From an uncultured Kiritimatiellota bacterium (GTDB lineage Bacteria > Verrucomicrobiota > Kiritimatiellia > RFP12 > DVOR01), in assembly GCA_944389945.1 (NCBI GenBank), contig CALXOF010000011.1, forward strand, positions 539-64,538: 64,000 nt of DNA. The letters run 5' to 3'. Of this stretch, positions 1-64,000 are shown piece by piece. The translations under genes were made by a program, and so were the position numbers. Each line of letters begins with the position of its first letter. The first letter of the stretch is position 1. Below the pieces are notes generated by a model that saw nothing but the letters and a program-made list of their open reading frames with translations, was not told the DNA's origin and ran no database searches.

Positions 1-1380
1 GAGACCATCTATTAATTTTAGTGTCTCCTCATCTTCAACCGAGACAATCAATGTTACTGTTCCAGAGTCCTTAAAGTCGTTAGCCGGGCCCGAGCGAATT
101 TCAATTTTGGCACCATCTTTATAGGCTTCCACCCAGTAGATATCAGCCCAAGGTTGCACCGCTGAGTGAAACGTAAGCCCGAACTTTTTCTCCAGTGCTT
201 CTTGAACGGCTTGAACCTCCTCTTCACGTTGCAATTCACTGCTCACATCGCAACGAAGGATGATAGCAACAATTCGATGACTATCCACTGTTCGTTCGAG
301 GTCTACATCCTTAAATCGACGAAAGGGGCGCGGCATAGTCCACGTTGCACGTTCATCGAATACCCAAAAAACTTCCTCATTGATTCTTTTAGGAAGAGGT
401 TGCCCCACTGTAATGCCAAAGATAGTAAAAGTAGGTGCCTTGATATTGGCGGCAACGGCCTGCCGAATCTTTGCCGGTGTACCACGTTGGGTAACTATTT
501 TCAGCGCAGTCGCGCCATCGTCACGAGCCTTGGTCACACTTGCACCATGTTTCAGCAAAAATTCCACCGCAGGGAAATTCTTCTCAAAAATAGCAGTCTG
601 CAACATTGTCTGCCCTTCATTACATACCGGTGTTTTATCCGGATCTGCACCATGTTTCAATAAGAATTGTGCGACTTCCAATGATTCTTTGTCGTTTTCA
701 AAAAACGCTCTATGCAATGCGAGATAAAGAGGCGTGAGGCCATCCAACGATGGATCCTCTGGATTCTTCACCTCTGCATCCACAGACGCACCACACTCCA
801 AGAGGATGCGCGCCATTTCCAGACGATTAAAATCACCGCCCTTCGCAGCAACGCATAACAATGCTGGGGCGCCATTTCGCTTGTTCCGCATGTCGAAATC
901 AAAATCGAATTCCTTAAGCACCTTTAGCCCTTCAGGGAAATTCGCCAACACACACTCTGTGGCATAAGTATTTCCGGAACCCAAAAGCGATTCTGGTGCT
1001 TGATATTCCAAGTCCAAACCTTTTTTTATCAGCTCTCGCATTCCTATTACACTATGATTCTCAATGGCCCGAGAGAGAAATGAAGCGTCGATATTTTTCT
1101 GCATCTCTTCCTGATTTGGTCTTCTAAAACGCGGACCATCTTCTTCTGTTGATACATCTTCCTCTATTTGCTCATCATCTTCTGAGGTGGACTCCGCTAC
1201 CGCTGGCGAATCTGCAATCTCATCCTTACCCTCCGAAATGGCATCCGCCGCCTCGGAGATGGTTTGAGATATCTCGGTAGTAGGTTGGGATTCCGGTTCC
1301 GCTTCCGGCTGTTGGGGTTGGTCACTGCAACCAATTGCGAGGAGCGACAGGCAAAGGGCGCCAATCAGTGTCCGTTTCAT
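1..1380 (-). CDS. Ankyrin-repeat lipoprotein (3' end of gene lies outside window; N-terminus at 1380)
   Basis: Reverse-strand translation from ATG at 1378-1380 gives MKRTLIGALCLSLLAIGCSD, a lipobox signal peptide. Downstream are multiple ankyrin-like repeats (LLKHGADPDKTPVCNEGQTMLQTAIFEKNFPAVEFLLKHGASV). The ORF continues in frame to the window edge and is absent from the ORF track because it is incomplete. Confidence 0.7.
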   Translation of the reverse strand, partial: MKRTLIGALCLSLLAIGCSDQPQQPEAEPESQPTTEISQTISEAADAISEGKDEIADSPAVAESTSEDDEQIEEDVSTEEDGPRFRRPNQEEMQKNIDASFLSRAIENHSVIGMRELIKKGLDLEYQAPESLLGSGNTYATECVLANFPEGLKVLKEFDFDFDMRNKRNGAPALLCVAAKGGDFNRLEMARILLECGASVDAEVKNPEDPSLDGLTPLYLALHRAFFENDKESLEVAQFLLKHGADPDKTPVCNEGQTMLQTAIFEKNFPAVEFLLKHGASVTKARDDGATALKIVTQRGTPAKIRQAVAANIKAPTFTIFGITVGQPLPKRINEEVFWVFDERATWTMPRPFRRFKDVDLERTVDSHRIVAIILRCDVSSELQREEEVQAVQEALEKKFGLTFHSAVQPWADIYWVEAYKDGAKIEIRSGPANDFKDSGTVTLIVSVEDEETLKLIDGL

Positions 1381-1571
1381 GTCCTTGTCCTTTCCATGAC
1401 GTACAACGATAACGTACTTATAGTACCACCCCCCCCCATTAAAGCAAGAGGAAAATCATTTTCTCGCAATATAATAGAAGAAATAGAGGAATGTCCCTTC
1501 GCCAGCGTTTCCTTACAAATCATGATACGCGGGGAGGCGAAAATGAAAGGGCCTGTAAGGGGGCTTTCTGA

Positions 1572-1664
1572 GACCCTATAGTGGTCGGAGGTCAACCACT
1601 ATAGTGGTCGAGGGTGAGACCCTATAGTGGTCGGGGTCGAAACCCTTAAGGGTCCAGAAAGGGC
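1572..1664 (+). repeat. REP-like palindromic element copy A1 (GACCCTATAGTGGTC / GACCACTATAGTGGTC triplet + ACCCTTAAGGGT)
   Basis: About 90-bp unit containing three copies of a 16-bp palindrome and a terminal ACCCTTAAGGGT palindrome. The same unit recurs at 1855, 14759, 28591, 35583, 49090 (partial) and 53046. Confidence 0.85.
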
Positions 1665-2137
1665 TATGGGACGCGTGCAATTTAGGCGTCGCCGGAGGCG
1701 ACAGCTCGGGCCCAAACCTCTTGGGCTCCTCCAAACCTCCAAACTTCCAAACCTCCAAGCGTCCAACCTTACAGGCCGTGTTCTTTGCGGAGGGCGCGGA
1801 GTTCGTCGCGGAGGAGGGCGGCGCGCTCAAACTCGAGGGCCTCGGCGGCCTGGCGACCCTATAGTGGTCGGAGGTCAACCACTATAGTGGTCGAGGGTGA
1901 GACCCTATAGTGGTCGGGGTCGAAACCCTTAAGGGTCCAGAAAGGGCTATGGGACGCGTGCAATTTAGGCGTCGCCGGAGGCGACAGCTCGGGCCCAAAC
2001 CTCTTGGGCTCCTCCAAACCTCCAAACTTCCAAACCTCCAAGCGTCCAACCTTACAGGCCGTGTTCTTTGCGGAGGGCGCGGAGTTCGTCGCGGAGGAGG
2101 GCGGCGCGCTCAAACTCGAGGGCCTCGGCGGCCTGGC
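1572..2137. repeat. 283-bp perfect tandem duplication (2 copies) containing the REP-like element, a CCAAACCTCCAAACTTCC tract and the last ~28 codons of uvrB
   Basis: Sequence 1572-1854 is repeated essentially identically at 1855-2137. The second copy runs into the intact uvrB 3' end (stop at 2052), so copy 1 carries a pseudo-fragment of the uvrB C-terminus. Confidence 0.85.
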
Positions 2138-4127
2138 GCATTTCGGCTTCCAGACGGGAGAGGGCCTCGAGGAGGTCTTCCTTGGCGAGGCCGAATTCAG
2201 CGACGAGAGAGGTGGGGGCGGGCTTTTTGGGCGGGGCGTGACGGCCCTTGCCGTGACGGGGTTGGCCGGGCGTGGGCGGGGCGGCGCCGCCGGGGGTGTC
2301 CTCGGCGGTGAGGTCCTCGTTGATGGCGCGGCGAACGGTGTGCGGGACGATGCCGTGGGCGGCGTTGTAGGCCTCCTGTTTGGCGCGGTGCTCGCGGGTG
2401 ACATCAAGGACGGCCTTGATGGCGGGGGTCTCGATGTCGGCATAGAGGATGACCTTGCCATCGACGTTGCGGGCGCAGCGGCCGGCGGTCTGAATGAGGG
2501 AGGTCTCGGAGCGCAGGAAGCCCTCTTTGTCGGCGTCGAGGATGGCGACGCGGGTAACCTCGGGGAGGTCGAGGCCCTCGCGCAGGAGGTTGACGCCAAT
2601 GAGCGCGTCGAAGTCTCCGCGGCGGAGGCGGCCCAAGATGTCCACGCGGCCGATGGCGTCGATGTCGGAGTGGAGCCACTCGGCGCGAACGCCGATGTCG
2701 GCGAGGTATTGCGAGAGGTCTTCGCAGGCGCGCTTGGTGAGGGCGGCGACGAGGGTGCGGCCGCCGCGCTCGGCGTTGGCGCGAATCTCCTCGATGAGGT
2801 CGTCTATCTGGCCGGCGAGGGGGCGGACCTCCACCACGGGGTCGAGGAGGCCGGTGGGGCGGATGACCTGCTGGGCGGTGACGGTGGAGACGGCGCGCTC
2901 GTGCGGGCCGGGCGTGGCGGAGACGTAGAGGATGCGGCCCACGCGCTCGTCGAACTCTTGGAAGGTGAGGGGGCGGTTGTCCTTGGCCGAGGGGAGACGG
3001 AAGCCGTTGTCCACGAGGATCTGCTTGCGGGCCTGGTCGCCGTTGTACATCGCGCGGATCTGGGGGAGCGTGACGTGGCTCTCGTCGATGATGCAGAGGA
3101 AGTCGCCGCCGAAGTAGTCGATGAGCGTGGGCGGGGGCACGCCGGAGGCGCGGTCGGCCAGGGGCGCGGAGTAGTTCTCGATGCCGGTGCAGTAACCCAT
3201 CTCCGCGAGCATGACGAGGTCGTACTCCGTGCGTTGGCGCAAGCGCTGCCCCTCGAGGAGCTTGCCGTCGCGGTCGAGTTCGGCCAGGCGTTCGCGGAGT
3301 TCCTCCTTGATGCGCTCGACGCCGCCCATGAGCTGGCTCTTGGGCATGACGAACTGCTTGGCGGGCGAGAGGAGGCACGAGGGCATCGAGCCGGCGACGC
3401 GCCCGGTGACGGCGTTGATGGACTTGAGGGACTCGATTTCGTCGCCGAAGAAGGAGACGCGGATGCCCTCGGTGGAATAGGAAGGGAAGATGTCGAGTAC
3501 GTCGCCGCGGACGCGGAAGACGCCGGGCTTGGGCTCGTAGTCGTTGCGCGTGTACTGAATCTCCGTCAGCTGGGCCATGAGGTCCTCGCGGACGATTTCC
3601 TGGCCCTCGCGCAGGGAGATCATCAGGCCGCGGTAATCCTCGGGCGAAAGCAGACCGTAGATGCAGGAGACGGAGGCGACGATGATGGTGTCGCGGCGAC
3701 CGAGGAGCGCGTGCGAGGCGGCCAGGCGGAAGCGCTCGAGGTCCTCGTTGATGGAGGCGTCCTTCTCGATGTAGGTGTCGGTCTGGGGGATGTACGCCTC
3801 GGGCTGATAGTAGTCGTAGTAGGAGATGAAGTACTCGACGGCGTTGTCGGGGAAGAAGCCCTTGAGCTCGGCGTAGAGCTGGGCCGCGAGGGTCTTGTTG
3901 TGCGAGATGACGAGGGTGGGCTTCTGGAGACGGGCGATGACGTTGGCCATTGTGAAGGTCTTGCCGCTGCCCGTCACGCCCTGGAGGATCTCGCGCGCGG
4001 CACCCTGCTCGAAGCCGCGGCAGACCGCGTCGATGGCCTCGGGCTGGTCGCCCATGGGCGCGAAGGGGGCTGACAGGCGAAAGCCCGCCGGCCCGGAGAC
4101 CCGCTCGTTCTCGAACCGCGTCTCCAC
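2052..4127 (-). CDS. uvrB: Excinuclease ABC subunit B (UvrB)
   Basis: 691-aa ORF with the UvrB N-terminus FRLSAPFAPMGDQPEAIDAV, Walker A GVTGSGKTFT and helicase motifs throughout. Start is probably GTG at 4127 or a nearby in-frame start. Confidence 0.95.
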   Translation of the reverse strand: METRFENERVSGPAGFRLSAPFAPMGDQPEAIDAVCRGFEQGAAREILQGVTGSGKTFTMANVIARLQKPTLVISHNKTLAAQLYAELKGFFPDNAVEYFISYYDYYQPEAYIPQTDTYIEKDASINEDLERFRLAASHALLGRRDTIIVASVSCIYGLLSPEDYRGLMISLREGQEIVREDLMAQLTEIQYTRNDYEPKPGVFRVRGDVLDIFPSYSTEGIRVSFFGDEIESLKSINAVTGRVAGSMPSCLLSPAKQFVMPKSQLMGGVERIKEELRERLAELDRDGKLLEGQRLRQRTEYDLVMLAEMGYCTGIENYSAPLADRASGVPPPTLIDYFGGDFLCIIDESHVTLPQIRAMYNGDQARKQILVDNGFRLPSAKDNRPLTFQEFDERVGRILYVSATPGPHERAVSTVTAQQVIRPTGLLDPVVEVRPLAGQIDDLIEEIRANAERGGRTLVAALTKRACEDLSQYLADIGVRAEWLHSDIDAIGRVDILGRLRRGDFDALIGVNLLREGLDLPEVTRVAILDADKEGFLRSETSLIQTAGRCARNVDGKVILYADIETPAIKAVLDVTREHRAKQEAYNAAHGIVPHTVRRAINEDLTAEDTPGGAAPPTPGQPRHGKGRHAPPKKPAPTSLVAEFGLAKEDLLEALSRLEAEMRQAAEALEFERAALLRDELRALRKEHGL

Positions 4128-4128
4128 C

Positions 4129-4713
4129 TTACTTCACGCCGATGCGCTGGGCGAAGAGAATTTCGTCCTCGCCGCGGCCCAGGGCGACGGCGAACTTGGC
4201 GCGGTCGACGGTGCCCAGGAAGACGGTCTTCCAGCCCTCGGAGGTGCAGAAGAGGTAGACATTCTGCCCGACGAAGCCGCAGTCGGCCAGCGCGGCGTCG
4301 CGGGACTGCATGGCCTTATTATAGTGGTAGATGAGGAGGGCGGAGGCGCCGCGCAGCTGGTCGTCCAGCTCCACGCAAGCGGGGGTCTCGATCAGCTCGT
4401 TGGCCACGGGATCCCACGTGAAGAGGCCATCCTTGGTGAGGACGGCGATCTCAATCTCGCGCTTGTCCATCGCCGAGGGCGCGGTGCGCTTGCCGTCGGG
4501 ACGCGTGATGCCGTTGGCGGCCCAGAGGAGGTTGGAGAGCTGCTGGGGCGTGGGGGCCTCGCCGGCCGTGCGGCGGCTGGTGGAACGCTTGGCCAACGCC
4601 TCCATCAAGGGCATCCCGCCCGTCTTCTGGGGTTCAGGCAACTTCACGTTCTCGGCCACGGCGCTCGCCGCCAGACCCAACATCGCAAACAACGCAATCG
4701 CACACTGCTTCAT
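4129..4713 (-). CDS. Secreted nitroreductase-family (SagB/ThcOx-like) protein
   Basis: Internal ATG gives MKQCAIALFAMLGLAASAVA, a signal peptide. LLWAANGITRPDG...RTAPSAMDKREIEIAV resembles the nitroreductase-family core. Confidence 0.55.
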   Translation of the reverse strand: MKQCAIALFAMLGLAASAVAENVKLPEPQKTGGMPLMEALAKRSTSRRTAGEAPTPQQLSNLLWAANGITRPDGKRTAPSAMDKREIEIAVLTKDGLFTWDPVANELIETPACVELDDQLRGASALLIYHYNKAMQSRDAALADCGFVGQNVYLFCTSEGWKTVFLGTVDRAKFAVALGRGEDEILFAQRIGVK

Positions 4714-4857
4714 GTCAGATTCCTTTCGTTCTTGCTTTGCATTATAGCATAGGGACGGCAACGCTGCCCCTATGCAGGAAGACAGAGAACAGAGAATGGA
4801 GAACTGAACGCAGGGGTGTTGCCAATCAGCCAATCAGCGGGACGGCAACGCCGCCCC

Positions 4858-5916
4858 TTAATCGAAGTGGATGCGGGGGTCAATCAGCATATAGCAGAAG
4901 TCGGAGAGGAGGTTGCCGAGGAGCTGGATGGAGGCGGTCATCACGAGCATCGCCATGAAGACGGCGTAGTCATGCTGCATCAACGCTTCGAGGGAGAGCT
5001 GGCCCATGCCGGGGATTTCGAAGAGGGTCTCGATAATCATCGAACCGGCGAAGAGGGCGCCCAGGATGCTGCCGAAGCCCGTCGCGATGGGAATCAAGGC
5101 GTTGCGCAGGGCGTGGCACCAGATGGCGCGCCGACGCGTGGCGCCTTTGGCCAGCACCGTGCGCACATATTCCGCGCTCATCTGTTCCATCAGCGAGTTC
5201 TTCATCATGATGGTCAGCAGGGCGAAGGAGGTCATCACATAGGCCGTCACGGGCAGGACCATGTGGTAGGCGCGGTCCCAGAACTGGGTCCACCAGCCGG
5301 CCTCTCCGGCGGCCACGGCCTGCACCACCGCGTCACTCTCGAAGCCACCGATGGGGAAGATGTCCCACAGGCCATCGACCGTGCCACTGAGGCACATCTT
5401 CAGAATCATACCGACCGCGAAGGCGGGGATCGAATAGGCCGTGAAGACCAGCGCACTGGTCGCGAAGTCGAAGGGTGCCCCATGGCGCAAGGCCTTCGCG
5501 ATGCCCAGCGGGATACAGACCAGATAGCTCAGCAGAAAGGCGACTACGCCGAACCACACCGAGACCGGCAGACGCTCGCTGATGCGCTCCCACGCCGTCG
5601 AGTCCGGATACATATAGCTATGCATGGACATGCCGAGGTGGTTTTCCACGGCCCAGGTGTAATACTGTTCCCAGATGGGACGGTCGAAACCGAACTGTTT
5701 GTTCAGCGTCGCGCGCATCTCTTCGCTGACCAGGGCCGCGTTTGCGCCGCCGCCGGCCTCGCCGCCACCGCCGCTCGCGCCCTGCATCTGCGCCAACATC
5801 ATATCCACCGGGCCGCCCGGCAACAGACGCGTCAGCAGGAAGCAAACCACCGTGATGCCGAAAAAGGTCGGCACCAACAACATCAAGCGACGAATCAAAT
5901 ACTGCAACCGGTTCAT
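4858..5916 (-). CDS. ABC transporter permease, OppB/YejB-like (peptide/microcin-type)
   Basis: Start MNRLQYLIRRLMLLVPTFFGITV is in frame at residue 291 of the track ORF. Multiple TM helices, an EAA-like loop, and an extended glycine-rich periplasmic loop typical of the YejB subgroup. The upstream part of the track ORF is repeat-derived and low-complexity. Confidence 0.8.
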   Translation of the reverse strand: MNRLQYLIRRLMLLVPTFFGITVVCFLLTRLLPGGPVDMMLAQMQGASGGGGEAGGGANAALVSEEMRATLNKQFGFDRPIWEQYYTWAVENHLGMSMHSYMYPDSTAWERISERLPVSVWFGVVAFLLSYLVCIPLGIAKALRHGAPFDFATSALVFTAYSIPAFAVGMILKMCLSGTVDGLWDIFPIGGFESDAVVQAVAAGEAGWWTQFWDRAYHMVLPVTAYVMTSFALLTIMMKNSLMEQMSAEYVRTVLAKGATRRRAIWCHALRNALIPIATGFGSILGALFAGSMIIETLFEIPGMGQLSLEALMQHDYAVFMAMLVMTASIQLLGNLLSDFCYMLIDPRIHFD

Positions 5917-6134
5917 CGGAACTCCCCTGCTCTGCGGAAACGACAATACCTTACCATAATCCTCCACCCCAGCGCAAATGGGCCGGCTCAATACTGTCCG
6001 GGGAAAATGGGAATCGCAAAGACGCAAGGGTAGGCGCGAACCGCTTCGGGCTCCATCGGTCGCTCTGCGGCTTCGCCGCTGACCGCGACCGCCGCCCTCC
6101 GTTTCGCGCCTTGTCGGGTTCTCGTGTCCCCATC

Positions 6135-6187
6135 CGTCGCCCCGCAGGGGCGCTCCGTTCTCCGTTTTCCGTTTTCCGTTCTCCGGC
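6135..6187. repeat. Mosaic intergenic repeat, family B (CGTCGCCCCGCAGGGGCG hairpin + CCGTTCTCCGTTTTCCG heptamer tract)
   Basis: Same composite unit at about 10808-10880, 11141-11210, 12891-12940, 14575-14690, 15105-15145, 28395-28470, 32095-32160, 39655-39745, 50495-50665, 52929-53010, 57725-57795 and 61340-61430. Confidence 0.85.
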
Positions 6188-6194
6188 GAACAGC

Positions 6195-7547
6195 CTAAGC
6201 CTGCTCGCCACGTCGGAGGGGGAGGAGGGTCGGCAAGGTGAGGGGAAGGGCCAGCAGGGCGGCGAGGAGATCGGCGAGGGATTGCGCGGCGACGACGCCG
6301 TTCAGGCCGAAGCAGAGGGGAAGGAGGGCGATGGCGGGGAGGAAACAGAGGCCTTGGCGGGAGGAGGCGCGGATGGGTTTGCGGATGGGTTTGCGGATGG
6401 CTTGCATCATCATGTTGCAGGGGACAATCCAGGCCGAGAGAACCAATGTGCCCATCTGCCAGCGTAGGGCCGAGGCGCCCACTTGGGTGACAAGCGGGTC
6501 GCCCGTCTGGAAGCAGTTGACCACCTCCGGGGCCCAAATCCAGCAGACTGCGGAGACGAGCGCGAGGAAGGCGCCGCCCGCGACGACCAGGAAGTGGAAA
6601 CCTTCGTAGACACGTCGCCAGAGCCGGGCGCCGTAGGCAAAGGCGCAGACCGGTTGGAAGCCTTGGCCCAGGCCGATGAGGGCCGCGCCGAAGAATTGGG
6701 TGAGGCGGGTGACGATGCCCATGCCGGCGAGGGCGGCGGCGCCGTAGGCCGCGGCGGCGTGGTTGAGCGCGGCCATCGCCACGCAAGCGAGGCCTTGGCG
6801 GAAGAGCGAGGGCGCACCGCCGCGCACAATCTCACCGAGCGCGGCGCGGGTGGGAGCAAAGGCCCGCAGACGCACGGGTACCACCGCGGCACGGCGGTTG
6901 AGTCGCCAGAGGAGCAGGAAGCTGACCGTCTGGCTGAGCGCAGTGGCGGCGGCGGCCCCGGCCACGCCCCACCCGAAGACGAAGATGAAGAGCGGGTCGA
7001 GCAGGCAGTTGAGGACGGCGCCGGCGACGATGCCGACCATCGCAAGGGTGGCTTTGCCCTGGAAGCGGAGTTGATTGTTGAGCGTGAGGGCCGCGCACAT
7101 GGGCGGCGCGCCGAGCAGGACGATGGCGACGTAGGGCGCGGCCACGGGGAGAAGGTCGGCGGGCGAGCCGATGGCCAGGGTGAGGGGTCGCAGGAAGAGC
7201 AGTCCCACCGCGGCGAGGATGCATCCGGCCAGCACGGAGCAGACCAACCCCACGGCGGCCATGCGCCGCGCGCCGTGGCGGTCCCCCGCGCCGAGCATGC
7301 GCGCCAGGGTGTTGCCCGAGCCGTGGCCGAAGAAGAAGCCCGTGGCCTGGATAACGGCCATAACGGGGAAGGCCACGCCCACGGCCGCCACGCTCGCGGT
7401 GTCGAGCCGCCCCACGAACCAAACGTCCGCCACGTTGTAGAAGGCGGAGATGAGCATGCTGGCGATGGTGGGGATGGCGAGACGCAGGATGAGCCCCCGC
7501 ACGGGGGCTTCGCGCAGGCGACGCAGGTCTTCGGTGGGGTGAGGCAC
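6195..7547 (-). CDS. MATE family efflux transporter
   Basis: 450 aa with 12 predicted TM segments. N-terminus LILRLAIPTIASMLISAFYNVADVWFVGRL is typical of MATE/NorM. Confidence 0.85.
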   Translation of the reverse strand: MPHPTEDLRRLREAPVRGLILRLAIPTIASMLISAFYNVADVWFVGRLDTASVAAVGVAFPVMAVIQATGFFFGHGSGNTLARMLGAGDRHGARRMAAVGLVCSVLAGCILAAVGLLFLRPLTLAIGSPADLLPVAAPYVAIVLLGAPPMCAALTLNNQLRFQGKATLAMVGIVAGAVLNCLLDPLFIFVFGWGVAGAAAATALSQTVSFLLLWRLNRRAAVVPVRLRAFAPTRAALGEIVRGGAPSLFRQGLACVAMAALNHAAAAYGAAALAGMGIVTRLTQFFGAALIGLGQGFQPVCAFAYGARLWRRVYEGFHFLVVAGGAFLALVSAVCWIWAPEVVNCFQTGDPLVTQVGASALRWQMGTLVLSAWIVPCNMMMQAIRKPIRKPIRASSRQGLCFLPAIALLPLCFGLNGVVAAQSLADLLAALLALPLTLPTLLPLRRGEQA

Positions 7548-7548
7548 G

Positions 7549-8052
7549 TCAGTTCAAGCGGCCGGACATCTTGTATTGGAAGAGCTGGGTGCGGATCTCG
7601 TTCTGGAGGGCCTCGTCGTAGGTGAACTTCTCAATCTTCTTGTGGTTCACGTTGGCGCGGACCAGGATTTTGGGGTAGAGCGGCGTGTCGTCATCGGGCT
7701 CACCCTCGTGGACGAAGAGGCCGGTGTCCACCAGGAGCTGGAGGGTCTGGCGGAAGAGCGCCGGGTCCATCTGGTAGTGGTACTTGCGGACATCGCCGAA
7801 GGAGGGGTCCTTGTAGTCGATGTTGAAGTCGTCTCCCACGGTTACGGACATGCCTTCGAGGATGGAGATTTGGCCTTCGTTGCGCATGTCACAGCGGACG
7901 CGCGGGGCGGTGGGGGACTCCTGGTAATAGATCTGCACCCAGTTGAGACGCGACTCCTCGACAGTGAATTCCTCGGGCGCGCGGTACCAATAGGGCGAGC
8001 AACCGGCGCAGGCGAGCAGGGCGAGGAGGGGCAGGAAGGCGAGACGTTTCAT
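7549..8052 (-). CDS. Hypothetical lipoprotein
   Basis: MKRLAFLPLLALLACAGCS lipobox; no recognisable domain. Start taken at the internal ATG (the track M is TTG). Confidence 0.55.
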   Translation of the reverse strand: MKRLAFLPLLALLACAGCSPYWYRAPEEFTVEESRLNWVQIYYQESPTAPRVRCDMRNEGQISILEGMSVTVGDDFNIDYKDPSFGDVRKYHYQMDPALFRQTLQLLVDTGLFVHEGEPDDDTPLYPKILVRANVNHKKIEKFTYDEALQNEIRTQLFQYKMSGRLN

Positions 8053-8064
8053 GGCGTGCTCCAA

Positions 8065-8664
8065 TCAAGGGGTGTCCCAAGGACGGTAAATGAAGAGGGG
8101 GGCCTCGCAACGGAGGCGGAGGGTGGGGGCCTCGGCGCGGTTGAGGGTGGCCCGCCAGAGGGAGGCCAGCAACAGGTCCTCCACCGGCCAGACGAGGCCG
8201 CGGGCCGTGACGCGTTGGGGCCGCAGGGAGATCAGCGAAACCGCGCCGCCGGGGCACACGTCCAGCGTGTGTTCGCCGGCGGGGAAGAGGTCGAAGCGGC
8301 CATCGTTCGCGAAGAGTGTGGCTTCGGTCGCGGTCTCGTAGATGTGCGCGAGGTTGGCGAGGGCGTGATCCATGCGGCGGCCCAAAACGGCGAAGTAGTC
8401 CAGCCGCGCGGCGGGGGCGTTGCGGCGGCACCAACGGATGGCCTTGGCCAGGTCGCAAGTCTCCTGTTCGTCCTCGTGGAAGAGGAGGCCCGGCGGGACG
8501 GCCTCGCGCAGGGTGTCGCCATCGCCCACCACCTGGAGGAGCGGGGGCGCGCCGGGCGGCGGCAGACGGTCGCAGCAAACGCAACCGTCGCAGGCCGCCA
8601 AGGCCGCGCGTTCCCCCGGTGTCTCGGGCGGGGCACCGTTCGCGATGACGGCCAGACGGGTCAT
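8065..8664 (-). CDS. Thiamine pyrophosphokinase-like protein
   Basis: 199 aa; VVGDGDTL and EDEQETCDLAKAI resemble TPK catalytic motifs. Its start overlaps the upstream HMA gene stop by 4 bp (ATGA). Confidence 0.45.
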   Translation of the reverse strand: MTRLAVIANGAPPETPGERAALAACDGCVCCDRLPPPGAPPLLQVVGDGDTLREAVPPGLLFHEDEQETCDLAKAIRWCRRNAPAARLDYFAVLGRRMDHALANLAHIYETATEATLFANDGRFDLFPAGEHTLDVCPGGAVSLISLRPQRVTARGLVWPVEDLLLASLWRATLNRAEAPTLRLRCEAPLFIYRPWDTP

Positions 8665-8867
8665 GGAACGAGCGTGTAGCCCAGGTCTTCGATGTCCGCC
8701 GCCAGGGTGTCGGGCAACGTGCCCACGACATCAAAGGCGTCCAGTCCGGCCTGGGTCACCTCCGTGACGCCCGGATAGCCGGCGAGCAATTTCCGCACGG
8801 CGCCCCGGCAATGGTCGCACATCATACCCTTGACGGTCACGCGGCGGGTGGTGTTCGGTTCGTTCAT
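8661..8867 (-). CDS. Heavy-metal-associated (HMA) domain metallochaperone, CopZ-like
   Basis: 68 aa with a GMMCDHC metal-binding motif near the N-terminus. Confidence 0.8.
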   Translation of the reverse strand: MNEPNTTRRVTVKGMMCDHCRGAVRKLLAGYPGVTEVTQAGLDAFDVVGTLPDTLAADIEDLGYTLVP

Positions 8868-9084
8868 GGTTGTTTCCTTTCATCAGTAGTATAGCATAGG
8901 GGCGGCGGCGTTGCCGCCACCCCGGGGAATGGAGCAATACTGTCCGGGAAAGTCCTCTCGTCGACCAACAGGGCGCCAAACTGTACCTTATATAAATAAG
9001 GCCACAGTGAGACCGGTTCCCCATGGTCAATCATTCGATACAAACACATCTATTCAGTTGTCAAAGATCAGGCGTGGTTGCTTC

Positions 9085-9190
9085 ATGACTGCTCCACGCA
9101 CCTTTGCCAAAGACCTGTCATTCGCCTTCTCTAAATCACTATCAACCACACTTTCTATAGTAAGATATGCCATCATTAAGACCTGTCATT
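9085..9190 (+). repeat. Mosaic repeat family H (…CAAAGACCTGTCATTCGCCTTCTCTAAATCA…)
   Basis: About 100-bp AT-richer unit. Related copies at 39850-39960 (reverse orientation) and 42125-42240 (partial). Confidence 0.75.
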
Positions 9191-9307
9191 TGGTACTTCG
9201 CTCTCGCCCGTCGCGCGCTTGCCGCGCGCTCCGTTCTCCAGGGCACCGCAGGTGCCCCTCCCCTCCAATCAGCTAATCAGACAATCAGCAGCATAAGGGC
9301 GGTTCTG

Positions 9308-9322
9308 CCGCCCTTATGCTAC
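9308..9322 (+). promoter_or_regulatory. Extended -10-like box (CTTATGCTACAAT) abutting the uvrC start
   Basis: TGcTACAAT lies 7 nt before the GTG. The same CTTATGCTACAAT box sits immediately before the ATG of the 54140 CDS. Confidence 0.35.
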
Positions 9323-9331
9323 AATTGCGCT

Positions 9332-10807
9332 GTGAACGACATCCTGCGAGAGAAACTCAAACACCTGCCAGAAAAGCCCGGTTGCTACCTCTATCGCGAC
9401 CGCGCCGGTACCATTATCTACGTCGGCAAAGCCGTTAACCTCCGCCGGCGCGTGCAGAGTTACTTCCGCGCCTCCACCATGCGCCACGCCCCGCCCAAAC
9501 TCCGCAGTTTGGTCCACCACGTTGAAGACCTCGAAATTCGCGTCGTCCGCACCGAGGCCGAGGCCCTCCTCACCGAGAGCCACCTCATCAAGACCTACCG
9601 CCCCCGCTTCAACATCCTCCTGCGCGACGACAAGCGCTACCTCTCCCTCAAGGCCGACCCCTCGCGCCCCTTCCCCCGCATTGTCACCTGCCGCATCGTC
9701 CGCGACGACGGCGCCCGTTACTTCGGCCCCTTCCCCTCTTCCACCGTCGTCCGCGCCGCCCTCGACTTCACCGAGAAACGCTACGGCCTGCGCAAGTGCG
9801 GCAGCCTCGACCCCTGCCCCGACGACCACACCCACTGCATGGCCGACGTCATCCGTTTCTGCACCGCGCCCTGCCTCGGCCGCATCTCCGAGGCCGACTA
9901 CCGCGCCCGTTTCGACGAGGCCTGCGCCTTCCTCCGCGGCGAGCGCCCCGCCGTCATCGAAGAGGTCCGCCAACAGATGCTCGAGGCCTCCGCCAAAGAG
10001 GACTTCGAGAAGGCCGCCCGCCTCCGCGACACCTGGCTCGCCCTCAAAGAGCTCACCCGCGAACGCGCCCGCGCCCGCCTCATCCCCGCCCTCAAAAAAC
10101 CCACCGCCGAAGAGGGCCTCACCCAGCTCGCCGAACTCCTCGGCCTCGACCGCCCCCCGCGCGTCATCGAGTGCTTCGACATCTCGCACCTCATGGGCAC
10201 CCACACCGTCGCCTCCATGGTCGTCGCCGTCGACGGCATGCCCGACAAACGCCGTTACCGCCGCTTCCGCATCCGCTCCGTCTCCAACGACGACCCCCAC
10301 GCCATGGCCGAGGTCATCCGCCGCCGCTACACCCGCGTCCTCAACGAAGGCCTCCCCCTCCCGCACCTCATCCTCTGCGACGGCGCCGAACTCCAGGTCC
10401 GCGCCACTCGCGCCGTCCTCCGCGAACTCTGCCTCTTCGACGCCATCCCCGTCGCCGGCCTCAACGAACACTTCGAGGAAATCGTCCTCGATGACGGCCG
10501 CCCCAACCTCATCCTCCCCCGCGACTCCCCCGCCCTCCAGATTCTCATCCGCCTCCGCGACGAAGCCCACCGCTTCGCCATCACCTTCAACCGCGCCCTC
10601 CGCCTCCGCGCCCTCAAAGAATCCGTCCTCGACGAGCTCCCCGGCATCGGTCCCGCCCGCAAACGCCAGCTCCTCGCCGCCTTCGGCTCCCTCCGCCGCC
10701 TCGCCGCCGCCTCCGAGGCAGACATTGCCGCCCAGCCCGGCATCACCCCCACCCTCGCCAAAGCCATCAAAGACGCCCTCCAAGTCCGCGTCCACGACTT
10801 CGACTAA
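9332..10807 (+). CDS. uvrC: Excinuclease ABC subunit C (UvrC)
   Basis: GIY-YIG motif PEKPGCYLYRDRAGTIIYVGKAVNLRRRVQSYF, UvrBC/RNaseH-like middle region, C-terminal HhH (LDELPGIGPARKRQLL). GTG start in frame 7 nt downstream of a TGCTACAAT -10-like box. Confidence 0.9.
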   Translation: MNDILREKLKHLPEKPGCYLYRDRAGTIIYVGKAVNLRRRVQSYFRASTMRHAPPKLRSLVHHVEDLEIRVVRTEAEALLTESHLIKTYRPRFNILLRDDKRYLSLKADPSRPFPRIVTCRIVRDDGARYFGPFPSSTVVRAALDFTEKRYGLRKCGSLDPCPDDHTHCMADVIRFCTAPCLGRISEADYRARFDEACAFLRGERPAVIEEVRQQMLEASAKEDFEKAARLRDTWLALKELTRERARARLIPALKKPTAEEGLTQLAELLGLDRPPRVIECFDISHLMGTHTVASMVVAVDGMPDKRRYRRFRIRSVSNDDPHAMAEVIRRRYTRVLNEGLPLPHLILCDGAELQVRATRAVLRELCLFDAIPVAGLNEHFEEIVLDDGRPNLILPRDSPALQILIRLRDEAHRFAITFNRALRLRALKESVLDELPGIGPARKRQLLAAFGSLRRLAAASEADIAAQPGITPTLAKAIKDALQVRVHDFD

Positions 10808-11209
10808 GGGGCGCTGACGCGCCCCGGAGAACGGAGAACGGAAAACGGAGAACAGAGCGCGCGACAAGCGCGCGACGGGTAAGCTACTGTATAAGTGGCA
10901 TCAGCCGCCTCGTCCTAGTCGTCCTATAGGTCCTATTGGTCCTACCGCGTCGCCAGTTGGCACGTCGCAGACGTGCCGGGGGTGCAGGGAGAACGTCTCC
11001 CTGCCGGGGCGTGGGGCAGCGCCCCACATCCTCCAATCAGCTAATCTGTGGTTCCCATTTCTGGCAGTCTTCGTGGTTCTTCGTGCACCTTCGTGTCAGC
11101 CCCGCAGGGCAAACCTTCCACACTCTCCCAACAACTGGCCCGTCGCGCGCTTGCCGCGCGTTCCGTTTTCCGTTTTCCGTTCTCCGTTCTCCGGGGCGCG
11201 TTAGCGCCC

Positions 11210-11959
11210 CTAAAACGTACAGCGGCCGGTGGCGCGGAGGGAGAGATAGGGCGGATCGATGTCGGGGCGGCCGAGGATGATGTGGTCGCGCAGGGGGATG
11301 CCGATGACGCGGCCCGCGCGGGCGAGAGCATCAGTGGCCTCGATGTCGCGCGGGGAGGGCGTGACGTCGCCGGAAGGATGGTTGTGCGCCACGATGACCG
11401 AGCTGGCGTTGAGGAGAATCGCGCGGCGGAAGAGGGCGGAGGCGTCGATGAGCGTCTGGTCGCGCAGACCCGAGGTGATGAGGTCGGGGTCATCCTTGAT
11501 AGGCCGCCGACCGTGGTCCAGGAAGAGCGCCCAGAAGCCCTCGCGCACGTGCCGCGTGGAGGCGCCGAAGAACCGTTGCGCCATATCGCTAGCCAACAGC
11601 AACGGTTTGGGGAGTTTCCCCTGCTTGCGCGGGGCGAAGACGCGCCGCCCGAACTCGATGGTGGCCAGCAGGGTGGAAATCTTATCATCGCCGATGCCCT
11701 TGAGCGTGTCGCGATGCTGAGCCACAAAGGCGACGAACTCATCGTGGTTGTAGGGCCGCAGTTTGGCGAGACCTTCGGTCCCTAGCTCGGCCACGAAGTG
11801 CTTCGCCAGTTCGCGCACATTACACCCGCTGACACCCGTGCGGAAGATGATGGCGAGCAACTCATCGTCCGTCAACGCCTCGGGCCCCAGACGGCGGAGA
11901 CGTTCGCGCGGACGCTCCTCGGGCGGCAGGTCGGTCATTTTGCCCATGGCATTCCCCAT
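11210..11959 (-). CDS. radC: RadC-like JAB/MPN domain protein
   Basis: HNHPSGDVTPSPRDIEAT JAMM motif and RadC N-terminal HhH region (LPPEERPRERLRRLGPEALTDDELLAIIFRTG). The true start may be the internal MTD at about 11938 to avoid overlap with miaA. Confidence 0.85.
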   Translation of the reverse strand: MGNAMGKMTDLPPEERPRERLRRLGPEALTDDELLAIIFRTGVSGCNVRELAKHFVAELGTEGLAKLRPYNHDEFVAFVAQHRDTLKGIGDDKISTLLATIEFGRRVFAPRKQGKLPKPLLLASDMAQRFFGASTRHVREGFWALFLDHGRRPIKDDPDLITSGLRDQTLIDASALFRRAILLNASSVIVAHNHPSGDVTPSPRDIEATDALARAGRVIGIPLRDHIILGRPDIDPPYLSLRATGRCTF

Positions 11960-12846
11960 TTCTCGGCGACGCGGCCGGCGAGGGTTTCGACAGCATCGCC
12001 GGGCGCGGCCTGCACCCAGTCGACGTCAAATTGGTGACGGAGATAGGTCTCCTGCCGACGGGCCAGTTGGCGCGTGCGGACGACGGTGCGTTCGCGGGCG
12101 GCGGCCTCGGTCAGCGTCCCATCGAGCACGGCAAAGGCCTCGGCGTAACCGATGGCCTGGGTGGCGGTGCGCGACCACGCGGGCCAACGCCGCCGAAGCG
12201 TCTCCGCCTCATTGAGAAGCCCTGCGGCATACATGGCATCGACCCGCTCGGCAATACGGCGGTGGAGCGTCTCGCGCGGCCACGTGAGGGCCACCAGGCG
12301 CGGACGCGCCCGTTCCCCCCACCCCGCCGGGAGGGTGCCGCCCTGCTCCAAAATCTCCAGCGCACGGACCAACCGTCGGGGATTCTCCGTGTCGGCGACG
12401 GTCTGCCCATGGGCGGCGAGACGCGCACGGAGTTCCTCCGCCGGCAACACCTCCAGGCTCGCCCGAAGCGCGGGATTCGCGGGCGGCGTGGGGTCAAGCC
12501 CACGCAACAAAGCGGAGAAGTAAAGCCCCGTGCCGCCGACGGCAATGAGTCGGGGCGATACGGCCTGGGCGCGATGGGCCTCTTCCAGCCACGCGGCGGC
12601 GGAGAAGGGTTCCCCCGGCGTCACCAAATCCAACCCATAATAAGGCACCTGTCCCCGCTCGGCAACCGTCGGTTTGGCCGTACCGATGTCCATCCCTTGA
12701 TAGACGAGCATGGCGTCGGCAGAGAGAATGGCCACCCCCAGACGCTCAGCCAGCACCTGCGCCACCGCCGTCTTACCGGAAGCGGTCGCACCGGCAAGAC
12801 ACAGGGTCGCGTCAGATTGGGAGATCACAGAGGAACACAGAGGCAT
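11935..12846 (-). CDS. miaA: tRNA dimethylallyltransferase (MiaA)
   Basis: P-loop LAGATASGKTAVAQVLAERLG..ILSADAMLVYQGMDIGTAKP is the IPP-transferase signature. Confidence 0.9.
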   Translation of the reverse strand: MPLCSSVISQSDATLCLAGATASGKTAVAQVLAERLGVAILSADAMLVYQGMDIGTAKPTVAERGQVPYYGLDLVTPGEPFSAAAWLEEAHRAQAVSPRLIAVGGTGLYFSALLRGLDPTPPANPALRASLEVLPAEELRARLAAHGQTVADTENPRRLVRALEILEQGGTLPAGWGERARPRLVALTWPRETLHRRIAERVDAMYAAGLLNEAETLRRRWPAWSRTATQAIGYAEAFAVLDGTLTEAAARERTVVRTRQLARRQETYLRHQFDVDWVQAAPGDAVETLAGRVAEKWGMPWAK

Positions 12847-12878
12847 ACACAGAGGCTCACAGAGAAAATCTCAAAACA

Positions 12879-13391
12879 TCAATCTCGCCCGTCGCCCCGC
12901 AGGGGCGCTCCGTTCTCCGTTTTCCGTTCTCCGTTCTCCTCGCCATAGACCCACTGCAACACCATTAAGGCAAAGACCCCAATACAGATCGCTGAATCGG
13001 CGATGTTGAAGCAGGGGAAGTGGCTGGCGCCCCAGTGGAAATCGAGGAAGTCGATGACATAGCCCAGGCGGACGCGGTCGATGAGGTTGCCGATGATGCC
13101 GCCAAGGAGGAGCCCGGCGACGGGCGCGGCCCAGGCATGGTCGCCGAAAATCTTGCGCCAGAAGACGAAGCAGAGGATGACGGCCAAGACGCCAATGCCG
13201 GCGAGCCACAGTTGGGCCCCCTGAAACATCCCCCACGCGGCGCCTTGGTTGCGCACGTAGGTGAGGGCAAAGACCGAGAGGACGTCCACGCTCTCCCCGG
13301 GCTGGAAGTCGGCCACCACCCACAGTTTGGTGAGCTGGTCGAGGGCGAGGACGGCGAGGGCGACGGCAGAGGCGATGAGGTATTTCCGCAT
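12879..13391 (-). CDS. lspA: Lipoprotein signal peptidase II (LspA); C-terminal about 20 codons and stop supplied by a family-B repeat
   Basis: Four TM helices with conserved N..D and FNIADSAI motifs. The ORF reads through the CCGTTCTCCGTTTTCCG repeat, giving the tail GEENGERKTENGAPLRGDGRD. Confidence 0.85.
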   Translation of the reverse strand: MRKYLIASAVALAVLALDQLTKLWVVADFQPGESVDVLSVFALTYVRNQGAAWGMFQGAQLWLAGIGVLAVILCFVFWRKIFGDHAWAAPVAGLLLGGIIGNLIDRVRLGYVIDFLDFHWGASHFPCFNIADSAICIGVFALMVLQWVYGEENGERKTENGAPLRGDGRD

Positions 13392-13392
13392 G

Positions 13393-14535
13393 TCAGCGAA
13401 CCTTGACGAAGAGGAGGAAGAGGATGGGCTGAAGGAGTCCCTGAAGCAGGAGGAAGCGGACGACGACCTGCTGCCCGGACCAGTGCAGGGCGTTGCGGCA
13501 ATGGTCATGCAACGGGAAGGTGACCGAGAAGAAGAGACGTTGCAGGAAGGTTCGCGGCTCGCCGGGTTTGGGGCGCGTCACGGGGTGCCCCGCGACCTTG
13601 AGCAGACGCAGGCAGGCCAGCTTGACCAACCCCAGGCCGCCGTTGAGCACAATCATCGGCGCCACCACAAAGATGACGCAGAGGTTGCCCGTGGCCAGCG
13701 CGGAGACGCCGATGACCATACCGAACATCCGCGACCCCGCGTCGCCCATCAGCAAGCTCGAAGGATAGCAGTTGTACCACAGATAGGCGCCCATCGTGCC
13801 GATGAAGGTACAGGCCAGGACGGCCCACTTGGCCGCGGAATCACTGTGCGGGATGATGAGATAATCCGCCACGGTGCGGTGGCCGACCACCACGTAGAGC
13901 AGGATGACGAGCGCAAAGAGCGAGAGGAGCGTGAGCAACCCCGCCAGGCCGTCAATGCCGTCGGAGCAGTTGGTGGTGTTGATGGCGCCGAAGAGGAGCA
14001 GCCCCGCGATGGGAACGTAGACCCAGACGGGGATAAGCGTCTCCGCCTGGAAGAAGGGCCACCAGACCGAGACCGCCTCGCCGCGGCAGAGCAGGAAGGC
14101 GCAGAGCAACGACACCGCCGCGTCGAAGAGCCCCTTCTTAAGGCCTCCCCACGGCAGGTCCGCGCGATCGTCCAGCCACCCCGAGAGCATGCTGAAGAAG
14201 ACGCACGCCACCACGCCGATATCCCACAGCGACTCCCAGGCATAGATAGGGAAGAAGAGCAAGAGGGCCGGCAACGTGAGCACGGCCATCAACACGCCCG
14301 CGCCCGTGGGCTTGCCGCCCGCCTTCCCCTCCGCGCCAATGGCCTTCACCGAGCCATCGGGCAACCGCACGGCCTTACCGCGGTCCACAGGCAGAAGTCC
14401 CTTCAGCCGCGGCAGAAACCACCACACCAGCAACGCCGCCAAAAAGGCACCGCCACCCATCATCACGGTGTGGTAACGGAACAGACGAAACGGCCCCCAA
14501 TAGGGCTCCAAAAACTCACTCAAGAGGTAAAGCAT
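13393..14535 (-). CDS. Glycosyltransferase family 4 polyprenyl-phosphate sugar-1-phosphate transferase (MraY/WecA family)
   Basis: Ten or more TM segments; NTTNCSDGIDGLAG matches the MraY/WecA NxxNxxDGxDGLA motif. Its start abuts the lspA start region. Confidence 0.7.
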   Translation of the reverse strand: MLYLLSEFLEPYWGPFRLFRYHTVMMGGGAFLAALLVWWFLPRLKGLLPVDRGKAVRLPDGSVKAIGAEGKAGGKPTGAGVLMAVLTLPALLLFFPIYAWESLWDIGVVACVFFSMLSGWLDDRADLPWGGLKKGLFDAAVSLLCAFLLCRGEAVSVWWPFFQAETLIPVWVYVPIAGLLLFGAINTTNCSDGIDGLAGLLTLLSLFALVILLYVVVGHRTVADYLIIPHSDSAAKWAVLACTFIGTMGAYLWYNCYPSSLLMGDAGSRMFGMVIGVSALATGNLCVIFVVAPMIVLNGGLGLVKLACLRLLKVAGHPVTRPKPGEPRTFLQRLFFSVTFPLHDHCRNALHWSGQQVVVRFLLLQGLLQPILFLLFVKVR

Positions 14536-14758
14536 AATGCCGATAGTATATCAAAAGGGGCGGCGAGGGGCGGCCGCTGGCCGCCCCAGAGAACGGAGAA
14601 CGGAGAACGGAGCGTGCAGGCGCGAAGCGCCAAACCTTCCACGGCCACGGAGCGCGCGACAAGCGCGCGACGGGTGAAGCCGTTGTACAATAAGCGCGAT
14701 GGGGAAGTTGCCCAAAAAGCCTAGCCTCCAAGTGGCTAAAATTCCCCCGATAAGGGGG

Positions 14759-14856
14759 CCTTTCTGGACCCTTAAGGGTTTCGGGTCGGACCACTATAGG
14801 GTCTCACCCTCGACCACTATAGTGGTTGACCTCGGACCACTATAGGGTCTCAGAAG
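14759..14856 (-). repeat. REP-like palindromic element copy A3
   Basis: Reverse-orientation copy of the GACCACTATAGTGGTC triplet unit. Confidence 0.85.
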
Positions 14857-14885
14857 GGCCCTTTACGGGCCCCTCTGGCCCCTCT

Positions 14886-14936
14886 CAGGAGATGCAGGAG
14901 ATGCAGGAGATGCAGGAGATGCAGGAGATGCAGGAG
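14886..14936. repeat. Simple tandem repeat, 9-bp unit CAGGAGATG x5.6
   Basis: Five perfect copies plus a partial one, located between the 3' end of the giant gene and the MraY-family gene start. Confidence 0.9.
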
Positions 14937-15072
14937 CGCCCTTTCGGGCGACGGACGAGCCGCTATCCAATCAGCTAATCAGCCAATCAGCGGGGCGCGT
15001 TAGCGCCCCTTACGTGTGCTGGCACGCCTTTAATCTGCAACACATCTGCGATTTCAGAGCGGGCGCACAGCG

Positions 15073-15102
15073 TAAAAAAGCGGGGCCGCCTTTCGGCGGC
15101 CT
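15073..15102 (-). terminator. Rho-independent terminator downstream of the giant gene
   Basis: On the minus strand: GGCCGCC-GAAA-GGCGGCC stem followed by CCGCTTTTTTACG. Confidence 0.7.
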
Positions 15103-15147
15103 CACTTGTCGCCCCGCAGGGGCGTTCTGTTCTCCGTTCTCTGTTCT

Positions 15148-18100
15148 CTAGGGGCGGGACACGTCAGTGGCCCGACCCTTTGCCTCGGCGTCTTTGACGG
15201 AGAGGAGGACGGCACGGAAGAAGTTGCAGTCGGTGCCGGAGAGGATGAGGACGCGCTCACCATTGAGGTCCTCGGGGTAGAGGCGCTGGATGTAGCGCCA
15301 CTCGGGGTCGTCGAGGCTGACCTTGCCGAGGAGAACGAGGGCGCCGTCGCCGCGGATGGCGGTGATGGGCTCGCCGTTGTTGGTGAAGGCGATGGAGACG
15401 GTGGGGACGGGCGCGGCGGGCTCGCCACCGGCAGCCACTGCGGCGTCTTCCTCGTAGGTGCCGATGCGGGTGAAGTTCAGGTTGACATCGGCGACCTCGA
15501 TGGCGCTATCGAAGCCGAGCCAGTACTTCTCGGAGGCGGTGACGCCGTCGTCCTGGGTCTGCTTGAGGATGGCATCGGGGTCGTTCTTGAGGACCCAGTC
15601 GAGGAAGCCATCGTCCTCGGAGTTGAGGGCACCGGTGTCATCGAGGCGCGCGGCGGCGGGGGAGTAGACGAGGGTGAGGACATAGTCGGTGTCCGCCTCG
15701 AGGAGGCCGCTGTCGATGGACATGGAGGGCGCGGCGCTGAGGGTGCCGGCGTCGGCGACGGAGAAGGTGGTGAGGCGCTTGGCCTGAGCCGCGAGGGGTT
15801 TGCCATTCTTGGTGATGGAGGAGAGGCGGAACCACTTGTCATCCCACAGCTGATTGACGGAGAGCGCGTAGGTATCGCCGAAGGAGCCGACGAAGGAGAC
15901 GGCGCGGCCGGTTTGGGCATTGGTGCCATTGTGCTGGAGGGCGAGGCTGCCGTCGCGGCCGCCGACAATCTGGGCGGAGAGGGCGAGCATACGGCCAGCG
16001 GCGGAGGTCTCCATCCGGAAGTCGGAGCGGGTCTGGGTGTACTCGGAGGTGTTGCCGACCCACCAACCGTTGGGGCCGGGGAAGGTGTTCATCTGGGTGG
16101 CATAGGGGTCAACGCCCCAGGAGGTGCCCTCGAAGGTGGCGACATCGTCGGCGGCCCCCAAGTTCGTGTGGCTAAACTCATCCACGAGCATATAGGACCC
16201 AGAGCCATTCTGAATCTCGGCCAGCGCCAAGCGGGTTGAGGTCACAGAGCGGACGGTGGCGGAAACGATGTGGGAGGCGTTCTCAATGTCGACGGCACGC
16301 TGAAGTTGTTCAGCGGCGGGGCCGACAAGCCAGTTTGCAGGATAGTCGCAGAAGAGGATTTCATCGGCGACGACCCCGTTGTCGCGAACGAGCTGGAGGG
16401 CATAGAGGGCGCCGTTGGAGTAGTTGCCGGAGAGGGCGGCGGCATCTGCGGGGACGTTGGCGAGGGGGTCTTCGGCGGGGAACCAGCTGAAGGTGTTCGC
16501 GTTGCCTTCCGTGTAGCGATGCTGGAGGAAGTGGAGATTGCCCTCCTCCTGGTCCTCGACAAAGCCATCCTCATAGGTGTTGCCGATGCGGGTGTCGCCG
16601 ATGACGTAGTAGTCCGTATCGTAGACATCGTTTTGCCCGGCGTGGGGGAGGAGACGGCGATAGGGGACCCAGCCCGTGAGCGGGATGTTGGTCTCGACAT
16701 CCGTCCACTCGATGGGGACATCGAGGGGGGCCGTCGTGGCGGGCAGGGGCGCAACCTTGAGGGCGATGCTCCAGCCATCGAGGGAGCGCTTGGGACGGAG
16801 GTAATAGCTATTGTAGTCGGTCGAGAGATTCGTGAGGGTGGCGGGGTCCACGTACGTGAGCGTCTCATCCTCGGCCCCGGTGACGACGGCGACGGGCGAG
16901 GCCTCCATGGCGAGCTCGATGCCGAAGGAGATGGTGTCTTCGCCGGCCGTGGTCTTACGGGTGGGACGGAACTCGTTGAGCCAGACGCCGGTGGGGGCGA
17001 TGTTGTAGATCCAGGCGTAGGGGGAGGGCTCGATCTTGCGCTCCTTGGCCACGGCATTGATGTTGGCCTGGTCGTCGGGGACGTACCAGGGGCAGTAGCC
17101 CTCGAAGCCATCGGAGGTGAAGTTGGCGATGCCCTGGGCGTCGTAGACGGTGCCTTCACTGTCGGCGACGACGATGGCGAAGCGGAGGACGGCGCCATTC
17201 TGCCAGAAGAGCTCATCGGTCATGTCGATGGACTGGGTGAAGGGCGCGAGGCCATCGGCGAAGCCGGACTCATCGAAGCCGCCGCCGGCGAACTCGTCGG
17301 GGGTCATGGTGCGGAAGGCGACGCGGGCATTGGCGAGGAACTCCTCGTCGGTGTAGTCGGCGGGGGCTTGGATGATGCCGCCGTCCTGCGCATCCTCGGA
17401 GACGACGAGGTCAGGGTCGCGGAAGCCGATGAACTTGAGCGGGACGATGCCGGCGGCGGCGCAGTAGTCGGTGCCGGTGGTGGCGTTATAGCTGGAAGCG
17501 AGCTTCTGGCGGATGGCGGAGAGGGTGGTGGTGAGGCCATCGCCAATGGAAGGCTTGGAGCCAATCCAGCGGGCGAGGCTCCACTGGTTGAAGAAGTCCG
17601 TGGAGGCAGTGGTGACGGAACCGCCGGTGGGGTCGGCAGCGTTGACGGTCGCGGCAGGGATGAGCGACCAGGCGAGGTAGAGGCGGGTGTTGTTGTTGGC
17701 GAAGTTCTGGCAGAGGGTCTGCGCATCGCCGAGTTTGCCGCCGATGAGGCCGCGGGAGGGGTCGATGACGACGGACATGCCGAGCGTGTCGCCGACGAGG
17801 GGCTGATAAAGCCAGCCGTGGACGTCCTTGTGCTCACCGCGGGCGTTACCCTCCGCATCGTCCCAGATGGGGAAGGTGACGGTCTCGCCGCCCTTGTCTT
17901 CGATGGGGTCGCCGGTGGCGGTGTCGATGGCGAAGAGGGTCTGGGTGGCGAGCCAAGCGCCGGCGCCGGTCTCGCCCTGGGCGAAGGAGACGGTGATGGT
18001 GTTGTTGGCGGAGGCGGGCTCGTCAACGAAGAGGAGGGTGATGACGAAGTCGTCCTGGTCGGCGAAGGTCTCGTCGCCGTCGGCGCCGTCCTCATCGAAC

Positions 18101-21100
18101 TCGCGGTCGAAGGAGATGACGCCGGTGGGGTTGCCGTTGGCGTCGCGCTCGACGGTGGCGCGGCCGTTGAGGGTGAGCCAGTCGCCGGTGGTGATGGTGG
18201 TGGGGTTATCGGCCGTATCTCGGGCCTGGATATTCTGGTTGTACGCCTGCAGGACGGTGTCCTCGGAGAGGACGCCATTGGACGAGCCGATGAGCATGAC
18301 GTGGCCGATGAGCTCGGGCGGGAGGGCGATGGAGTCGAAGCAGTAGCCGGTGCGCGGCTTGAAGGAGAAGACGTTGCCGTTGTTGAGCTCGCTATAGACC
18401 CAATCACGGCCGGAAGCGGTCTCGGTGGCGGTCTCGGTGCGGCCGGTGGTATTCTCGATGAAGTAGCCCTTGTTCCAGGAGCCGCAGAGGCCGGTGCCGT
18501 AGGTGACGTTGCGGAGGGTGATGGTGAAGGCGACCTGGTTCCATTCAGGCTCGGGGTCAGGCTTGATGGGGTTGCCGTTCTCATCGAGGTTGTCCTCGCC
18601 GAGGGTGGCGGCACGGAAGGCCCACTGGTCGCGCTCGGCGGCGAGGGAGGAGATGCCGCGATAGGCTTCATTGTCGCCGCGGCTGACGAGCCGGCCGACG
18701 AGCTGGACGGAGCCGGCCGTGCCGGTGGAGTCGGTGACGCCGTTGAAGACGTTGCCGGTGCCGCCAGGGGTGAGCCAGGGGGTCATCGTCAGGGAAGCCG
18801 GGCCGTTGACGGCGGTGCCGCCGGTCGCGTCGGCGGAGAGCCAGACGCCGCCCTCAGCCGCACCGCAAGGACGATGAAGGACGTAGGCGCGGAGGTCGTT
18901 GGAAGCCGAGAGGGTGGCAGTGTAGTAGGCGTAGGAGGTGGAACCGGACTGGGGTGCGTTTGCGGCATCGTCAGTTGGCGTGAGAGTGGCAGGGGTGGCG
19001 GCCTGTGCGCCGGTAGAATCATAAGTGAAGACCTGCCAGCCGTCGGGGGTGGTCTGGGGGACGCCGGCGGCGGTGATGCCGTCGCGCAGGACGGGCATGA
19101 CGACCTCGGCGGCGAGGTTGGTGGAGTCGCCGGCGGGGTTGGCGATGTTCACCTCGTTGAGCCAGGCGGATTCGGGCGGGGTGGAGTAGAGATAGAAGTA
19201 GGGCATGGCCGTGCCGGCGCCGGCGACGTTGAGGTCCTCGACGGGGGCGTACCAGGAGGGATAGACGAAGGGCGTGACGGAGGCGGACGCGGCCTCGCCG
19301 GGCAGGGCCTGGCGGACGAGGAAGTCGACGGAGCCGTTGCCGGAGTCGGTCTGGAAGGTGGCGCGGTAGACACCCCAGGCGACATAGGGGATGGCAGGCT
19401 CGATGCCGCCGCCATTGGTGGTGTCGTCCGGCGTGGAATAGGAGGTGCCGAGGATGCCGACGAGAGAGGCGCTGGCGAAGCGGCCGTCGTTGGGGTTGAG
19501 CTGGGCGACACGGGTGCCGTAGTCGGGCGTGAGGATGGTGGAAATCTGCTCGGTGGCATCCGCGAAGGTGCGGCCTTCGAGGGAGAGGGTGGGCGCGGGA
19601 GCCGTGGCATTGGGGTCGGTGTAGTTGGCGCCAACCCAAGCGGCGTTCAGGCCCCAGTCGGCACGGTGGCCGGGGTCGGGATAGAAGACGAGGATGGCCT
19701 CGAGGGAGAGGTTGTTCTGCTCCAGGAGGGTGGCATTATAGTCGGCCTCGAAGCCGAAGCCGCTGCCCCACCAAGGCTGGTTGCGCTGGGCGGAGACGGT
19801 GGGCGCGGAGCCGTCCGTGGTCTCCTCGGGGAGGGCGGTGCAGGGGCGGACGCCGGTGATGAGGGCACGGGCGTCGGGGTTGTCAGAGTCGAAGGCGAAG
19901 GTGGCCTCGGCCTCAAGGAGATAGCGGGTCTCCGTGTCATCGGGGTTATCCGGATCGTGGAGGATGGCCACAATATCGAAGGAGGTCGAATCGGCGGGCA
20001 GGGTGACGGAGACCCAGTTGTTGGTGACCGTGCCGAAGTCGAAGGAGCCACCAGTGGAGAAGGAGACCCGATCGGCGATGCCCGGGAGCGTGCGGCCGTC
20101 GACCGTCTGCGTGCCCTCGGCGAGGTAGGTGCCGGACTGGGAATCGAGCATGCGGACGCGGAGCCCGGTGAGGTGGTGGAAGGGCAATGCGTCGTAAGTG
20201 AGGGTGGCGGTGGGCTCGCCGGCGGCATCGACCGACCAAGAGACTTCCTCATTGCCGCCACGGCGGGTCTCGGTGGGGGTGGTCTTGTTGGGGAGGTAAA
20301 GGGTGTGGGTGCCGGCGCCGGAGATTTCGGAGATGACGCCGCACTGGGTGAGGCCGGAGTACTGGAGAATGTACTGGTCGGGGTTGACCTGGCGCGGGGT
20401 GACCTGGACGACGGGGGCGACGGCGTCAGTGTCCAACTCAATGGAATTATCGTCGGCCTCCACCGGCTCGTCGGGGCGGGTGTTCGTGACGGGGTTGAGA
20501 TCGTCGGGCCACGTGCCGGTGAGGATGTGGGTGAGGTCGCCGGGGCCATTATCGCCCACGCCGGCGACGGCGTTGCGGCGGGAGACCCACTTGCCGCCCA
20601 TGTCAACGGTGGAGACGGAGGCGGCGCGGGCGTTGGAGGCGCGCTCGTAGACCCAGGTCGGGGTGGCCGCGGCGTTGCCGGACCTATCGTAACGGCCGTT
20701 GGCATCGGCATAGAAGGAGTCGGCCACGGCCAGACGGCGGGCATGGGCAAGCGCGGAGACGCGGCGGTCGGCAAAGCCATCGTCGCCGGATTCATCTTCC
20801 CAAGAGGTGTCTAGGAAGGTCTGATACCAGGGGGAGCGGACGGCGAGCGCGTCATCCGTGTCGTCGCCCTCCGTGGCGGAGTCGACGGCAAAGCCGTTGT
20901 CGGAATAGGCACTGTAATAGGTGTCGCGGAGGTCGGCCAGGGCTTCCTTGTTGGTCGACCCAGAGGCGGAGCTCGCGGTGGCGGTGCTGAAGATGACGAT
21001 GTGCTCGGCACCGCCGGTGGGACGATAAAGCAGGGCAGAGGTGACGGCTCCATCGGTGGCAGTCTGGAAGATGCCATCACCGAGTTGAATTTGGTCACCC

Positions 21101-24100
21101 CAGCCGGCATTCCGGTGGTTCACGCCTTCGGTCAAGGGGCTGTCGTCTGCCGTACGGTAATAAGCACCATAGTTGGTGTGGATGGTGTAGAAGGTGCGGT
21201 TGGCGGAGGTGTTGCCCTGACGCTTGACGGGGACGACGCCGTTCTGCGGGGCCTCCAGATTATCCGCGTCATAGGTGTTCGGGACGGCGTAGGCAGCAGG
21301 AATCTCGGTGACATCACCGCTACTGGGGGTGGTGCTGGCGAAACGCCAAGAGGTGAGATTGACGCCGACGGGGACACAGATCTCCGCGAAGGAGGTGAGC
21401 GAGGGGGTGGCGGAGCTGTGGTCGGTGAAGTTCAGTTCATTGAGGAAGACTTCGCCGGGGACGCAGGAGTACATCCAGAAGTAGGGGGAGAAGAACTCGC
21501 TGCCGACCTCGGAGTCACCTTCGGGGAGGGCGGCGTTGTGGGCGTCGCGGATTTCCTTGTTGAGGCTGCGGGGGAAGTACCACGCGGGCTCCTTGTAGTC
21601 GGCGGCGTTGATGACGGACATGTACCACTCGGTGGACTCGGAGCCATCGGCGTTCAGCTGGGTGCCCTGGTAGACGGCCCAGACGACGTAGCGGACGAGG
21701 GAGTTCTCGGGGAGGCCGGCGATGCCCGTGCGGGAGAGGTCGCCGTAGAAGTAGGTGTTGCCGGCGGCACCGGGCTCGAGCTTGAGCTCGACGGTGTCCG
21801 AGCGCGTCCAATTGGGATCCTGGCCGACCTCGGCGGGGGTGGGCTTATTGAACCAAGCGGAGATGGGCCAGGTGTCGGTGGCCGCCGTCCAACGGTAGAT
21901 GGGGCTCTCCGGGGAGCCGTTGAAGGAGTTGCCGAAGACATCCGTGTAGGAACCGGAGGTGACCCGGAGGGTGGAGGCCTCGGTGGTCTGGTAGGTGAAG
22001 AAGACGCGGACGGTGTCGTCCTTCACGAGCTGACGGTTGCCGACGGTGGCGCAGACGCGGAGGATGGACGCGCCGGAGACGGGCTGGGAGAGCGGCGAGG
22101 TGGAGACGAACGCGTCGGGATTGTTGGGGCCGGCGACGTTAGAGAAGGCGACGTCCGTAATGCGGAGGTTGGGGGAGACGGGGTCGCAGACGGCGAGGCG
22201 GTCGATAAGGACGCGGCCATAGCCACCGTCATAGCCTTCAGGCGCGTAGGCAGAGGTGGGGGCGACCCAGAGGCGCAGGCGGCGGATGTCGCGGTAGGTG
22301 AAGGTGACACCCTCGGGGAAGGTGATCTTGGAGAGGTCGGGCTCGTAGACGGTGTAGACGGTGTTGGCGACGTCGACGGAGGTGAGGATGGAGAAGTCGC
22401 TGGCCTTCAGGTCCTTGAAATCTGCCGTGGAGGTGGTGCCGGCGATGTAGAGGCGGACGGGGTCAGCGTTCGACGCGGCGAGGCGCGCGGCAAAGGCGAC
22501 ACGGCCGACACCGGTGCCAGCCTCCAGGAGGGGCGAATCGATGTAGGTGTGGGTGAGCTGCTCGGTGACAACGTTGTTGAACTGGAAGGCGGTGGTGAGG
22601 GCGGCCTTCTCGGCGAAGGTGTCCTGGGTCAGGGTGTTGCCGTCCTCGGTGAGGAGCGTGTCGGCGGCCTGGCGGTCCTTCCAATAGAGGAGGTCGACGG
22701 GGGTGTCGGTGAGGCGGGCATTGCCGGCGGCCCAGGAGGCCAGGACGCCCTCGCGGTTGTCGGAGACGACGACATTGTCGAGGTAGACGTAGGGGTCGTA
22801 AGTGGAATCGCTGTTGGAGGAGACGACCATGACCAGACGGAGGGTGCCGCCCCTACCCCTGTCATCGCTGACAATCTCCTCGCCATCAACGCGCGGGGTG
22901 ACGGAGACGGAGGACCACTCGCCGGAGATATTGTTCAGCACGATGGGGTCGGAAGCGCTGACCCAGCCCGAGGTGGCATTGCGTTCGTCCGTCAAGAAGT
23001 TGGTGTTCTCACGGGTTCCGCTATTATACTGCAATATGAGGGTGACGGACTCGGGGGTGCCACTCTCGCGCGGGGGGATGCAGTAATCGAAGGAGACGGG
23101 GCCATAGCCGACGTTGCTCCAGGGGAAGTAGAGGGCCAGAGAGGCATCGGTGGTTCTCGTACCGTTGATAGTCGTCTCGGTGTACTTGGTGTTCCGGCGG
23201 GAGCGCTGCATCAGGAGGACCTGTTCGCCGGAGTAGCTCCACTGATTGACGTTGATTTCGGCATCGTCGCGCGGGCGCACCCAGACGCCGACGGCGGAGA
23301 AGCCGGCCCCGGTGGTGTCGCCGGAGAAGCCCTCGTTGGTGTTGGTGGGGACGCGCGTCTCGCCATTGCGGTTTTCGTCATCGCCGCACCAGGAGGTGAC
23401 GGTGATATCATCGACGAAGATGCCGGTCACATCGCTCGAGTTAGCGGCGGAGCAGGAGATGGAAAGGTCTGCGTTGGAGCGGCCAAGGGTGACGGTGGTG
23501 GTGGACATCGTGCCGAACTTAGCCTGCAACGTTTTGGTTACGACCGGCTGTCCTCGGCTGGAGAGGACGAGGCGCAACTGGCCGGACTGGGCGGAGGAAG
23601 GCCTATTGCGGGAGAGGCGAATCGTGCCGCCGCTCGTCTCGCGCTGAGCGGTCCAGCAAGCGCCCCAAGAAGGCGCATTGGGCAAGGAGGGCTGTTCGAA
23701 GGTGGTCTCGGCACCAACGCCATGGCCGCTGAAGGTGTTCACCGGCGCATTCCCAGACCGCAGGTAGCGGAAGGAGGGGGCGCATTCCGCCGAGCCGACG
23801 GCGAGGTAGAAGCCATCCTGCGGGACGGTGACGCGGTAGCTCTCGTGTGAACGGGCGATGGTGGTGGAGTAATCGTCGGTGTTGTTGGCATTCGAAGTGC
23901 GAGCGGCACGGAGACGACTATTCTCATCAAGCCAGAAGGCGAAGGCGCTTCCGGCGAGGGTGGTGATGTCCGGCACCACGACGGAATAGACGGTTCCAGC
24001 GTTGCTCGAGGCCAAGGGGATGGGGGTCACACTCCCGCTAGCCCAACTGTACATCTCGGCAATGATGCATTCGCGCGGCTCGCTGTCCGTGGCCGTGGTG

Positions 24101-27100
24101 AAGTTCAGGATTTGGGAGAGGCGGAGCTCGTAGGTGACGGACGCAGACGCATTTTCGAGGTAGTAAGAGATGGAGATACCGGAGGGCGCGCAGGAGGTGG
24201 TGAAGTTCGTGGTGTCGATGCCTGCGGAGAGGCCATAGCCGGTGAGCGCACCATCGTTGCCGATCAGCCTGGCACGATAGTTCATCTCATACGGCATGGA
24301 GAGAGTGTAAGAGAGCGAGACGGTACCGATGCCCTTCAGGTTCGCATCTTCGTTAGGCGTCAAGCTATCGTTGGGGCCGAGTCGCACCATGGCGTTGGGC
24401 ATCCAGGTGCCGTCGCCCAGGCGGGAGGTGTTGCGGCGCAAGACCAATTCGGTGCCCGAACTCAGTTCGAAATACTGCGACCATGGGGAGATGCCGGACA
24501 TCTCACTCGGCGTCTGGGACAGGAGGCCGGGGTTGGCGGAACCGGAGGCGGCGCCCCACTGGCGGAAGTTATACGTGCTGGCACGTTCGTTGTTGGGATA
24601 GTAGAAGGGATAGGCGCTAGACGCCAACTGCGTCGTGGTGCGGGCGACACCGAAGGAATCGGTGAAGGAGGAGGTCTCGGAGAGGGGGCCCTCATCGGGA
24701 ATCCAGCCTTCGACAATGGTGCGCTCGCCGGTGACGCTACTCGTGCCGAACTCACGGATATCGAAGTCGGCCGTATGGGTGGAGACGTCCTCGCGGAAGT
24801 CGGTGTTGGTGAAGCCGTCGTTCTCGTCGGAACCGATGGCATCCCAGGTGTTGAAGTCCTGGCAGTAGGAGCCGACAAGGGAGATGTCGGGCCCTTGTGC
24901 GTTGGTGGAGAAGTCGATGGCGACGGAGATGTGGGAGTTGGGGATGGAGAGGGGGACGACCACGGGCGTGGTAGTTTCCTCATCGCCAACGGCGACCAAG
25001 GTGGAGGAGGTGGCGGGGACGGCGGCGAGCGTGGCGGGCATGGTGGAGGCATTGCCGGAGGCGGCGGAGCCGAACCAAGAAAGCGAGCCATCGGGAGCGG
25101 TGGCAAAGACGCGGAAGGCAAGGTAGCCCTCGGTGCCGGTCTCGCTGCGGCCGGTCGCGCCATCGGGGAGCGTGAAGTAGGCGTCAGGGGCCCAGACGTA
25201 GACGGCAGAGTCATCGCGGGAGCCGTCGCTATGGGTGGCCTCGCGGAGGACGCGGGGGATGTCGGCGCGCCACAGTTTCGGGTTGAGGGCGTCGGGAAGC
25301 ATGGGCACGTCGAGCGTGAGGAAGGTGTAGCTGGTGCTCTCGTCGCCGCTACGGTAGAAGACGCGGAGGGTGACGCCCTCATTGGAGGTCTCCTGCTCAC
25401 GGAGGTCGGCGACCATGGGGTGATAAATAAACTCGGGGAGCTGCTCCTCCGCGGGGGCGGTGGCGTCGTAGTCAGGGTTCGGCGTGGTATAGACGGAGAT
25501 TTCGCCGAGAACGGACTCGCGCTGGTCGATGACCTCACGTCCGGCGAGGAAGGAGCCGAGGATGCCGTAATTCAGCTTGACGTCATAGACGCCGGGGAGG
25601 GCGCCGGTGACCCGGTTGGCGCTATTGAGGGCGAAGGCGTTCTCGGTGACGTTGACGGAACCGTTGGGATTGGTGGTCAGGGTGACGGGGGAGAAGGTGG
25701 CGGTGAGGTCGCTCACGTTGGCGGCGTTGGAGTTGGAGACCGTAACGTTTGCGGCGGAATACCATTGGGCGGTCGTGTCGTCATTGGCGCGGCGGCGGAG
25801 CTGGATGTCGGCCGTGTAGCCGCGGGGGAGATTGTCGGCGGCGCCGGTGGCCTTCAGGGTGAGGGTCCAGCGGCCATTGGCGGCGGCAAAGAGGGGGTCG
25901 GGGTTGACGATGGGGGCCGCATCGAAAGAGGCGGAGGGCGCGGCGGAACGCACAATCAGGTCGCGGATGGTGATGGCATACAGATACTGCTCGCCGCCCG
26001 AGTAGGTGCCGTCGCGCACGATGCGGAAACGGCAACCGGCGGTGCCGAGGTCTTCGGGGATGGCGACGGTATAGGTTTCGAGATTGATGGTGGGCATGAT
26101 GATGCCGGCGGGGTTTTCGTCCCCTTCGCCCACGAGCGTCCAGGCGGAGCCGTTCCAGACCTCGACGCGGAGGTACTGCTCCTCCATTGCGGAGGCGAGG
26201 GCGGCCTGGAAGGAGACGGAGGCAATGCCATCGGGATAGGTGGGGGAGACCAGGCTGGGCTTGAGGGTGCCGGAGCCTTCCGTGCTGAGGAGCTGAACGC
26301 CGCCCACGCCGTCAAAGGTGTCGCCGATGACGCCGCCATGGATTTCCCAAGTGGTGTCGCCGGGCATGACGCCCAGGGTCCAGTGATAGACGGAGCCCCA
26401 GCGGTCAAGGGTGTCGGTCAGGAGGCCGTCGGCCCAGTCGACCGTGGCACCCGAGCCGTCATCGTAGGCGCCTTCGTGGGAGACCCAGACGCGGGGGTCG
26501 GTGAAGGTCTGCTTGCGGCCGGCATCCTGGATGTCGGAGACACGAGTGAAGGAGCCGATACCGTAGGTGCCCGCGACGTACCATTCGTAGGTGCTCTCGC
26601 CGTTCAGCAACGAGGCGATGAAGGGATCGTCGGTGCCATAAGTCTCGCGGCTGAGGTAGGTGCACTCCCAGCGGGCGGGGTTGACCGAGGAGGTCTGTTC
26701 GGCAGAGGCGACGTAGTCCGGGGTAGCGTCGCCGGAGGTGACGACGTCGTAGTTCGTGGCGCCGGTCTGCGGCATGGGATAGAAGCCGCTGGCGGGGGTG
26801 GTGTCGCCCGCGGCATAGGGTGCATCGCGCACCAGGAGGATGGAGCCATCGAAGGCGGTCTCGGGGCCCTTGTGGGGGCGGAACATCAGGCGCGAGGGCC
26901 TGGCGTAGGTCGGCATGCCGTAGGTCGTGCCCGTGCGCGGGATGGAGAGGGTGACCTTGACGCGGACGCGATCACTGTCGCCGGTGGCGGGCTGGCCATC
27001 GGCGGTGGTCACGTTTTCATTGGTCGTGGCGTCGAGCAGAGAGACGGCGTAGAGCACCCTGTCGGACTGGACGATGCCGGTGTCCTGTTGCGCCCAAGCG

Positions 27101-27165
27101 GCGGGCCCTCCGAAGAGTCCCACCGCCACCGTCATCAGCGCCCAAAATTGGAAGCGTTTCATCAT
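15148..27165 (-). CDS. Giant secreted protein (4005 aa), T/S/D/N/G/W/Y-rich, no recognisable catalytic motif
   Basis: Uninterrupted 12-kb ORF, far too long to arise by chance. N-terminal signal peptide MMKRFQFWALMTVAVGLFGGPAAWAQQD. Composition is typical of a beta-rich extracellular adhesin-like protein. Its start is 3 bp downstream of the pseudopilin-like gene stop. Confidence 0.8.
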   Translation of the reverse strand: MMKRFQFWALMTVAVGLFGGPAAWAQQDTGIVQSDRVLYAVSLLDATTNENVTTADGQPATGDSDRVRVKVTLSIPRTGTTYGMPTYARPSRLMFRPHKGPETAFDGSILLVRDAPYAAGDTTPASGFYPMPQTGATNYDVVTSGDATPDYVASAEQTSSVNPARWECTYLSRETYGTDDPFIASLLNGESTYEWYVAGTYGIGSFTRVSDIQDAGRKQTFTDPRVWVSHEGAYDDGSGATVDWADGLLTDTLDRWGSVYHWTLGVMPGDTTWEIHGGVIGDTFDGVGGVQLLSTEGSGTLKPSLVSPTYPDGIASVSFQAALASAMEEQYLRVEVWNGSAWTLVGEGDENPAGIIMPTINLETYTVAIPEDLGTAGCRFRIVRDGTYSGGEQYLYAITIRDLIVRSAAPSASFDAAPIVNPDPLFAAANGRWTLTLKATGAADNLPRGYTADIQLRRRANDDTTAQWYSAANVTVSNSNAANVSDLTATFSPVTLTTNPNGSVNVTENAFALNSANRVTGALPGVYDVKLNYGILGSFLAGREVIDQRESVLGEISVYTTPNPDYDATAPAEEQLPEFIYHPMVADLREQETSNEGVTLRVFYRSGDESTSYTFLTLDVPMLPDALNPKLWRADIPRVLREATHSDGSRDDSAVYVWAPDAYFTLPDGATGRSETGTEGYLAFRVFATAPDGSLSWFGSAASGNASTMPATLAAVPATSSTLVAVGDEETTTPVVVPLSIPNSHISVAIDFSTNAQGPDISLVGSYCQDFNTWDAIGSDENDGFTNTDFREDVSTHTADFDIREFGTSSVTGERTIVEGWIPDEGPLSETSSFTDSFGVARTTTQLASSAYPFYYPNNERASTYNFRQWGAASGSANPGLLSQTPSEMSGISPWSQYFELSSGTELVLRRNTSRLGDGTWMPNAMVRLGPNDSLTPNEDANLKGIGTVSLSYTLSMPYEMNYRARLIGNDGALTGYGLSAGIDTTNFTTSCAPSGISISYYLENASASVTYELRLSQILNFTTATDSEPRECIIAEMYSWASGSVTPIPLASSNAGTVYSVVVPDITTLAGSAFAFWLDENSRLRAARTSNANNTDDYSTTIARSHESYRVTVPQDGFYLAVGSAECAPSFRYLRSGNAPVNTFSGHGVGAETTFEQPSLPNAPSWGACWTAQRETSGGTIRLSRNRPSSAQSGQLRLVLSSRGQPVVTKTLQAKFGTMSTTTVTLGRSNADLSISCSAANSSDVTGIFVDDITVTSWCGDDENRNGETRVPTNTNEGFSGDTTGAGFSAVGVWVRPRDDAEINVNQWSYSGEQVLLMQRSRRNTKYTETTINGTRTTDASLALYFPWSNVGYGPVSFDYCIPPRESGTPESVTLILQYNSGTRENTNFLTDERNATSGWVSASDPIVLNNISGEWSSVSVTPRVDGEEIVSDDRGRGGTLRLVMVVSSNSDSTYDPYVYLDNVVVSDNREGVLASWAAGNARLTDTPVDLLYWKDRQAADTLLTEDGNTLTQDTFAEKAALTTAFQFNNVVTEQLTHTYIDSPLLEAGTGVGRVAFAARLAASNADPVRLYIAGTTSTADFKDLKASDFSILTSVDVANTVYTVYEPDLSKITFPEGVTFTYRDIRRLRLWVAPTSAYAPEGYDGGYGRVLIDRLAVCDPVSPNLRITDVAFSNVAGPNNPDAFVSTSPLSQPVSGASILRVCATVGNRQLVKDDTVRVFFTYQTTEASTLRVTSGSYTDVFGNSFNGSPESPIYRWTAATDTWPISAWFNKPTPAEVGQDPNWTRSDTVELKLEPGAAGNTYFYGDLSRTGIAGLPENSLVRYVVWAVYQGTQLNADGSESTEWYMSVINAADYKEPAWYFPRSLNKEIRDAHNAALPEGDSEVGSEFFSPYFWMYSCVPGEVFLNELNFTDHSSATPSLTSFAEICVPVGVNLTSWRFASTTPSSGDVTEIPAAYAVPNTYDADNLEAPQNGVVPVKRQGNTSANRTFYTIHTNYGAYYRTADDSPLTEGVNHRNAGWGDQIQLGDGIFQTATDGAVTSALLYRPTGGAEHIVIFSTATASSASGSTNKEALADLRDTYYSAYSDNGFAVDSATEGDDTDDALAVRSPWYQTFLDTSWEDESGDDGFADRRVSALAHARRLAVADSFYADANGRYDRSGNAAATPTWVYERASNARAASVSTVDMGGKWVSRRNAVAGVGDNGPGDLTHILTGTWPDDLNPVTNTRPDEPVEADDNSIELDTDAVAPVVQVTPRQVNPDQYILQYSGLTQCGVISEISGAGTHTLYLPNKTTPTETRRGGNEEVSWSVDAAGEPTATLTYDALPFHHLTGLRVRMLDSQSGTYLAEGTQTVDGRTLPGIADRVSFSTGGSFDFGTVTNNWVSVTLPADSTSFDIVAILHDPDNPDDTETRYLLEAEATFAFDSDNPDARALITGVRPCTALPEETTDGSAPTVSAQRNQPWWGSGFGFEADYNATLLEQNNLSLEAILVFYPDPGHRADWGLNAAWVGANYTDPNATAPAPTLSLEGRTFADATEQISTILTPDYGTRVAQLNPNDGRFASASLVGILGTSYSTPDDTTNGGGIEPAIPYVAWGVYRATFQTDSGNGSVDFLVRQALPGEAASASVTPFVYPSWYAPVEDLNVAGAGTAMPYFYLYSTPPESAWLNEVNIANPAGDSTNLAAEVVMPVLRDGITAAGVPQTTPDGWQVFTYDSTGAQAATPATLTPTDDAANAPQSGSTSYAYYTATLSASNDLRAYVLHRPCGAAEGGVWLSADATGGTAVNGPASLTMTPWLTPGGTGNVFNGVTDSTGTAGSVQLVGRLVSRGDNEAYRGISSLAAERDQWAFRAATLGEDNLDENGNPIKPDPEPEWNQVAFTITLRNVTYGTGLCGSWNKGYFIENTTGRTETATETASGRDWVYSELNNGNVFSFKPRTGYCFDSIALPPELIGHVMLIGSSNGVLSEDTVLQAYNQNIQARDTADNPTTITTGDWLTLNGRATVERDANGNPTGVISFDREFDEDGADGDETFADQDDFVITLLFVDEPASANNTITVSFAQGETGAGAWLATQTLFAIDTATGDPIEDKGGETVTFPIWDDAEGNARGEHKDVHGWLYQPLVGDTLGMSVVIDPSRGLIGGKLGDAQTLCQNFANNNTRLYLAWSLIPAATVNAADPTGGSVTTASTDFFNQWSLARWIGSKPSIGDGLTTTLSAIRQKLASSYNATTGTDYCAAAGIVPLKFIGFRDPDLVVSEDAQDGGIIQAPADYTDEEFLANARVAFRTMTPDEFAGGGFDESGFADGLAPFTQSIDMTDELFWQNGAVLRFAIVVADSEGTVYDAQGIANFTSDGFEGYCPWYVPDDQANINAVAKERKIEPSPYAWIYNIAPTGVWLNEFRPTRKTTAGEDTISFGIELAMEASPVAVVTGAEDETLTYVDPATLTNLSTDYNSYYLRPKRSLDGWSIALKVAPLPATTAPLDVPIEWTDVETNIPLTGWVPYRRLLPHAGQNDVYDTDYYVIGDTRIGNTYEDGFVEDQEEGNLHFLQHRYTEGNANTFSWFPAEDPLANVPADAAALSGNYSNGALYALQLVRDNGVVADEILFCDYPANWLVGPAAEQLQRAVDIENASHIVSATVRSVTSTRLALAEIQNGSGSYMLVDEFSHTNLGAADDVATFEGTSWGVDPYATQMNTFPGPNGWWVGNTSEYTQTRSDFRMETSAAGRMLALSAQIVGGRDGSLALQHNGTNAQTGRAVSFVGSFGDTYALSVNQLWDDKWFRLSSITKNGKPLAAQAKRLTTFSVADAGTLSAAPSMSIDSGLLEADTDYVLTLVYSPAAARLDDTGALNSEDDGFLDWVLKNDPDAILKQTQDDGVTASEKYWLGFDSAIEVADVNLNFTRIGTYEEDAAVAAGGEPAAPVPTVSIAFTNNGEPITAIRGDGALVLLGKVSLDDPEWRYIQRLYPEDLNGERVLILSGTDCNFFRAVLLSVKDAEAKGRATDVSRP

Positions 27166-27168
27166 GCG

Positions 27169-28311
27169 TTATTTCCCATCTGGCGAGCCATTTCGGTTCA
27201 ACCCACCGGAGCCATAATACTTAGAGACCTTCTTGCGTGCGCTCGTGTCTGGGCTGTCGGGGTCTGAAGAGGGATCACGGATGGTCTCCACGCGACCATC
27301 GCCGAAGCAGACGTAGGCAATCCAAACGCCGCCGTCATCATGGTTGAAGCCGATGCACTCATCGTGCTCGTCCCAGTCCCACACCTGGTCGCCGGCCAAA
27401 CCATTCTGGTTGGAAATCTGTTCGTCGTCGAGGTCGAGCTCCACGAAGAGAACGGTGTTGGAGGGGGAGGCCTCCTGTCGCTCATTGTTGCCCTGACCGG
27501 TGCGGGGGCGGAGGGAGGTGGCGCCCAAGCGGATGGCCTTGTGCTGGGTCTTGCCGCCGCAGCAGAAGATTTGCTCGTAACCGGCGTCTTGGTAATAGTC
27601 GTCTTCGTAGAGGTCTCGGTCAGCGCCGGCGATGACATTCATGGCATAGGCGCGGACGACCTCGTCCTCGGTGGCGACACGGCCCAACTCCACGGCGCGC
27701 GTGTTGAAGGCGGGATTGGTGTAGGCCTCGAGGTTCTTGTTGAGGTATTCATAGAGGGCGCCGTTCATGATGGCGACCTGGCCGTTGGAGAACTTGCCCT
27801 CGTCCTTCTTGTCGGCCCAGGCGGCGGGGACGGCGTTGAGGCCGCCCTCTTCGCTGCGGGAGTCAAAGCAAATGCAGACGCCGGCCTCGTTGACCTCGTC
27901 GCCCTGGAGGTTGCCGTTCGCGTCGACCATGCCGATGCCGGCGAGGTCGCCCCCCTGCTTATGGTTGCCGTCGCCCACCTTGTCGCCGTTGGGGTCCTCG
28001 GAGCGGGGGCAATCATGCTCAAAATAGACCCACCCGCGGGAGCGGCCGAAACGCTCTTCGCGGCGAGAGCCATCGTAACTGGAAAATTCCGTGAAGACGC
28101 CGCCGGCGGCCGGCCACGCGCCGTGCTCGCTCTTATACGCCAAGGCCGCCTGCCCCAGATTACGCAAATTGTTCGTGGCCACCGCGGCATCACCGAAACC
28201 GAGCGCACCCCCGATCACCGGCACCAAAACGGCGGCCAGAATGCCCACAATCACGATGACCACAAGCAGTTCGATCAACGTGAAGCCTAGCTTACGCGCA
28301 ACATTTGTCAT
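27169..28311 (-). CDS. Prepilin-type N-terminal cleavage/methylation domain protein (T2SS pseudopilin-like, HX9DG/DUF1559-type)
   Basis: MTNVARKLGFTLIELLVVIVIVGILAAVLVPV is the class III signal and methylation motif. C-terminal AYVCFGDGRVETI matches the HX9DG-type motif abundant in PVC genomes. Confidence 0.85.
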   Translation of the reverse strand: MTNVARKLGFTLIELLVVIVIVGILAAVLVPVIGGALGFGDAAVATNNLRNLGQAALAYKSEHGAWPAAGGVFTEFSSYDGSRREERFGRSRGWVYFEHDCPRSEDPNGDKVGDGNHKQGGDLAGIGMVDANGNLQGDEVNEAGVCICFDSRSEEGGLNAVPAAWADKKDEGKFSNGQVAIMNGALYEYLNKNLEAYTNPAFNTRAVELGRVATEDEVVRAYAMNVIAGADRDLYEDDYYQDAGYEQIFCCGGKTQHKAIRLGATSLRPRTGQGNNERQEASPSNTVLFVELDLDDEQISNQNGLAGDQVWDWDEHDECIGFNHDDGGVWIAYVCFGDGRVETIRDPSSDPDSPDTSARKKVSKYYGSGGLNRNGSPDGK

Positions 28312-28590
28312 CTGCGAAACCTCGTACGTTGAGAATAGTATAGAGGAAACGGCGGCAAGATGGAAGGATTTTTTTGCGGCAAGCGCGCCTTTGGCCGCTT
28401 TACCGCAAAAAAAGAGAGAACGGAGAACGGAAAACAGAGAACAGAAGGGGTGGTTGCGCCACCCCGGAGAACAGAAAAAGGAAGGCAGAGGCCTGCGCGC
28501 GCGGCAACCGCGCGGCGACCCTCTTTATATAATAAGGTAGCATTGCGCCTCCCGCGCCTTCGAAAACACCCCCTCAAAAGGCTCTTCGCG

Positions 28591-28680
28591 GACCCTTAAG
28601 GGTTTCGACCCCGACCACTATAGGGTCTCACCTCCGACCACTATAGTGGTTGACCTCGGACCACTATAGGGTCTCAGAAA
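28591..28680 (-). repeat. REP-like palindromic element copy A4
   Basis: Same unit as at 14759. Confidence 0.85.
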
Positions 28681-28694
28681 GGCCCTTTTGGGGC

Positions 28695-30290
28695 TTAGAC
28701 GCGGGGGTCTAGGGGTGGTGCCGCTAGCGTTTCGACCACGGCGTCGTCAAGCGAATGGTTCTCGGACTTGAAGTTGAGGCCGATGAGGTGGATGGGCTTG
28801 TCCAGGGCGCGATAGGGCTCGGCATAGCCGTTGGCCTTGATTTGGGCGAGAGCCTCGGCGGCGGACTTGTCGACCTTGAGCTCGAAGACGTAGACGTTAC
28901 GTTGGCTCTCGACCACCAAATCGGCACGACCTTGGGCCTGCGTGTCCTCGGCAATCACGCGAAGTGCAGGGTGCGAGGCCAGCAGGGCATAGAGCGGGCG
29001 CAGGTAACCGGATTCATGCACACGCGCCTCGGTGGAGCCGTAAGTCAGGTGCGCGTAGAGCGCCTTGAGCTTGGCGAAGAAGCACGGAAAGTCGCCTTTG
29101 CCAAGGAGCGTACAGAGGGAACCGTGGTAGTCGACCGCGAAGTCCTTGGTGGCATATTGAGCCAAAAGCGAGGCGAGGCCACGGCGGACTTCCTCGTTGG
29201 GGACGCCGAGGGTGAAGCCCCATTCGGAGTAATCCTTGATGGTGAGGTAACCGCTTTGATAAAGGATGGAGACCGGCAAGATGGCCTCCAGACGGCAGAT
29301 GTCGAGGGCCTCCTCGGAGATGTTCTCCACGTTGTCGTAATCCATCTCCGTCAGTTCGTGATCAGACAGATAGTTGATTAGCACGGAAGGGGTTCCGGTC
29401 TTTGACCACGTGGGCGCAAAGATCTTCCGTTTCGCACCGAGTGTCTTGGCAATGGCGACGGGATTGTAGACGCGCGTCTCGCAATCCGGAGAGAAACGGT
29501 AGCCATTGTACCACCGGCGGAGCTCCGCGCGGTAGTCCTCGTAAGGAAGCCCCATGATATCGGCGTGCGCGTGCAGGGAGGGGCTGAAGTTGGCTTCCAA
29601 TTCCTCTTCCGTGTAACCCAGGAGCGTGGCATAGCGCGACTCCATCGTCAGGTCGTTGAGGTTGTTGAGCGCAGAGAAGACGGAGAGCTGAGTGAAGCGC
29701 GTGACCCCCGTCATCATCATGAAGCGGATGTCGGAGGCATTGTTCTTAATCTCACCGTAAAAAGCGGAAAGCGTCGCACGGATGGCCGTGGCCTTCGCGG
29801 GATCACTGAGCGCGGCGCCGACCGGCGCATCGTACTCGTCGACAAGGACAACTACGGGCTTACCGCGATGCCGGGCAAGCGCCTTAATGGCACGCGAGAA
29901 ATTGTCGTTTGGCGCGAGTGCCGGGTTATAGTCAACGTTGGCCGCATCAAACACTTCTTGCACACGCGCCACAAAGCCGGCCTTGAACCCTTCAAGCGTC
30001 TCCACATCCATCGTGGCGAAGTTGAAATGCAGGATGGGATACTCTGCCCAATCGTAGTCCATCTTGTCGATGGCGAGCCCCTTGAAGAGCTCGCGCTTGC
30101 CTTGGAAGATGTACTTCAGCGTCGAGAGCATGAGGGACTTGCCAAAACGCCGCGGACGGGAGATGAAGAAGAAAGAATCGCTCCCTCGCGTCAGCAAGGG
30201 ATACAACACCGCCGTCTTGTCGACATAGATATAGCCATCCTCCCGCAATTTACGGAAGTCAAAGACACTCTGTGCAATCTTCTGTTCCAT
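28695..30290 (-). CDS. AAA-ATPase-like domain protein with C-terminal PD-(D/E)XK nuclease-like domain (PF09820/PF08011-type), paralog 1
   Basis: Start MEQKIAQSVFDFRKLREDGYIYVDKT; P-loop ISRPRRFGKSLMLSTLKYIF; C-terminal GRADLVVESQRNVYVFELKVDKS is a PD-(D/E)XK-like core. About 80% aa identity to the ORF at 40206-41777. Confidence 0.85.
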   Translation of the reverse strand: MEQKIAQSVFDFRKLREDGYIYVDKTAVLYPLLTRGSDSFFFISRPRRFGKSLMLSTLKYIFQGKRELFKGLAIDKMDYDWAEYPILHFNFATMDVETLEGFKAGFVARVQEVFDAANVDYNPALAPNDNFSRAIKALARHRGKPVVVLVDEYDAPVGAALSDPAKATAIRATLSAFYGEIKNNASDIRFMMMTGVTRFTQLSVFSALNNLNDLTMESRYATLLGYTEEELEANFSPSLHAHADIMGLPYEDYRAELRRWYNGYRFSPDCETRVYNPVAIAKTLGAKRKIFAPTWSKTGTPSVLINYLSDHELTEMDYDNVENISEEALDICRLEAILPVSILYQSGYLTIKDYSEWGFTLGVPNEEVRRGLASLLAQYATKDFAVDYHGSLCTLLGKGDFPCFFAKLKALYAHLTYGSTEARVHESGYLRPLYALLASHPALRVIAEDTQAQGRADLVVESQRNVYVFELKVDKSAAEALAQIKANGYAEPYRALDKPIHLIGLNFKSENHSLDDAVVETLAAPPLDPRV

Positions 30291-30320
30291 GGCTCTGCTC
30301 CTTGCCCACAGTATAGCAAA
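30291..30320 (-). promoter_or_regulatory. -10-like box TTTTGCTATACT upstream of paralog 1 start
   Basis: Reverse complement reads cttttgctatactgtgggcaaggagcagagccATG. The same TTTTGCTATACTG box lies about 20 nt upstream of the paralog 2 ATG at 40206. Confidence 0.35.
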
Positions 30321-30370
30321 AGGGCAGAAGCTTATGCCGCCCAGAGAACGGAGGCCAAGGCGTTCGGCAA

Positions 30371-30403
30371 ACAAAAAAAGGCCCCCACGCGAAGGTGGAG
30401 GCC
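30371..30403 (-). terminator. Rho-independent terminator after folE (possibly bidirectional)
   Basis: AAAAAAA-GGCCCCCAC-GCGAA-GGTGGAGGCC-TTGTTTGG; on the minus strand the stem is followed by a T7 run. Confidence 0.65.
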
Positions 30404-30434
30404 TTGTTTGGATTGCCGTCCCCGGCGAGGACGG

Positions 30435-31004
30435 TCACTTGACGAGGGACATGAACTCGGCGCGGACGCCGGCATCGGTGCGGAAGGAGCCGAGGACAGA
30501 GGAGGTGACGGTGACGGCGTTCTGTTTCTCGACGCCGCGCATCATCATGCAGAGGTGGGCGCAGCTCATGACGACGCCGACGCCCTCGGCACCGGTGATG
30601 TCCTCGATGGCATGGGCAATCTCTTCGGTGAGGCGCTCCTGAATCTGGAGGCGGCGGGCGAAGCAATCGACGATGCGGGCGACCTTGCTGAGGCCGACGA
30701 CGTGGCCGTTGGCGATGTAGCCGACGTGGCAGCGTCCGTAGAAGGGCAGGAGATGGTGCTCGCAGAGGGAGTAGATCTCGATGTCGCGGACGATGACCAT
30801 ATTGTTGGCGGCGGACTCGAAGACGGCGCCGTTGAGGACCTCTTGGGGTGTCTGGCGGTAGCCTTGGGTGAGGTAGGTCATCGCCTTGGCGACGCGCTCG
30901 GGGGTCTTCAGGAGGCCTTCACGATCGGGATCCTCGCCGAGCTCGATGAGGAGCTGGCGGACGAGGGCGGCAATCTTGGTCTGGTCGGGTTCGCGGTTCA
31001 GCAT
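30435..31004 (-). CDS. folE: GTP cyclohydrolase I (FolE)
   Basis: CEHHLLPF...[34 protein letters not shown] is the FolE signature. Start taken at MLNREPD (the track ORF extends to 31046). Confidence 0.9.
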
Positions 31005-32077
31005 GGGAGGATGATTTCGTGGGGCGTGTGGGAGAGGACCTCGCAACCGGTCTCGGTGATGACGAGGAGGTCTTCGATGCGGACGCCGACGTCGCCGGGG
31101 ATGTAGATGCCGGGCTCGTCGGTGACGACCATGCCGGGCTGGAGGACGGTCTCGCAGCGGAAGGAGAGGTTGGGCTGCTCGTGGATTTCCAGACCCACGC
31201 TGTGGCCGAGGGAGTGGCCGAAGTAGTCACCGTAGCCGGCCTTGGCGATGATGTCGCGGGCGATCTTGTCGGCGTCGCAGCAGCGCATGCCGGGCTTGAT
31301 GGCGGCGCGGACGGCGGCGTTGGCCTCGAGGACGATGTTGAAAATCTCCTTGAAGCGGGGCGTGGGGTCGCCAAAGAAGACGGTGCGCGTCATGTCGGAG
31401 CAGTAGTCATCGACCTTGACGCCCATGTCGATGAGGAGCTCGGACTGGGGCTGAAGGATGGAGCCGTCGGGCTGGTGGTGGCACTCCACGGCGTTGACGC
31501 CGGCGCAGAGGATGGGGTCGAAGGACTCCACCAGGCCGCGCTCGGCCTCGGCGATGCGGAATTGGCGGAGCATCTCCAGCTCGCTCATGCCGGGGCGGAA
31601 GCGCGTGAGCAGGTCGGCCAGGAGCGCGTCGTTGGCGGCGGCGGAGCGGCGGATGGCGTCGATCTCGGCGGCACACTTGACGGCGCGGATGTCGCCGATG
31701 TGCTTGGTGACGCTCACCATCTTGGCCTTCGCGAAGGTCTCCTGCAAAGGCAGGAACTGCGCCACGGAGAGGTCGGATTCGTAGCCCACCTGCTTCCAGT
31801 TCGCACCCATCGCGGCATAGTCGGCGAGCTGCTCTTTGTCGAGCTTGAACTTGCGGATCTCCACACCGGTGAGGACGCGGTGGGCGACCTCGAGGTAGCG
31901 GAAGTCGGTGTAGAAGATGGGCGTCCCCTGGCGCTCCACGAGCAACAGGCCGTTGGAGGTTTGCAGACCCGTGAAGTAACGGCGGTTGACGGAGGAGTAA
32001 ATGAAGGCCGCGTCAATATCCGCCGCGGCCATGGCGGCCTGCAGCCGCCCAATGCGGGAAAGATGTTCGGCATCCAT
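30998..32077 (-). CDS. M24 family Xaa-Pro aminopeptidase
   Basis: [13 protein letters not shown] metal-binding motif and pita-bread-fold C-terminal region. Confidence 0.85.
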
Positions 32078-32273
32078 AAGGAAAACCTGTGATTAGGGGA
32101 AGGGCGCTAACGCGCCCTAGAAAACAGAGAACGGAGAACAGAAAACAGAGGCGCCCTAACGGGCGACGGAAGAATCGAAGGGGTGTGGGGCGGAACCCCA
32201 TCAAGAAGGCCAAGCCTCCAAACTTCCAAACTTCCGGACGCGAAGCGTCCTCCGTTTTCTGTTCTCTTGTTTG

Positions 32274-33833
32274 TTACTTGACGAAGAGGTCGTCGGCGGT
32301 CATCTGGACGGGCTTCTCGAGGCCGAGGAGGTCCAGGCAGGTGACGGCGATGTCGGAGAGCTTGCCATCGGGGCGCATGGTGCGCAGGTCGGCGTCCTTG
32401 GCCACATAGATGCACTCGACCTTGTTGAGAGTGTGGGAGGTCTTGGGCATGCCGGTGGCGTAGTCGACCATCTGCTCGGCGTTGCCGTGGTCGGCGGTGA
32501 TGAGGACGTGGGCGTCGAGCTCCATCAGGCGGGGGAGCACCTTGCCGATGCACTCATCGACGATCTCGACGGCGCGGGTGGCGGCCTCGAGGTTGCCGGT
32601 GTGGCCGACCATGTCGCAGTTGGCATAGTTCACCACGATGAAGCCGTAGGGGTTGTTCTCCAGGCGCTTGAGGAGTTCGTCGGTGACGTTGTAGGCCTCC
32701 ATCTCGGGGTGCGAGGCGAAGGTGGCGGGGTCGAAGCGGCTGGGCACTTCCACCTGGTCCTCACCCTCATAGGGCTTGGTGCTCTTGCCGTTGAAGAAGC
32801 TGGTGACGTGGCGGAACTTCTGAGTCTCGGCCAGGCGGAGCTGGCGGATGCCGGCCTTGGAGACGACCTCGCCCAGGAGCATGTCCATGGCGCCGTCGCC
32901 GCCCATCGCGCCGAGGAGGTAGTCGTTGAACTCGTCCCAGTAACGGGTGAAGCCGAGGTAGACGACCTTGGGGCGGCGGGGGCGCGCACCGGCGTAGTCG
33001 TCGCACACGAAGGCCTGGGTCAGCTGGATGGCGCGGTCCTGGCGATAGTTGGTGTGCATCACGCTGTCGCCGTCCTGGATGCCGGCGTAGTCGCCGATGA
33101 CGGAGCAGGGGATGTACTCATCGGTCATCGGGTCGCCGTCGGGGGTCTTCTCGGTGTCGTAGGCGGTCTTGACGGCCTCCTCGACGGTGGCGAAGCGCTT
33201 GCCCTTGGCGTCGACCAGGCACTCGAAGGCCTCGGAGGTCAGCACCCAGTTCTTGGAGCGGTCCATCGCGTAGTAGCGGCCCATCGCCGTGCCGATAACG
33301 CAGCCGCCGACCTCGGCCATCACGCCCTGGAGCTTGGCGAGGTATTCCAGCGTGGAGCGCGGGGGCGTGTCGCGGCCGTCCAGGAAAGGATGGACCACGA
33401 TGCGGCCCTCGGGGAACTCCTGGCGGGCGCGGCGCATGATCTTGAAGAGGTGCTCCTGGTGGGCGTGGACGCCCTCGTCCTGCAGCAGGCCCATGAGGTG
33501 GAGCTGGGAGTTGTTGGCCTTCCAGTTGGCGATGAGCGCCTCCCACTTCGGGCTCTTGAAGAGCTCGCCGCTCTTCAGGCCGTCGTCAATGCGCTTGAGC
33601 TCCTGCTCCACAATGCGGCCCGCGCCCATGTTCAGGTGGCCCACCTCGGAAGAGCCCTGGTAGCCATCGGGCAGGCCCACTTCCTCGCCCGAGCACTCAA
33701 TGCGGCACCACGGATAACGCGCGCGCAGACGGTCGATGACGGGGGTCTTGGCATTGAAGACGGAGTTGCCGGCGAAACGGGGATTCATCCCCCAGCCGTC
33801 GCGGATGATCAAGCAAACAGGACGTTTGGACAT
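32274..33833 (-). CDS. gpmI: 2,3-bisphosphoglycerate-independent phosphoglycerate mutase (GpmI)
   Basis: MSKRPVCLIIRDGWGMNP N-terminus and ITADHGNAEQM motif. Start is at residue 42 of the track ORF. Confidence 0.9.
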   Translation of the reverse strand: MSKRPVCLIIRDGWGMNPRFAGNSVFNAKTPVIDRLRARYPWCRIECSGEEVGLPDGYQGSSEVGHLNMGAGRIVEQELKRIDDGLKSGELFKSPKWEALIANWKANNSQLHLMGLLQDEGVHAHQEHLFKIMRRARQEFPEGRIVVHPFLDGRDTPPRSTLEYLAKLQGVMAEVGGCVIGTAMGRYYAMDRSKNWVLTSEAFECLVDAKGKRFATVEEAVKTAYDTEKTPDGDPMTDEYIPCSVIGDYAGIQDGDSVMHTNYRQDRAIQLTQAFVCDDYAGARPRRPKVVYLGFTRYWDEFNDYLLGAMGGDGAMDMLLGEVVSKAGIRQLRLAETQKFRHVTSFFNGKSTKPYEGEDQVEVPSRFDPATFASHPEMEAYNVTDELLKRLENNPYGFIVVNYANCDMVGHTGNLEAATRAVEIVDECIGKVLPRLMELDAHVLITADHGNAEQMVDYATGMPKTSHTLNKVECIYVAKDADLRTMRPDGKLSDIAVTCLDLLGLEKPVQMTADDLFVK

Positions 33834-34085
33834 GATTGGGTTCCTTTCTGAAAGTCGCCTATAAGTATAGCACATCCCGCCACCCCCCACGCACGCACCA
33901 ACCAAGACCCAATGTGTCCAAGGTAAGGGGAAGGCTCTGAGGCCTGAGCGACGCAAGAAAAACCGCAGATTCCGCAGATTTTGAGCAGATTAAGGGCGTG
34001 CTACCGCACGCAGGACTGCCAGCGTGTTTTGAAAATTACAAAGGATGCCAAGAACTCCGTGAGGCGTGAAGTGGAGGGCGGCGGG

Positions 34086-35381
34086 TCAGGCAAGCAGGAA
34101 GGTCGCGTAGAGCGGGAGGGAGAGGAGGTCCGGAGTGCGCCCGAAAGGTCGCTCGGAAAGCCGGACGGCGCGGAGACCGGGCGTGCGTTCGCGTAATACA
34201 CCAAGGCTCTTGGAGCGAACATGTTGGCCGCGTTTAACCTCGATTGCGACAGGTTCGCTCCGGCCATCATAAATGAAATCGACCTCGGCGGTACCTTTGC
34301 TTTCCCAATAATAGGGAGTCAGTCCGTTCGCGGTGAGCGCTTGGGCGACATAGGTTTCCGTGAGGCCTCCAAAGGCTTGGCCGGGGATGGCGGCGACAAT
34401 GTCGTCCGGCCGAAAGCCCGCCATCGCGGCAAAGAGGCCCACGTCCATGTGATAGGCCTTGAAGACCGCGGACTCGACATGGGGAGCCAATGGGGATTCC
34501 ACCACCGGAACGCGATGGCAGAGTGTGACCAGGCCGGCCTGCACCAACCAGTCAAGCGCGGTCTCAAAACGGCTGGCCGTCGCGCCGCGCTGCAACACGC
34601 TGTACTGGAACTTTTGGTTCTGCTTCGCCAACTGCTCGGGAAGGGAACGATAACAGGCCTGAATACGACGGCTCTCCGTGGCGGAGGCATAGCGCGTCAT
34701 GTCCGCGAGTGCACCTTGCTGAAGGTTGGCCTGCACGGTTCGGACCGCCATCCAGTCCGGCGCGGCGGGATGCTCCAGATAGGTCAGCACCGCCTCGGGC
34801 ATGCCACCGACAATCAAATAGTGGCGGTAAAGGCGGATGAGCTCCTCGTGAAGAAAGTTGGGGAAGTTGCCGGTTTTCAGGAAGTCCCGCAACAAGGCGG
34901 TCTGGAGGTCGCGCCCACAGGCCCACAAGAACTCCTCGAAATCCATGGGATGTAACGTCTCGATCGTCACCTTGCCCACGGGAAAGCCCGCATCCCCCGG
35001 ACGCACACTCACGCCCAAAAGACTCCCCGCCGCGGCAATAGGAATCTCCGGCTTCTGTTCGTAAAAGTACTTCAGAGAAGTCAGCGCACGTTTGCAGCTT
35101 TGGATTTCGTCGAAGAAGAGGAGCGTCCGCGGGGTGATGGGCCTATTGAGCTCTGCCGAAAGCATCTGCAAGAGCGTTTCCGGAAAGAGGCTCCCTTCGA
35201 AGAGTTCTCTGGCGCGGGCATTTTGCTCAAAGTTGACATAGGCCAGGCCTTCGAAGTGTGTGCGACCCAGCTCCTGCAACAGATAGGTCTTACCAATCTG
35301 GCGTGCACCCAGCAGGATAAGCGGTTTGCGTGTGGGAGAAGTCGCCCACGCCACCAATTTGTCCATCATTTTCCGCTTCAT
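34086..35381 (-). CDS. AAA+ ATPase with DUF4143 (AAA_14/DUF4143 family)
   Basis: Walker A LLGARQIGKTYLL and a C-terminal DUF4143-like region. Confidence 0.75.
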   Translation of the reverse strand: MKRKMMDKLVAWATSPTRKPLILLGARQIGKTYLLQELGRTHFEGLAYVNFEQNARARELFEGSLFPETLLQMLSAELNRPITPRTLLFFDEIQSCKRALTSLKYFYEQKPEIPIAAAGSLLGVSVRPGDAGFPVGKVTIETLHPMDFEEFLWACGRDLQTALLRDFLKTGNFPNFLHEELIRLYRHYLIVGGMPEAVLTYLEHPAAPDWMAVRTVQANLQQGALADMTRYASATESRRIQACYRSLPEQLAKQNQKFQYSVLQRGATASRFETALDWLVQAGLVTLCHRVPVVESPLAPHVESAVFKAYHMDVGLFAAMAGFRPDDIVAAIPGQAFGGLTETYVAQALTANGLTPYYWESKGTAEVDFIYDGRSEPVAIEVKRGQHVRSKSLGVLRERTPGLRAVRLSERPFGRTPDLLSLPLYATFLLA

Positions 35382-35582
35382 CTGCTGCCTCCTTTTGCCC
35401 GACAGTATACCACATTCTCTTCCTTATCTTCGGAAAAGTTGTATGAAGTGCAACTTTTTACATGGAAAAAGTTGCAAAAGTGATGACTTTTTCGAAGATA
35501 AGGGGATTGGCGCGGGGAAAAGGGGGCTCTAATAGAGGCAACACAGCGCGGGGGATGGGGAGGCCCAAAAGGGTCTTTTCTG

Positions 35583-35672
35583 GACCCTTAAGGGTTTCGG
35601 GTCAGACCACTATAGGGTCTCGCCCCCGACCACTATAGTGGTTGACCTCGGACCACTATAGGGTCTCAGAAA
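35583..35672 (-). repeat. REP-like palindromic element copy A5
   Basis: Same unit. Confidence 0.85.
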
Positions 35673-35686
35673 GGGGTGTTTAGGGG

Positions 35687-38600
35687 TCATTTGACGCTTG
35701 CGGTGCGGAGGGCTTCGAGGTCGGCGCGGTCGCGGGGGGTGAGGGTGGCGCCGAGGGAGACGCGGAGGGTGTCGGCAATGCGGCGGGCCTCGTCTTTCTT
35801 GCCTTCGCCGAGGGCGATCCAGGCATCGACAAAGGCGATGCGGGGGTCGACGGTGAGGTGGAGTTTCTCGGCAATGTCGTGGGCCTGTTGGAGGGCTTCG
35901 CGGGCTTCCTCGAGTTTGCCGGCGCGGGCCAGGGTGAGGGCATAGGTGGCGCGGAGGACGTAGTTCGCGGGGGCGAGGCGAAGGGAGGCGTCCTCGGCGA
36001 TGCGGATGGCTTTGTCGCGGTCGGCGGGGTCGTCGGAGCGCGCGAGGGTCTCGGCGTAGTTGTTGAGGAGCTCGAGGCCGGAGGCTTGGCCGAGGGCGTC
36101 GTAGGCCTGGCCGAAGTAGCGGCGGGCCTCGTTGAAGTTGGCGGCCTCCATGCGCTGGGTGCCGATGACGAAGTTGGCGAAGGGGTTGGAGGGCTCGTCG
36201 CGGAGGATGGCGAAGGCATCGGTCTCGGCGGCGGTCTTGTCGCCCAAGCGGCGGTCGATGTGGAGGATGCTTTCGAGGAGGCGGCTGCGGATACGGGGGC
36301 GGAGGGAGTAGGCGCGGCGGTAGTGGTCGCGGGCCTCTTTCCAACGCGCGCGGGCGGCGGGAGGCAGGGTGGCGGAGGAGACGGCCCCGGCCTCGGCCTT
36401 GAGCGCTTGGGACTGGGCCAGACGGCCGCGGATGATGGCCGCGAAGTAGGCGTCCTGCCCGGTGGCCTGGGTGAGGTGGGCGATGTAGCCATCGGCAACG
36501 CGGTAGTGTTCCTCGGCGCGGGTCTCGTTGTTGGCGGCGCGGGCCTTGTCGCCGCGCTCGATTTCGATCATGGCGAGCATGGCCCAGCCGTCGAGGGCCT
36601 CGGGATTGGCCTTGAGGTAGGCGGCGATTTCCTTCGCGGCGCCGTCCAGGTCGCCCATGGCCATGAGGTAGGCCGCTTGGTCGAAGATCAGGGGCGTGAG
36701 CGGCGGTCTGGCCTCATCGAGGGCCTGCCGGGCACGGACCAAGAAGCGCGCGGCCTCGGAGGGGTCGCCGTCGCGCAGGGCGATGCGAGTCAGGCCGCGC
36801 AGGGCCTCGGCGCGGAAGAGGGCGTTGCCCTGGCCTTCCGCCTCCTTCAAGAGTTGCTCGTAGTTCTCCTTGGGGAGGTCGGTCGGGCCCTTGAGGGCCT
36901 CGATGGCGCCGGCGGAGTCCTTGACGATGAGGCAGGCGTCGGCACGGGAGAGGGCCTCGGCGAAGACCGACTTGCGGGCATCGAAGTCGCGCATATAGAC
37001 ATCGACGACGGCCCCGGCGCGGGCCAGGTATTGGCCGGCCTCCTGTAGGTTGCCCCGCTGGAGCGACAGACGGGCCAGGCCGCGCAGGGCCTCGAAGTTG
37101 TCGGGATCGTACTTCAGCACGCCGCGATAGAGCGCCTCGGAGCTCTCCAGCTGGCCGTGGAGCTCGTAGACGGCGGCGGTGGCGACGTTGACGTTGGCGA
37201 GGGAGGCGTCGCCCAGCGCGGCGCGGCGGCCGCCCAGGTAGGAGAGGACGGCCTCTGGCGCGGCGGTGGCGGCCCAGCCCCACCCGCGTTGCACAAAGAA
37301 GGCGTAGTTGCGGATGTAGCCGTGGATGTAGCCCACCGAGCCGAAGTCGTAGCGGCGGCCGGTCTCCTGCAACGATTTGGCGAAGGCCTCGAAGTCGGTC
37401 CGAATTTCCTCGCGGTGCTCGGGCAGGAAGCCCCGCTCGACGCAGAGGTAGAAGGCGTTGAGCTTGGCCGAGAGGTTCTCCGGGTTGGTCTTGAAGGCGT
37501 AGTAGTAGCAATCGGCGGCCTGGGCCAGACGCTTCTGTGCGGTGGCCGCCAGGGTCTGCGCCTCATCGGTGCGGCCCTGGTGTGCGGCCTCGAGGGCGTT
37601 GGCCTCGGCCAGTGCGCCCTGGTCGTTGAGCCACACACCCTGGTTGTTGGCCATGAAGGCGAGGTGCCGGCGGACGGCGCCCTGCGTGCTACGGTTCAGG
37701 TCCCACCACGGGAGGGGCTCGCCCTCCACCACGGGCGCCCAACGGGTCTGCAAGTCGCGTTGCGCCGCGAGCAGGGCCTCCACCTCCGTCTCGGAGGCCA
37801 GGTGTTGAGCGGGCGTGGGCAGATAGAAGGTGCCCTTGGGCAGGGCCCGCTGCGCGCCGGCCCCAACGTCCTCCGTGACGCGATGCGCGTCAAGGGCGAA
37901 CCAGACGTCGGCCCGGTCATAGGTCGCCGCGATTTCACGCACGTTCGGCTGCGCCTTGAAGAAATCCTCCACGAAGACATAGAAATTGTAGTCCAGCAGG
38001 TGCGTCAGGCGCAGACGGTCCCCCACCCCAAGCGCGGGGTCCTCCTCCAGCCGCCGGCGCAGCCGCGCGGCATAGGTGTTGCGCCGCAGGGCGGCGTCCA
38101 ACGCCTTCTCGGCCTCGGAATCCGGCTCCGTTTCGGCCATCCCCAAGCGATCCGCCAGCCTCAGCACAAAGATGGTCAAAGGGAATCCGCGCTCCCGCGC
38201 CACCAGCGCCAGGTGCGGGTCAATCGTCCCCAGCCGGGAGCCCAGCAGATAGGTGCGGTTTTCCTGCCGCAACGCCTCCACCGTCTCGGCGGCGAAACGC
38301 GTCGCCATGCCCCGGTCCATCGCCAAGAAGCGCGCCGTCTGCACCCAGTCCGCCACTCCGAGCGCCGCAATCGCCGCCGCGAAGACCACGCCCGAGACGG
38401 CGCGCCCCGCCTTCACCGCCCCCGGCTCAAGATGCGTGTCCGGGTCAAGATAGGCCAGGGCCTTTGCAAAGAGCTGCACGCCCCAGCCAGCCACCAACAT
38501 GCCGCAGGCCAATGCGCCGGTCCACCCCACGGCCAACGGTTGCGCCCCGAGCCCCAGCCAATTCGCCCAGGGCGACAACGCCTCCAGGCCCCACTGCAAG

Positions 38601-39604
38601 GCCACCGCGCCCGCCGTGACCACCAGACCGGCCACCATCAGGCCCACCGAGCGCACATTGTCCATCAGCCGCCGCGCCACCCCCCAGGCCACCAGCGGCA
38701 ACACCACGGCCCCGCCCAAATTGATGAGCCACGGGCCCACGAACCATCCCGTGATGGTCGGCAAGGCCACCTGTGCCAAGACCTCGCGCTCCACCCCCCA
38801 TAGCGCCGTCGGCGAAAGTCCGCCCGTCACGCGCCACGTGTTGAAGGCCAGCGTCACCCCCGCGCCCAGAGCCAGACCCAGGAACCAAATCGGCAGATTC
38901 TTCGCGCTGTGGTCCCACAGACGCCACTCCGTCATCACCGCCCGCAGGAAGAGCACCGGCAGGAAGAGAAGCACCCACGGCGTCTCCACCGCGCACACAC
39001 CCAGCACAATCGACGCCACCGCCATCCAGCGCCGCTGACCGCCGTTCATCGCGTAGACATTTTGCAGCACCACGCAGAGCAGGAGCAACATGAAGCCCCA
39101 GGCGTTGAAGGTCAGCGCCGTTACGCCATAAAGGCCCGGCATCGTGAAGGTCAGCACCAAGCACACCGCCCCCGCGGCCACCCACGACCACCGCATCTTG
39201 GCCAGACGCCCAGACTCCTCCCCCATGCCGTCCAGACACCAAAAGCGCACCAGCAGCCACGTCAGCATCACCGTCAGCCCCATCACCGCCGCGCCCAACA
39301 GGTTCAGCGCCCCCATCGAAGGCACCTCCCCAAAGGCCCCCGCCAACGTCCACAACAGCGGGTGGCTCGCCCACAACACATTCTGCGGCCCCACAAACTC
39401 CATCACCACCGGCGAGCCCGAGAGCGCCGCCAGTGCCGTCGTGTTCTCGCCCGGCACCGCGAAGTCACCCCCCAGCACCGCGCCCACCACAAACGCCAGC
39501 AGACCAAAGCCCAGCGCCCACAACACCGCCCGCAACCGGGTAGGCCACCGCGGCGCCTCCGGATAAGGACGCGAACACAGATATTCCAGTAACGACCTAA
39601 ACAT
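35687..39604 (-). CDS. Large polytopic membrane protein with C-terminal TPR-repeat array (DUF2723/GT39-like N-domain)
   Basis: Start MFRSLLEYLCSRPYP is in frame. The N-terminal about 550 aa has many TM helices; the C-terminal about 700 aa has TPR-like repeats (ALRGLARLSLQRGNLQEAGQYLARA…). Upstream of this start, the track ORF translates repeat family H. Confidence 0.7.
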   Translation of the reverse strand: MFRSLLEYLCSRPYPEAPRWPTRLRAVLWALGFGLLAFVVGAVLGGDFAVPGENTTALAALSGSPVVMEFVGPQNVLWASHPLLWTLAGAFGEVPSMGALNLLGAAVMGLTVMLTWLLVRFWCLDGMGEESGRLAKMRWSWVAAGAVCLVLTFTMPGLYGVTALTFNAWGFMLLLLCVVLQNVYAMNGGQRRWMAVASIVLGVCAVETPWVLLFLPVLFLRAVMTEWRLWDHSAKNLPIWFLGLALGAGVTLAFNTWRVTGGLSPTALWGVEREVLAQVALPTITGWFVGPWLINLGGAVVLPLVAWGVARRLMDNVRSVGLMVAGLVVTAGAVALQWGLEALSPWANWLGLGAQPLAVGWTGALACGMLVAGWGVQLFAKALAYLDPDTHLEPGAVKAGRAVSGVVFAAAIAALGVADWVQTARFLAMDRGMATRFAAETVEALRQENRTYLLGSRLGTIDPHLALVARERGFPLTIFVLRLADRLGMAETEPDSEAEKALDAALRRNTYAARLRRRLEEDPALGVGDRLRLTHLLDYNFYVFVEDFFKAQPNVREIAATYDRADVWFALDAHRVTEDVGAGAQRALPKGTFYLPTPAQHLASETEVEALLAAQRDLQTRWAPVVEGEPLPWWDLNRSTQGAVRRHLAFMANNQGVWLNDQGALAEANALEAAHQGRTDEAQTLAATAQKRLAQAADCYYYAFKTNPENLSAKLNAFYLCVERGFLPEHREEIRTDFEAFAKSLQETGRRYDFGSVGYIHGYIRNYAFFVQRGWGWAATAAPEAVLSYLGGRRAALGDASLANVNVATAAVYELHGQLESSEALYRGVLKYDPDNFEALRGLARLSLQRGNLQEAGQYLARAGAVVDVYMRDFDARKSVFAEALSRADACLIVKDSAGAIEALKGPTDLPKENYEQLLKEAEGQGNALFRAEALRGLTRIALRDGDPSEAARFLVRARQALDEARPPLTPLIFDQAAYLMAMGDLDGAAKEIAAYLKANPEALDGWAMLAMIEIERGDKARAANNETRAEEHYRVADGYIAHLTQATGQDAYFAAIIRGRLAQSQALKAEAGAVSSATLPPAARARWKEARDHYRRAYSLRPRIRSRLLESILHIDRRLGDKTAAETDAFAILRDEPSNPFANFVIGTQRMEAANFNEARRYFGQAYDALGQASGLELLNNYAETLARSDDPADRDKAIRIAEDASLRLAPANYVLRATYALTLARAGKLEEAREALQQAHDIAEKLHLTVDPRIAFVDAWIALGEGKKDEARRIADTLRVSLGATLTPRDRADLEALRTASVK

Positions 39605-39849
39605 AAAGACTCCTCCGATGGAAATATCTGTAAGTATACCATAAGGGGCGAACGGCGTTGCCGCCCGCCCCGGAGAACGAAGGGCAGAGAATAGAGAACA
39701 GAGAACGGAGAACAGAAAACAGAACGCCCCCGCGGGGCGACGGGTGGAGCCAAGAAATCGGCAAGCCTCCTTTTCCCAGACTCTACTGCGAAGATAGCCG
39801 GCGCTGGGGGCTACCCAATGACAGGTGTCGAAGATGGCATATCTTGCGA

Positions 39850-39960
39850 AAGGCAGTGATGTTGATGTTGATTTAGAGAAGGCAAATGACAGGTCTTTAG
39901 CAAGGGTGTATGATACATTCACCGGCCTCTAAGCCGCTCAACTGCCATTTGGGTAGATTT
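39850..39960 (-). repeat. Mosaic repeat family H copy (reverse orientation)
   Basis: Reverse complement matches 9085-9190. Confidence 0.75.
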
Positions 39961-40003
39961 CTGGCAAGAGAGCATGGTGCCAATCACCAGGTTTTAAACC
40001 GGT

Positions 40004-40036
40004 GTTAACTCTTTGAGCGCCCCTTCAGGGGTGCGA
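40004..40036. repeat. Left 28-bp inverted repeat (CTTTGAGCGCCCCTTCAGGGGTGCGAT) bounding the paralog-2 segment
   Basis: Reverse complement of 42090-42122 (27/28 identity). Found only at these two sites in the window. Confidence 0.75.
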
Positions 40037-40205
40037 TAGCGTGGAAATCCCAAGGGCGGCGCAATCAACGGGAGCGAGGAAGCCCATAGGGTTTCCTCGC
40101 AAGACCGTCTTCGCGGTAAAACTTCCCCGGACACTGCTGGGGCTCATTACTGGGACGTTATCTCACGTGTGTGCTTTTGCTATACTGACGGCAAAGGAGC
40201 GCGAC

Positions 40206-41777
40206 ATGGGACAGAAAATCGCACAGGGTGTCTATGACTTCCGCATCATGCGGGAGGATGGCTACGTCTATGTGGACAAGACGGCGTTGCTGGGCGACTT
40301 GGTCACCGGCGGGCGCGATGCCTACTATTTCATCTCCCGTCCGCGGCGTTTCGGCAAGTCGCTCATGCTCTCCACGCTGAAGTACATCTTCCAGGGCAAG
40401 CGCGACCTCTTCAAGGGCCTTGCCATCGACAAGATGGACTACGACTGGGCGGAGTATCCCGTGTTGCACTTCTCCTTCGCCGGCATCAAGGTCAAAACGT
40501 TGGAAGCCTTTGAAAGAAATTTCTGCCTCCGTGTCAAGAAAGTGTTGACCGAGGCAGAATGTTCCTGGAATGAAGAGGCGTCCCCCGATGCGAACTTCAA
40601 TCAAGCCATCACAGAGCTTGCCAAAAAGAAGGGCAAGCCCGTGGTGATTCTCATTGACGAGTACGACGCGCCGGTGGGCCATGCCTTGGCTGACGCCAAA
40701 CTTGCCTCGGACATTAGGCAGGACCTCTCTGATTTCTATATCCAAATCAAGGAATGTGCCTCAGACGTCCGCTTTATGATGATGACGGGCGTCACGCGCT
40801 TTGCCCAACTCTCCGTCTTCTCCGCACTGAACAATCTCAACGACCTGACGATGGATGCGCGTTACGCCACGCTGTTGGGTTACACCGAGGAGGAGTTGGA
40901 CGCCAACTTTGATGAGGACCTGCGCGAGCACGCTGAAATCATGGACCTTTCCTATGAGGACTACCGAGCCGAACTCCGCCGGTGGTATAACGGCTACCGT
41001 TTCGCCAAGAACAACCCCGTGCGGGTCTACAATCCCGTCGCCATCGCCAAGACCCTCGGCCCGAAAGAGCCGACCTTTGCGCCCACGTGGTCGAAGACCG
41101 GAACCCCTTCCGTACTGATTAACTATCTGTCCGACCACGAACTGACGGAGATGGATTACGACAACGTGGAGAACATCTCCGAAGATGACCTCGACATCTG
41201 CCGCTTGGAGGCCATCTTGCCGGTCTCCATCCTCTATCAAAGCGGTTACCTCACCATCAAGGACTATTCCGAATGGGGCTTTACCCTTGGCGTCCCTAAC
41301 GAAGAGGTCCGCCGTGGTCTCGCCTTGCTCTTGGCTCAGTATGCCACCAAGGGTTTTGCGGTCGACTATCATGGTTCGCTCTGCACGCTTCTCAGCAAAT
41401 GCGACTTCCAAGGCTTTTTCGCCAAGCTCAAGGCGCTCTATGCACACCTGACCTACGGTTCCACTGAGATACACGTACACGAATCCAGTTACCTGCGTCC
41501 GCTCTATGCTCTGTTGGCCTCGCACCCCGCCCTCCGCGTGATTGCCGAGGATACGCAGGCCAAGGGACGTGCCGACCTCGTGGTCGAGAGCCAACGTAAC
41601 ATCTACGTCTTTGAGCTCAAGGTCGACAAAACCGCCGCCGAGGCCCTCGCGCAAATCAAAGAACGCGGCTATGCCGAGCCTTACAAAGCCCTGGGTAAGC
41701 CCATCCACCTCATCGGCCTCAACTTCAAATCCGCGACCCACTCCCTCGACGACGCCGTGGTCGAACCGTTGGCGTAA
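40206..41777 (+). CDS. AAA-ATPase-like domain protein with PD-(D/E)XK-like C-terminal domain, paralog 2
   Basis: MGQKIAQGVYDFRIMREDGYVYVDKT; ISRPRRFGKSLMLSTLKYIFQGKRDLFKGLAIDKMDYDWAEYP; C-terminal GRADLVVESQRNIYVFELKVDKT. Confidence 0.85.
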   Translation: MGQKIAQGVYDFRIMREDGYVYVDKTALLGDLVTGGRDAYYFISRPRRFGKSLMLSTLKYIFQGKRDLFKGLAIDKMDYDWAEYPVLHFSFAGIKVKTLEAFERNFCLRVKKVLTEAECSWNEEASPDANFNQAITELAKKKGKPVVILIDEYDAPVGHALADAKLASDIRQDLSDFYIQIKECASDVRFMMMTGVTRFAQLSVFSALNNLNDLTMDARYATLLGYTEEELDANFDEDLREHAEIMDLSYEDYRAELRRWYNGYRFAKNNPVRVYNPVAIAKTLGPKEPTFAPTWSKTGTPSVLINYLSDHELTEMDYDNVENISEDDLDICRLEAILPVSILYQSGYLTIKDYSEWGFTLGVPNEEVRRGLALLLAQYATKGFAVDYHGSLCTLLSKCDFQGFFAKLKALYAHLTYGSTEIHVHESSYLRPLYALLASHPALRVIAEDTQAKGRADLVVESQRNIYVFELKVDKTAAEALAQIKERGYAEPYKALGKPIHLIGLNFKSATHSLDDAVVEPLA

Positions 41778-41783
41778 GGCGGA

Positions 41784-41884
41784 CCGCCTCCCTCCATCTC
41801 GCCCCGAGAACTACATCCTCCGCGCCACCTACGCCCTCACCTTGGCCCGCGCCAACAAGCTCGAGGAGGCCCGCGAAGCCAGAT
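41784..41884 (+). pseudogene. About 100-bp fragment homologous to the 3' coding end of the TPR membrane protein gene (35687-39604)
   Basis: Encodes ENYILRATYALTLARANKLEEAREA, compared with ANYVLRATYALTLARAGKLEEAREA near the C-terminus of the full gene. About 88% nt identity over about 85 bp; opposite orientation to the full gene. Confidence 0.6.
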
Positions 41885-42050
41885 GGGCTAACGCCGGTCG
41901 CTTTGCGGCTAAACGCCCGCTGATCGCTCCCCCCCACCCATCGTCTTCGCGCTTGGGCCGTCTTAAGAAGCCCTTTTGCGCAGGAAAGAGGGGTGTGGGA
42001 GGGCGCACGACTGTGCGCCCGGCGTTAGCGCCCCACCTTTCCTGCAAGAT

Positions 42051-42089
42051 TTGCGTCTTTGCGGTCTCCATTTTCCCCGGACAGGATTG
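42051..42089 (+). repeat. 39-bp direct repeat TTGCGTCTTTGCGGTCTCCATTTTCCCCGGACAGGATTG (left copy; right copy at 49007-49045)
   Basis: Perfect 39/39 identity between the two copies, which bracket the low-GC island. A diverged reverse-orientation copy lies at about 5960-6000. Confidence 0.85.
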
Positions 42090-42122
42090 ATCGCGCCCCT
42101 GAAGGGGCGCTCAAAGAAGTCC
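42090..42122. repeat. Right 28-bp inverted repeat partner of 40004-40036
   Basis: GATCGCGCCCCTGAAGGGGCGCTCAAAG. Confidence 0.75.
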
Positions 42123-42345
42123 GATATACACTCCTACATTCAATTGTTAAAGATCAATCGCGGTGTAATGCTTAGTACCACGCCTCCTTACCAAAGGCCT
42201 GTCATTCGCCCTCCCTCTAAATCCCCACAACTTCTTCATTCCCATACCTATTCGCCATCTCCAAAATCTGTCACTGGCAGAGGGCGTTCCCTTCTGCCCA
42301 CCTTAGAGATGATAATTAGCATAATACTTCTCTTGTTACATCTCA

Positions 42346-42906
42346 CTAGTCACGAGGCCGCGTGTAGGGCACGGGGCCATAACGATTGGATCTCGGGTCA
42401 CTGGGATATAACAACATAATAAAAAGTGTAATCCAACCTATAATCGGGAGGAAATGCAGATACCACCATCCACCAGAGAAGTTCGCGTCATGCAACCTTC
42501 TGACCGTCAGCGAGATGCTTGGGATGCATGTAACAAGAACATAGAGAGAGATTACGATTCCTATGGGCGTACCAATGAAATAGCTTGAGTTTTCGTGATC
42601 ATAGAGAATTAAGACAAGCGCGTCCGGTAGAGCGAAGAGAATCCTCATCCACCAGTATTCTGCGCGAGAAGCACGCCCATTCAATGACCAATGAGTCCAA
42701 TACCCCATCCACGCCTCATCGAATGAGGCAATCCGTTGTGGACCTGCCGGGACTTCCTCTTCTCTTGGTACGTATTGTTGATTTTCCCTAGGAGGTGGCG
42801 TGCGCGGTGAATTCGCCTTACGGTCACTTGTTGGCCGTGTCCGTCTTTGTTGCTTGGCGTGCTTTTGCCCAATATGCTCTTTCAAGAATCGTTCCGCTTC
42901 ACTCAT
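42346..42906 (-). CDS. DUF805-family inner-membrane protein
   Basis: RASRAEYWW..RRLHD and 3-4 TM helices fit DUF805 (YhaH/YjdF-like), with an extra about 70-aa basic, P-rich N-terminal extension. Overlaps the upstream gene stop by 8 bp. Lies in the low-GC island. Confidence 0.65.
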   Translation of the reverse strand: MSEAERFLKEHIGQKHAKQQRRTRPTSDRKANSPRTPPPRENQQYVPREEEVPAGPQRIASFDEAWMGYWTHWSLNGRASRAEYWWMRILFALPDALVLILYDHENSSYFIGTPIGIVISLYVLVTCIPSISLTVRRLHDANFSGGWWYLHFLPIIGWITLFIMLLYPSDPRSNRYGPVPYTRPRD

Positions 42907-44005
42907 GGTCGCCCTCCTTATCTTTTCGGGCAGTAGGGATAGGAGTTCGTTGCATACGATTATTCTGCATCTGTGGTAATGACAAGCGCTCCATCACGAG
43001 ATCCCTTCCTTGACGTTGGCTGAAGGGGGAGTCTAAATGCTTTGATTGCGCGTTATTCGCAGAATTTGTCTCTTTTCTGTCGGGGACAACCTTATCTATT
43101 CCCTTTGGTTGGTTTTTGGGTGTTTCGACATCTTTATCTGGCGCTACTGATGGCTTCGCTTTTGTTGCCCCGTTTTGTTCTGCATTCATTTCTTGCAACG
43201 CATTCCGAGTTTGCTCCAACTCGATTACGAGGGCGTCTCGCTCTTTCTGTACTGTCGCATACTCTTCCGTAAGAGTTTCTAGCGTGCGTTTGGTGCTTTG
43301 CCATTGCCAAATGGTCCATCCCAACGCAGCGAGGGCCAAGAGCGTCGTAATCGCACAAGCAATTGTAATGGTCACACCAATAGAAGGCGTTTTAGACGAC
43401 TTTGGTACGCTGTGAGTAGATGCTACCCTGATTGAATTGGTCTGAGAAGGTCGTTTCAGAGTCGGGATTTTCCCAACATCGTGTGATACATGTGGGAATG
43501 AAGTTTTGACTTGCACGGATTCTCCCGGCGCGGATCTACGTAGGGTCGCCGAGGCTGTCGCTGGCAATGCTGCGACAAGCGCGCCAACCGAAACAAAATC
43601 AGACATCTTTGTGGGAATTGCGGATAAAGGCGACTGCGTTTGCCCATCGGCCTCGGCTTCGAAGAATGCTTGTGGGGCATGAGTCGGTTCGGCAAGTGCC
43701 GAATCGGCAAGAAGTGCCTCGAAATCCGTTGAAGCGGCATCTTCCCGTGTCACCCAGGTAACTGCCAGATAGGTCGCGTCCCGTCCACGGAAGTCCCATC
43801 CCGGCACACTCTGACACCGCATCGCGAAGACACGGTCGGGGGTAATCCAAATCCCCTCGAACCCGGCCTCACCTGCATCGAAGTCCGGCAATCCGCCAAA
43901 AGCTTTCCGGCAACCATCAAGGGAGGCAAAGTCAATCTCTGAGCGCGGATACTTCCAGTTCAACCCATGTTCCGCCGTATAAATGGCCAGAGGATATAGT
44001 CCCAT
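42899..44005 (-). CDS. Single-pass membrane protein: unknown about 230-aa N-terminal cytoplasmic domain, TM, coiled coil, disordered S/K/P-rich tail
   Basis: Start MGLYPLAIYTAEHGLNWKYPRSEIDF lies 2 bp after the PrsW-like gene stop. TM segment IGVTITIACAITTLLALAALGWTIWQW; coiled coil TLETLTEEYATVQKERDALVIELEQTRNALQEMNAEQ. No family recognised. Confidence 0.55.
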   Translation of the reverse strand: MGLYPLAIYTAEHGLNWKYPRSEIDFASLDGCRKAFGGLPDFDAGEAGFEGIWITPDRVFAMRCQSVPGWDFRGRDATYLAVTWVTREDAASTDFEALLADSALAEPTHAPQAFFEAEADGQTQSPLSAIPTKMSDFVSVGALVAALPATASATLRRSAPGESVQVKTSFPHVSHDVGKIPTLKRPSQTNSIRVASTHSVPKSSKTPSIGVTITIACAITTLLALAALGWTIWQWQSTKRTLETLTEEYATVQKERDALVIELEQTRNALQEMNAEQNGATKAKPSVAPDKDVETPKNQPKGIDKVVPDRKETNSANNAQSKHLDSPFSQRQGRDLVMERLSLPQMQNNRMQRTPIPTARKDKEGDHE

Positions 44006-44007
44006 CG

Positions 44008-45072
44008 TCACACTCCTTTCGGTGCCATTCCCCAAGCCGCAACTTGAGTTGCACCTCGTTTTGCAAGGTAAAAGATCAGAATCCACAGTGCCAAACAACC
44101 CCATCGCACTGGACCTTGCGCTGGTCCGTGTACCGGCACAATCATATTCCAAATGCAATGAATGACCGCCATGCCAATCAAAACCGCCCAAGGAAGCCAC
44201 CCTCCGAGAGCCAGCCATCCGATACGATTCGGACCGCGGGTTGCCCACATTGCCCCGCCAAGCGCACCGGTCCAAGCCAAATGCATCAATGGTGAGAGTA
44301 GGCCTCTTACCAAAAGAACCAATGTGGAGGGGGCGCCACCTTCACCATATCCATAGGCATAACCTATGGTTTCGAAGATGGCGAAGCCAGAGCCTACGCA
44401 GACTCCAAGGGCCAATCCAGAGAAAATCCCGGGGAATTGCTTGCTGAACATCGCCAGAATCAAAAGAACCAATCCTTTGGCGGGTTCTTCTATCAGCCCT
44501 GCGAGTTCAGCAGCAGGAGGGATTTCCAATAATTCCCATAAAAAGAGTGACAAAAATAGTGATAGAAACCCTCCTAGTATTGTCACTAATGCGGCAACCC
44601 ACCAGGTGACACGCCGTGTCACATCCATCTCGCAAAAGAGCGTGATGGCAGTCACAGGGATACAGGCCGCCATCACACAGGTATACAACCAGTGAAAGCC
44701 TGGTTCCACTGCCATCAACATCCACAATACGATGCACGTGGCCACCCCAGCACCCAGCACCCACCTCCACCGCCAACTCCATGGACGCCCCAACAGGCGA
44801 AACCAAGCATCGACCGGACATTCCACCGGCATATGTTTTGTTTCAGGCCATGGAGAGTCCCAATTGTTTCTCTCTTGCTCTTCATCTTGTTGAGAGAAAA
44901 TATAGTCCCATTCGTCTTCCCGTGTATTCTCTTCCGTCTCTCTCCATTCTGTCCGCTGCTGTGACTTAGAGGAATGCTCTTCTGGTCTAGGCCGAACCAC
45001 AGAGTGATACGTCGCCTTGTGGCCTTGTTCTCCGGAGAAGCGGCGTGCCAAAAAGTTGTCTTTTTGATTCAT
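44008..45072 (-). CDS. PrsW-family (CPBP-like) intramembrane glutamic protease
   Basis: Multi-TM protein with EEPAKG (EExxK), FAIFETIGY (FxxxE) and HLAWTGALGG motifs characteristic of PrsW-family proteases, plus an acidic about 100-aa N-terminal region. Confidence 0.65.
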   Translation of the reverse strand: MNQKDNFLARRFSGEQGHKATYHSVVRPRPEEHSSKSQQRTEWRETEENTREDEWDYIFSQQDEEQERNNWDSPWPETKHMPVECPVDAWFRLLGRPWSWRWRWVLGAGVATCIVLWMLMAVEPGFHWLYTCVMAACIPVTAITLFCEMDVTRRVTWWVAALVTILGGFLSLFLSLFLWELLEIPPAAELAGLIEEPAKGLVLLILAMFSKQFPGIFSGLALGVCVGSGFAIFETIGYAYGYGEGGAPSTLVLLVRGLLSPLMHLAWTGALGGAMWATRGPNRIGWLALGGWLPWAVLIGMAVIHCIWNMIVPVHGPAQGPVRWGCLALWILIFYLAKRGATQVAAWGMAPKGV

Positions 45073-45102
45073 CGTGGCAGAACCTTTGCGTCAAGACCTG
45101 AT

Positions 45103-47271
45103 TCAGAAGCCATAGCGCATACGAGCGCGTACGCGTTCAAGTGCCTTTTTTGCGTTTTCCTCCCCCACGTTGTAATTTTGCTTAGCGGCTTCCTTATACC
45201 ATTTCTCAGCTTCCTTAAGTTTATTCAATTCTTCATAGGCGACGCCAAGATAGTATTGCGCAGAGGCGTCCCCGCGCTTGGCGCGTGGTAAAATATAATT
45301 GACGGCTGTTGTGCAGTTCTTTTGGACACCGGTTCCGGTCAAATACATCATGCCCAAGTAAAATTGCGCATAATCGTCTCCGTTGTTCATAGCCATTTGA
45401 AGCCAACGAAGCGCTTCCGAATAAGAGACGGACACACCCCAGCCTTGGCAATACATGATTCCTAACACGCGTTGCGCCGCTGCATTTCCTTGCTCTGCGG
45501 GTTGAAGGAATAATCTGGCGGCCTCTTGGTAAGATTGGATAACCCCTTGCCCATTATAATAGAGACAGGCCAATTCATATTGTGCATCAACATAGCCTTG
45601 ATCTGCGGCCCTTTGATACCATCCCGCAGCTTTGGGATAAGACTGGGGAACGCCTGTCCCATTTGCGTAATGCACTGCCAAGTTATATTGCGCGGCAGGC
45701 ACGCCCTGGATTGCCGCTTTCGTATAATAATCTATGGCAACAGTGGTCGATGCATTAACCCCATATCCATTGTCGTACATCACGCCTAACAGATTGTAGG
45801 CCTTCCCATAATTTTGGTCGGCGGCCTTCCACAACCATTTTAAGGCTTCTTGATAGGAGCGTTGGCCTCCGGTTCCCAGAAAATAGGCTTCGGCGAGTTT
45901 ATATTGAGCCTCTGGGAGGTCTTCTTCCGCTGCTTTTAGGTACCACTCAACGGCCTTGTCCCATGATTGTTCAACTCCTAAACCCTTTTCATAAAGGTTG
46001 CCCAAGTTGGTCTGCGCATACAGATGACCTTGTTCTGCTGCTTGTTGATACCAATGAAAGGCCATCGCGTACGACTGCTCCACGCCATTACCATATTCAT
46101 ACAGGAGGCCAAGCAAATTTTGTGCAACGGGCTCTCCTCCTTCCGCAGCTTTCTCATACCAATCTGCGGCTTGAGACATGGATTGTCTCACACCCCTCCC
46201 ATTTGAATAGGCCCATCCAAGGTCCGTGTGAGCAACAAGGTCGCCGGCGTTCGCGGCTTTACGAAGCCAACGAAGACCATTTCGGTCGGATTGGAGACTT
46301 CCTTTTGAAAACAAATACAACTCGCCCAATAAACGCATGGCGATGACATTGTCTTGCTCTGCGGACCGTTTAAACCACTTTTGGGCTTCTGTTTCAGATT
46401 GGTCTACGCCATCCCCATTCTGATAGCATTCTCCAAGACGCATTTGCGCCTCCGCATTGCCTTGTTCTGCAGATTTACGAAACCATTCCGCTGCGCGCAT
46501 ATTTGACTGTTCAACCCCCTTGCCAAGCGCGTAGGCGTATGCGACAATGAGTTGGGCTTCTTCGTCTCCTTTTCCCGCCAAAGAGTGCCATACGATAAAT
46601 GCCTTTTCGGGAGATTTCTCAACGCCAAGTCCTTCTTCATACAGGACGGCGAGAATCCATTGGGCAAATGGATTATCCATATTGGCGGCTTTTAGTATCC
46701 AGGGAAATGCTTTTCCGTAGTCTTGCGGGACAAGTATCCCTTTACAATATACCTCCCCAAGCGCGACCATTGCCTCTAGATAGTCCTTGTTTGCCGCGTT
46801 TGTCAGCCAGGTGACCATCGCGTTGCCGTCTTTGGGAAGCGAGTTGTCTTTCAATCTTCCAGTGTCTGTTTCGTACCCATAATGGCGGGCCACATAAAAA
46901 CAAACCTCCGCAGAGGCGTGCACGACAGCATCATCACCTGCGGCAGAAAGAAGGTTGTCCAGCGTCACATGGGCATCACTCAAGCAGGTCTCAAAGTCGT
47001 TGTTATGTAGAGGGCATATCTGAAGCGTGGTGGACTCTCTGTCCTCAAATCCAAAGTTCGCGCAAAGGGCAAGGCGACATTGTGCCGTTTCGTTGGCTCT
47101 GTTGGCGGCTTCTCGATAACAATTATATGCGCTGGCGTCACCTGATTGTAGGAGCGTGTCGCCACGTTCACAGTAAGCATCCGCACGATAGGACCGAATG
47201 AGCGGACGAGCGATGAAAGCTGACAACAGAAGAATGACTTCTATGACAATGATGGGGGTAATTTTTTGCAT
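45103..47271 (-). CDS. Sel1-repeat (SLR) protein, 722 aa, N-terminally membrane-anchored
   Basis: N-terminal TM/signal anchor ITPIIVIEVILLLSAFIA, then about 19 tandem Sel1-like repeats (G.GV.QS...A..WY.KAAEQG). GC is clearly lower than window average. Confidence 0.85.
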   Translation of the reverse strand: MQKITPIIVIEVILLLSAFIARPLIRSYRADAYCERGDTLLQSGDASAYNCYREAANRANETAQCRLALCANFGFEDRESTTLQICPLHNNDFETCLSDAHVTLDNLLSAAGDDAVVHASAEVCFYVARHYGYETDTGRLKDNSLPKDGNAMVTWLTNAANKDYLEAMVALGEVYCKGILVPQDYGKAFPWILKAANMDNPFAQWILAVLYEEGLGVEKSPEKAFIVWHSLAGKGDEEAQLIVAYAYALGKGVEQSNMRAAEWFRKSAEQGNAEAQMRLGECYQNGDGVDQSETEAQKWFKRSAEQDNVIAMRLLGELYLFSKGSLQSDRNGLRWLRKAANAGDLVAHTDLGWAYSNGRGVRQSMSQAADWYEKAAEGGEPVAQNLLGLLYEYGNGVEQSYAMAFHWYQQAAEQGHLYAQTNLGNLYEKGLGVEQSWDKAVEWYLKAAEEDLPEAQYKLAEAYFLGTGGQRSYQEALKWLWKAADQNYGKAYNLLGVMYDNGYGVNASTTVAIDYYTKAAIQGVPAAQYNLAVHYANGTGVPQSYPKAAGWYQRAADQGYVDAQYELACLYYNGQGVIQSYQEAARLFLQPAEQGNAAAQRVLGIMYCQGWGVSVSYSEALRWLQMAMNNGDDYAQFYLGMMYLTGTGVQKNCTTAVNYILPRAKRGDASAQYYLGVAYEELNKLKEAEKWYKEAAKQNYNVGEENAKKALERVRARMRYGF

Positions 47272-47282
47272 AGCGCCCTCCT

Positions 47283-48464
47283 TTATGCGGTCGCGATGAC
47301 AAACCACCAAGCGATGAGTATCAGCACACCAAGTAAAATTGTGATGGCGATGGCTGCAAATCGTTTTTCACGAGAGTCGGCAGTGGCCTGCAGATAACGA
47401 GAAATCCCTGCCAAGAGCGCGTTTTTCCACCGAGCGCCGAGTTCGGTTTTCGGGTCACAATCGCAAAGCCTTTCGGCAAGGCCTTGTGATCCATGCCGGA
47501 CACAATCAAGCAATGCCCGGATATCCTTTTGTTCATCAGAGGAAAAGATGATGCCGTTCTCAACGAGTCCACGTTCTGAGAAAAACCACAATGCTACGGA
47601 AGCTTTACGTGCGGAGAGATAGGCATTCCAATCGTGGATAAGGGAGTGCGCATCCCGTTCGGACAGTGTTTCGCAAAAGTCCTTCCAGGCATGCGAAAAA
47701 GCCCTAAGCGCATTTTGCAATGCCTCAAAGGGGTTTTGAACACAGGGTGCGTCAACAAAACAACGCGCAAATAGGCCATCAAGTCCAAATGTCTCATGGG
47801 CCTCACCAATGGCGGAAACGGCAAGGACGTCTAGCGATGGGAAGTTTTTGGCGAGAAGGGGAAGGTAATGGGCAACATATGCTTGTGGGTCAAACTCCCC
47901 CATGCCAAGGTCGACGTAACGGTCGATTTGGGTGAGGAGGAGGGTGATTTGGGGGTGAGAGGGGAGGCGGTGGAGGTAGTCCAGGCAGGCGTTGGTGACC
48001 CAGACGGCATCAAGATTGGCGCCATTGCCGGCCACATCCTCCGCATCGGCAAGATTAAAAAGGACGAAAACCTGATCAGAGTCAATCAAATGCCCAAGGA
48101 GTGCGGAAATCTCCTCTTGGTTTGCGGCAACACGTTCGCGAAAGCCGTCTGGGTCTGGGTCGTCCTTTGCATCAAGGAAGGCCAAACGGTAGACTTCACC
48201 CGGATAATCGAGGATGTCCAACGTCCGTTGAACCTCGTCTTGGTATACCACACTCCATTGCAACTGTCGCAACGATGTGGTCTGGTGCGGCAGGCTGTTC
48301 CCGGAGACATTCTCCGGCACCTGCGAGAGAAAACGGAAGGCACCGCGGGTTTCAGGGCGCAGATACCACCCTTCAGCCTCGTGCGCCTTGAAGGCATTGA
48401 CGAGCGCCATTGTCAACACCGTCTTACCGGAACCTTCGACACCCAAAAAGGTTACATTTCCCAT
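47283..48464 (-). CDS. Ras-like/TRAFAC P-loop GTPase with C-terminal transmembrane tail anchor
   Basis: Start MGNVTFLGVEGSGKTVLTMAL (G1), DILDYPGE (G3 DxxG) and LLTQID (G4-like), a helical middle domain, and C-terminal TM FAAIAITILLGVLILIAWWFVIATA. AAGGAG Shine-Dalgarno box 7 nt upstream. Confidence 0.65.
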   Translation of the reverse strand: MGNVTFLGVEGSGKTVLTMALVNAFKAHEAEGWYLRPETRGAFRFLSQVPENVSGNSLPHQTTSLRQLQWSVVYQDEVQRTLDILDYPGEVYRLAFLDAKDDPDPDGFRERVAANQEEISALLGHLIDSDQVFVLFNLADAEDVAGNGANLDAVWVTNACLDYLHRLPSHPQITLLLTQIDRYVDLGMGEFDPQAYVAHYLPLLAKNFPSLDVLAVSAIGEAHETFGLDGLFARCFVDAPCVQNPFEALQNALRAFSHAWKDFCETLSERDAHSLIHDWNAYLSARKASVALWFFSERGLVENGIIFSSDEQKDIRALLDCVRHGSQGLAERLCDCDPKTELGARWKNALLAGISRYLQATADSREKRFAAIAITILLGVLILIAWWFVIATA

Positions 48465-49006
48465 GATATTCTCCTTATTGATGCCAATGGACAACACGAG
48501 GACCGGGCATGGTACACCATGCCGGATGGTTTACACGACAGATTCTGATTGCGACAGACAACATAAAAGGCGCACTCCGTTTGCACGTTCCCAAACAGAG
48601 GCCGACCAAAGCCCGCAAAAGAAAACGTACAAACAAAAGCACGCCAGGGGATAACCCTGACGCGCCTCCGCGGTACCTTCGCCTTTTGCGTAGAAATTGG
48701 TCGTTTCTGTTTGGCGACTGTATGCGAAAACGCATCCAAAGCGCTCCAAAGGGGGAGCCCTCTGGAGCTATGTGCCATAAGAATAGCTCATAACCCGAGC
48801 AACTGTCAACTCTCAATAGTGTTCGGGGAAGGTTTTGTCCATGTATATTGTTTTCCGCGCCTCGAAGAGGGGTAAAGTGTTCTGCCACACTGCCAGACCT
48901 TTTTCCTGTAGAAAAGATCACGAGGCGCGAAACGGAGGGCGGCGGGCGCGGTCAGCGGCGAAGCCGCAGAGCGGCCGATGGAGTCCGAAGCGGTTCGCGC
49001 CCACAG

Positions 49007-49045
49007 TTGCGTCTTTGCGGTCTCCATTTTCCCCGGACAGGATTG
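49007..49045 (+). repeat. 39-bp direct repeat, right copy (see 42051-42089)
   Basis: Identical 39-mer. Confidence 0.85.
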
Positions 49046-49089
49046 GGGCAAAGAGCCCCCCGCCGGTGCCCCTTAAAGGGGCTTTCGCG

Positions 49090-49160
49090 GACCCTTAAGG
49101 GTTTCGCCTCGGACCACTATAGGGTCTCACCTCGGACCCTTAAGGGTTTCTCCAAGAGCC
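49090..49160 (-). repeat. REP-like element copy A6 (truncated)
   Basis: Contains GGACCACTATAGGGTCTCACC and two ACCCTTAAGGGT palindromes. Confidence 0.7.
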
Positions 49161-49415
49161 CTCCAGCCCCCTGGGGAAAGGGGGCCGGATGGCCTCTACA
49201 TCTGCTATATAATTATATAATAAGGTAGGGGCGAAAGGGGCGCTGATGCGCCCCGGAGAACGGTGCCAGTTTCCACGAAGACACAAAAGGAACGCAAGGG
49301 CCTGGGCACTTCACCGTTCGGCGCATATGCGCCTCACTCACTATCCCCATCCCTTGCGTTTCTGGAGTTTTGTGATACAACAGTTTTGTGATACAACAGT
49401 GATGGGAAATAAAAG

Positions 49416-49448
49416 TGACGGGGACATGCCCCGTCACTTTCGATTGGC
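49416..49448 (-). terminator. Rho-independent terminator after the acidic protein gene
   Basis: Perfect hairpin GTGACGGGGCATGTCCCCGTCAC followed on the minus strand by TTTTATTTCCC. Confidence 0.65.
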
Positions 49449-49488
49449 CATTCAGCCGATGCTGTTGTCGCGGCTTTCGCCGACAGGC

Positions 49489-50331
49489 TCAGTCCTCCTC
49501 GCCGTCTTCGTCTTCCTCGTCGTCCAACGGCTTGACGAGGGCAAAGAATTCCTCCACCGCGTCATTGACCTTCTTGATCAGGTGGTTGACGTCTGTCCGG
49601 TCGGCCTTCTTGGGAAGGTTTTCCGGGGTGATCAATTCGCCGAGGTCCTCCGTGAGGTGCTTGATACGGCCGATATAGGCATGGGTGTCGCTCGTGATCG
49701 AACGCAAGAGTTGATGTCGGTGCTCGGGGTCTGCGATTTCGTTGGCGAGGATGTTGGCGAAATGAAGGGTCGTGGAAGGATCGGCAATCATGAGGACAAA
49801 CCGAAAGCCCTCGATGGTCCCGGAGGGGTCAATGGTAATCCGGGGATCCTCTTTCAAGATGGAGATAAGGAAAGAGGCGGTGTGAAGATCGTCTGTCGCG
49901 GCGTTGACGAAGTTGGCGCGCCCATATTCCTTCACAATCTCGTCCAATTCCTCGGCAGAGAGGTCGTCGAGGGGCTCATCTCCCGTCTCCTCTTCCTCCG
50001 CATCTTCCTCTTCTGAGACCTCACTGTCGCCATCGTCGTCCTCGTCTTCCGGTTGGACGACGAGGCGGTCGTAGAGATCGGAGATGGATTCGGCGCGTCC
50101 GGGGAGGCCACGGCTATCCCGGATGACACCCCAATCCTCGTCCTTGATTGCGATGTCGAGGTCACCGACAAACCCGATGTGAAGCACATCCTTGTCCTTC
50201 TCATCGAAGCAAACCCCCTGGATGTCCTGCCACCCAACGAGGAAGCCACCTCGGCACTTCGGCAAGAAAAGTCCCTCTTCCACAAAAATCGCCGCATAGG
50301 CGAGTTCGGGGTTTTCGTCTACATTGTCCAT
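49489..50331 (-). CDS. Hypothetical acidic protein (poly-D/E stretches)
   Basis: 280-aa ORF with reasonable composition and a strong downstream terminator; no motif recognised. Confidence 0.5.
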   Translation of the reverse strand: MDNVDENPELAYAAIFVEEGLFLPKCRGGFLVGWQDIQGVCFDEKDKDVLHIGFVGDLDIAIKDEDWGVIRDSRGLPGRAESISDLYDRLVVQPEDEDDDGDSEVSEEEDAEEEETGDEPLDDLSAEELDEIVKEYGRANFVNAATDDLHTASFLISILKEDPRITIDPSGTIEGFRFVLMIADPSTTLHFANILANEIADPEHRHQLLRSITSDTHAYIGRIKHLTEDLGELITPENLPKKADRTDVNHLIKKVNDAVEEFFALVKPLDDEEDEDGEED

Positions 50332-50676
50332 GATTCAACCTTCCTTCTGGATTGTCTTTCGTGCGGTAGACACCGGGCAGACTTCCCGCCAAGCATATCA
50401 CGCAACGCCATTGTAGCATAATCCCCGCGACAACCAATAATATCGGGGAGAGCTTTTCACGAAGACACAAAGGAACGCAAGGGACTGGCACAAGGGGCGC
50501 TAGCGCCCCCCGGAGATTAGCTGATTGGCTGATTGGTGGCGGCTGACGCCGCTCTGCACAACGCCCCCTCCGTCGCGCGCTTGCCGCGCGTTCCGTTCTC
50601 CGTGGCCGTGGAAGGTTTGTCCCTTCGGGCCTGCACGCTCCGTTTTCCGTTCTCCGGGGATGGCCATCGGCCGCCC

Positions 50677-50692
50677 CCTATTATGTTATAAT
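50677..50692 (+). promoter_or_regulatory. -10 box (TATTATGTTATAAT) upstream of flp
   Basis: TATAAT ends 8 nt before the ATG at 50699, implying a leaderless or very short leader. Confidence 0.4.
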
Positions 50693-50698
50693 GACGGC

Positions 50699-50842
50699 AT
50701 GAGATCCGGGCAGACGATGGTCGAGTATATCCTGGTGCTGGTGGCGCTCTTGGGGGCGGCGCTGGCGGCGGGTTTCTTGGTCAGGGCCGTGGACGCGCAG
50801 GAGGCGCGGACGGAGACGTTGCTCGGGTCGGGTTACCCTTAA
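50699..50842 (+). CDS. Flp-family type IVb pilin 1
   Basis: MRSGQTMVEYILVLVALLGAALAAGFLV has the Flp G-x4-EY prepilin peptidase motif; 47 aa. Confidence 0.7.
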   Translation: MRSGQTMVEYILVLVALLGAALAAGFLVRAVDAQEARTETLLGSGYP

Positions 50843-50858
50843 AGGAAAGGACCGAACG

Positions 50859-51095
50859 ATGCGGATGCGTAAGAGCAAGCAAGGTCAGGCGATGGTGGAA
50901 TACATCATCATCGTGGTGTTGATCGCAATCGCCGGCATCGCGCTGTGGACGCTCTTCGGCGACGCCATCGCGAAGAAGGTCTCCGGCGCCACCTCGGCCA
51001 TCGACGAGGAGAAGGGCTCCGAGGCCCAGGACGCCTACCAGGAGATGGAAGGCGGCGAGGGTCTGCGGCGCTTGGACGAAAGCGGCAATATGTGA
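50859..51095 (+). CDS. Flp-family type IVb pilin 2
   Basis: MRMRKSKQGQAMVEYIIIVVLIAIAGIALWTLF has the same G-x4-EY motif; 78 aa. Confidence 0.7.
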   Translation: MRMRKSKQGQAMVEYIIIVVLIAIAGIALWTLFGDAIAKKVSGATSAIDEEKGSEAQDAYQEMEGGEGLRRLDESGNM

Positions 51096-51637
51096 GCGCG
51101 CGACGCGACAACGGCCAACGGCGCGGTCAGGCGATGATTGAGAGCCTGATCGTCTTGGTCTTTTTGTTGGCGGCGTTCTACTTCCTCTACGACTTCGCCT
51201 ACGCGGCAGTGGCGCGCACGCTCCTGGAGAACGGCGCGGCCAGCGCGGCGCGGGCAGATGCCGTAGGCTTCAACGATTTCCAACAGGCCAAGAGTCTGCG
51301 GGTGGGAATGATTCCCGTCTCGGGCCGCCGCTTGGTGCCCGACGGCGGGCGCCAGGTGAACGGCGCGGGCGGGGAATTGGCCCTGGTGCGTACCTATTTG
51401 CAGACTCAGAACTGGTCGGAGGCGAACGGCGTGCTCAACTATGAGCGCTGGGAGGGGCTGACCCACACGGCGCGGCAGGATGGGGGCCTCTCGCGCGTGG
51501 AGGCGACCTTCGAGATGCCGATGGGGATGCCGTGGCGCTTGGGCGCAATCTTCGGCTATGCGCCGTGGGACGACACGCGGGAAATCCGCGCGGATTGGGC
51601 GGTGGAGGACCATGCGTCGCTCTATCTCTCGCGCTAA
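51092..51637 (+). CDS. TadE-like pseudopilin
   Basis: GTG start; leader VSARRDNGQRRG followed by QAMIESLIVLVFLLAAFYF (G-x4-E). Size and layout typical of TadE/TadF. Confidence 0.6.
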   Translation: MSARRDNGQRRGQAMIESLIVLVFLLAAFYFLYDFAYAAVARTLLENGAASAARADAVGFNDFQQAKSLRVGMIPVSGRRLVPDGGRQVNGAGGELALVRTYLQTQNWSEANGVLNYERWEGLTHTARQDGGLSRVEATFEMPMGMPWRLGAIFGYAPWDDTREIRADWAVEDHASLYLSR

Positions 51638-52928
51638 GGCCGGCCAAGCGGTGGTCTTGCTGCTGGCGCTCTTGGTGGCGCTCGCGGCCATCGTGGTCTG
51701 GATTGCCGTCTCGAACAGCCTCACCCTGCGGCGTCTGCGCCTCCGCGACGGCGGGGACGCGGCGGCGCTCGCGGCGGCGCGTTGGCAGGCGGCGGGGCTG
51801 AATCTGGTGGGCGAGCTGAACCTCATCCAGGCCTATATGTTGGCAGACAACGCGGACAACGCCGCGGCCGCGGAGGCCCTCCACGAACTGCGCCAGCGTG
51901 TCCAGTTGGCGACCCCCTTCCTGGCGCTCGTCTCGGCCAGCGAGACGGCCGCGGCCAACGACCTGCCGGAGATTCCGGAAGCGGCGGAGGTGGTGCGCGA
52001 AATCGCCGACGAGGCCCTCTTCCAAGACTTCTATCCCGGCGCGGAGGCGGACTTCCGCGCGATGGCCCAGGCGGCCACCCTACGTCCCCTCCATGCGGCC
52101 CCGGCCAGTCCGGGAATGGGTCCGGACGGCGGCAACCTCTTGGTGAATCAGGATTTCTACGAAGCCGTGTTGGGCGACGATTGGTGTTGGTTCTGGTTCA
52201 ACGCCTATTCCTTCCTGCAACACTACGGCGGCCACACCCACTTCGGGCCCGTGCCGCCCCTGGCCACGGAGCCCTTCCTCGGCCTCCGCTTGACGACGTT
52301 GGAAACCTCGCTGAACGACCTCATTGGCGCCGGCGCTCCCATCAACGCACAGTTGGTCGAGTTGGGCCACCCCACCCTTCAGCCGCCCGCGGACAACGGC
52401 ACGGCGGCGGCCCTCGAGCGGACGCAGGTGGTGCGGTGGAGCGCCTATGACTCCGGCTCTTGGGGCCCGTGGGAGGCCATGCACGCGGGCGAATTGCCAA
52501 TCGATGGCACGCTGAAAGAGGAATACGACTACTTCGGCGCCTCGGCGGCCATCTCGGTCGCGGAGGAGGGCTATGAGTGGCTGGCCGTGGCCAAGGCCTT
52601 CGGCGACGTGGGCGGCGGCAACCCGACCGCGGCGGGTCTGGTGTTGGGCGGCTTTGACGACGTGCGCCTTATCCCGGTGGACGCGGGCGACGTGGGCATC
52701 ACCGCCTTCAACCCGACGTGGATTCGCCACCTCCGCCGCCATATCCAGAGCTACGCCTCCACGGGCCTGACCTTCGATAACTGCCGTTACTGCGAGGCCC
52801 TGCGCAAGTTCGACAACCGCGCCTGGCGTACCCAAGTCATCGCCTGGCTCGCCCAAAACGGCCACACCTGCCGCCGTCCCACCCCAGACGGCGACGGTTC
52901 CGGCGGCGGCGCCCGATTCGGCCACTAG
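51612..52928 (+). CDS. TadG-like (Tad_N) putative pilus-associated protein
   Basis: MRRSISRAKAGQAVVLLLALLVALAAIVVWIAV is a TadE/TadG-type N-terminus. 438 aa, overlapping the previous gene by 26 bp. Confidence 0.5.
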   Translation: MRRSISRAKAGQAVVLLLALLVALAAIVVWIAVSNSLTLRRLRLRDGGDAAALAAARWQAAGLNLVGELNLIQAYMLADNADNAAAAEALHELRQRVQLATPFLALVSASETAAANDLPEIPEAAEVVREIADEALFQDFYPGAEADFRAMAQAATLRPLHAAPASPGMGPDGGNLLVNQDFYEAVLGDDWCWFWFNAYSFLQHYGGHTHFGPVPPLATEPFLGLRLTTLETSLNDLIGAGAPINAQLVELGHPTLQPPADNGTAAALERTQVVRWSAYDSGSWGPWEAMHAGELPIDGTLKEEYDYFGASAAISVAEEGYEWLAVAKAFGDVGGGNPTAAGLVLGGFDDVRLIPVDAGDVGITAFNPTWIRHLRRHIQSYASTGLTFDNCRYCEALRKFDNRAWRTQVIAWLAQNGHTCRRPTPDGDGSGGGARFGH

Positions 52929-53045
52929 GGGCGGCGGCGTTGCCGCCGCCCTGGAGAACGGAGACCGGAAAACGGAGAACAGAGCGTGCGGCAAGCGCGC
53001 GACGGAGATGCCGCTGTATGACCTCCTTTAGCACATCCCAAAAGG

Positions 53046-53150
53046 GTCCTTTCTGAGACCCTATAGTGGTCCGAGGTCAACCACTATAGTGGTCGGAGGT
53101 GAGACCCTATAGTGGTCGGGGTCGAAACCCTTAGGGGTCCAGAAAGGGCC
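53046..53150 (+). repeat. REP-like palindromic element copy A7
   Basis: GAGACCCTATAGTGGTCCGAGGTCAACCACTATAGTGGTCGGAGGTGAGACCCTATAGTGGTCGGGGTCGAAACCCTTAGGGGTCC. Confidence 0.85.
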
Positions 53151-53232
53151 CTTTAGAGGCCCCCTGCGAACGGTAAAACTTTCCCCGGAGGGCAGTGGGT
53201 GTGCTAGAATAACGGCAGAAAGGATGTGAACG

Positions 53233-54024
53233 ATGAACCTGTGTCTTTTGGGGCCTCTTTGGGGCGATATCTGCGGCGTGCCTTATGAATTCAACCCGGA
53301 ACGTGACCCGGCGCGGTTGGATTTGGCGCATCCGCGGCAGACCTTTTCGGACGATTCCATTTTGACGTTGGCGGTGGCGAAGGCCATCGTGGAGGGCCGG
53401 CCTTACGCGGAGACCATCTTTGAACTAGCCATGCGTTATCCGGATGCAGGATGGGGCGGACGTTTCCGCAGTCTGTGGGTGGTGGGGCGAGACCCGCGGC
53501 CTTACGGCAGCTTTGGCAATGGCGCGGCCATGCGCGTGGCGCCGGTGGGTTGGGCCTTTGATACGGTGGCGGACGTGTTGGCACAGGCGGAGGCTTCGGC
53601 GGCCTGTTCGCACGACCATCCCAAGGGCATCGAAATCGCCCAGGCCACGGCCTTGGCCGTCTTTCTGGCGCGCAAGGGGCAGGACAAGGAGGAAATCCGC
53701 GACGCGCTGGAAGAACGCTTCGGGTGGGACCTTTCCCTGACGTTGCCGGAAATCCGCGAACAGGCGCTCCGCGACGGTTTCGATGAGACGTGGAAGTCCG
53801 TGCCGCCGGCCATCGGTGTCTTTTTGAACACGGAGGACTTCACGGACTGTCTCCGCCAGACCATCGCCTTGGGGTGCGACGCAGATACGCAAGCGTGTAT
53901 CTCGTGCGCCGTTGCGGAGGCGTATTATGGTCCGGACGAGGCGCTCCTGCCGCGGGTGCTGGCGCACCTGGACAAGCCGCTCGCCCGTATCTTGGAGGCC
54001 TTCTGCGGAAAGTTCGGCGTGTGA
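53233..54024 (+). CDS. ADP-ribosylglycohydrolase family protein
   Basis: GDICGVPYEF..DDS and GSFGNGAAMRVAPVG motifs of the ARH/DraG fold. Confidence 0.8.
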   Translation: MNLCLLGPLWGDICGVPYEFNPERDPARLDLAHPRQTFSDDSILTLAVAKAIVEGRPYAETIFELAMRYPDAGWGGRFRSLWVVGRDPRPYGSFGNGAAMRVAPVGWAFDTVADVLAQAEASAACSHDHPKGIEIAQATALAVFLARKGQDKEEIRDALEERFGWDLSLTLPEIREQALRDGFDETWKSVPPAIGVFLNTEDFTDCLRQTIALGCDADTQACISCAVAEAYYGPDEALLPRVLAHLDKPLARILEAFCGKFGV

Positions 54025-54139
54025 GGGTTTCCCGCAAAGACACCAAAGGAACACAAGGGCCTGGACACAAGGGGGGGCTGACGCCCCTCCCGTTCTCCGG
54101 GCCGGCACTTTCGTGCCGGCCTTATGCTACAATAACGTT

Positions 54140-55264
54140 ATGAATCCGATTACGTATTGCATGAATGTCCACCCGGGAGAGGACTTGGGCGCTGTGATGA
54201 AGGCGTTGGAGACGGTGACCTTGCCGTTGCGCGACGCACTTGGCGAAGAGGAAGTCTTCCCGCTGGGGTTACGGTTTGGCAGTCAGGCGGCCAAGGCCCT
54301 GCGCGTGCCCGAGACGATGCGTTCGCTCGTTGGCTTCATGCAGCGCAACCACTTGACGGTCATCGGCATCAATGGCTTCCCTTATGGGACCTTCCATGGG
54401 CAGACCGTCAAAACCCAGGTCTACGAGCCGGATTGGGAGAACGAGCACCGCGTCTCTTACACGCGCGACCTCTTCTACGCGCTCACGCGTCTGCCGGGGG
54501 CGCGTCTCTCCAACGACCACCGCCTCTCCGTCACCACCGTGCCGCTGGCCTATGACCGCGGGCAGGGCGTCACCGAGGCCATGCTCCGGAACATCTGCGC
54601 GATGGCCCTCTTCCTGCGTAAGCTGGAGGGCTTCACCGGTCTGCGTATGTGCCTGGCCCTGGAGCCCGAACCCGATTGCCTGTTGCAGGACACCCGCACC
54701 ACCATCGACTTCTTCGAGCGCCTCTGGCAACATCCGGATTGGAACCCCGCCTATCGCGACCTCATCGGCCTCTGCTTCGACACCTGCCACTTCGCCGTTG
54801 GCTACGAAGACCCCCTCAACGCCCTCCGCCTCCTCGTCTCGTCTAACGTCCCCATCTCCCGCATTCAGGTCTCCGCCGCCCTCGAATTCACCCAATACGC
54901 CACCGCGAACGACCTGGAGCCCTTCCTCGACTCCGTCTACCTCCATCAGACCGTCCGCCGCGAGGACGATGCCTCCATCACCTGCTTCCCGGATCTCACG
55001 CGCGACATCCTTCCCGAGCTCATCGGCCACCGCGGCCGCATCCACTATCACATCCCCCTCACGTGGAACGGCACCGGCCGCCTGGGCACCACCCGCCACG
55101 CCCTCACCCCCGCCTTCTGGCGCTACGTCCGCGCCGGCGGTTGGCCCGTCGAGATCGAGTCCTACGCCTACTTCGTCTATCCCGACTACCTCCGCACCCG
55201 CACCCTCTCCGAATCCCTCCTCGCCGACTTGAATTGGACTCGCGAGCAACTCCGCAACGCCTAG
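54140..55264 (+). CDS. Xylose-isomerase-like TIM-barrel protein (sugar phosphate isomerase/epimerase family; possibly EboE-like)
   Basis: Start MNPITYCMNVHPGEDLG; internal ALEPEP and CFDTCHFAVGYE motifs resemble the AP-endonuclease-2/xylose-isomerase TIM barrel. ATG is immediately preceded by CTTATGCTACAATAACGTT. Confidence 0.55.
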   Translation: MNPITYCMNVHPGEDLGAVMKALETVTLPLRDALGEEEVFPLGLRFGSQAAKALRVPETMRSLVGFMQRNHLTVIGINGFPYGTFHGQTVKTQVYEPDWENEHRVSYTRDLFYALTRLPGARLSNDHRLSVTTVPLAYDRGQGVTEAMLRNICAMALFLRKLEGFTGLRMCLALEPEPDCLLQDTRTTIDFFERLWQHPDWNPAYRDLIGLCFDTCHFAVGYEDPLNALRLLVSSNVPISRIQVSAALEFTQYATANDLEPFLDSVYLHQTVRREDDASITCFPDLTRDILPELIGHRGRIHYHIPLTWNGTGRLGTTRHALTPAFWRYVRAGGWPVEIESYAYFVYPDYLRTRTLSESLLADLNWTREQLRNA

Positions 55265-55266
55265 CC

Positions 55267-55659
55267 ATGAAGCACAACGTCAAAGTCACCATCCTTGACA
55301 AGAAATGCTATCCTGAGCTCCAGCGACAGTATTGCAAAGACCCCAACGCCGGTCCCTGCCCCTGCTACAACATCGGCGATGAGTTCATCTTTATGCGTGA
55401 TGAAGGGCGCGATGACTATTGGCACCTGGGCCTCAACACCCTCGTCAAGACAACCGGCAATCCCGACACCGTCGCCGGCGGGCCCAAGATGCCCTTCTGC
55501 TCCGAACTCTGGGACGCCATCTCCCGCTATATCTACACCGGTCTGCAGGGCGGCTCCATCATGGAGGGCTGGATGACCCAGGAAAACACCATGATCACCT
55601 GCTGTAACGACGGCACCCGCCCCGTCATCGTCAAAATCGAACGTATCGACTACGAATAA
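55267..55659 (+). CDS. Small cysteine-rich protein, TIGR04076-like
   Basis: 130 aa; MKHNVKVTILDKKCYPELQRQYC..GPCPCYNIGDEFIF matches my recollection of the TIGR04076 family; assignment tentative. Confidence 0.45.
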   Translation: MKHNVKVTILDKKCYPELQRQYCKDPNAGPCPCYNIGDEFIFMRDEGRDDYWHLGLNTLVKTTGNPDTVAGGPKMPFCSELWDAISRYIYTGLQGGSIMEGWMTQENTMITCCNDGTRPVIVKIERIDYE

Positions 55660-55663
55660 GCCC

Positions 55664-57385
55664 ATGCACGTCTTCGCACGCCTGGCCGCCGTGGCCGCAC
55701 TGACGCTCGTCGCCGGGGCGGCCTCCGCCGCGCCGACCTACCTCCTGCAACGGACCGACGGCCCCATCACGGTGGACGGCGTGCTCGACGAGTCCACCTG
55801 GGCCAAGGCCGCGCCCACCAGCCCCCTGCGCGACCTCTCCGGCGGCCCGAGCGACTACGCCGCCGACATCCGCATGGCCTACGACGACACCTGCCTCTAC
55901 GTCGCCGCACGCCTCCCCGCCACGCGCCTCCGCGCCACCCTCACCGAGCGCGACAGCGTCATCTACCGCGACGACGACTTCGAGGTCTTCATCGACCCCT
56001 TCGCCCGCGGCCGCGACTATCTGGAGCTGGAAATCAACCAATTGGGCACCGTGTGGGACCTCTTCCTCACCGCGCCCTACCGCGACCCCGAGTGCCTGGC
56101 CCTGCACGATTGGGACATCAAGGGCCTGAAGACCGCCGTCACCCTCCAAGGCACCCTCAACGACGACACCGATGACCAAGGCTGGTGCGTCGAAATCGCC
56201 TGGCCCTGGGCCTCCATCACCGGCCACTCCAACCACCCCCGCACCGGCACACCCCCGCCCCCCGGCACCGAGATGCGCATGAACTTCTCGCGCGTCGACC
56301 ACCCCGCCCCCGGCGACGAACGCAACACCGTCTGGGCCCCCACCCGCCAGGCCACCATCCACGCCCCCGAGCACTGGGGCCGCGTCCGCCTCTCGCCCAA
56401 CCCCGTCGGCACCCCGGAGGCCTTCCCGCCCACCGTCGGCCTCTGGGTCCACGCCGATAATCCCGACCTCTCCCCCGCCGATGTCCGCGCCTGGAAAGCC
56501 GCCGGCATCACCACCCTCATCCTCGGCGGCACCGACGCCAACATCGCCAAGCTCGCCCAATGGGCCCACACCGAGGGCCTCCGCGCCGTCGCCTGGCTCT
56601 GGGCCCTCAACCGCCCCGACGACCCCGTCGCCCTCGCCCACCCCGACTGGCACGCCGTCAGCCTCGAAGGCAAGTCCACCTTCCGCCCGGAGGACCGTCC
56701 CTTCGTGGCCTACTACCAGTTCCTCTGCCCCACCCACCCCGAGGTCCGCGCCTACCTCGCCGACAAGGCCCGCGCCCTCGCCGCGCTCCCCTGCGTCGAC
56801 GCCGTCCAGCTCGACTACATCCGTCTGCCCGATGTCGTCCTCCCCAAGGCCCTCTGGCCCACCTACGGCCTCGACATGTCCACCCTCCTCCCGCCCTACG
56901 ACTTCTGCTACTGCCCCCGTTGCAAGGCCGCCTTCGGCAAGGAGCCCGACCCCAACGACCCCGCCTGGGCCGACTTCCGCCTCACGCAGGTCGCCGTTGT
57001 CGCCAACACCGTCGCCGACGCCGTCCGCGCCGCCGGCAAACCCTGCGGCGCCGCCGTCTTCCCCACCCCGCGCCTCGCCGCCAAAATGGTCTACCAAGAC
57101 TGGGCCCGTTTCCGCCTCGACTTCGCCCTCCCCATGGACTACGCCTCCTTCTACAGCGAAGGCGACCCGTGGGTTCTCGACCGCCTCCGCGAGGCCCAAA
57201 GCGCCATCGACGGCGCCTTCCCCATCCTCCCCGGCCTCCACATCCCCGATTTCTACACCCGTCCCGACGCCCTCCGCGCCCTTATCCAGGCCATCCTCAA
57301 AGAAAACCCCGCCGGCTTCTGCCTCTTCTCCGACAGCGAACTCCGCCGCCTCCACGAACAACACCCCACCGCCCCCCTCCTATAA
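55664..57385 (+). CDS. Secreted protein with N-terminal CBM9-like/DOMON-like domain and C-terminal glycoside-hydrolase-like TIM-barrel region
   Basis: Signal peptide MHVFARLAAVAALTLVAGAASA. DGVLDESTWAKA...FEVFIDP..YLELEINQLGTVWD is the CBM9-like fold pattern. The C-terminal half resembles GHL/DUF4015-type domains. Confidence 0.55.
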   Translation: MHVFARLAAVAALTLVAGAASAAPTYLLQRTDGPITVDGVLDESTWAKAAPTSPLRDLSGGPSDYAADIRMAYDDTCLYVAARLPATRLRATLTERDSVIYRDDDFEVFIDPFARGRDYLELEINQLGTVWDLFLTAPYRDPECLALHDWDIKGLKTAVTLQGTLNDDTDDQGWCVEIAWPWASITGHSNHPRTGTPPPPGTEMRMNFSRVDHPAPGDERNTVWAPTRQATIHAPEHWGRVRLSPNPVGTPEAFPPTVGLWVHADNPDLSPADVRAWKAAGITTLILGGTDANIAKLAQWAHTEGLRAVAWLWALNRPDDPVALAHPDWHAVSLEGKSTFRPEDRPFVAYYQFLCPTHPEVRAYLADKARALAALPCVDAVQLDYIRLPDVVLPKALWPTYGLDMSTLLPPYDFCYCPRCKAAFGKEPDPNDPAWADFRLTQVAVVANTVADAVRAAGKPCGAAVFPTPRLAAKMVYQDWARFRLDFALPMDYASFYSEGDPWVLDRLREAQSAIDGAFPILPGLHIPDFYTRPDALRALIQAILKENPAGFCLFSDSELRRLHEQHPTAPLL

Positions 57386-57831
57386 TGCCAGAGATGAGAA
57401 CCGCAGATTGCGCAGATTTGTTGCAGATTTTTGGCGTGCTACCGCACGCAGGACTGCCAGAATAGTTTTATCACAAAGGCCACAAAGAACCACAAGGGCC
57501 ACAAAGGGAATCAACTGATTGGTTGATTGGAAAGGTGTGGGGCGCCGCCCCACGCCCCGGCAGGGAGAAGTTCTCCCTGCACCCCCGGCACGTCTGCGAC
57601 GTGCCAATAGGCGACGCGGTAGGACGGCTAGGACGGGCGGCTTCGCCGTCGGAAGTTTGAAAGTTTAGAGGTTTGGAGGCTTGGCTTGATTGGGCGGGGC
57701 TTCGCCCCACACCCCTTCAACCCCGCCCGTCGCGCGCTTGCCGCGCGCTCTGTTCTCTGTTCTCTGTTCTCTGGGGCGCGTTAGCGCCCCATTTGCCGCC
57801 AGGCAAGGGAAATTGGTATACTTAACTTACT

Positions 57832-58101
57832 ATGAGACGGCTACTCCTTTGGTTGATGGCGTTGGTGGCGTTGCCGGTGGCGGCGCTCCCCGCCCCCGGC
57901 TACTGCGACGAAGTCCACCACCACTTCTTCGCCACCCTCGCCGCCGAACCCGCCGGCCAGCCCCTCGACACCGATGAGAACCTCGCCCCCATCCCCCTCA
58001 CCGCCGCCGAGATCGACGCCGCCATCGATGACGGCACCATCACCGACGGCAAGACCATCATCCTCTGGCACCTCTACAAGCGCAAACACCCCTCCCCCTG
58101 A
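57832..58101 (+). CDS. Small secreted hypothetical protein
   Basis: Signal peptide MRRLLLWLMALVALPVAALPAPG; followed by a strong terminator. Confidence 0.35.
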   Translation: MRRLLLWLMALVALPVAALPAPGYCDEVHHHFFATLAAEPAGQPLDTDENLAPIPLTAAEIDAAIDDGTITDGKTIILWHLYKRKHPSP

Positions 58102-58180
58102 CGCCGGCCGATCGCCGTGCGGATTGGCGGCGCACCGGAAGGTGTCCGACAGAAAGCGGACATACTATATCTAGTAGGTC

Positions 58181-58217
58181 GACCCTTTTGAGACGTGCTC
58201 CCAAAAGGGTCTTTTTT
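58181..58217 (+). terminator. Rho-independent terminator
   Basis: GACCCTTTTG-(loop)-CAAAAGGGTC followed by TTTTTTG. Confidence 0.7.
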
Positions 58218-58334
58218 GCCCCCTGAAAAGGTCGGTTTCGGAGGCGTTTTGGGCGCCCTTCCGGGGCACCTTTGCCAGATATTGCACAACCCATTGATTT
58301 TATAGCAACAAAAGAGGGCCTTGTCGAAAACCTG

Positions 58335-58445
58335 AAAAGTCTCGCGGAGAAACCGTTAGGGTTTTGAGGTGAAACCTCCTAGGTTTCGGGTCCAAACCGT
58401 AACGGTTTCGAGGTGAAACCTAGGAGGTTACAAAACGCACCCTTT
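58335..58445. repeat. Two tandem about 40-bp units, each internally palindromic (GAGGTGAAACCTCCTAGGTTTC / GAGGTGAAACCTAGGAGGTTAC)
   Basis: aaaccgttagggttttgaggtgaaacctcctaggtttc followed by aaaccgtaacggtttcgaggtgaaacctaggaggttac, in an AT-richer convergent intergenic region. Confidence 0.6.
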
Positions 58446-58533
58446 GGCGCGGAGATTGAGCCCCAAAAGGTCGCCTCCCCAAAAGGGGGCGACCTGCTAC
58501 ATCTAGTGGCACCGGGGGTGTCGGGGCGGAGGG

Positions 58534-60306
58534 TCAGGGATGGTGTTCGGCGGGAGGCTCGGCGGTCACATTGTCGCAGGCGCGGAGGGTGAGCCATTGG
58601 CGGTTCCAGTGGTAGGGGGCATAGTCGGTGTTGCGCACCAGGCGGTTGCCCGTGACGGTCAGTCCGTCGACGCTTTTGGCGAAGACGAGGGGGGCGTCGA
58701 AGGCGACGAAGGTGTTGCCGGTGATGCGGATGTCGCCGTGGAGGCGGCGCTTCTGGGCGGCGAGGTCGGGGATTTCGGGGCAGATGCTGATGACGGCCTC
58801 GGTGAATTGGAAGGGGGAGGTGAGCGCATTGACGAAGAGGTTGCCTTGGATGAGGACATCTTTGGCGGCGCCGGTTTCGTACCATCCGTTGCAGTCGCCG
58901 CAGATGAGGATGGCGCTGCCGCTGGTGTGGTCGAAGAGGTTGTTCAGGCAGCGCACCGGCTTGGGCGTGGAGAAGAGGGCGCCGCGGGCGCGGTTGTCGG
59001 CGATGCGGTTGCCGATGAAGTCGACGCTTGGGGTGCGGGTGAGGTTCTCGATGCCCCAGGCCTCTTGGGCGGGGTCGATCTCCGGCGGGAGGGGGTCGCG
59101 GAAGGTGAGGCGGAGGCGTTTGGCGCCGTCGCGGACGGTGGGTTTGTCCAGCGCCGTGACGGTTTGCAGAATGTTGTCCGCGCCCGGCGCATGCTCCATG
59201 GTACGCGAGCGGATGAAGGTGACGGCCTCGCCGGGGGCGCCCCATTCCATGCCATAGGATTGGCCGTGCATGTAGGCGCATTCCAGGGTGCGGTCGTCCA
59301 CGCGGCGGATCAGGCGCAGATAGGTGCCGTGCACGTTGATGGCGTCGTCCATCATGCCCACGAATTCGCCCGCCGTGCAGCGGATGTGGCCGGAACATCC
59401 GGAGAAGTGCAGGGCGTCGGCCTGGGTGGAGAAGGCGCGCCCTTTGGCGCGGTTGGGCACCACGCGGATGCGTTCGAGGGTGATGGTCTCGGTGTTTTGC
59501 CCCAGCACGCCCATGCCATCGGCGGCGTGGAGGGTCACGTCGCGGAGGGTCACGTCGCGCGAATCCGAGAGGACGATTCCCGGCGCGGGGCGTTCGCCGG
59601 TGCGCAGGGCCATGCGTTGGCCCGGGCGGAAGGCGCGATGGGCGCAGCCGGCCGCCGTGAAGGAGCCATCGGCGTTCCGCGAGACGCGGGCGAGGCTGAA
59701 GCCCAGGTCCGACGTGCGGTAGGCGATGCGGCCGTCGGCCTCGAAGAGGATGCCGCCGCCGGGGCTGACGCGGAAATCCGGACCGGTAAAGAAGAGGCGT
59801 GTGCCCTCGAGCGTGGGGTTGGCCTCCGGCAGGAGGGTGAAGGTGACGGTTTGGGCCGCGGCGTCCACCGCCGTCAGGTTGATCTGCGTCATCGGCTGCG
59901 TTTCGCAGTCGATGGTCAGGCCCTGCACCGTCACGTTCGCGCTGTCCCAGACGCCCAGGGCGATGATACGACCCCGCAGGTTGATGAAGGCGCCCTCCGC
60001 GCGCACCGTCAGGTCGCGGATGCCTTCCAGCGGCAGGAAGACGCGCCGGGGGTTCGTTTGGTCGTGGTTGGAAATGAACCACGTCCGCGTCTGGCATTGC
60101 GCCGCGCCCACGTCGTAGCGGCCGGGCTCGAGGAGGAGGGTCTTGTCGCCTTCCGTCCGGCGCAAATCCTCCACCAGGCGAGCCACCTGCCCCGCCGAGA
60201 AGGCGTTCCCGGGCACAATGCCGTAATCCGCGGCCCGGAAGGCCGCCGCACCCTGCGCCGACGCGGCCATCGCCGCCGCCAACACCGTCATCGCAATCGT
60301 TTTCAT
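58534..60306 (-). CDS. Secreted right-handed parallel beta-helix (pectate-lyase-fold) protein, likely glycoside hydrolase/lyase
   Basis: Signal peptide MKTIAMTVLAAAMAASAQGAAA. Recurring NN/N..F..G..IxG beta-helix turn pattern. Confidence 0.6.
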   Translation of the reverse strand: MKTIAMTVLAAAMAASAQGAAAFRAADYGIVPGNAFSAGQVARLVEDLRRTEGDKTLLLEPGRYDVGAAQCQTRTWFISNHDQTNPRRVFLPLEGIRDLTVRAEGAFINLRGRIIALGVWDSANVTVQGLTIDCETQPMTQINLTAVDAAAQTVTFTLLPEANPTLEGTRLFFTGPDFRVSPGGGILFEADGRIAYRTSDLGFSLARVSRNADGSFTAAGCAHRAFRPGQRMALRTGERPAPGIVLSDSRDVTLRDVTLHAADGMGVLGQNTETITLERIRVVPNRAKGRAFSTQADALHFSGCSGHIRCTAGEFVGMMDDAINVHGTYLRLIRRVDDRTLECAYMHGQSYGMEWGAPGEAVTFIRSRTMEHAPGADNILQTVTALDKPTVRDGAKRLRLTFRDPLPPEIDPAQEAWGIENLTRTPSVDFIGNRIADNRARGALFSTPKPVRCLNNLFDHTSGSAILICGDCNGWYETGAAKDVLIQGNLFVNALTSPFQFTEAVISICPEIPDLAAQKRRLHGDIRITGNTFVAFDAPLVFAKSVDGLTVTGNRLVRNTDYAPYHWNRQWLTLRACDNVTAEPPAEHHP

Positions 60307-60682
60307 GGCACGAGTTTAACATATCCATGCGCGCGGCCGGGGCACGCGCGGCAGATTCCTTCATGGGACGGCTCTGCCGTATGCAGGCGCAGGACTGCCA
60401 AGATGGGAAACCGCAGATTTCGCAGATTAGGGCAGATTGAGGGCGTGCTGGCGCACGCAGGACTGCCAGAATAGTTTTATCACAAAGGCCACAAAGAACC
60501 ACAAGGGCCACAAAGGAAATTGGCTGATTGGCTGATTAGCTGATTGGAAGGCGTCGCGGTAGGACATATAGGACGGGGTGGCTAATGCCGCCCTGTATGT
60601 ACAGCGGCCTCTTCGTCGCCCCGGAGGGGCGGGCCAAGCCTCCAAGCCTCTAAACTTCCAAGCTTCCCACAGCGGGGCGCTT

Positions 60683-61135
60683 TTAGCGCTCCGCTGTGTG
60701 CTGTCCGGGGGTGGCGAGGTAGGTGGGGAGGTCGTCAATGAGGTGGGCGGGGAGGAGGTTGGCGGCTTTGAGGGAGGGGGCGTCGAAGGGGACCCAGGCG
60801 AAGGCAATCCAGGGCTCGGCGGCGGGGAGGGCCGCGGGGGGCGGGGGCAGGGTGGAGACGTCGAGGCGGAAGATGAGGTTGATCTCGCAGTGGCGTTCGC
60901 CGCCTTGGACGAAGGCGTTTTCGGTGACGGCGAGGAAGTCGCCGGCGGTGGAGTCCAGGCCGAGTTCTTCCTTGACTTCACGGACGAGGGCCTGTCGGCC
61001 GGTCTCGTTGAACTCGATGTGTCCGCCGGGGAGGTAGGCGCGGCCGCCTTTGGCGGGTTTGCAGAGGAGGATGTGACCATCGCGGATGCAGACGCCGCGG
61101 GCGATGGTCTCGATGTTGGCGTTTTCGTAGGACAT
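60683..61135 (-). CDS. NUDIX hydrolase
   Basis: Nudix box GGHIEFNETGRQALVREVKEELGL. Confidence 0.85.
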   Translation of the reverse strand: MSYENANIETIARGVCIRDGHILLCKPAKGGRAYLPGGHIEFNETGRQALVREVKEELGLDSTAGDFLAVTENAFVQGGERHCEINLIFRLDVSTLPPPPAALPAAEPWIAFAWVPFDAPSLKAANLLPAHLIDDLPTYLATPGQHTAER

Positions 61136-61533
61136 AGCGTGGAAGTTTGGAAGTTTGGAGGCTTGGAAGTTTGGAGGAGCCCCGGAGGTTGAAGCCCGAG
61201 CCGCCGCCGTTGGCGGCGATGAGACCGAACGTTGCGCGGCACCCGCAAAGGGCACAAAGGACTGCCAGGATGGGGAACCGCCGATTCCGCCGATTGGAGC
61301 CGATTAGGGGCCGGCTGCCGCCGGCAGGACTGCCAGAGGGCGCTACGCGCCCGGAGAACAGAGCGTGCAGGCCCGAAGGGACAAACCTTCCACGGCTACG
61401 GAGAACGGAGCGCCCCTGCGGGGCGACGAAAAATCGGAAGCCAGAGGCGGTTTGCCGGTCGCCCCGGAGGGGCGGAACCAAGCATCCAAGCCTCGAAGCT
61501 TCCAAGCTTCCCGCGTAAGGGCGCGGGGCGCCC

Positions 61534-62550
61534 TTACGCGTCGTAGCCGTTGGGGTTCATGGACTGCCACTTCCAGGAGGAAGCGCACATGTCGTCGAGG
61601 GTGTGGGTGGCTTGCCAGCCGAGGAGTTCCTTGGCGTAGGTGGGGTCGGCGTAGCACTCGGGGGCGTCGCCGGGGCGGCGGTCGACGATCTCGTAGGGGA
61701 TTTCCTTGCCGCAGGCGCGGGAGAAGGCGTGGATCATGTCGAGGACGGAGTAGCCGGTGCCGGTGCCGAGGTTGACGGTGTAGATGGCGCCGGGCTCCTG
61801 CTCGAGCTTCTTGAGGGCGGCGAGGTGGCCGCGGGCGAGGTCGACGACGTGGATGTAGTCGCGCACGCCGGTGCCGTCCTTGGTGGGGTAGTCGTTGCCG
61901 AAGACGCGGACCTTGGGGAGGCGGCCGACGGCGACCTGGGCGATGTAGGGCATGAGGTTGTTGGGGATGCCGTTGGGGTTTTCGCCGATGCGGCCGCTGG
62001 GGTGGGCGCCGACGGGGTTGAAGTAGCGCAGGAGCATGACGCCGAGGTCGGGCTCGGCGACGTGGACGTCGGAGAGGACGCGCTCGAGGAAGAGCTTGGT
62101 GGCGCCGTAGGGGTTGAGGGCGCCGGTGGAGCAGTGTTCGTCGAGGGGGACCTTCTCGGGCATGCCGTAGACGGTGGCGGAGGAGGAGAAGACGATGTTG
62201 CGGCAGCCGTACTGCTTCATGAGCTTGAGCAGGTTGAAGGTGCCGGTCATATTGTTGTGATAGTAGAAGAGGGGCTTGGCGACGGATTCACCGACGGCCT
62301 TGAGGCCGGCGAAGTGGATGACGGCGTCGTAGTGGGCGGCCTTGAAGACGGCTTCGAGGGCGTCGTAGTCGAGGAGGTCGACTTTGTGGAAGATGGGTGC
62401 GCGGCCGGCGAGCTCGGCGCCGCGGCGGACGGCCTCTTCCTGGGAGTTGTAGAGGTTGTCGACGATGGTGACGTCGTAGCCCGCCTGGAGGAGCTCGATG
62501 ACGGTGTGGGTGCCGATATATCCGGCGCCGCCGGTGACGAGGATGTGCAT
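61534..62550 (-). CDS. galE: UDP-glucose 4-epimerase (GalE)
   Basis: MHILVTGGAGYIGTHTV Rossmann motif, YxxxK, and the conserved GalE C-terminal region. Confidence 0.9.
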   Translation of the reverse strand: MHILVTGGAGYIGTHTVIELLQAGYDVTIVDNLYNSQEEAVRRGAELAGRAPIFHKVDLLDYDALEAVFKAAHYDAVIHFAGLKAVGESVAKPLFYYHNNMTGTFNLLKLMKQYGCRNIVFSSSATVYGMPEKVPLDEHCSTGALNPYGATKLFLERVLSDVHVAEPDLGVMLLRYFNPVGAHPSGRIGENPNGIPNNLMPYIAQVAVGRLPKVRVFGNDYPTKDGTGVRDYIHVVDLARGHLAALKKLEQEPGAIYTVNLGTGTGYSVLDMIHAFSRACGKEIPYEIVDRRPGDAPECYADPTYAKELLGWQATHTLDDMCASSWKWQSMNPNGYDA

Positions 62551-62567
62551 GGTGCGTTCCTTTCGTG

Positions 62568-63473
62568 TTACCATTCAGCGTTAAAGGCGACCGAGCTTTC
62601 GCCCGGCTGGAGAGGGGTGGCGAGGAGGGGTTCGTTCGCGTAGAGTCGCGCGATGTCCGCTTCCAACGTTTCCCAATTAGGATAGCGCAAAGTGCGGTCT
62701 TTGGCAAGCATGCGATTGAGCATGAGCGCGAGTGCGCGGGGGACGGAGGGTACGAGTGTGCGGGGGTCGCGGGCGAAGTTGGGGCCGATGTGGGCGTCGA
62801 CGACCTGCTGGTCGGTCTTGCCGGGGAAGAGGGAGGTGCCGGTGAGGAGGTGGTAGGCGGTGGCGCCGAGGGAGTAGATGTCTGCGCGGCAGTCGAGGTC
62901 GGGGAGGTCGTAGATCTGGTCTGGGCTGATGTAGGCGGGGGTGCCCATGATCTCGCCAGCGGCGTCGGCGCCGGAGCCGCGCGCGGCGGTGAGGAGGGAG
63001 CGCGAGATGCCCAGGTCCATGAGCTTGACGGTGCCGTCGGCGTCGACCATCAGGTTGTCGGGCTTGAGGTCGCAGTGGACGACGCGGAACTTCTGCCAGG
63101 CGTATTCGAGCGCGGCGCAGACGGCCTCGAGGATGATGAGGACGTCGCCGACGGCCACCTGGCCCTTGCGGCGGAGGTAGCTGGCGAAGGTGTAGCCCTC
63201 GACAAGCTCCATGACGAAGTAGTAAATGCCTTGCTCCTGGCCGACGTCGTAGACGCGGACGATGTTGCGGTGGCGGAAGCGGGCGGCGGCCTTGGCCTCG
63301 TTCACGAAGCGGTCGATGTCTTCGGAGGTGCGCACGAAGTCGGCGTCGAGGACCTTGACGGCGACCTCGCGGCCCGTGGAGAGCTGGCGCGCGCGGTAGA
63401 CGATGGCGGTGCCGCCGCGGCCGATCTCGGCCTCCAGACGCAGGTTCGGAAGCGAGACGCCTTCCTCACTCAT
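62568..63473 (-). CDS. Serine/threonine protein kinase (kinase domain only)
   Basis: GRGGTAIVYRA..VAVK, HRNIVRVYD, HCDLKPDNLMV, DLG, GTPAYISPD. Start MSEEGVS at residue 73 of the track ORF; upstream part is low-complexity. Confidence 0.8.
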   Translation of the reverse strand: MSEEGVSLPNLRLEAEIGRGGTAIVYRARQLSTGREVAVKVLDADFVRTSEDIDRFVNEAKAAARFRHRNIVRVYDVGQEQGIYYFVMELVEGYTFASYLRRKGQVAVGDVLIILEAVCAALEYAWQKFRVVHCDLKPDNLMVDADGTVKLMDLGISRSLLTAARGSGADAAGEIMGTPAYISPDQIYDLPDLDCRADIYSLGATAYHLLTGTSLFPGKTDQQVVDAHIGPNFARDPRTLVPSVPRALALMLNRMLAKDRTLRYPNWETLEADIARLYANEPLLATPLQPGESSVAFNAEW

Positions 63474-64000
63474 CTTCGAGCACCACCGTGAGCGCGAGGA
63501 GCGCGTAGCTGGTGGAGAGGGCGGGGTCGCCCTCCCAGTAGCGATTGCTGGTGTTAACCCACGAGCCGTCGGGCTTCTGGCGCTTGAGGATGGCGCGGAC
63601 GAGCTCCTCGCGCCAATCGACCTCGCCGCCGTCCGCGAGCGGGAGTTTGTCCACCTGCGCGGCGTCGAGGGCGCGCGCCAGTACGTCATAATAGAAGTAG
63701 AGGCCCTGGTTGCCCTGGCCGGCGTTCTCGTCGGTGGACCAATGCTTACCCAGCCACTGGAGGGCCGAACGCACGCGCGGGTCGTCGCGGGAGAGCTGAC
63801 AGTGGAGCATGGCCAGGAGCCCGGCGTAGGTCATCGAGCCGTAGGAACGGAGCGTCTCGCCCTCGCGCGGGGTCTCGCGATTGTAGAGGAAGCCGCCGGC
63901 GTCCTCGCCCTCGGCCTGCTGCATGGAGAGGATGTAGCGCTTGGCCTTGTCCCAATCGATGTCGACGCGCTTGCCGCCGGGGCGGACCTCCTCCACGTCG
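63466..64000 (-). CDS. Prenyltransferase/squalene-oxidase-repeat (alpha/alpha toroid) protein, 5' end outside window
   Basis: QKPDGSW and GGFLYNRETP...YAGLLAM QW-type repeats; ORF runs off the window end. Confidence 0.5.
   Translation of the reverse strand, partial: DVEEVRPGGKRVDIDWDKAKRYILSMQQAEGEDAGGFLYNRETPREGETLRSYGSMTYAGLLAMLHCQLSRDDPRVRSALQWLGKHWSTDENAGQGNQGLYFYYDVLARALDAAQVDKLPLADGGEVDWREELVRAILKRQKPDGSWVNTSNRYWEGDPALSTSYALLALTVVLEDE

Follow-up and report, generated by a model that had tools for sequence, protein, structure and literature searches.

The five genes at 42346-48464 of the window, by which is meant the whole 64,000-nucleotide stretch of uncultured Kiritimatiellota DNA analysed here, are proposed to encode a membrane-embedded GTPase switch system, which would be a compact and hitherto undescribed offshoot of the DO-GTPase/GAP1-type systems found in PVC bacteria, a reading to which we assign a probability of roughly 50%. 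The system is probably a conflict or stress system.

Organisation and origin of the operon

All five genes lie on the minus strand, with spacings of 11, 30 and 2 bp followed by an 8-bp overlap, so the ORF listing reproduces exactly the layout given in the initial annotation of this DNA. Gene starts are those with ATG/RBS support, and public gene calls on near-identical contigs have the same gene lengths (Table 1). Hydropathy places a membrane anchor in 5/5 products, in keeping with the earlier view that every product is membrane-associated, and Pfam confirms the Sel1, PrsW and DUF805 domains that had been called by eye. Promoter and terminator scans of the module performed no better than on shuffled sequence, with a promoter count not above the shuffled expectation, and Rfam returned no family in the module or its 542-nt leader. 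A search of PADLOC-DB 2.0 gave a single match, a spurious and repeat-driven one of the Sel1 protein to PtuA, and none for the other four proteins.

Table 1. Coordinates of the operon and its flanking elements within the window
Feature	Position	Strand	Description
GTPase	47283..48464	-	393 aa; tail-anchored; AAGGAG 7 nt before ATG
Sel1-repeat protein	45103..47271	-	722 aa; N-terminal TM anchor
PrsW-family intramembrane protease	44008..45072	-	354 aa
Single-pass TagF/longin-like protein	42899..44005	-	368 aa
DUF805 membrane protein	42346..42906	-	186 aa; start overlaps stop of upstream gene by 8 bp
Non-coding leader upstream of GTPase	48465..49006	-	542 nt; one sigma-70-like match at 48809-48780
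39-nt direct repeat, left copy	42051..42089	+	Perfect; L001/L002 homology breaks exactly at inner edge
39-nt direct repeat, right copy	49007..49045	+	Brackets module with left copy
GC-rich hairpin 28-mer	42090..42117		Module 3' end; inverted copy at 40010-40037

The module was horizontally acquired. It occupies a low-GC island, as had been noted at the outset, with a GC content of 0.49-0.54 over 42-49 kb vs 0.60-0.70 in the flanks (about 50% against about 65%). Its boundary is exact, with different neighbours in strains that are 98.5% identical, and the 28-mer is the last segment common to strains that bear the module in another context. The region is rearrangement-prone and repeat-rich, and the number of perfect 39-nt repeat pairs expected by chance is 0. 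The module covers 6.9 kb (42090-49006). An interpretation of these repeats as att sites was rejected: their bracketing of the module is exact in the window and in relative L004, but L001 and L002 are without the downstream copy and there is no integrase. Searches of viral contigs, a phage collection and plasmids yielded no relatives of the module, and the idea that it is phage- or plasmid-borne was therefore dropped.

Recurrence in diverged genomes

The neighbourhood census covered 34 lineages of Lentisphaerota/Kiritimatiellota that are <90% identical to each other. In 27/34 the GTPase gene is adjacent to that of the TagF-like protein, and this near-obligate adjacency makes the 368-aa protein the constant partner of the GTPase. 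A trio of PrsW, TagF-like and DUF805 genes recurs in fixed order in nine lineages, at 35-70% protein identity and in varying chromosomal contexts and flanks; because the same order recurs in diverged genomes, the arrangement is not a product of chance. The initial annotation had treated the five genes as one unit, and co-occurrence in other lineages bears this out.

Variation among these relatives is informative about which parts are essential. GTPase, transmembrane (TM) helix and Sel1 repeats are combined in one polypeptide in L090 and L087, and in L084-86 a single polypeptide carries the GTPase, a TM helix and an FGE-sulfatase domain. Several GTPase+Sel1 pairs stand upstream of one PrsW/TagF-like/DUF805 set in L081, several DUF805 copies occur in L080, and the 8-nt overlap junction is kept even in distant members of the family (L087, L084). 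A GTPase and Sel1 protein are found without the TagF-like partner in one lineage (L078). PrsW is absent from most family members, and many relatives are two-gene systems without PrsW or Sel1, both of which are accordingly regarded as accessory.

The genomic surroundings are equally varied. One two-gene relative (L029) sits inside a type IIG RM locus and others (L007-9) adjoin DarTG, PycTM, PIN and HEAT_CxxC_PDDEXK; several relatives have housekeeping neighbours, mutS, purL and the Mla operon among them, and strains L001 and L002 have a full-length sigma-70 gene after the module. The two-gene version of L007 lies at 2749-4772. The close relatives all derive from gut and rumen metagenomes. No T6SS genes were present at any locus examined, and across the same loci no secretion, adhesin or polarity genes were conserved with the module. 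Separately, the FGE-sulfatase-bearing gene of L084-86 adjoins bAvd and a reverse-transcriptase fragment; a diversity-generating retroelement was considered here and set aside, as adjacency of bAvd/RT was the only sign of one and no TR/VR repeat pair was found.

The GTPase and its constant partner

In the GTPase, a G domain (residues 1-236) and a helical bundle (240-335) precede a long helix whose end is a TM segment (372-390). All G motifs (G1-G5) are intact, among them GVEGSGKT, DYPGE, TQID and VSAI, and are accompanied by a family motif, FNLAD. GVEGSGKT is invariant in the family alignment, as are D86, P88, G89 and E90 of the DYPGE Walker B across 34 sequences. An AF2 model (pLDDT 88.8) adopts a TRAFAC GTPase fold, with Foldseek matches to EF-Tu, YcjX, Rho, Rab and MglA at E about 1e-4. 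The original description of the protein as Ras-like does not hold, and was rejected for a DO-type assignment: the window protein is a divergent DO-GTPase with a DYPGE Walker B. Against Pfam DO-GTPase2 it reaches 16.1 bits, under the cut-off of 27, while among its 34 relatives DO-GTPase1 is matched by 16 and DO-GTPase2 by 14 (Pfam, E<0.01; best E 1.5e-5). Its distant homologues in Planctomycetota are bona fide DO-GTPases above the Pfam threshold, and in these the next gene is weakly GAP1-N2-like and is followed by VWA or trypsin genes. Short and long GTPases are paired at some loci (L016, L080). With this assignment the core of the operon joins a class of GTPase-centred conflict systems that had been predicted before. 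The initial annotation did not know the combination of five genes as a described module, and our literature search turned up no paper naming both PrsW and DUF805.

The 368-aa partner had been described as a protein of unknown domain; it carries a TagF/longin-like domain. This N-terminal domain (1-170) is followed by one strong TM segment in hydropathy (209-227), which extends to about residue 280 as a coiled coil before a disordered tail. The confident model of the N-domain has TagF as its nearest solved fold, followed by longin and Roadblock GTPase regulators, whose fold is defined by a beta-beta-alpha-beta-beta-beta-alpha core. The longin/Roadblock class is known to regulate GTPases (PMC3521125, PMC3747258). 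Residues R33, D71, R75 and W84 of the partner are invariant. A Pfam scan of 32 members of the partner family at E<=1 returned TM and coiled-coil noise alone, with no GAP1-N and no TagF match, and GAP1-M and GAP1-C domains are absent from the protein, whose single globular domain is about 170 aa long. Comparison of its N-domain with the Planctomycetota GAP1-N2-like domain by hhalign gave P values of 2.4e-4 to 6.7e-4 (probability 20-27%) with a broad alignment and a non-significant E of 0.74 with a narrow one. As the broad values are suggestive only, we do not claim homology, and a remote relationship between the two domains is put forward as a suggestion from sequence comparison.

Accessory and proposed output components

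The PrsW-family protease combines seven hydrophobic segments with a cytoplasmic extension of about 95 aa at its N-terminus, and matches Pfam PrsW (PF13367) with 76.3 bits against a cut-off of 23.5 (3e-21). The motifs EEPxK, GFAxxET, SPxxH and HxxWN, which we take to be the catalytic motifs of PrsW, are intact in the window and invariant in eight orthologues at 35-56% identity. Its score against the B. subtilis-type equivalog NF033739 (NCBIfam) is 16.8 bits vs the 225 demanded, and no sigma or anti-sigma gene belongs to the conserved gene set at the loci of relatives examined. Wherever PrsW occurs in the census, the next gene downstream encodes the single-TM form of the TagF-like partner. This pattern of co-occurrence is compatible with the earlier idea that PrsW, controlled by the GTPase and Sel1, might cleave its single-pass neighbour.

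In the Sel1 protein an N-terminal TM anchor (7-25) precedes a Cys-rich stretch (about 30-125). The repeats number about 15-16, and their 36-aa register can be followed between residues 150 and 715. Pfam Sel1 (PF08238) gives 364.9 bits (1e-112), with 14 stretches that pass; the 19 repeats counted originally were thus too many. Positive-inside counts leave the topology of the split form ambiguous, but in relatives the Sel1 repeats and the GTPase are joined through a single TM helix, which argues that Sel1 is an input module, and by this analogy the protein is a probable periplasmic sensor or scaffold. Partial NCBIfam matches are to AlgK, ExoR and MotX.

The DUF805 protein (Pfam PF05656, 97.3 bits vs 25.7, 1e-27, model positions 3-111 of 111) begins with a cytoplasmic peptide, MSEAERFL, which a disordered linker of about 70 aa joins to three TM helices. 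The pattern M-x-E-A-E-R-F-L opens all the small membrane proteins of the family, namely DUF805 in every module and DUF4190 in L084; it occurs 21 times among 7153 ORFs, and 21/21 occurrences are in module proteins. In the two-gene versions the EAERFL peptide is fused straight behind the TagF-like domain and is followed by two TM helices. The peptide MSEAERFLKEHIG is a candidate ligand of the partner domain of the 368-aa protein, and TagF itself has as its ligand an N-terminal peptide of TagZ, a single-pass protein (bioRxiv 10.64898/2025.12.08.692957).

Comparison with known systems

The closest precedent is found in the DO-GTPase/GAP1-N2 GTPase-centric conflict systems of Kaur, Burroughs, Iyer and Aravind (2020, eLife, PMC7159879; Pfam PF19975, PF19993, PF20013), which are themselves computational predictions. 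Common to both are a TRAFAC GTPase in which Glu follows the Walker B Gly (DxxGE), a constant partner encoded immediately downstream of it, a membrane site with a C-terminal TM on GTPase and partner, occasional pairing of GTPase paralogues, occurrence in PVC bacteria, and variable peptidase, TM-rich, repeat or FGE-sulfatase-type components. The window GTPase, however, falls under the Pfam thresholds and is without Zn ribbons, while its partner is a single ~170-aa domain without GAP1-M/GAP1-C and with no Pfam GAP1-N match; FNIII repeats, which form part of the described systems, had no match in the five products or in the neighbouring products checked. PrsW, DUF805/DUF4190 and the EAERFL peptide lie outside the described systems, with 0 mentions in Kaur et al. 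2020.

Likeness to TagF of the T6SS (PF09867), with its ligand TagZ, is confined to the fold of the partner N-domain: the sequences show no detectable similarity, T6SS genes are absent from the vicinity, TagF has no known GTPase partner, and the window TagF-like protein, unlike TagF, is itself membrane-anchored. MglA/MglB and the eukaryotic longin/Roadblock-GTPase pairs (Ragulator-Rag, Mon1-Ccz1-Rab7, DENN-Rab, SRX-SRbeta) are also among the closest known systems. With the PrsW-RsiW site-1 proteolysis of the B. subtilis sigma-W pathway the operon shares a PrsW-family protease with the same catalytic motifs, encoded next to a single-pass N-in protein with an extracytoplasmic tail; it differs in having no B. 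subtilis PrsW equivalog and no ECF sigma or anti-sigma domain, and in that its cleavage step is a prediction.

Proposed mechanism

On the strength of the GTPase-TM-Sel1 and GTPase-TM-FGE-sulfatase fusions in relatives, the periplasmic Sel1 repeats may be the ligand-binding part of the system, the tail-anchored GTPase being the switch that would cycle with its nucleotide on the cytoplasmic face. The membrane-tethered TagF/longin-like domain would bind the GTPase as a GAP, a GEF or a platform, a step modelled on longin and Roadblock domains elsewhere, and the DUF805 protein would be recruited as output through its N-terminal M-x-EAERFL, by analogy with the docking of peptide in TagF-TagZ. PrsW may add a proteolytic step for which, with PrsW/RsiW as the model, the likeliest substrate would be the 368-aa protein, in its TM or extracytoplasmic part. 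Such a system would most likely sense an insult or invader at the level of the envelope and answer it with a conflict- or defence-type response directed at the membrane.

Alternative explanations

The chief competitor of a conflict-directed GTPase switch is housekeeping signalling of envelope stress by regulated intramembrane proteolysis, in which site-1 cleavage of the single-pass protein by PrsW, of the kind that RsiW undergoes in Bacillus, would free its cytoplasmic TagF-like domain to alter the state of the GTPase or gene expression, with no part in conflict. Although we judge it rather unlikely, a good deal can be said for it: the catalytic residues of PrsW are intact, its single-TM partner always follows directly, and the topology of that partner (N-in, one TM, extracytoplasmic tail) is as in anti-sigma factors, whilst housekeeping surroundings in several relatives, the sigma-70 gene behind the module in L001 and L002 and a link of DO-GTPases to membrane stress in the PSP paper (PMC11237479) point the same way. 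One must consider, however, that the conserved set includes no sigma or transcription factor, that most family members do without PrsW, and that a patchy distribution, a low-GC island and neighbours that vary between near-identical strains sit poorly with housekeeping; paralogous expansion (GTPase+Sel1 pairs, DUF805) and the defence-island contexts fit an accessory role better.

A module for host or surface interaction in a gut symbiont, with Sel1 binding a ligand from the host or the cell wall while GTPase and partner steer the localisation or export of membrane components, e.g. in polarity, adhesion or colonisation, is improbable. It would agree with the gut and rumen origin of the close relatives, with the frequent role of Sel1 proteins as envelope or host-interaction factors (the partial matches to AlgK, ExoR and MotX included), and with the FGE-sulfatase-type domain that takes the sensor position in L084-86 by bAvd and an RT fragment, a context typical of diversified ligand-binding proteins; but the loci conserve no secretion, adhesin or polarity genes, the TR/VR pair is missing, and the sensor-less two-gene relatives and RM/DarTG contexts are left unexplained. 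That the five genes are unrelated island neighbours whose tight spacing is incidental can be entertained in a rearrangement-prone, repeat-rich region, yet the same order in nine lineages with different flanks, component fusions, the conserved 8-nt overlap and a peptide motif common to components render it exceedingly improbable, and for practical purposes the neighbourhood census rules it out.

Implications

The membrane GTPase switch favoured here admits a bolder and decidedly tentative extension, in which the module would typify a new bacterial class of transmembrane 'receptor GTPase' in immunity or stress: an extracytoplasmic repeat or diversified lectin-fold domain would sense a phage or competitor at the envelope and flip a DO-type GTPase under a membrane-tethered TagF/longin-like regulator, unleashing a small polytopic DUF805/DUF4190 effector docked by its EAERFL peptide, with PrsW as a second safety catch. 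If the module is a defence system, it is one that is missing from current defence databases. Should such a class exist, DUF805 would receive its first function, and the PVC group would provide a prokaryotic instance of longin-type control of a membrane GTPase. If the favoured reading is right, DUF805 and DUF4190, widespread membrane families of unknown function, would be placed for the first time in a functional setting, that of outputs tagged by a peptide for a GTPase switch, and the DO-GTPase systems predicted in 2020 would acquire a compact two- to five-gene form that is experimentally tractable. It would also tie a PrsW-type protease to a pathway other than that of sigma factors, and would make the TagF/longin fold a constant GTPase partner in bacteria beyond MglB-type systems, a pairing that would bear on the origin of the eukaryotic longin-GTPase pairs.

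A conserved operon of membrane proteins

The five genes of the module start at the same codons as in public gene calls of near-identical contigs, and the ORF list of 38-53 kb reproduces the spacings given in the initial annotation (11, 30 and 2 bp, then an 8-bp overlap), with AAGGAG 7 nt ahead of the GTPase ATG. Hydropathy and AlphaFold models bear out the claim that every product is membrane-associated (two are polytopic, one is single-pass, one has a C-terminal anchor and one an N-terminal anchor), and Pfam upheld the Sel1 (1e-112), PrsW (76 bits; cut-off 23.5) and DUF805 (97 bits) calls, although about 15-16 Sel1 repeats were counted rather than the 19 claimed. GC content across 42-49 kb is 0.49-0.54, against 0.60-0.70 in either flank.

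Coordinates of the module, its surroundings and related features in fetched loci (L numbers)
Feature	Position	Strand	Details
GTPase	47283-48464	-	393 aa
Sel1 protein	45103-47271	-	722 aa
PrsW	44008-45072	-	354 aa
Single-pass protein (TagF-like partner)	42899-44005	-	368 aa
DUF805 protein	42346-42906	-	186 aa
39-nt direct repeat	42051-42089; 49007-49045		perfect
28-nt GC-rich hairpin, inverted copies	40010-40037; 42090-42117		flank AAA-ATPase_like/PDDEXK_9 gene
AAA-ATPase_like/PDDEXK_9 gene	40206-41777		Pfam 2.5e-58 and 8.9e-17
Second gene of AAA-ATPase_like/PDDEXK_9 type	~28722-30324		83% nucleotide identity to copy in L003
Interspersed repeat, ~100 nt	14751-14852; 28570-28676; 35568-35668; 53042-53159; 49107-49285		86-93% identical to L001 segment
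Very large protein	35687-39922	-	up to 1411 aa; polytopic membrane region and TPR repeats (TPR_19 4.6e-10); upstream of island
Highly acidic protein	49489-50331	-	280 aa; between module's upstream repeat region and pilus genes
Flp/Fap pilin-like gene	50859-51095		Pfam 7.7e-5, below threshold
Sigma-70 gene (RpoD-type)	L001:13042-15138; L002:9429-11525		698 aa, full-length; directly follows DUF805
GTPase-TM-FGE-sulfatase/lectin-fold fusion	L084:4836-6827		also in L085, L086

Profiles of the five proteins were scanned over 111 fetched loci, collapsed to 34 lineages (<90% identity). In 27 of these the GTPase adjoins the gene of the single-pass protein, here called TagF-like; the remainder are mostly ambiguous or cut by contig ends, and the partner is clearly absent from L078 only. 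PrsW, TagF-like protein and DUF805 form a trio of constant order in nine lineages, spanning 35-70% protein identity and varied chromosomal contexts, and the two-gene core of GTPase and TagF-like protein stands alone in many. Several GTPase and Sel1 pairs precede a single trio in L081, and L080 carries three DUF805 genes. Because both pair and trio recur across lineages, the notion that these genes never co-occur fails; the module is almost certainly a real and conserved unit.

Relation to DO-GTPase systems

The predicted structure of the GTPase (pLDDT 88.8) adopts a TRAFAC GTPase fold, with EF-Tu, YcjX, Rho, Rab and MglA as its closest structural matches. The motifs GVEGSGKT, DYPGE, TQID and VSAI are invariant or almost so in 34 relatives, TQID occupying the NKxD position after strand 172-178; DO-GTPases have as their hallmark a glutamate that follows the Walker B glycine (Kaur et al. 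2020, PMC7159879). In Pfam, the window's GTPase matches DO-GTPase2 alone, below threshold, and its relatives match DO-GTPase1 (16/34) and DO-GTPase2 (14/34); PADLOC returned nothing for the module proteins. Homologues in Planctomycetota, at 21-29% identity, exceed the Pfam DO-GTPase thresholds; next to each lies a 550-700-aa protein, one with a weak GAP1-N2 match (E 8e-4), and then VWA or trypsin genes. These loci match the architecture of the GAP1-N2 systems described from PVC bacteria, which have TM anchors on both core proteins (Kaur et al. 2020).

The partner's domain is co-linear with the N-domain of the Planctomycetota proteins (P 2.4e-4 to 6.7e-4, HH probability 20-27%), RVFAxRC..WDFRGR aligning to GRxAxTRC..DxAGR, whereas a narrower profile alignment was not significant. 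As only the wide alignment is suggestive, we treat the module as a divergent, reduced branch of the DO-GTPase/GAP1 class rather than as a member. Unlike those systems it has no GAP1-M, GAP1-C, FNIII protein or Zn ribbons; its PrsW, DUF805 and shared peptide receive no mention in Kaur et al. 2020 (PMC7159879), and we found no paper pairing PrsW with DUF805.

Peptide, protease and putative sensor

All full-module DUF805 proteins begin M-[NST]-E-A-[ED]-[RKT]-[FY]-L, as do the DUF805 of the distant locus L087 and a DUF4190 protein of L084; L091 and L092 have a shorter variant, MDKFL. In TM-bearing two-gene systems the peptide directly follows the TagF-like domain and precedes two TM helices, and a scan of 7153 ORFs gave 21 matches, every one in a DUF805/DUF4190 or two-gene-system protein. 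Even distant members retain the 8-nt overlap that joins the TagF-like gene to the membrane-protein gene after it. TagF is recruited by a conserved N-terminal cytoplasmic peptide of single-pass TagZ (bioRxiv 10.64898/2025.12.08.692957), by analogy a precedent for the putative peptide docking here.

EEPxK, GFAxxET, SPxxH and HxxWN are invariant in eight PrsW orthologues (35-56% identity), so selection maintains PrsW as an active enzyme. It occurs only together with the partner form that has one TM plus an extracytoplasmic tail, a distribution that fits the earlier idea of the single-pass protein as its possible substrate. The orthologues also share a conserved cytoplasmic N-terminal region whose motifs are D-x-F-L near the start (similar to the EAERFL peptide of DUF805), Y-x-S-V-V-R, in which the Arg never varies, and R-P-W-S, which immediately precedes the first TM.

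One polypeptide combines the GTPase, a single TM helix and Sel1 repeats in L090 and L087; in L084-86 one TM helix joins the GTPase to an FGE-sulfatase-type domain. From these fusions we infer that Sel1 is functionally tied to the GTPase and sited outside the cytoplasm. The L084-86 fusion adjoins bAvd and a reverse-transcriptase fragment, with DruA and an IS66 transposase near in L084; no TR/VR pair was detected in its contig.

Genomic setting

The 39-nt repeat brackets the module exactly (0 expected by chance) and may be either a site of recombination or a regulatory element present in repeated copies; no integrase is present near the module. L004 is identical to the window through both copies, L001 and L002 match it at 98.5% identity over 49138-42090 and diverge exactly at 42090, and related strains carry one or both copies. 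The sigma-70 gene of L001/L002 takes the place of the window's 39-mer and AAA-ATPase gene. The ~100-nt repeat resembles a REP or MITE-type element; one of its copies is found a short distance upstream of the module. The acidic protein had no match in Pfam or PADLOC. Just beyond the island, 50525-52928 is probably a Tad/Flp pilus cluster; besides the Flp/Fap pilin-like gene it holds another pilin-like ORF and hydrophobic N-termini resembling TadE.

Proposed function

A periplasmic Sel1 sensor would provide input to a DO-type GTPase regulated by the tethered TagF/longin-like domain; the GTPase would act on peptide-tagged DUF805 as output, with PrsW contributing a proteolytic step. Given the fusions, fold and motif distribution, and by analogy to DO-GTPase, TagF-TagZ, longin-GTPase and PrsW-RsiW systems, we put this whole wiring at a probability of about 0.5.

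We favour a defence or conflict role. The L029 pair lies within a type IIG-like restriction-modification locus (L029:7507-14193), between methyltransferase genes and a helicase/nuclease gene, and two-gene relatives in L007-9 adjoin DarT/NADAR, PycTM, PIN and a HEAT_CxxC_PDDEXK candidate defence gene; no relatives were found in the viral contigs, phage genomes and plasmids searched. Further relatives sit among housekeeping genes, and a housekeeping envelope-stress pathway is a possible if rather unlikely function; the conserved set includes no sigma or anti-sigma gene, and the window's PrsW is not a member of the B. subtilis PrsW equivalog. Close GTPase relatives are confined to Lentisphaerota/Kiritimatiellota MAGs from gut and rumen, and a host-interaction role appears more doubtful still.

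The initial observation of a five-gene membrane operon thus stands, and its interpretation as a signalling, proteolysis or conflict system is supported in part and sharpened. The module is a variant of a system class already predicted computationally, to which it brings three previously unreported features: the TagF/longin-like fold of the partner, the association of PrsW with DUF805/DUF4190, and a common N-terminal peptide of putative docking type.
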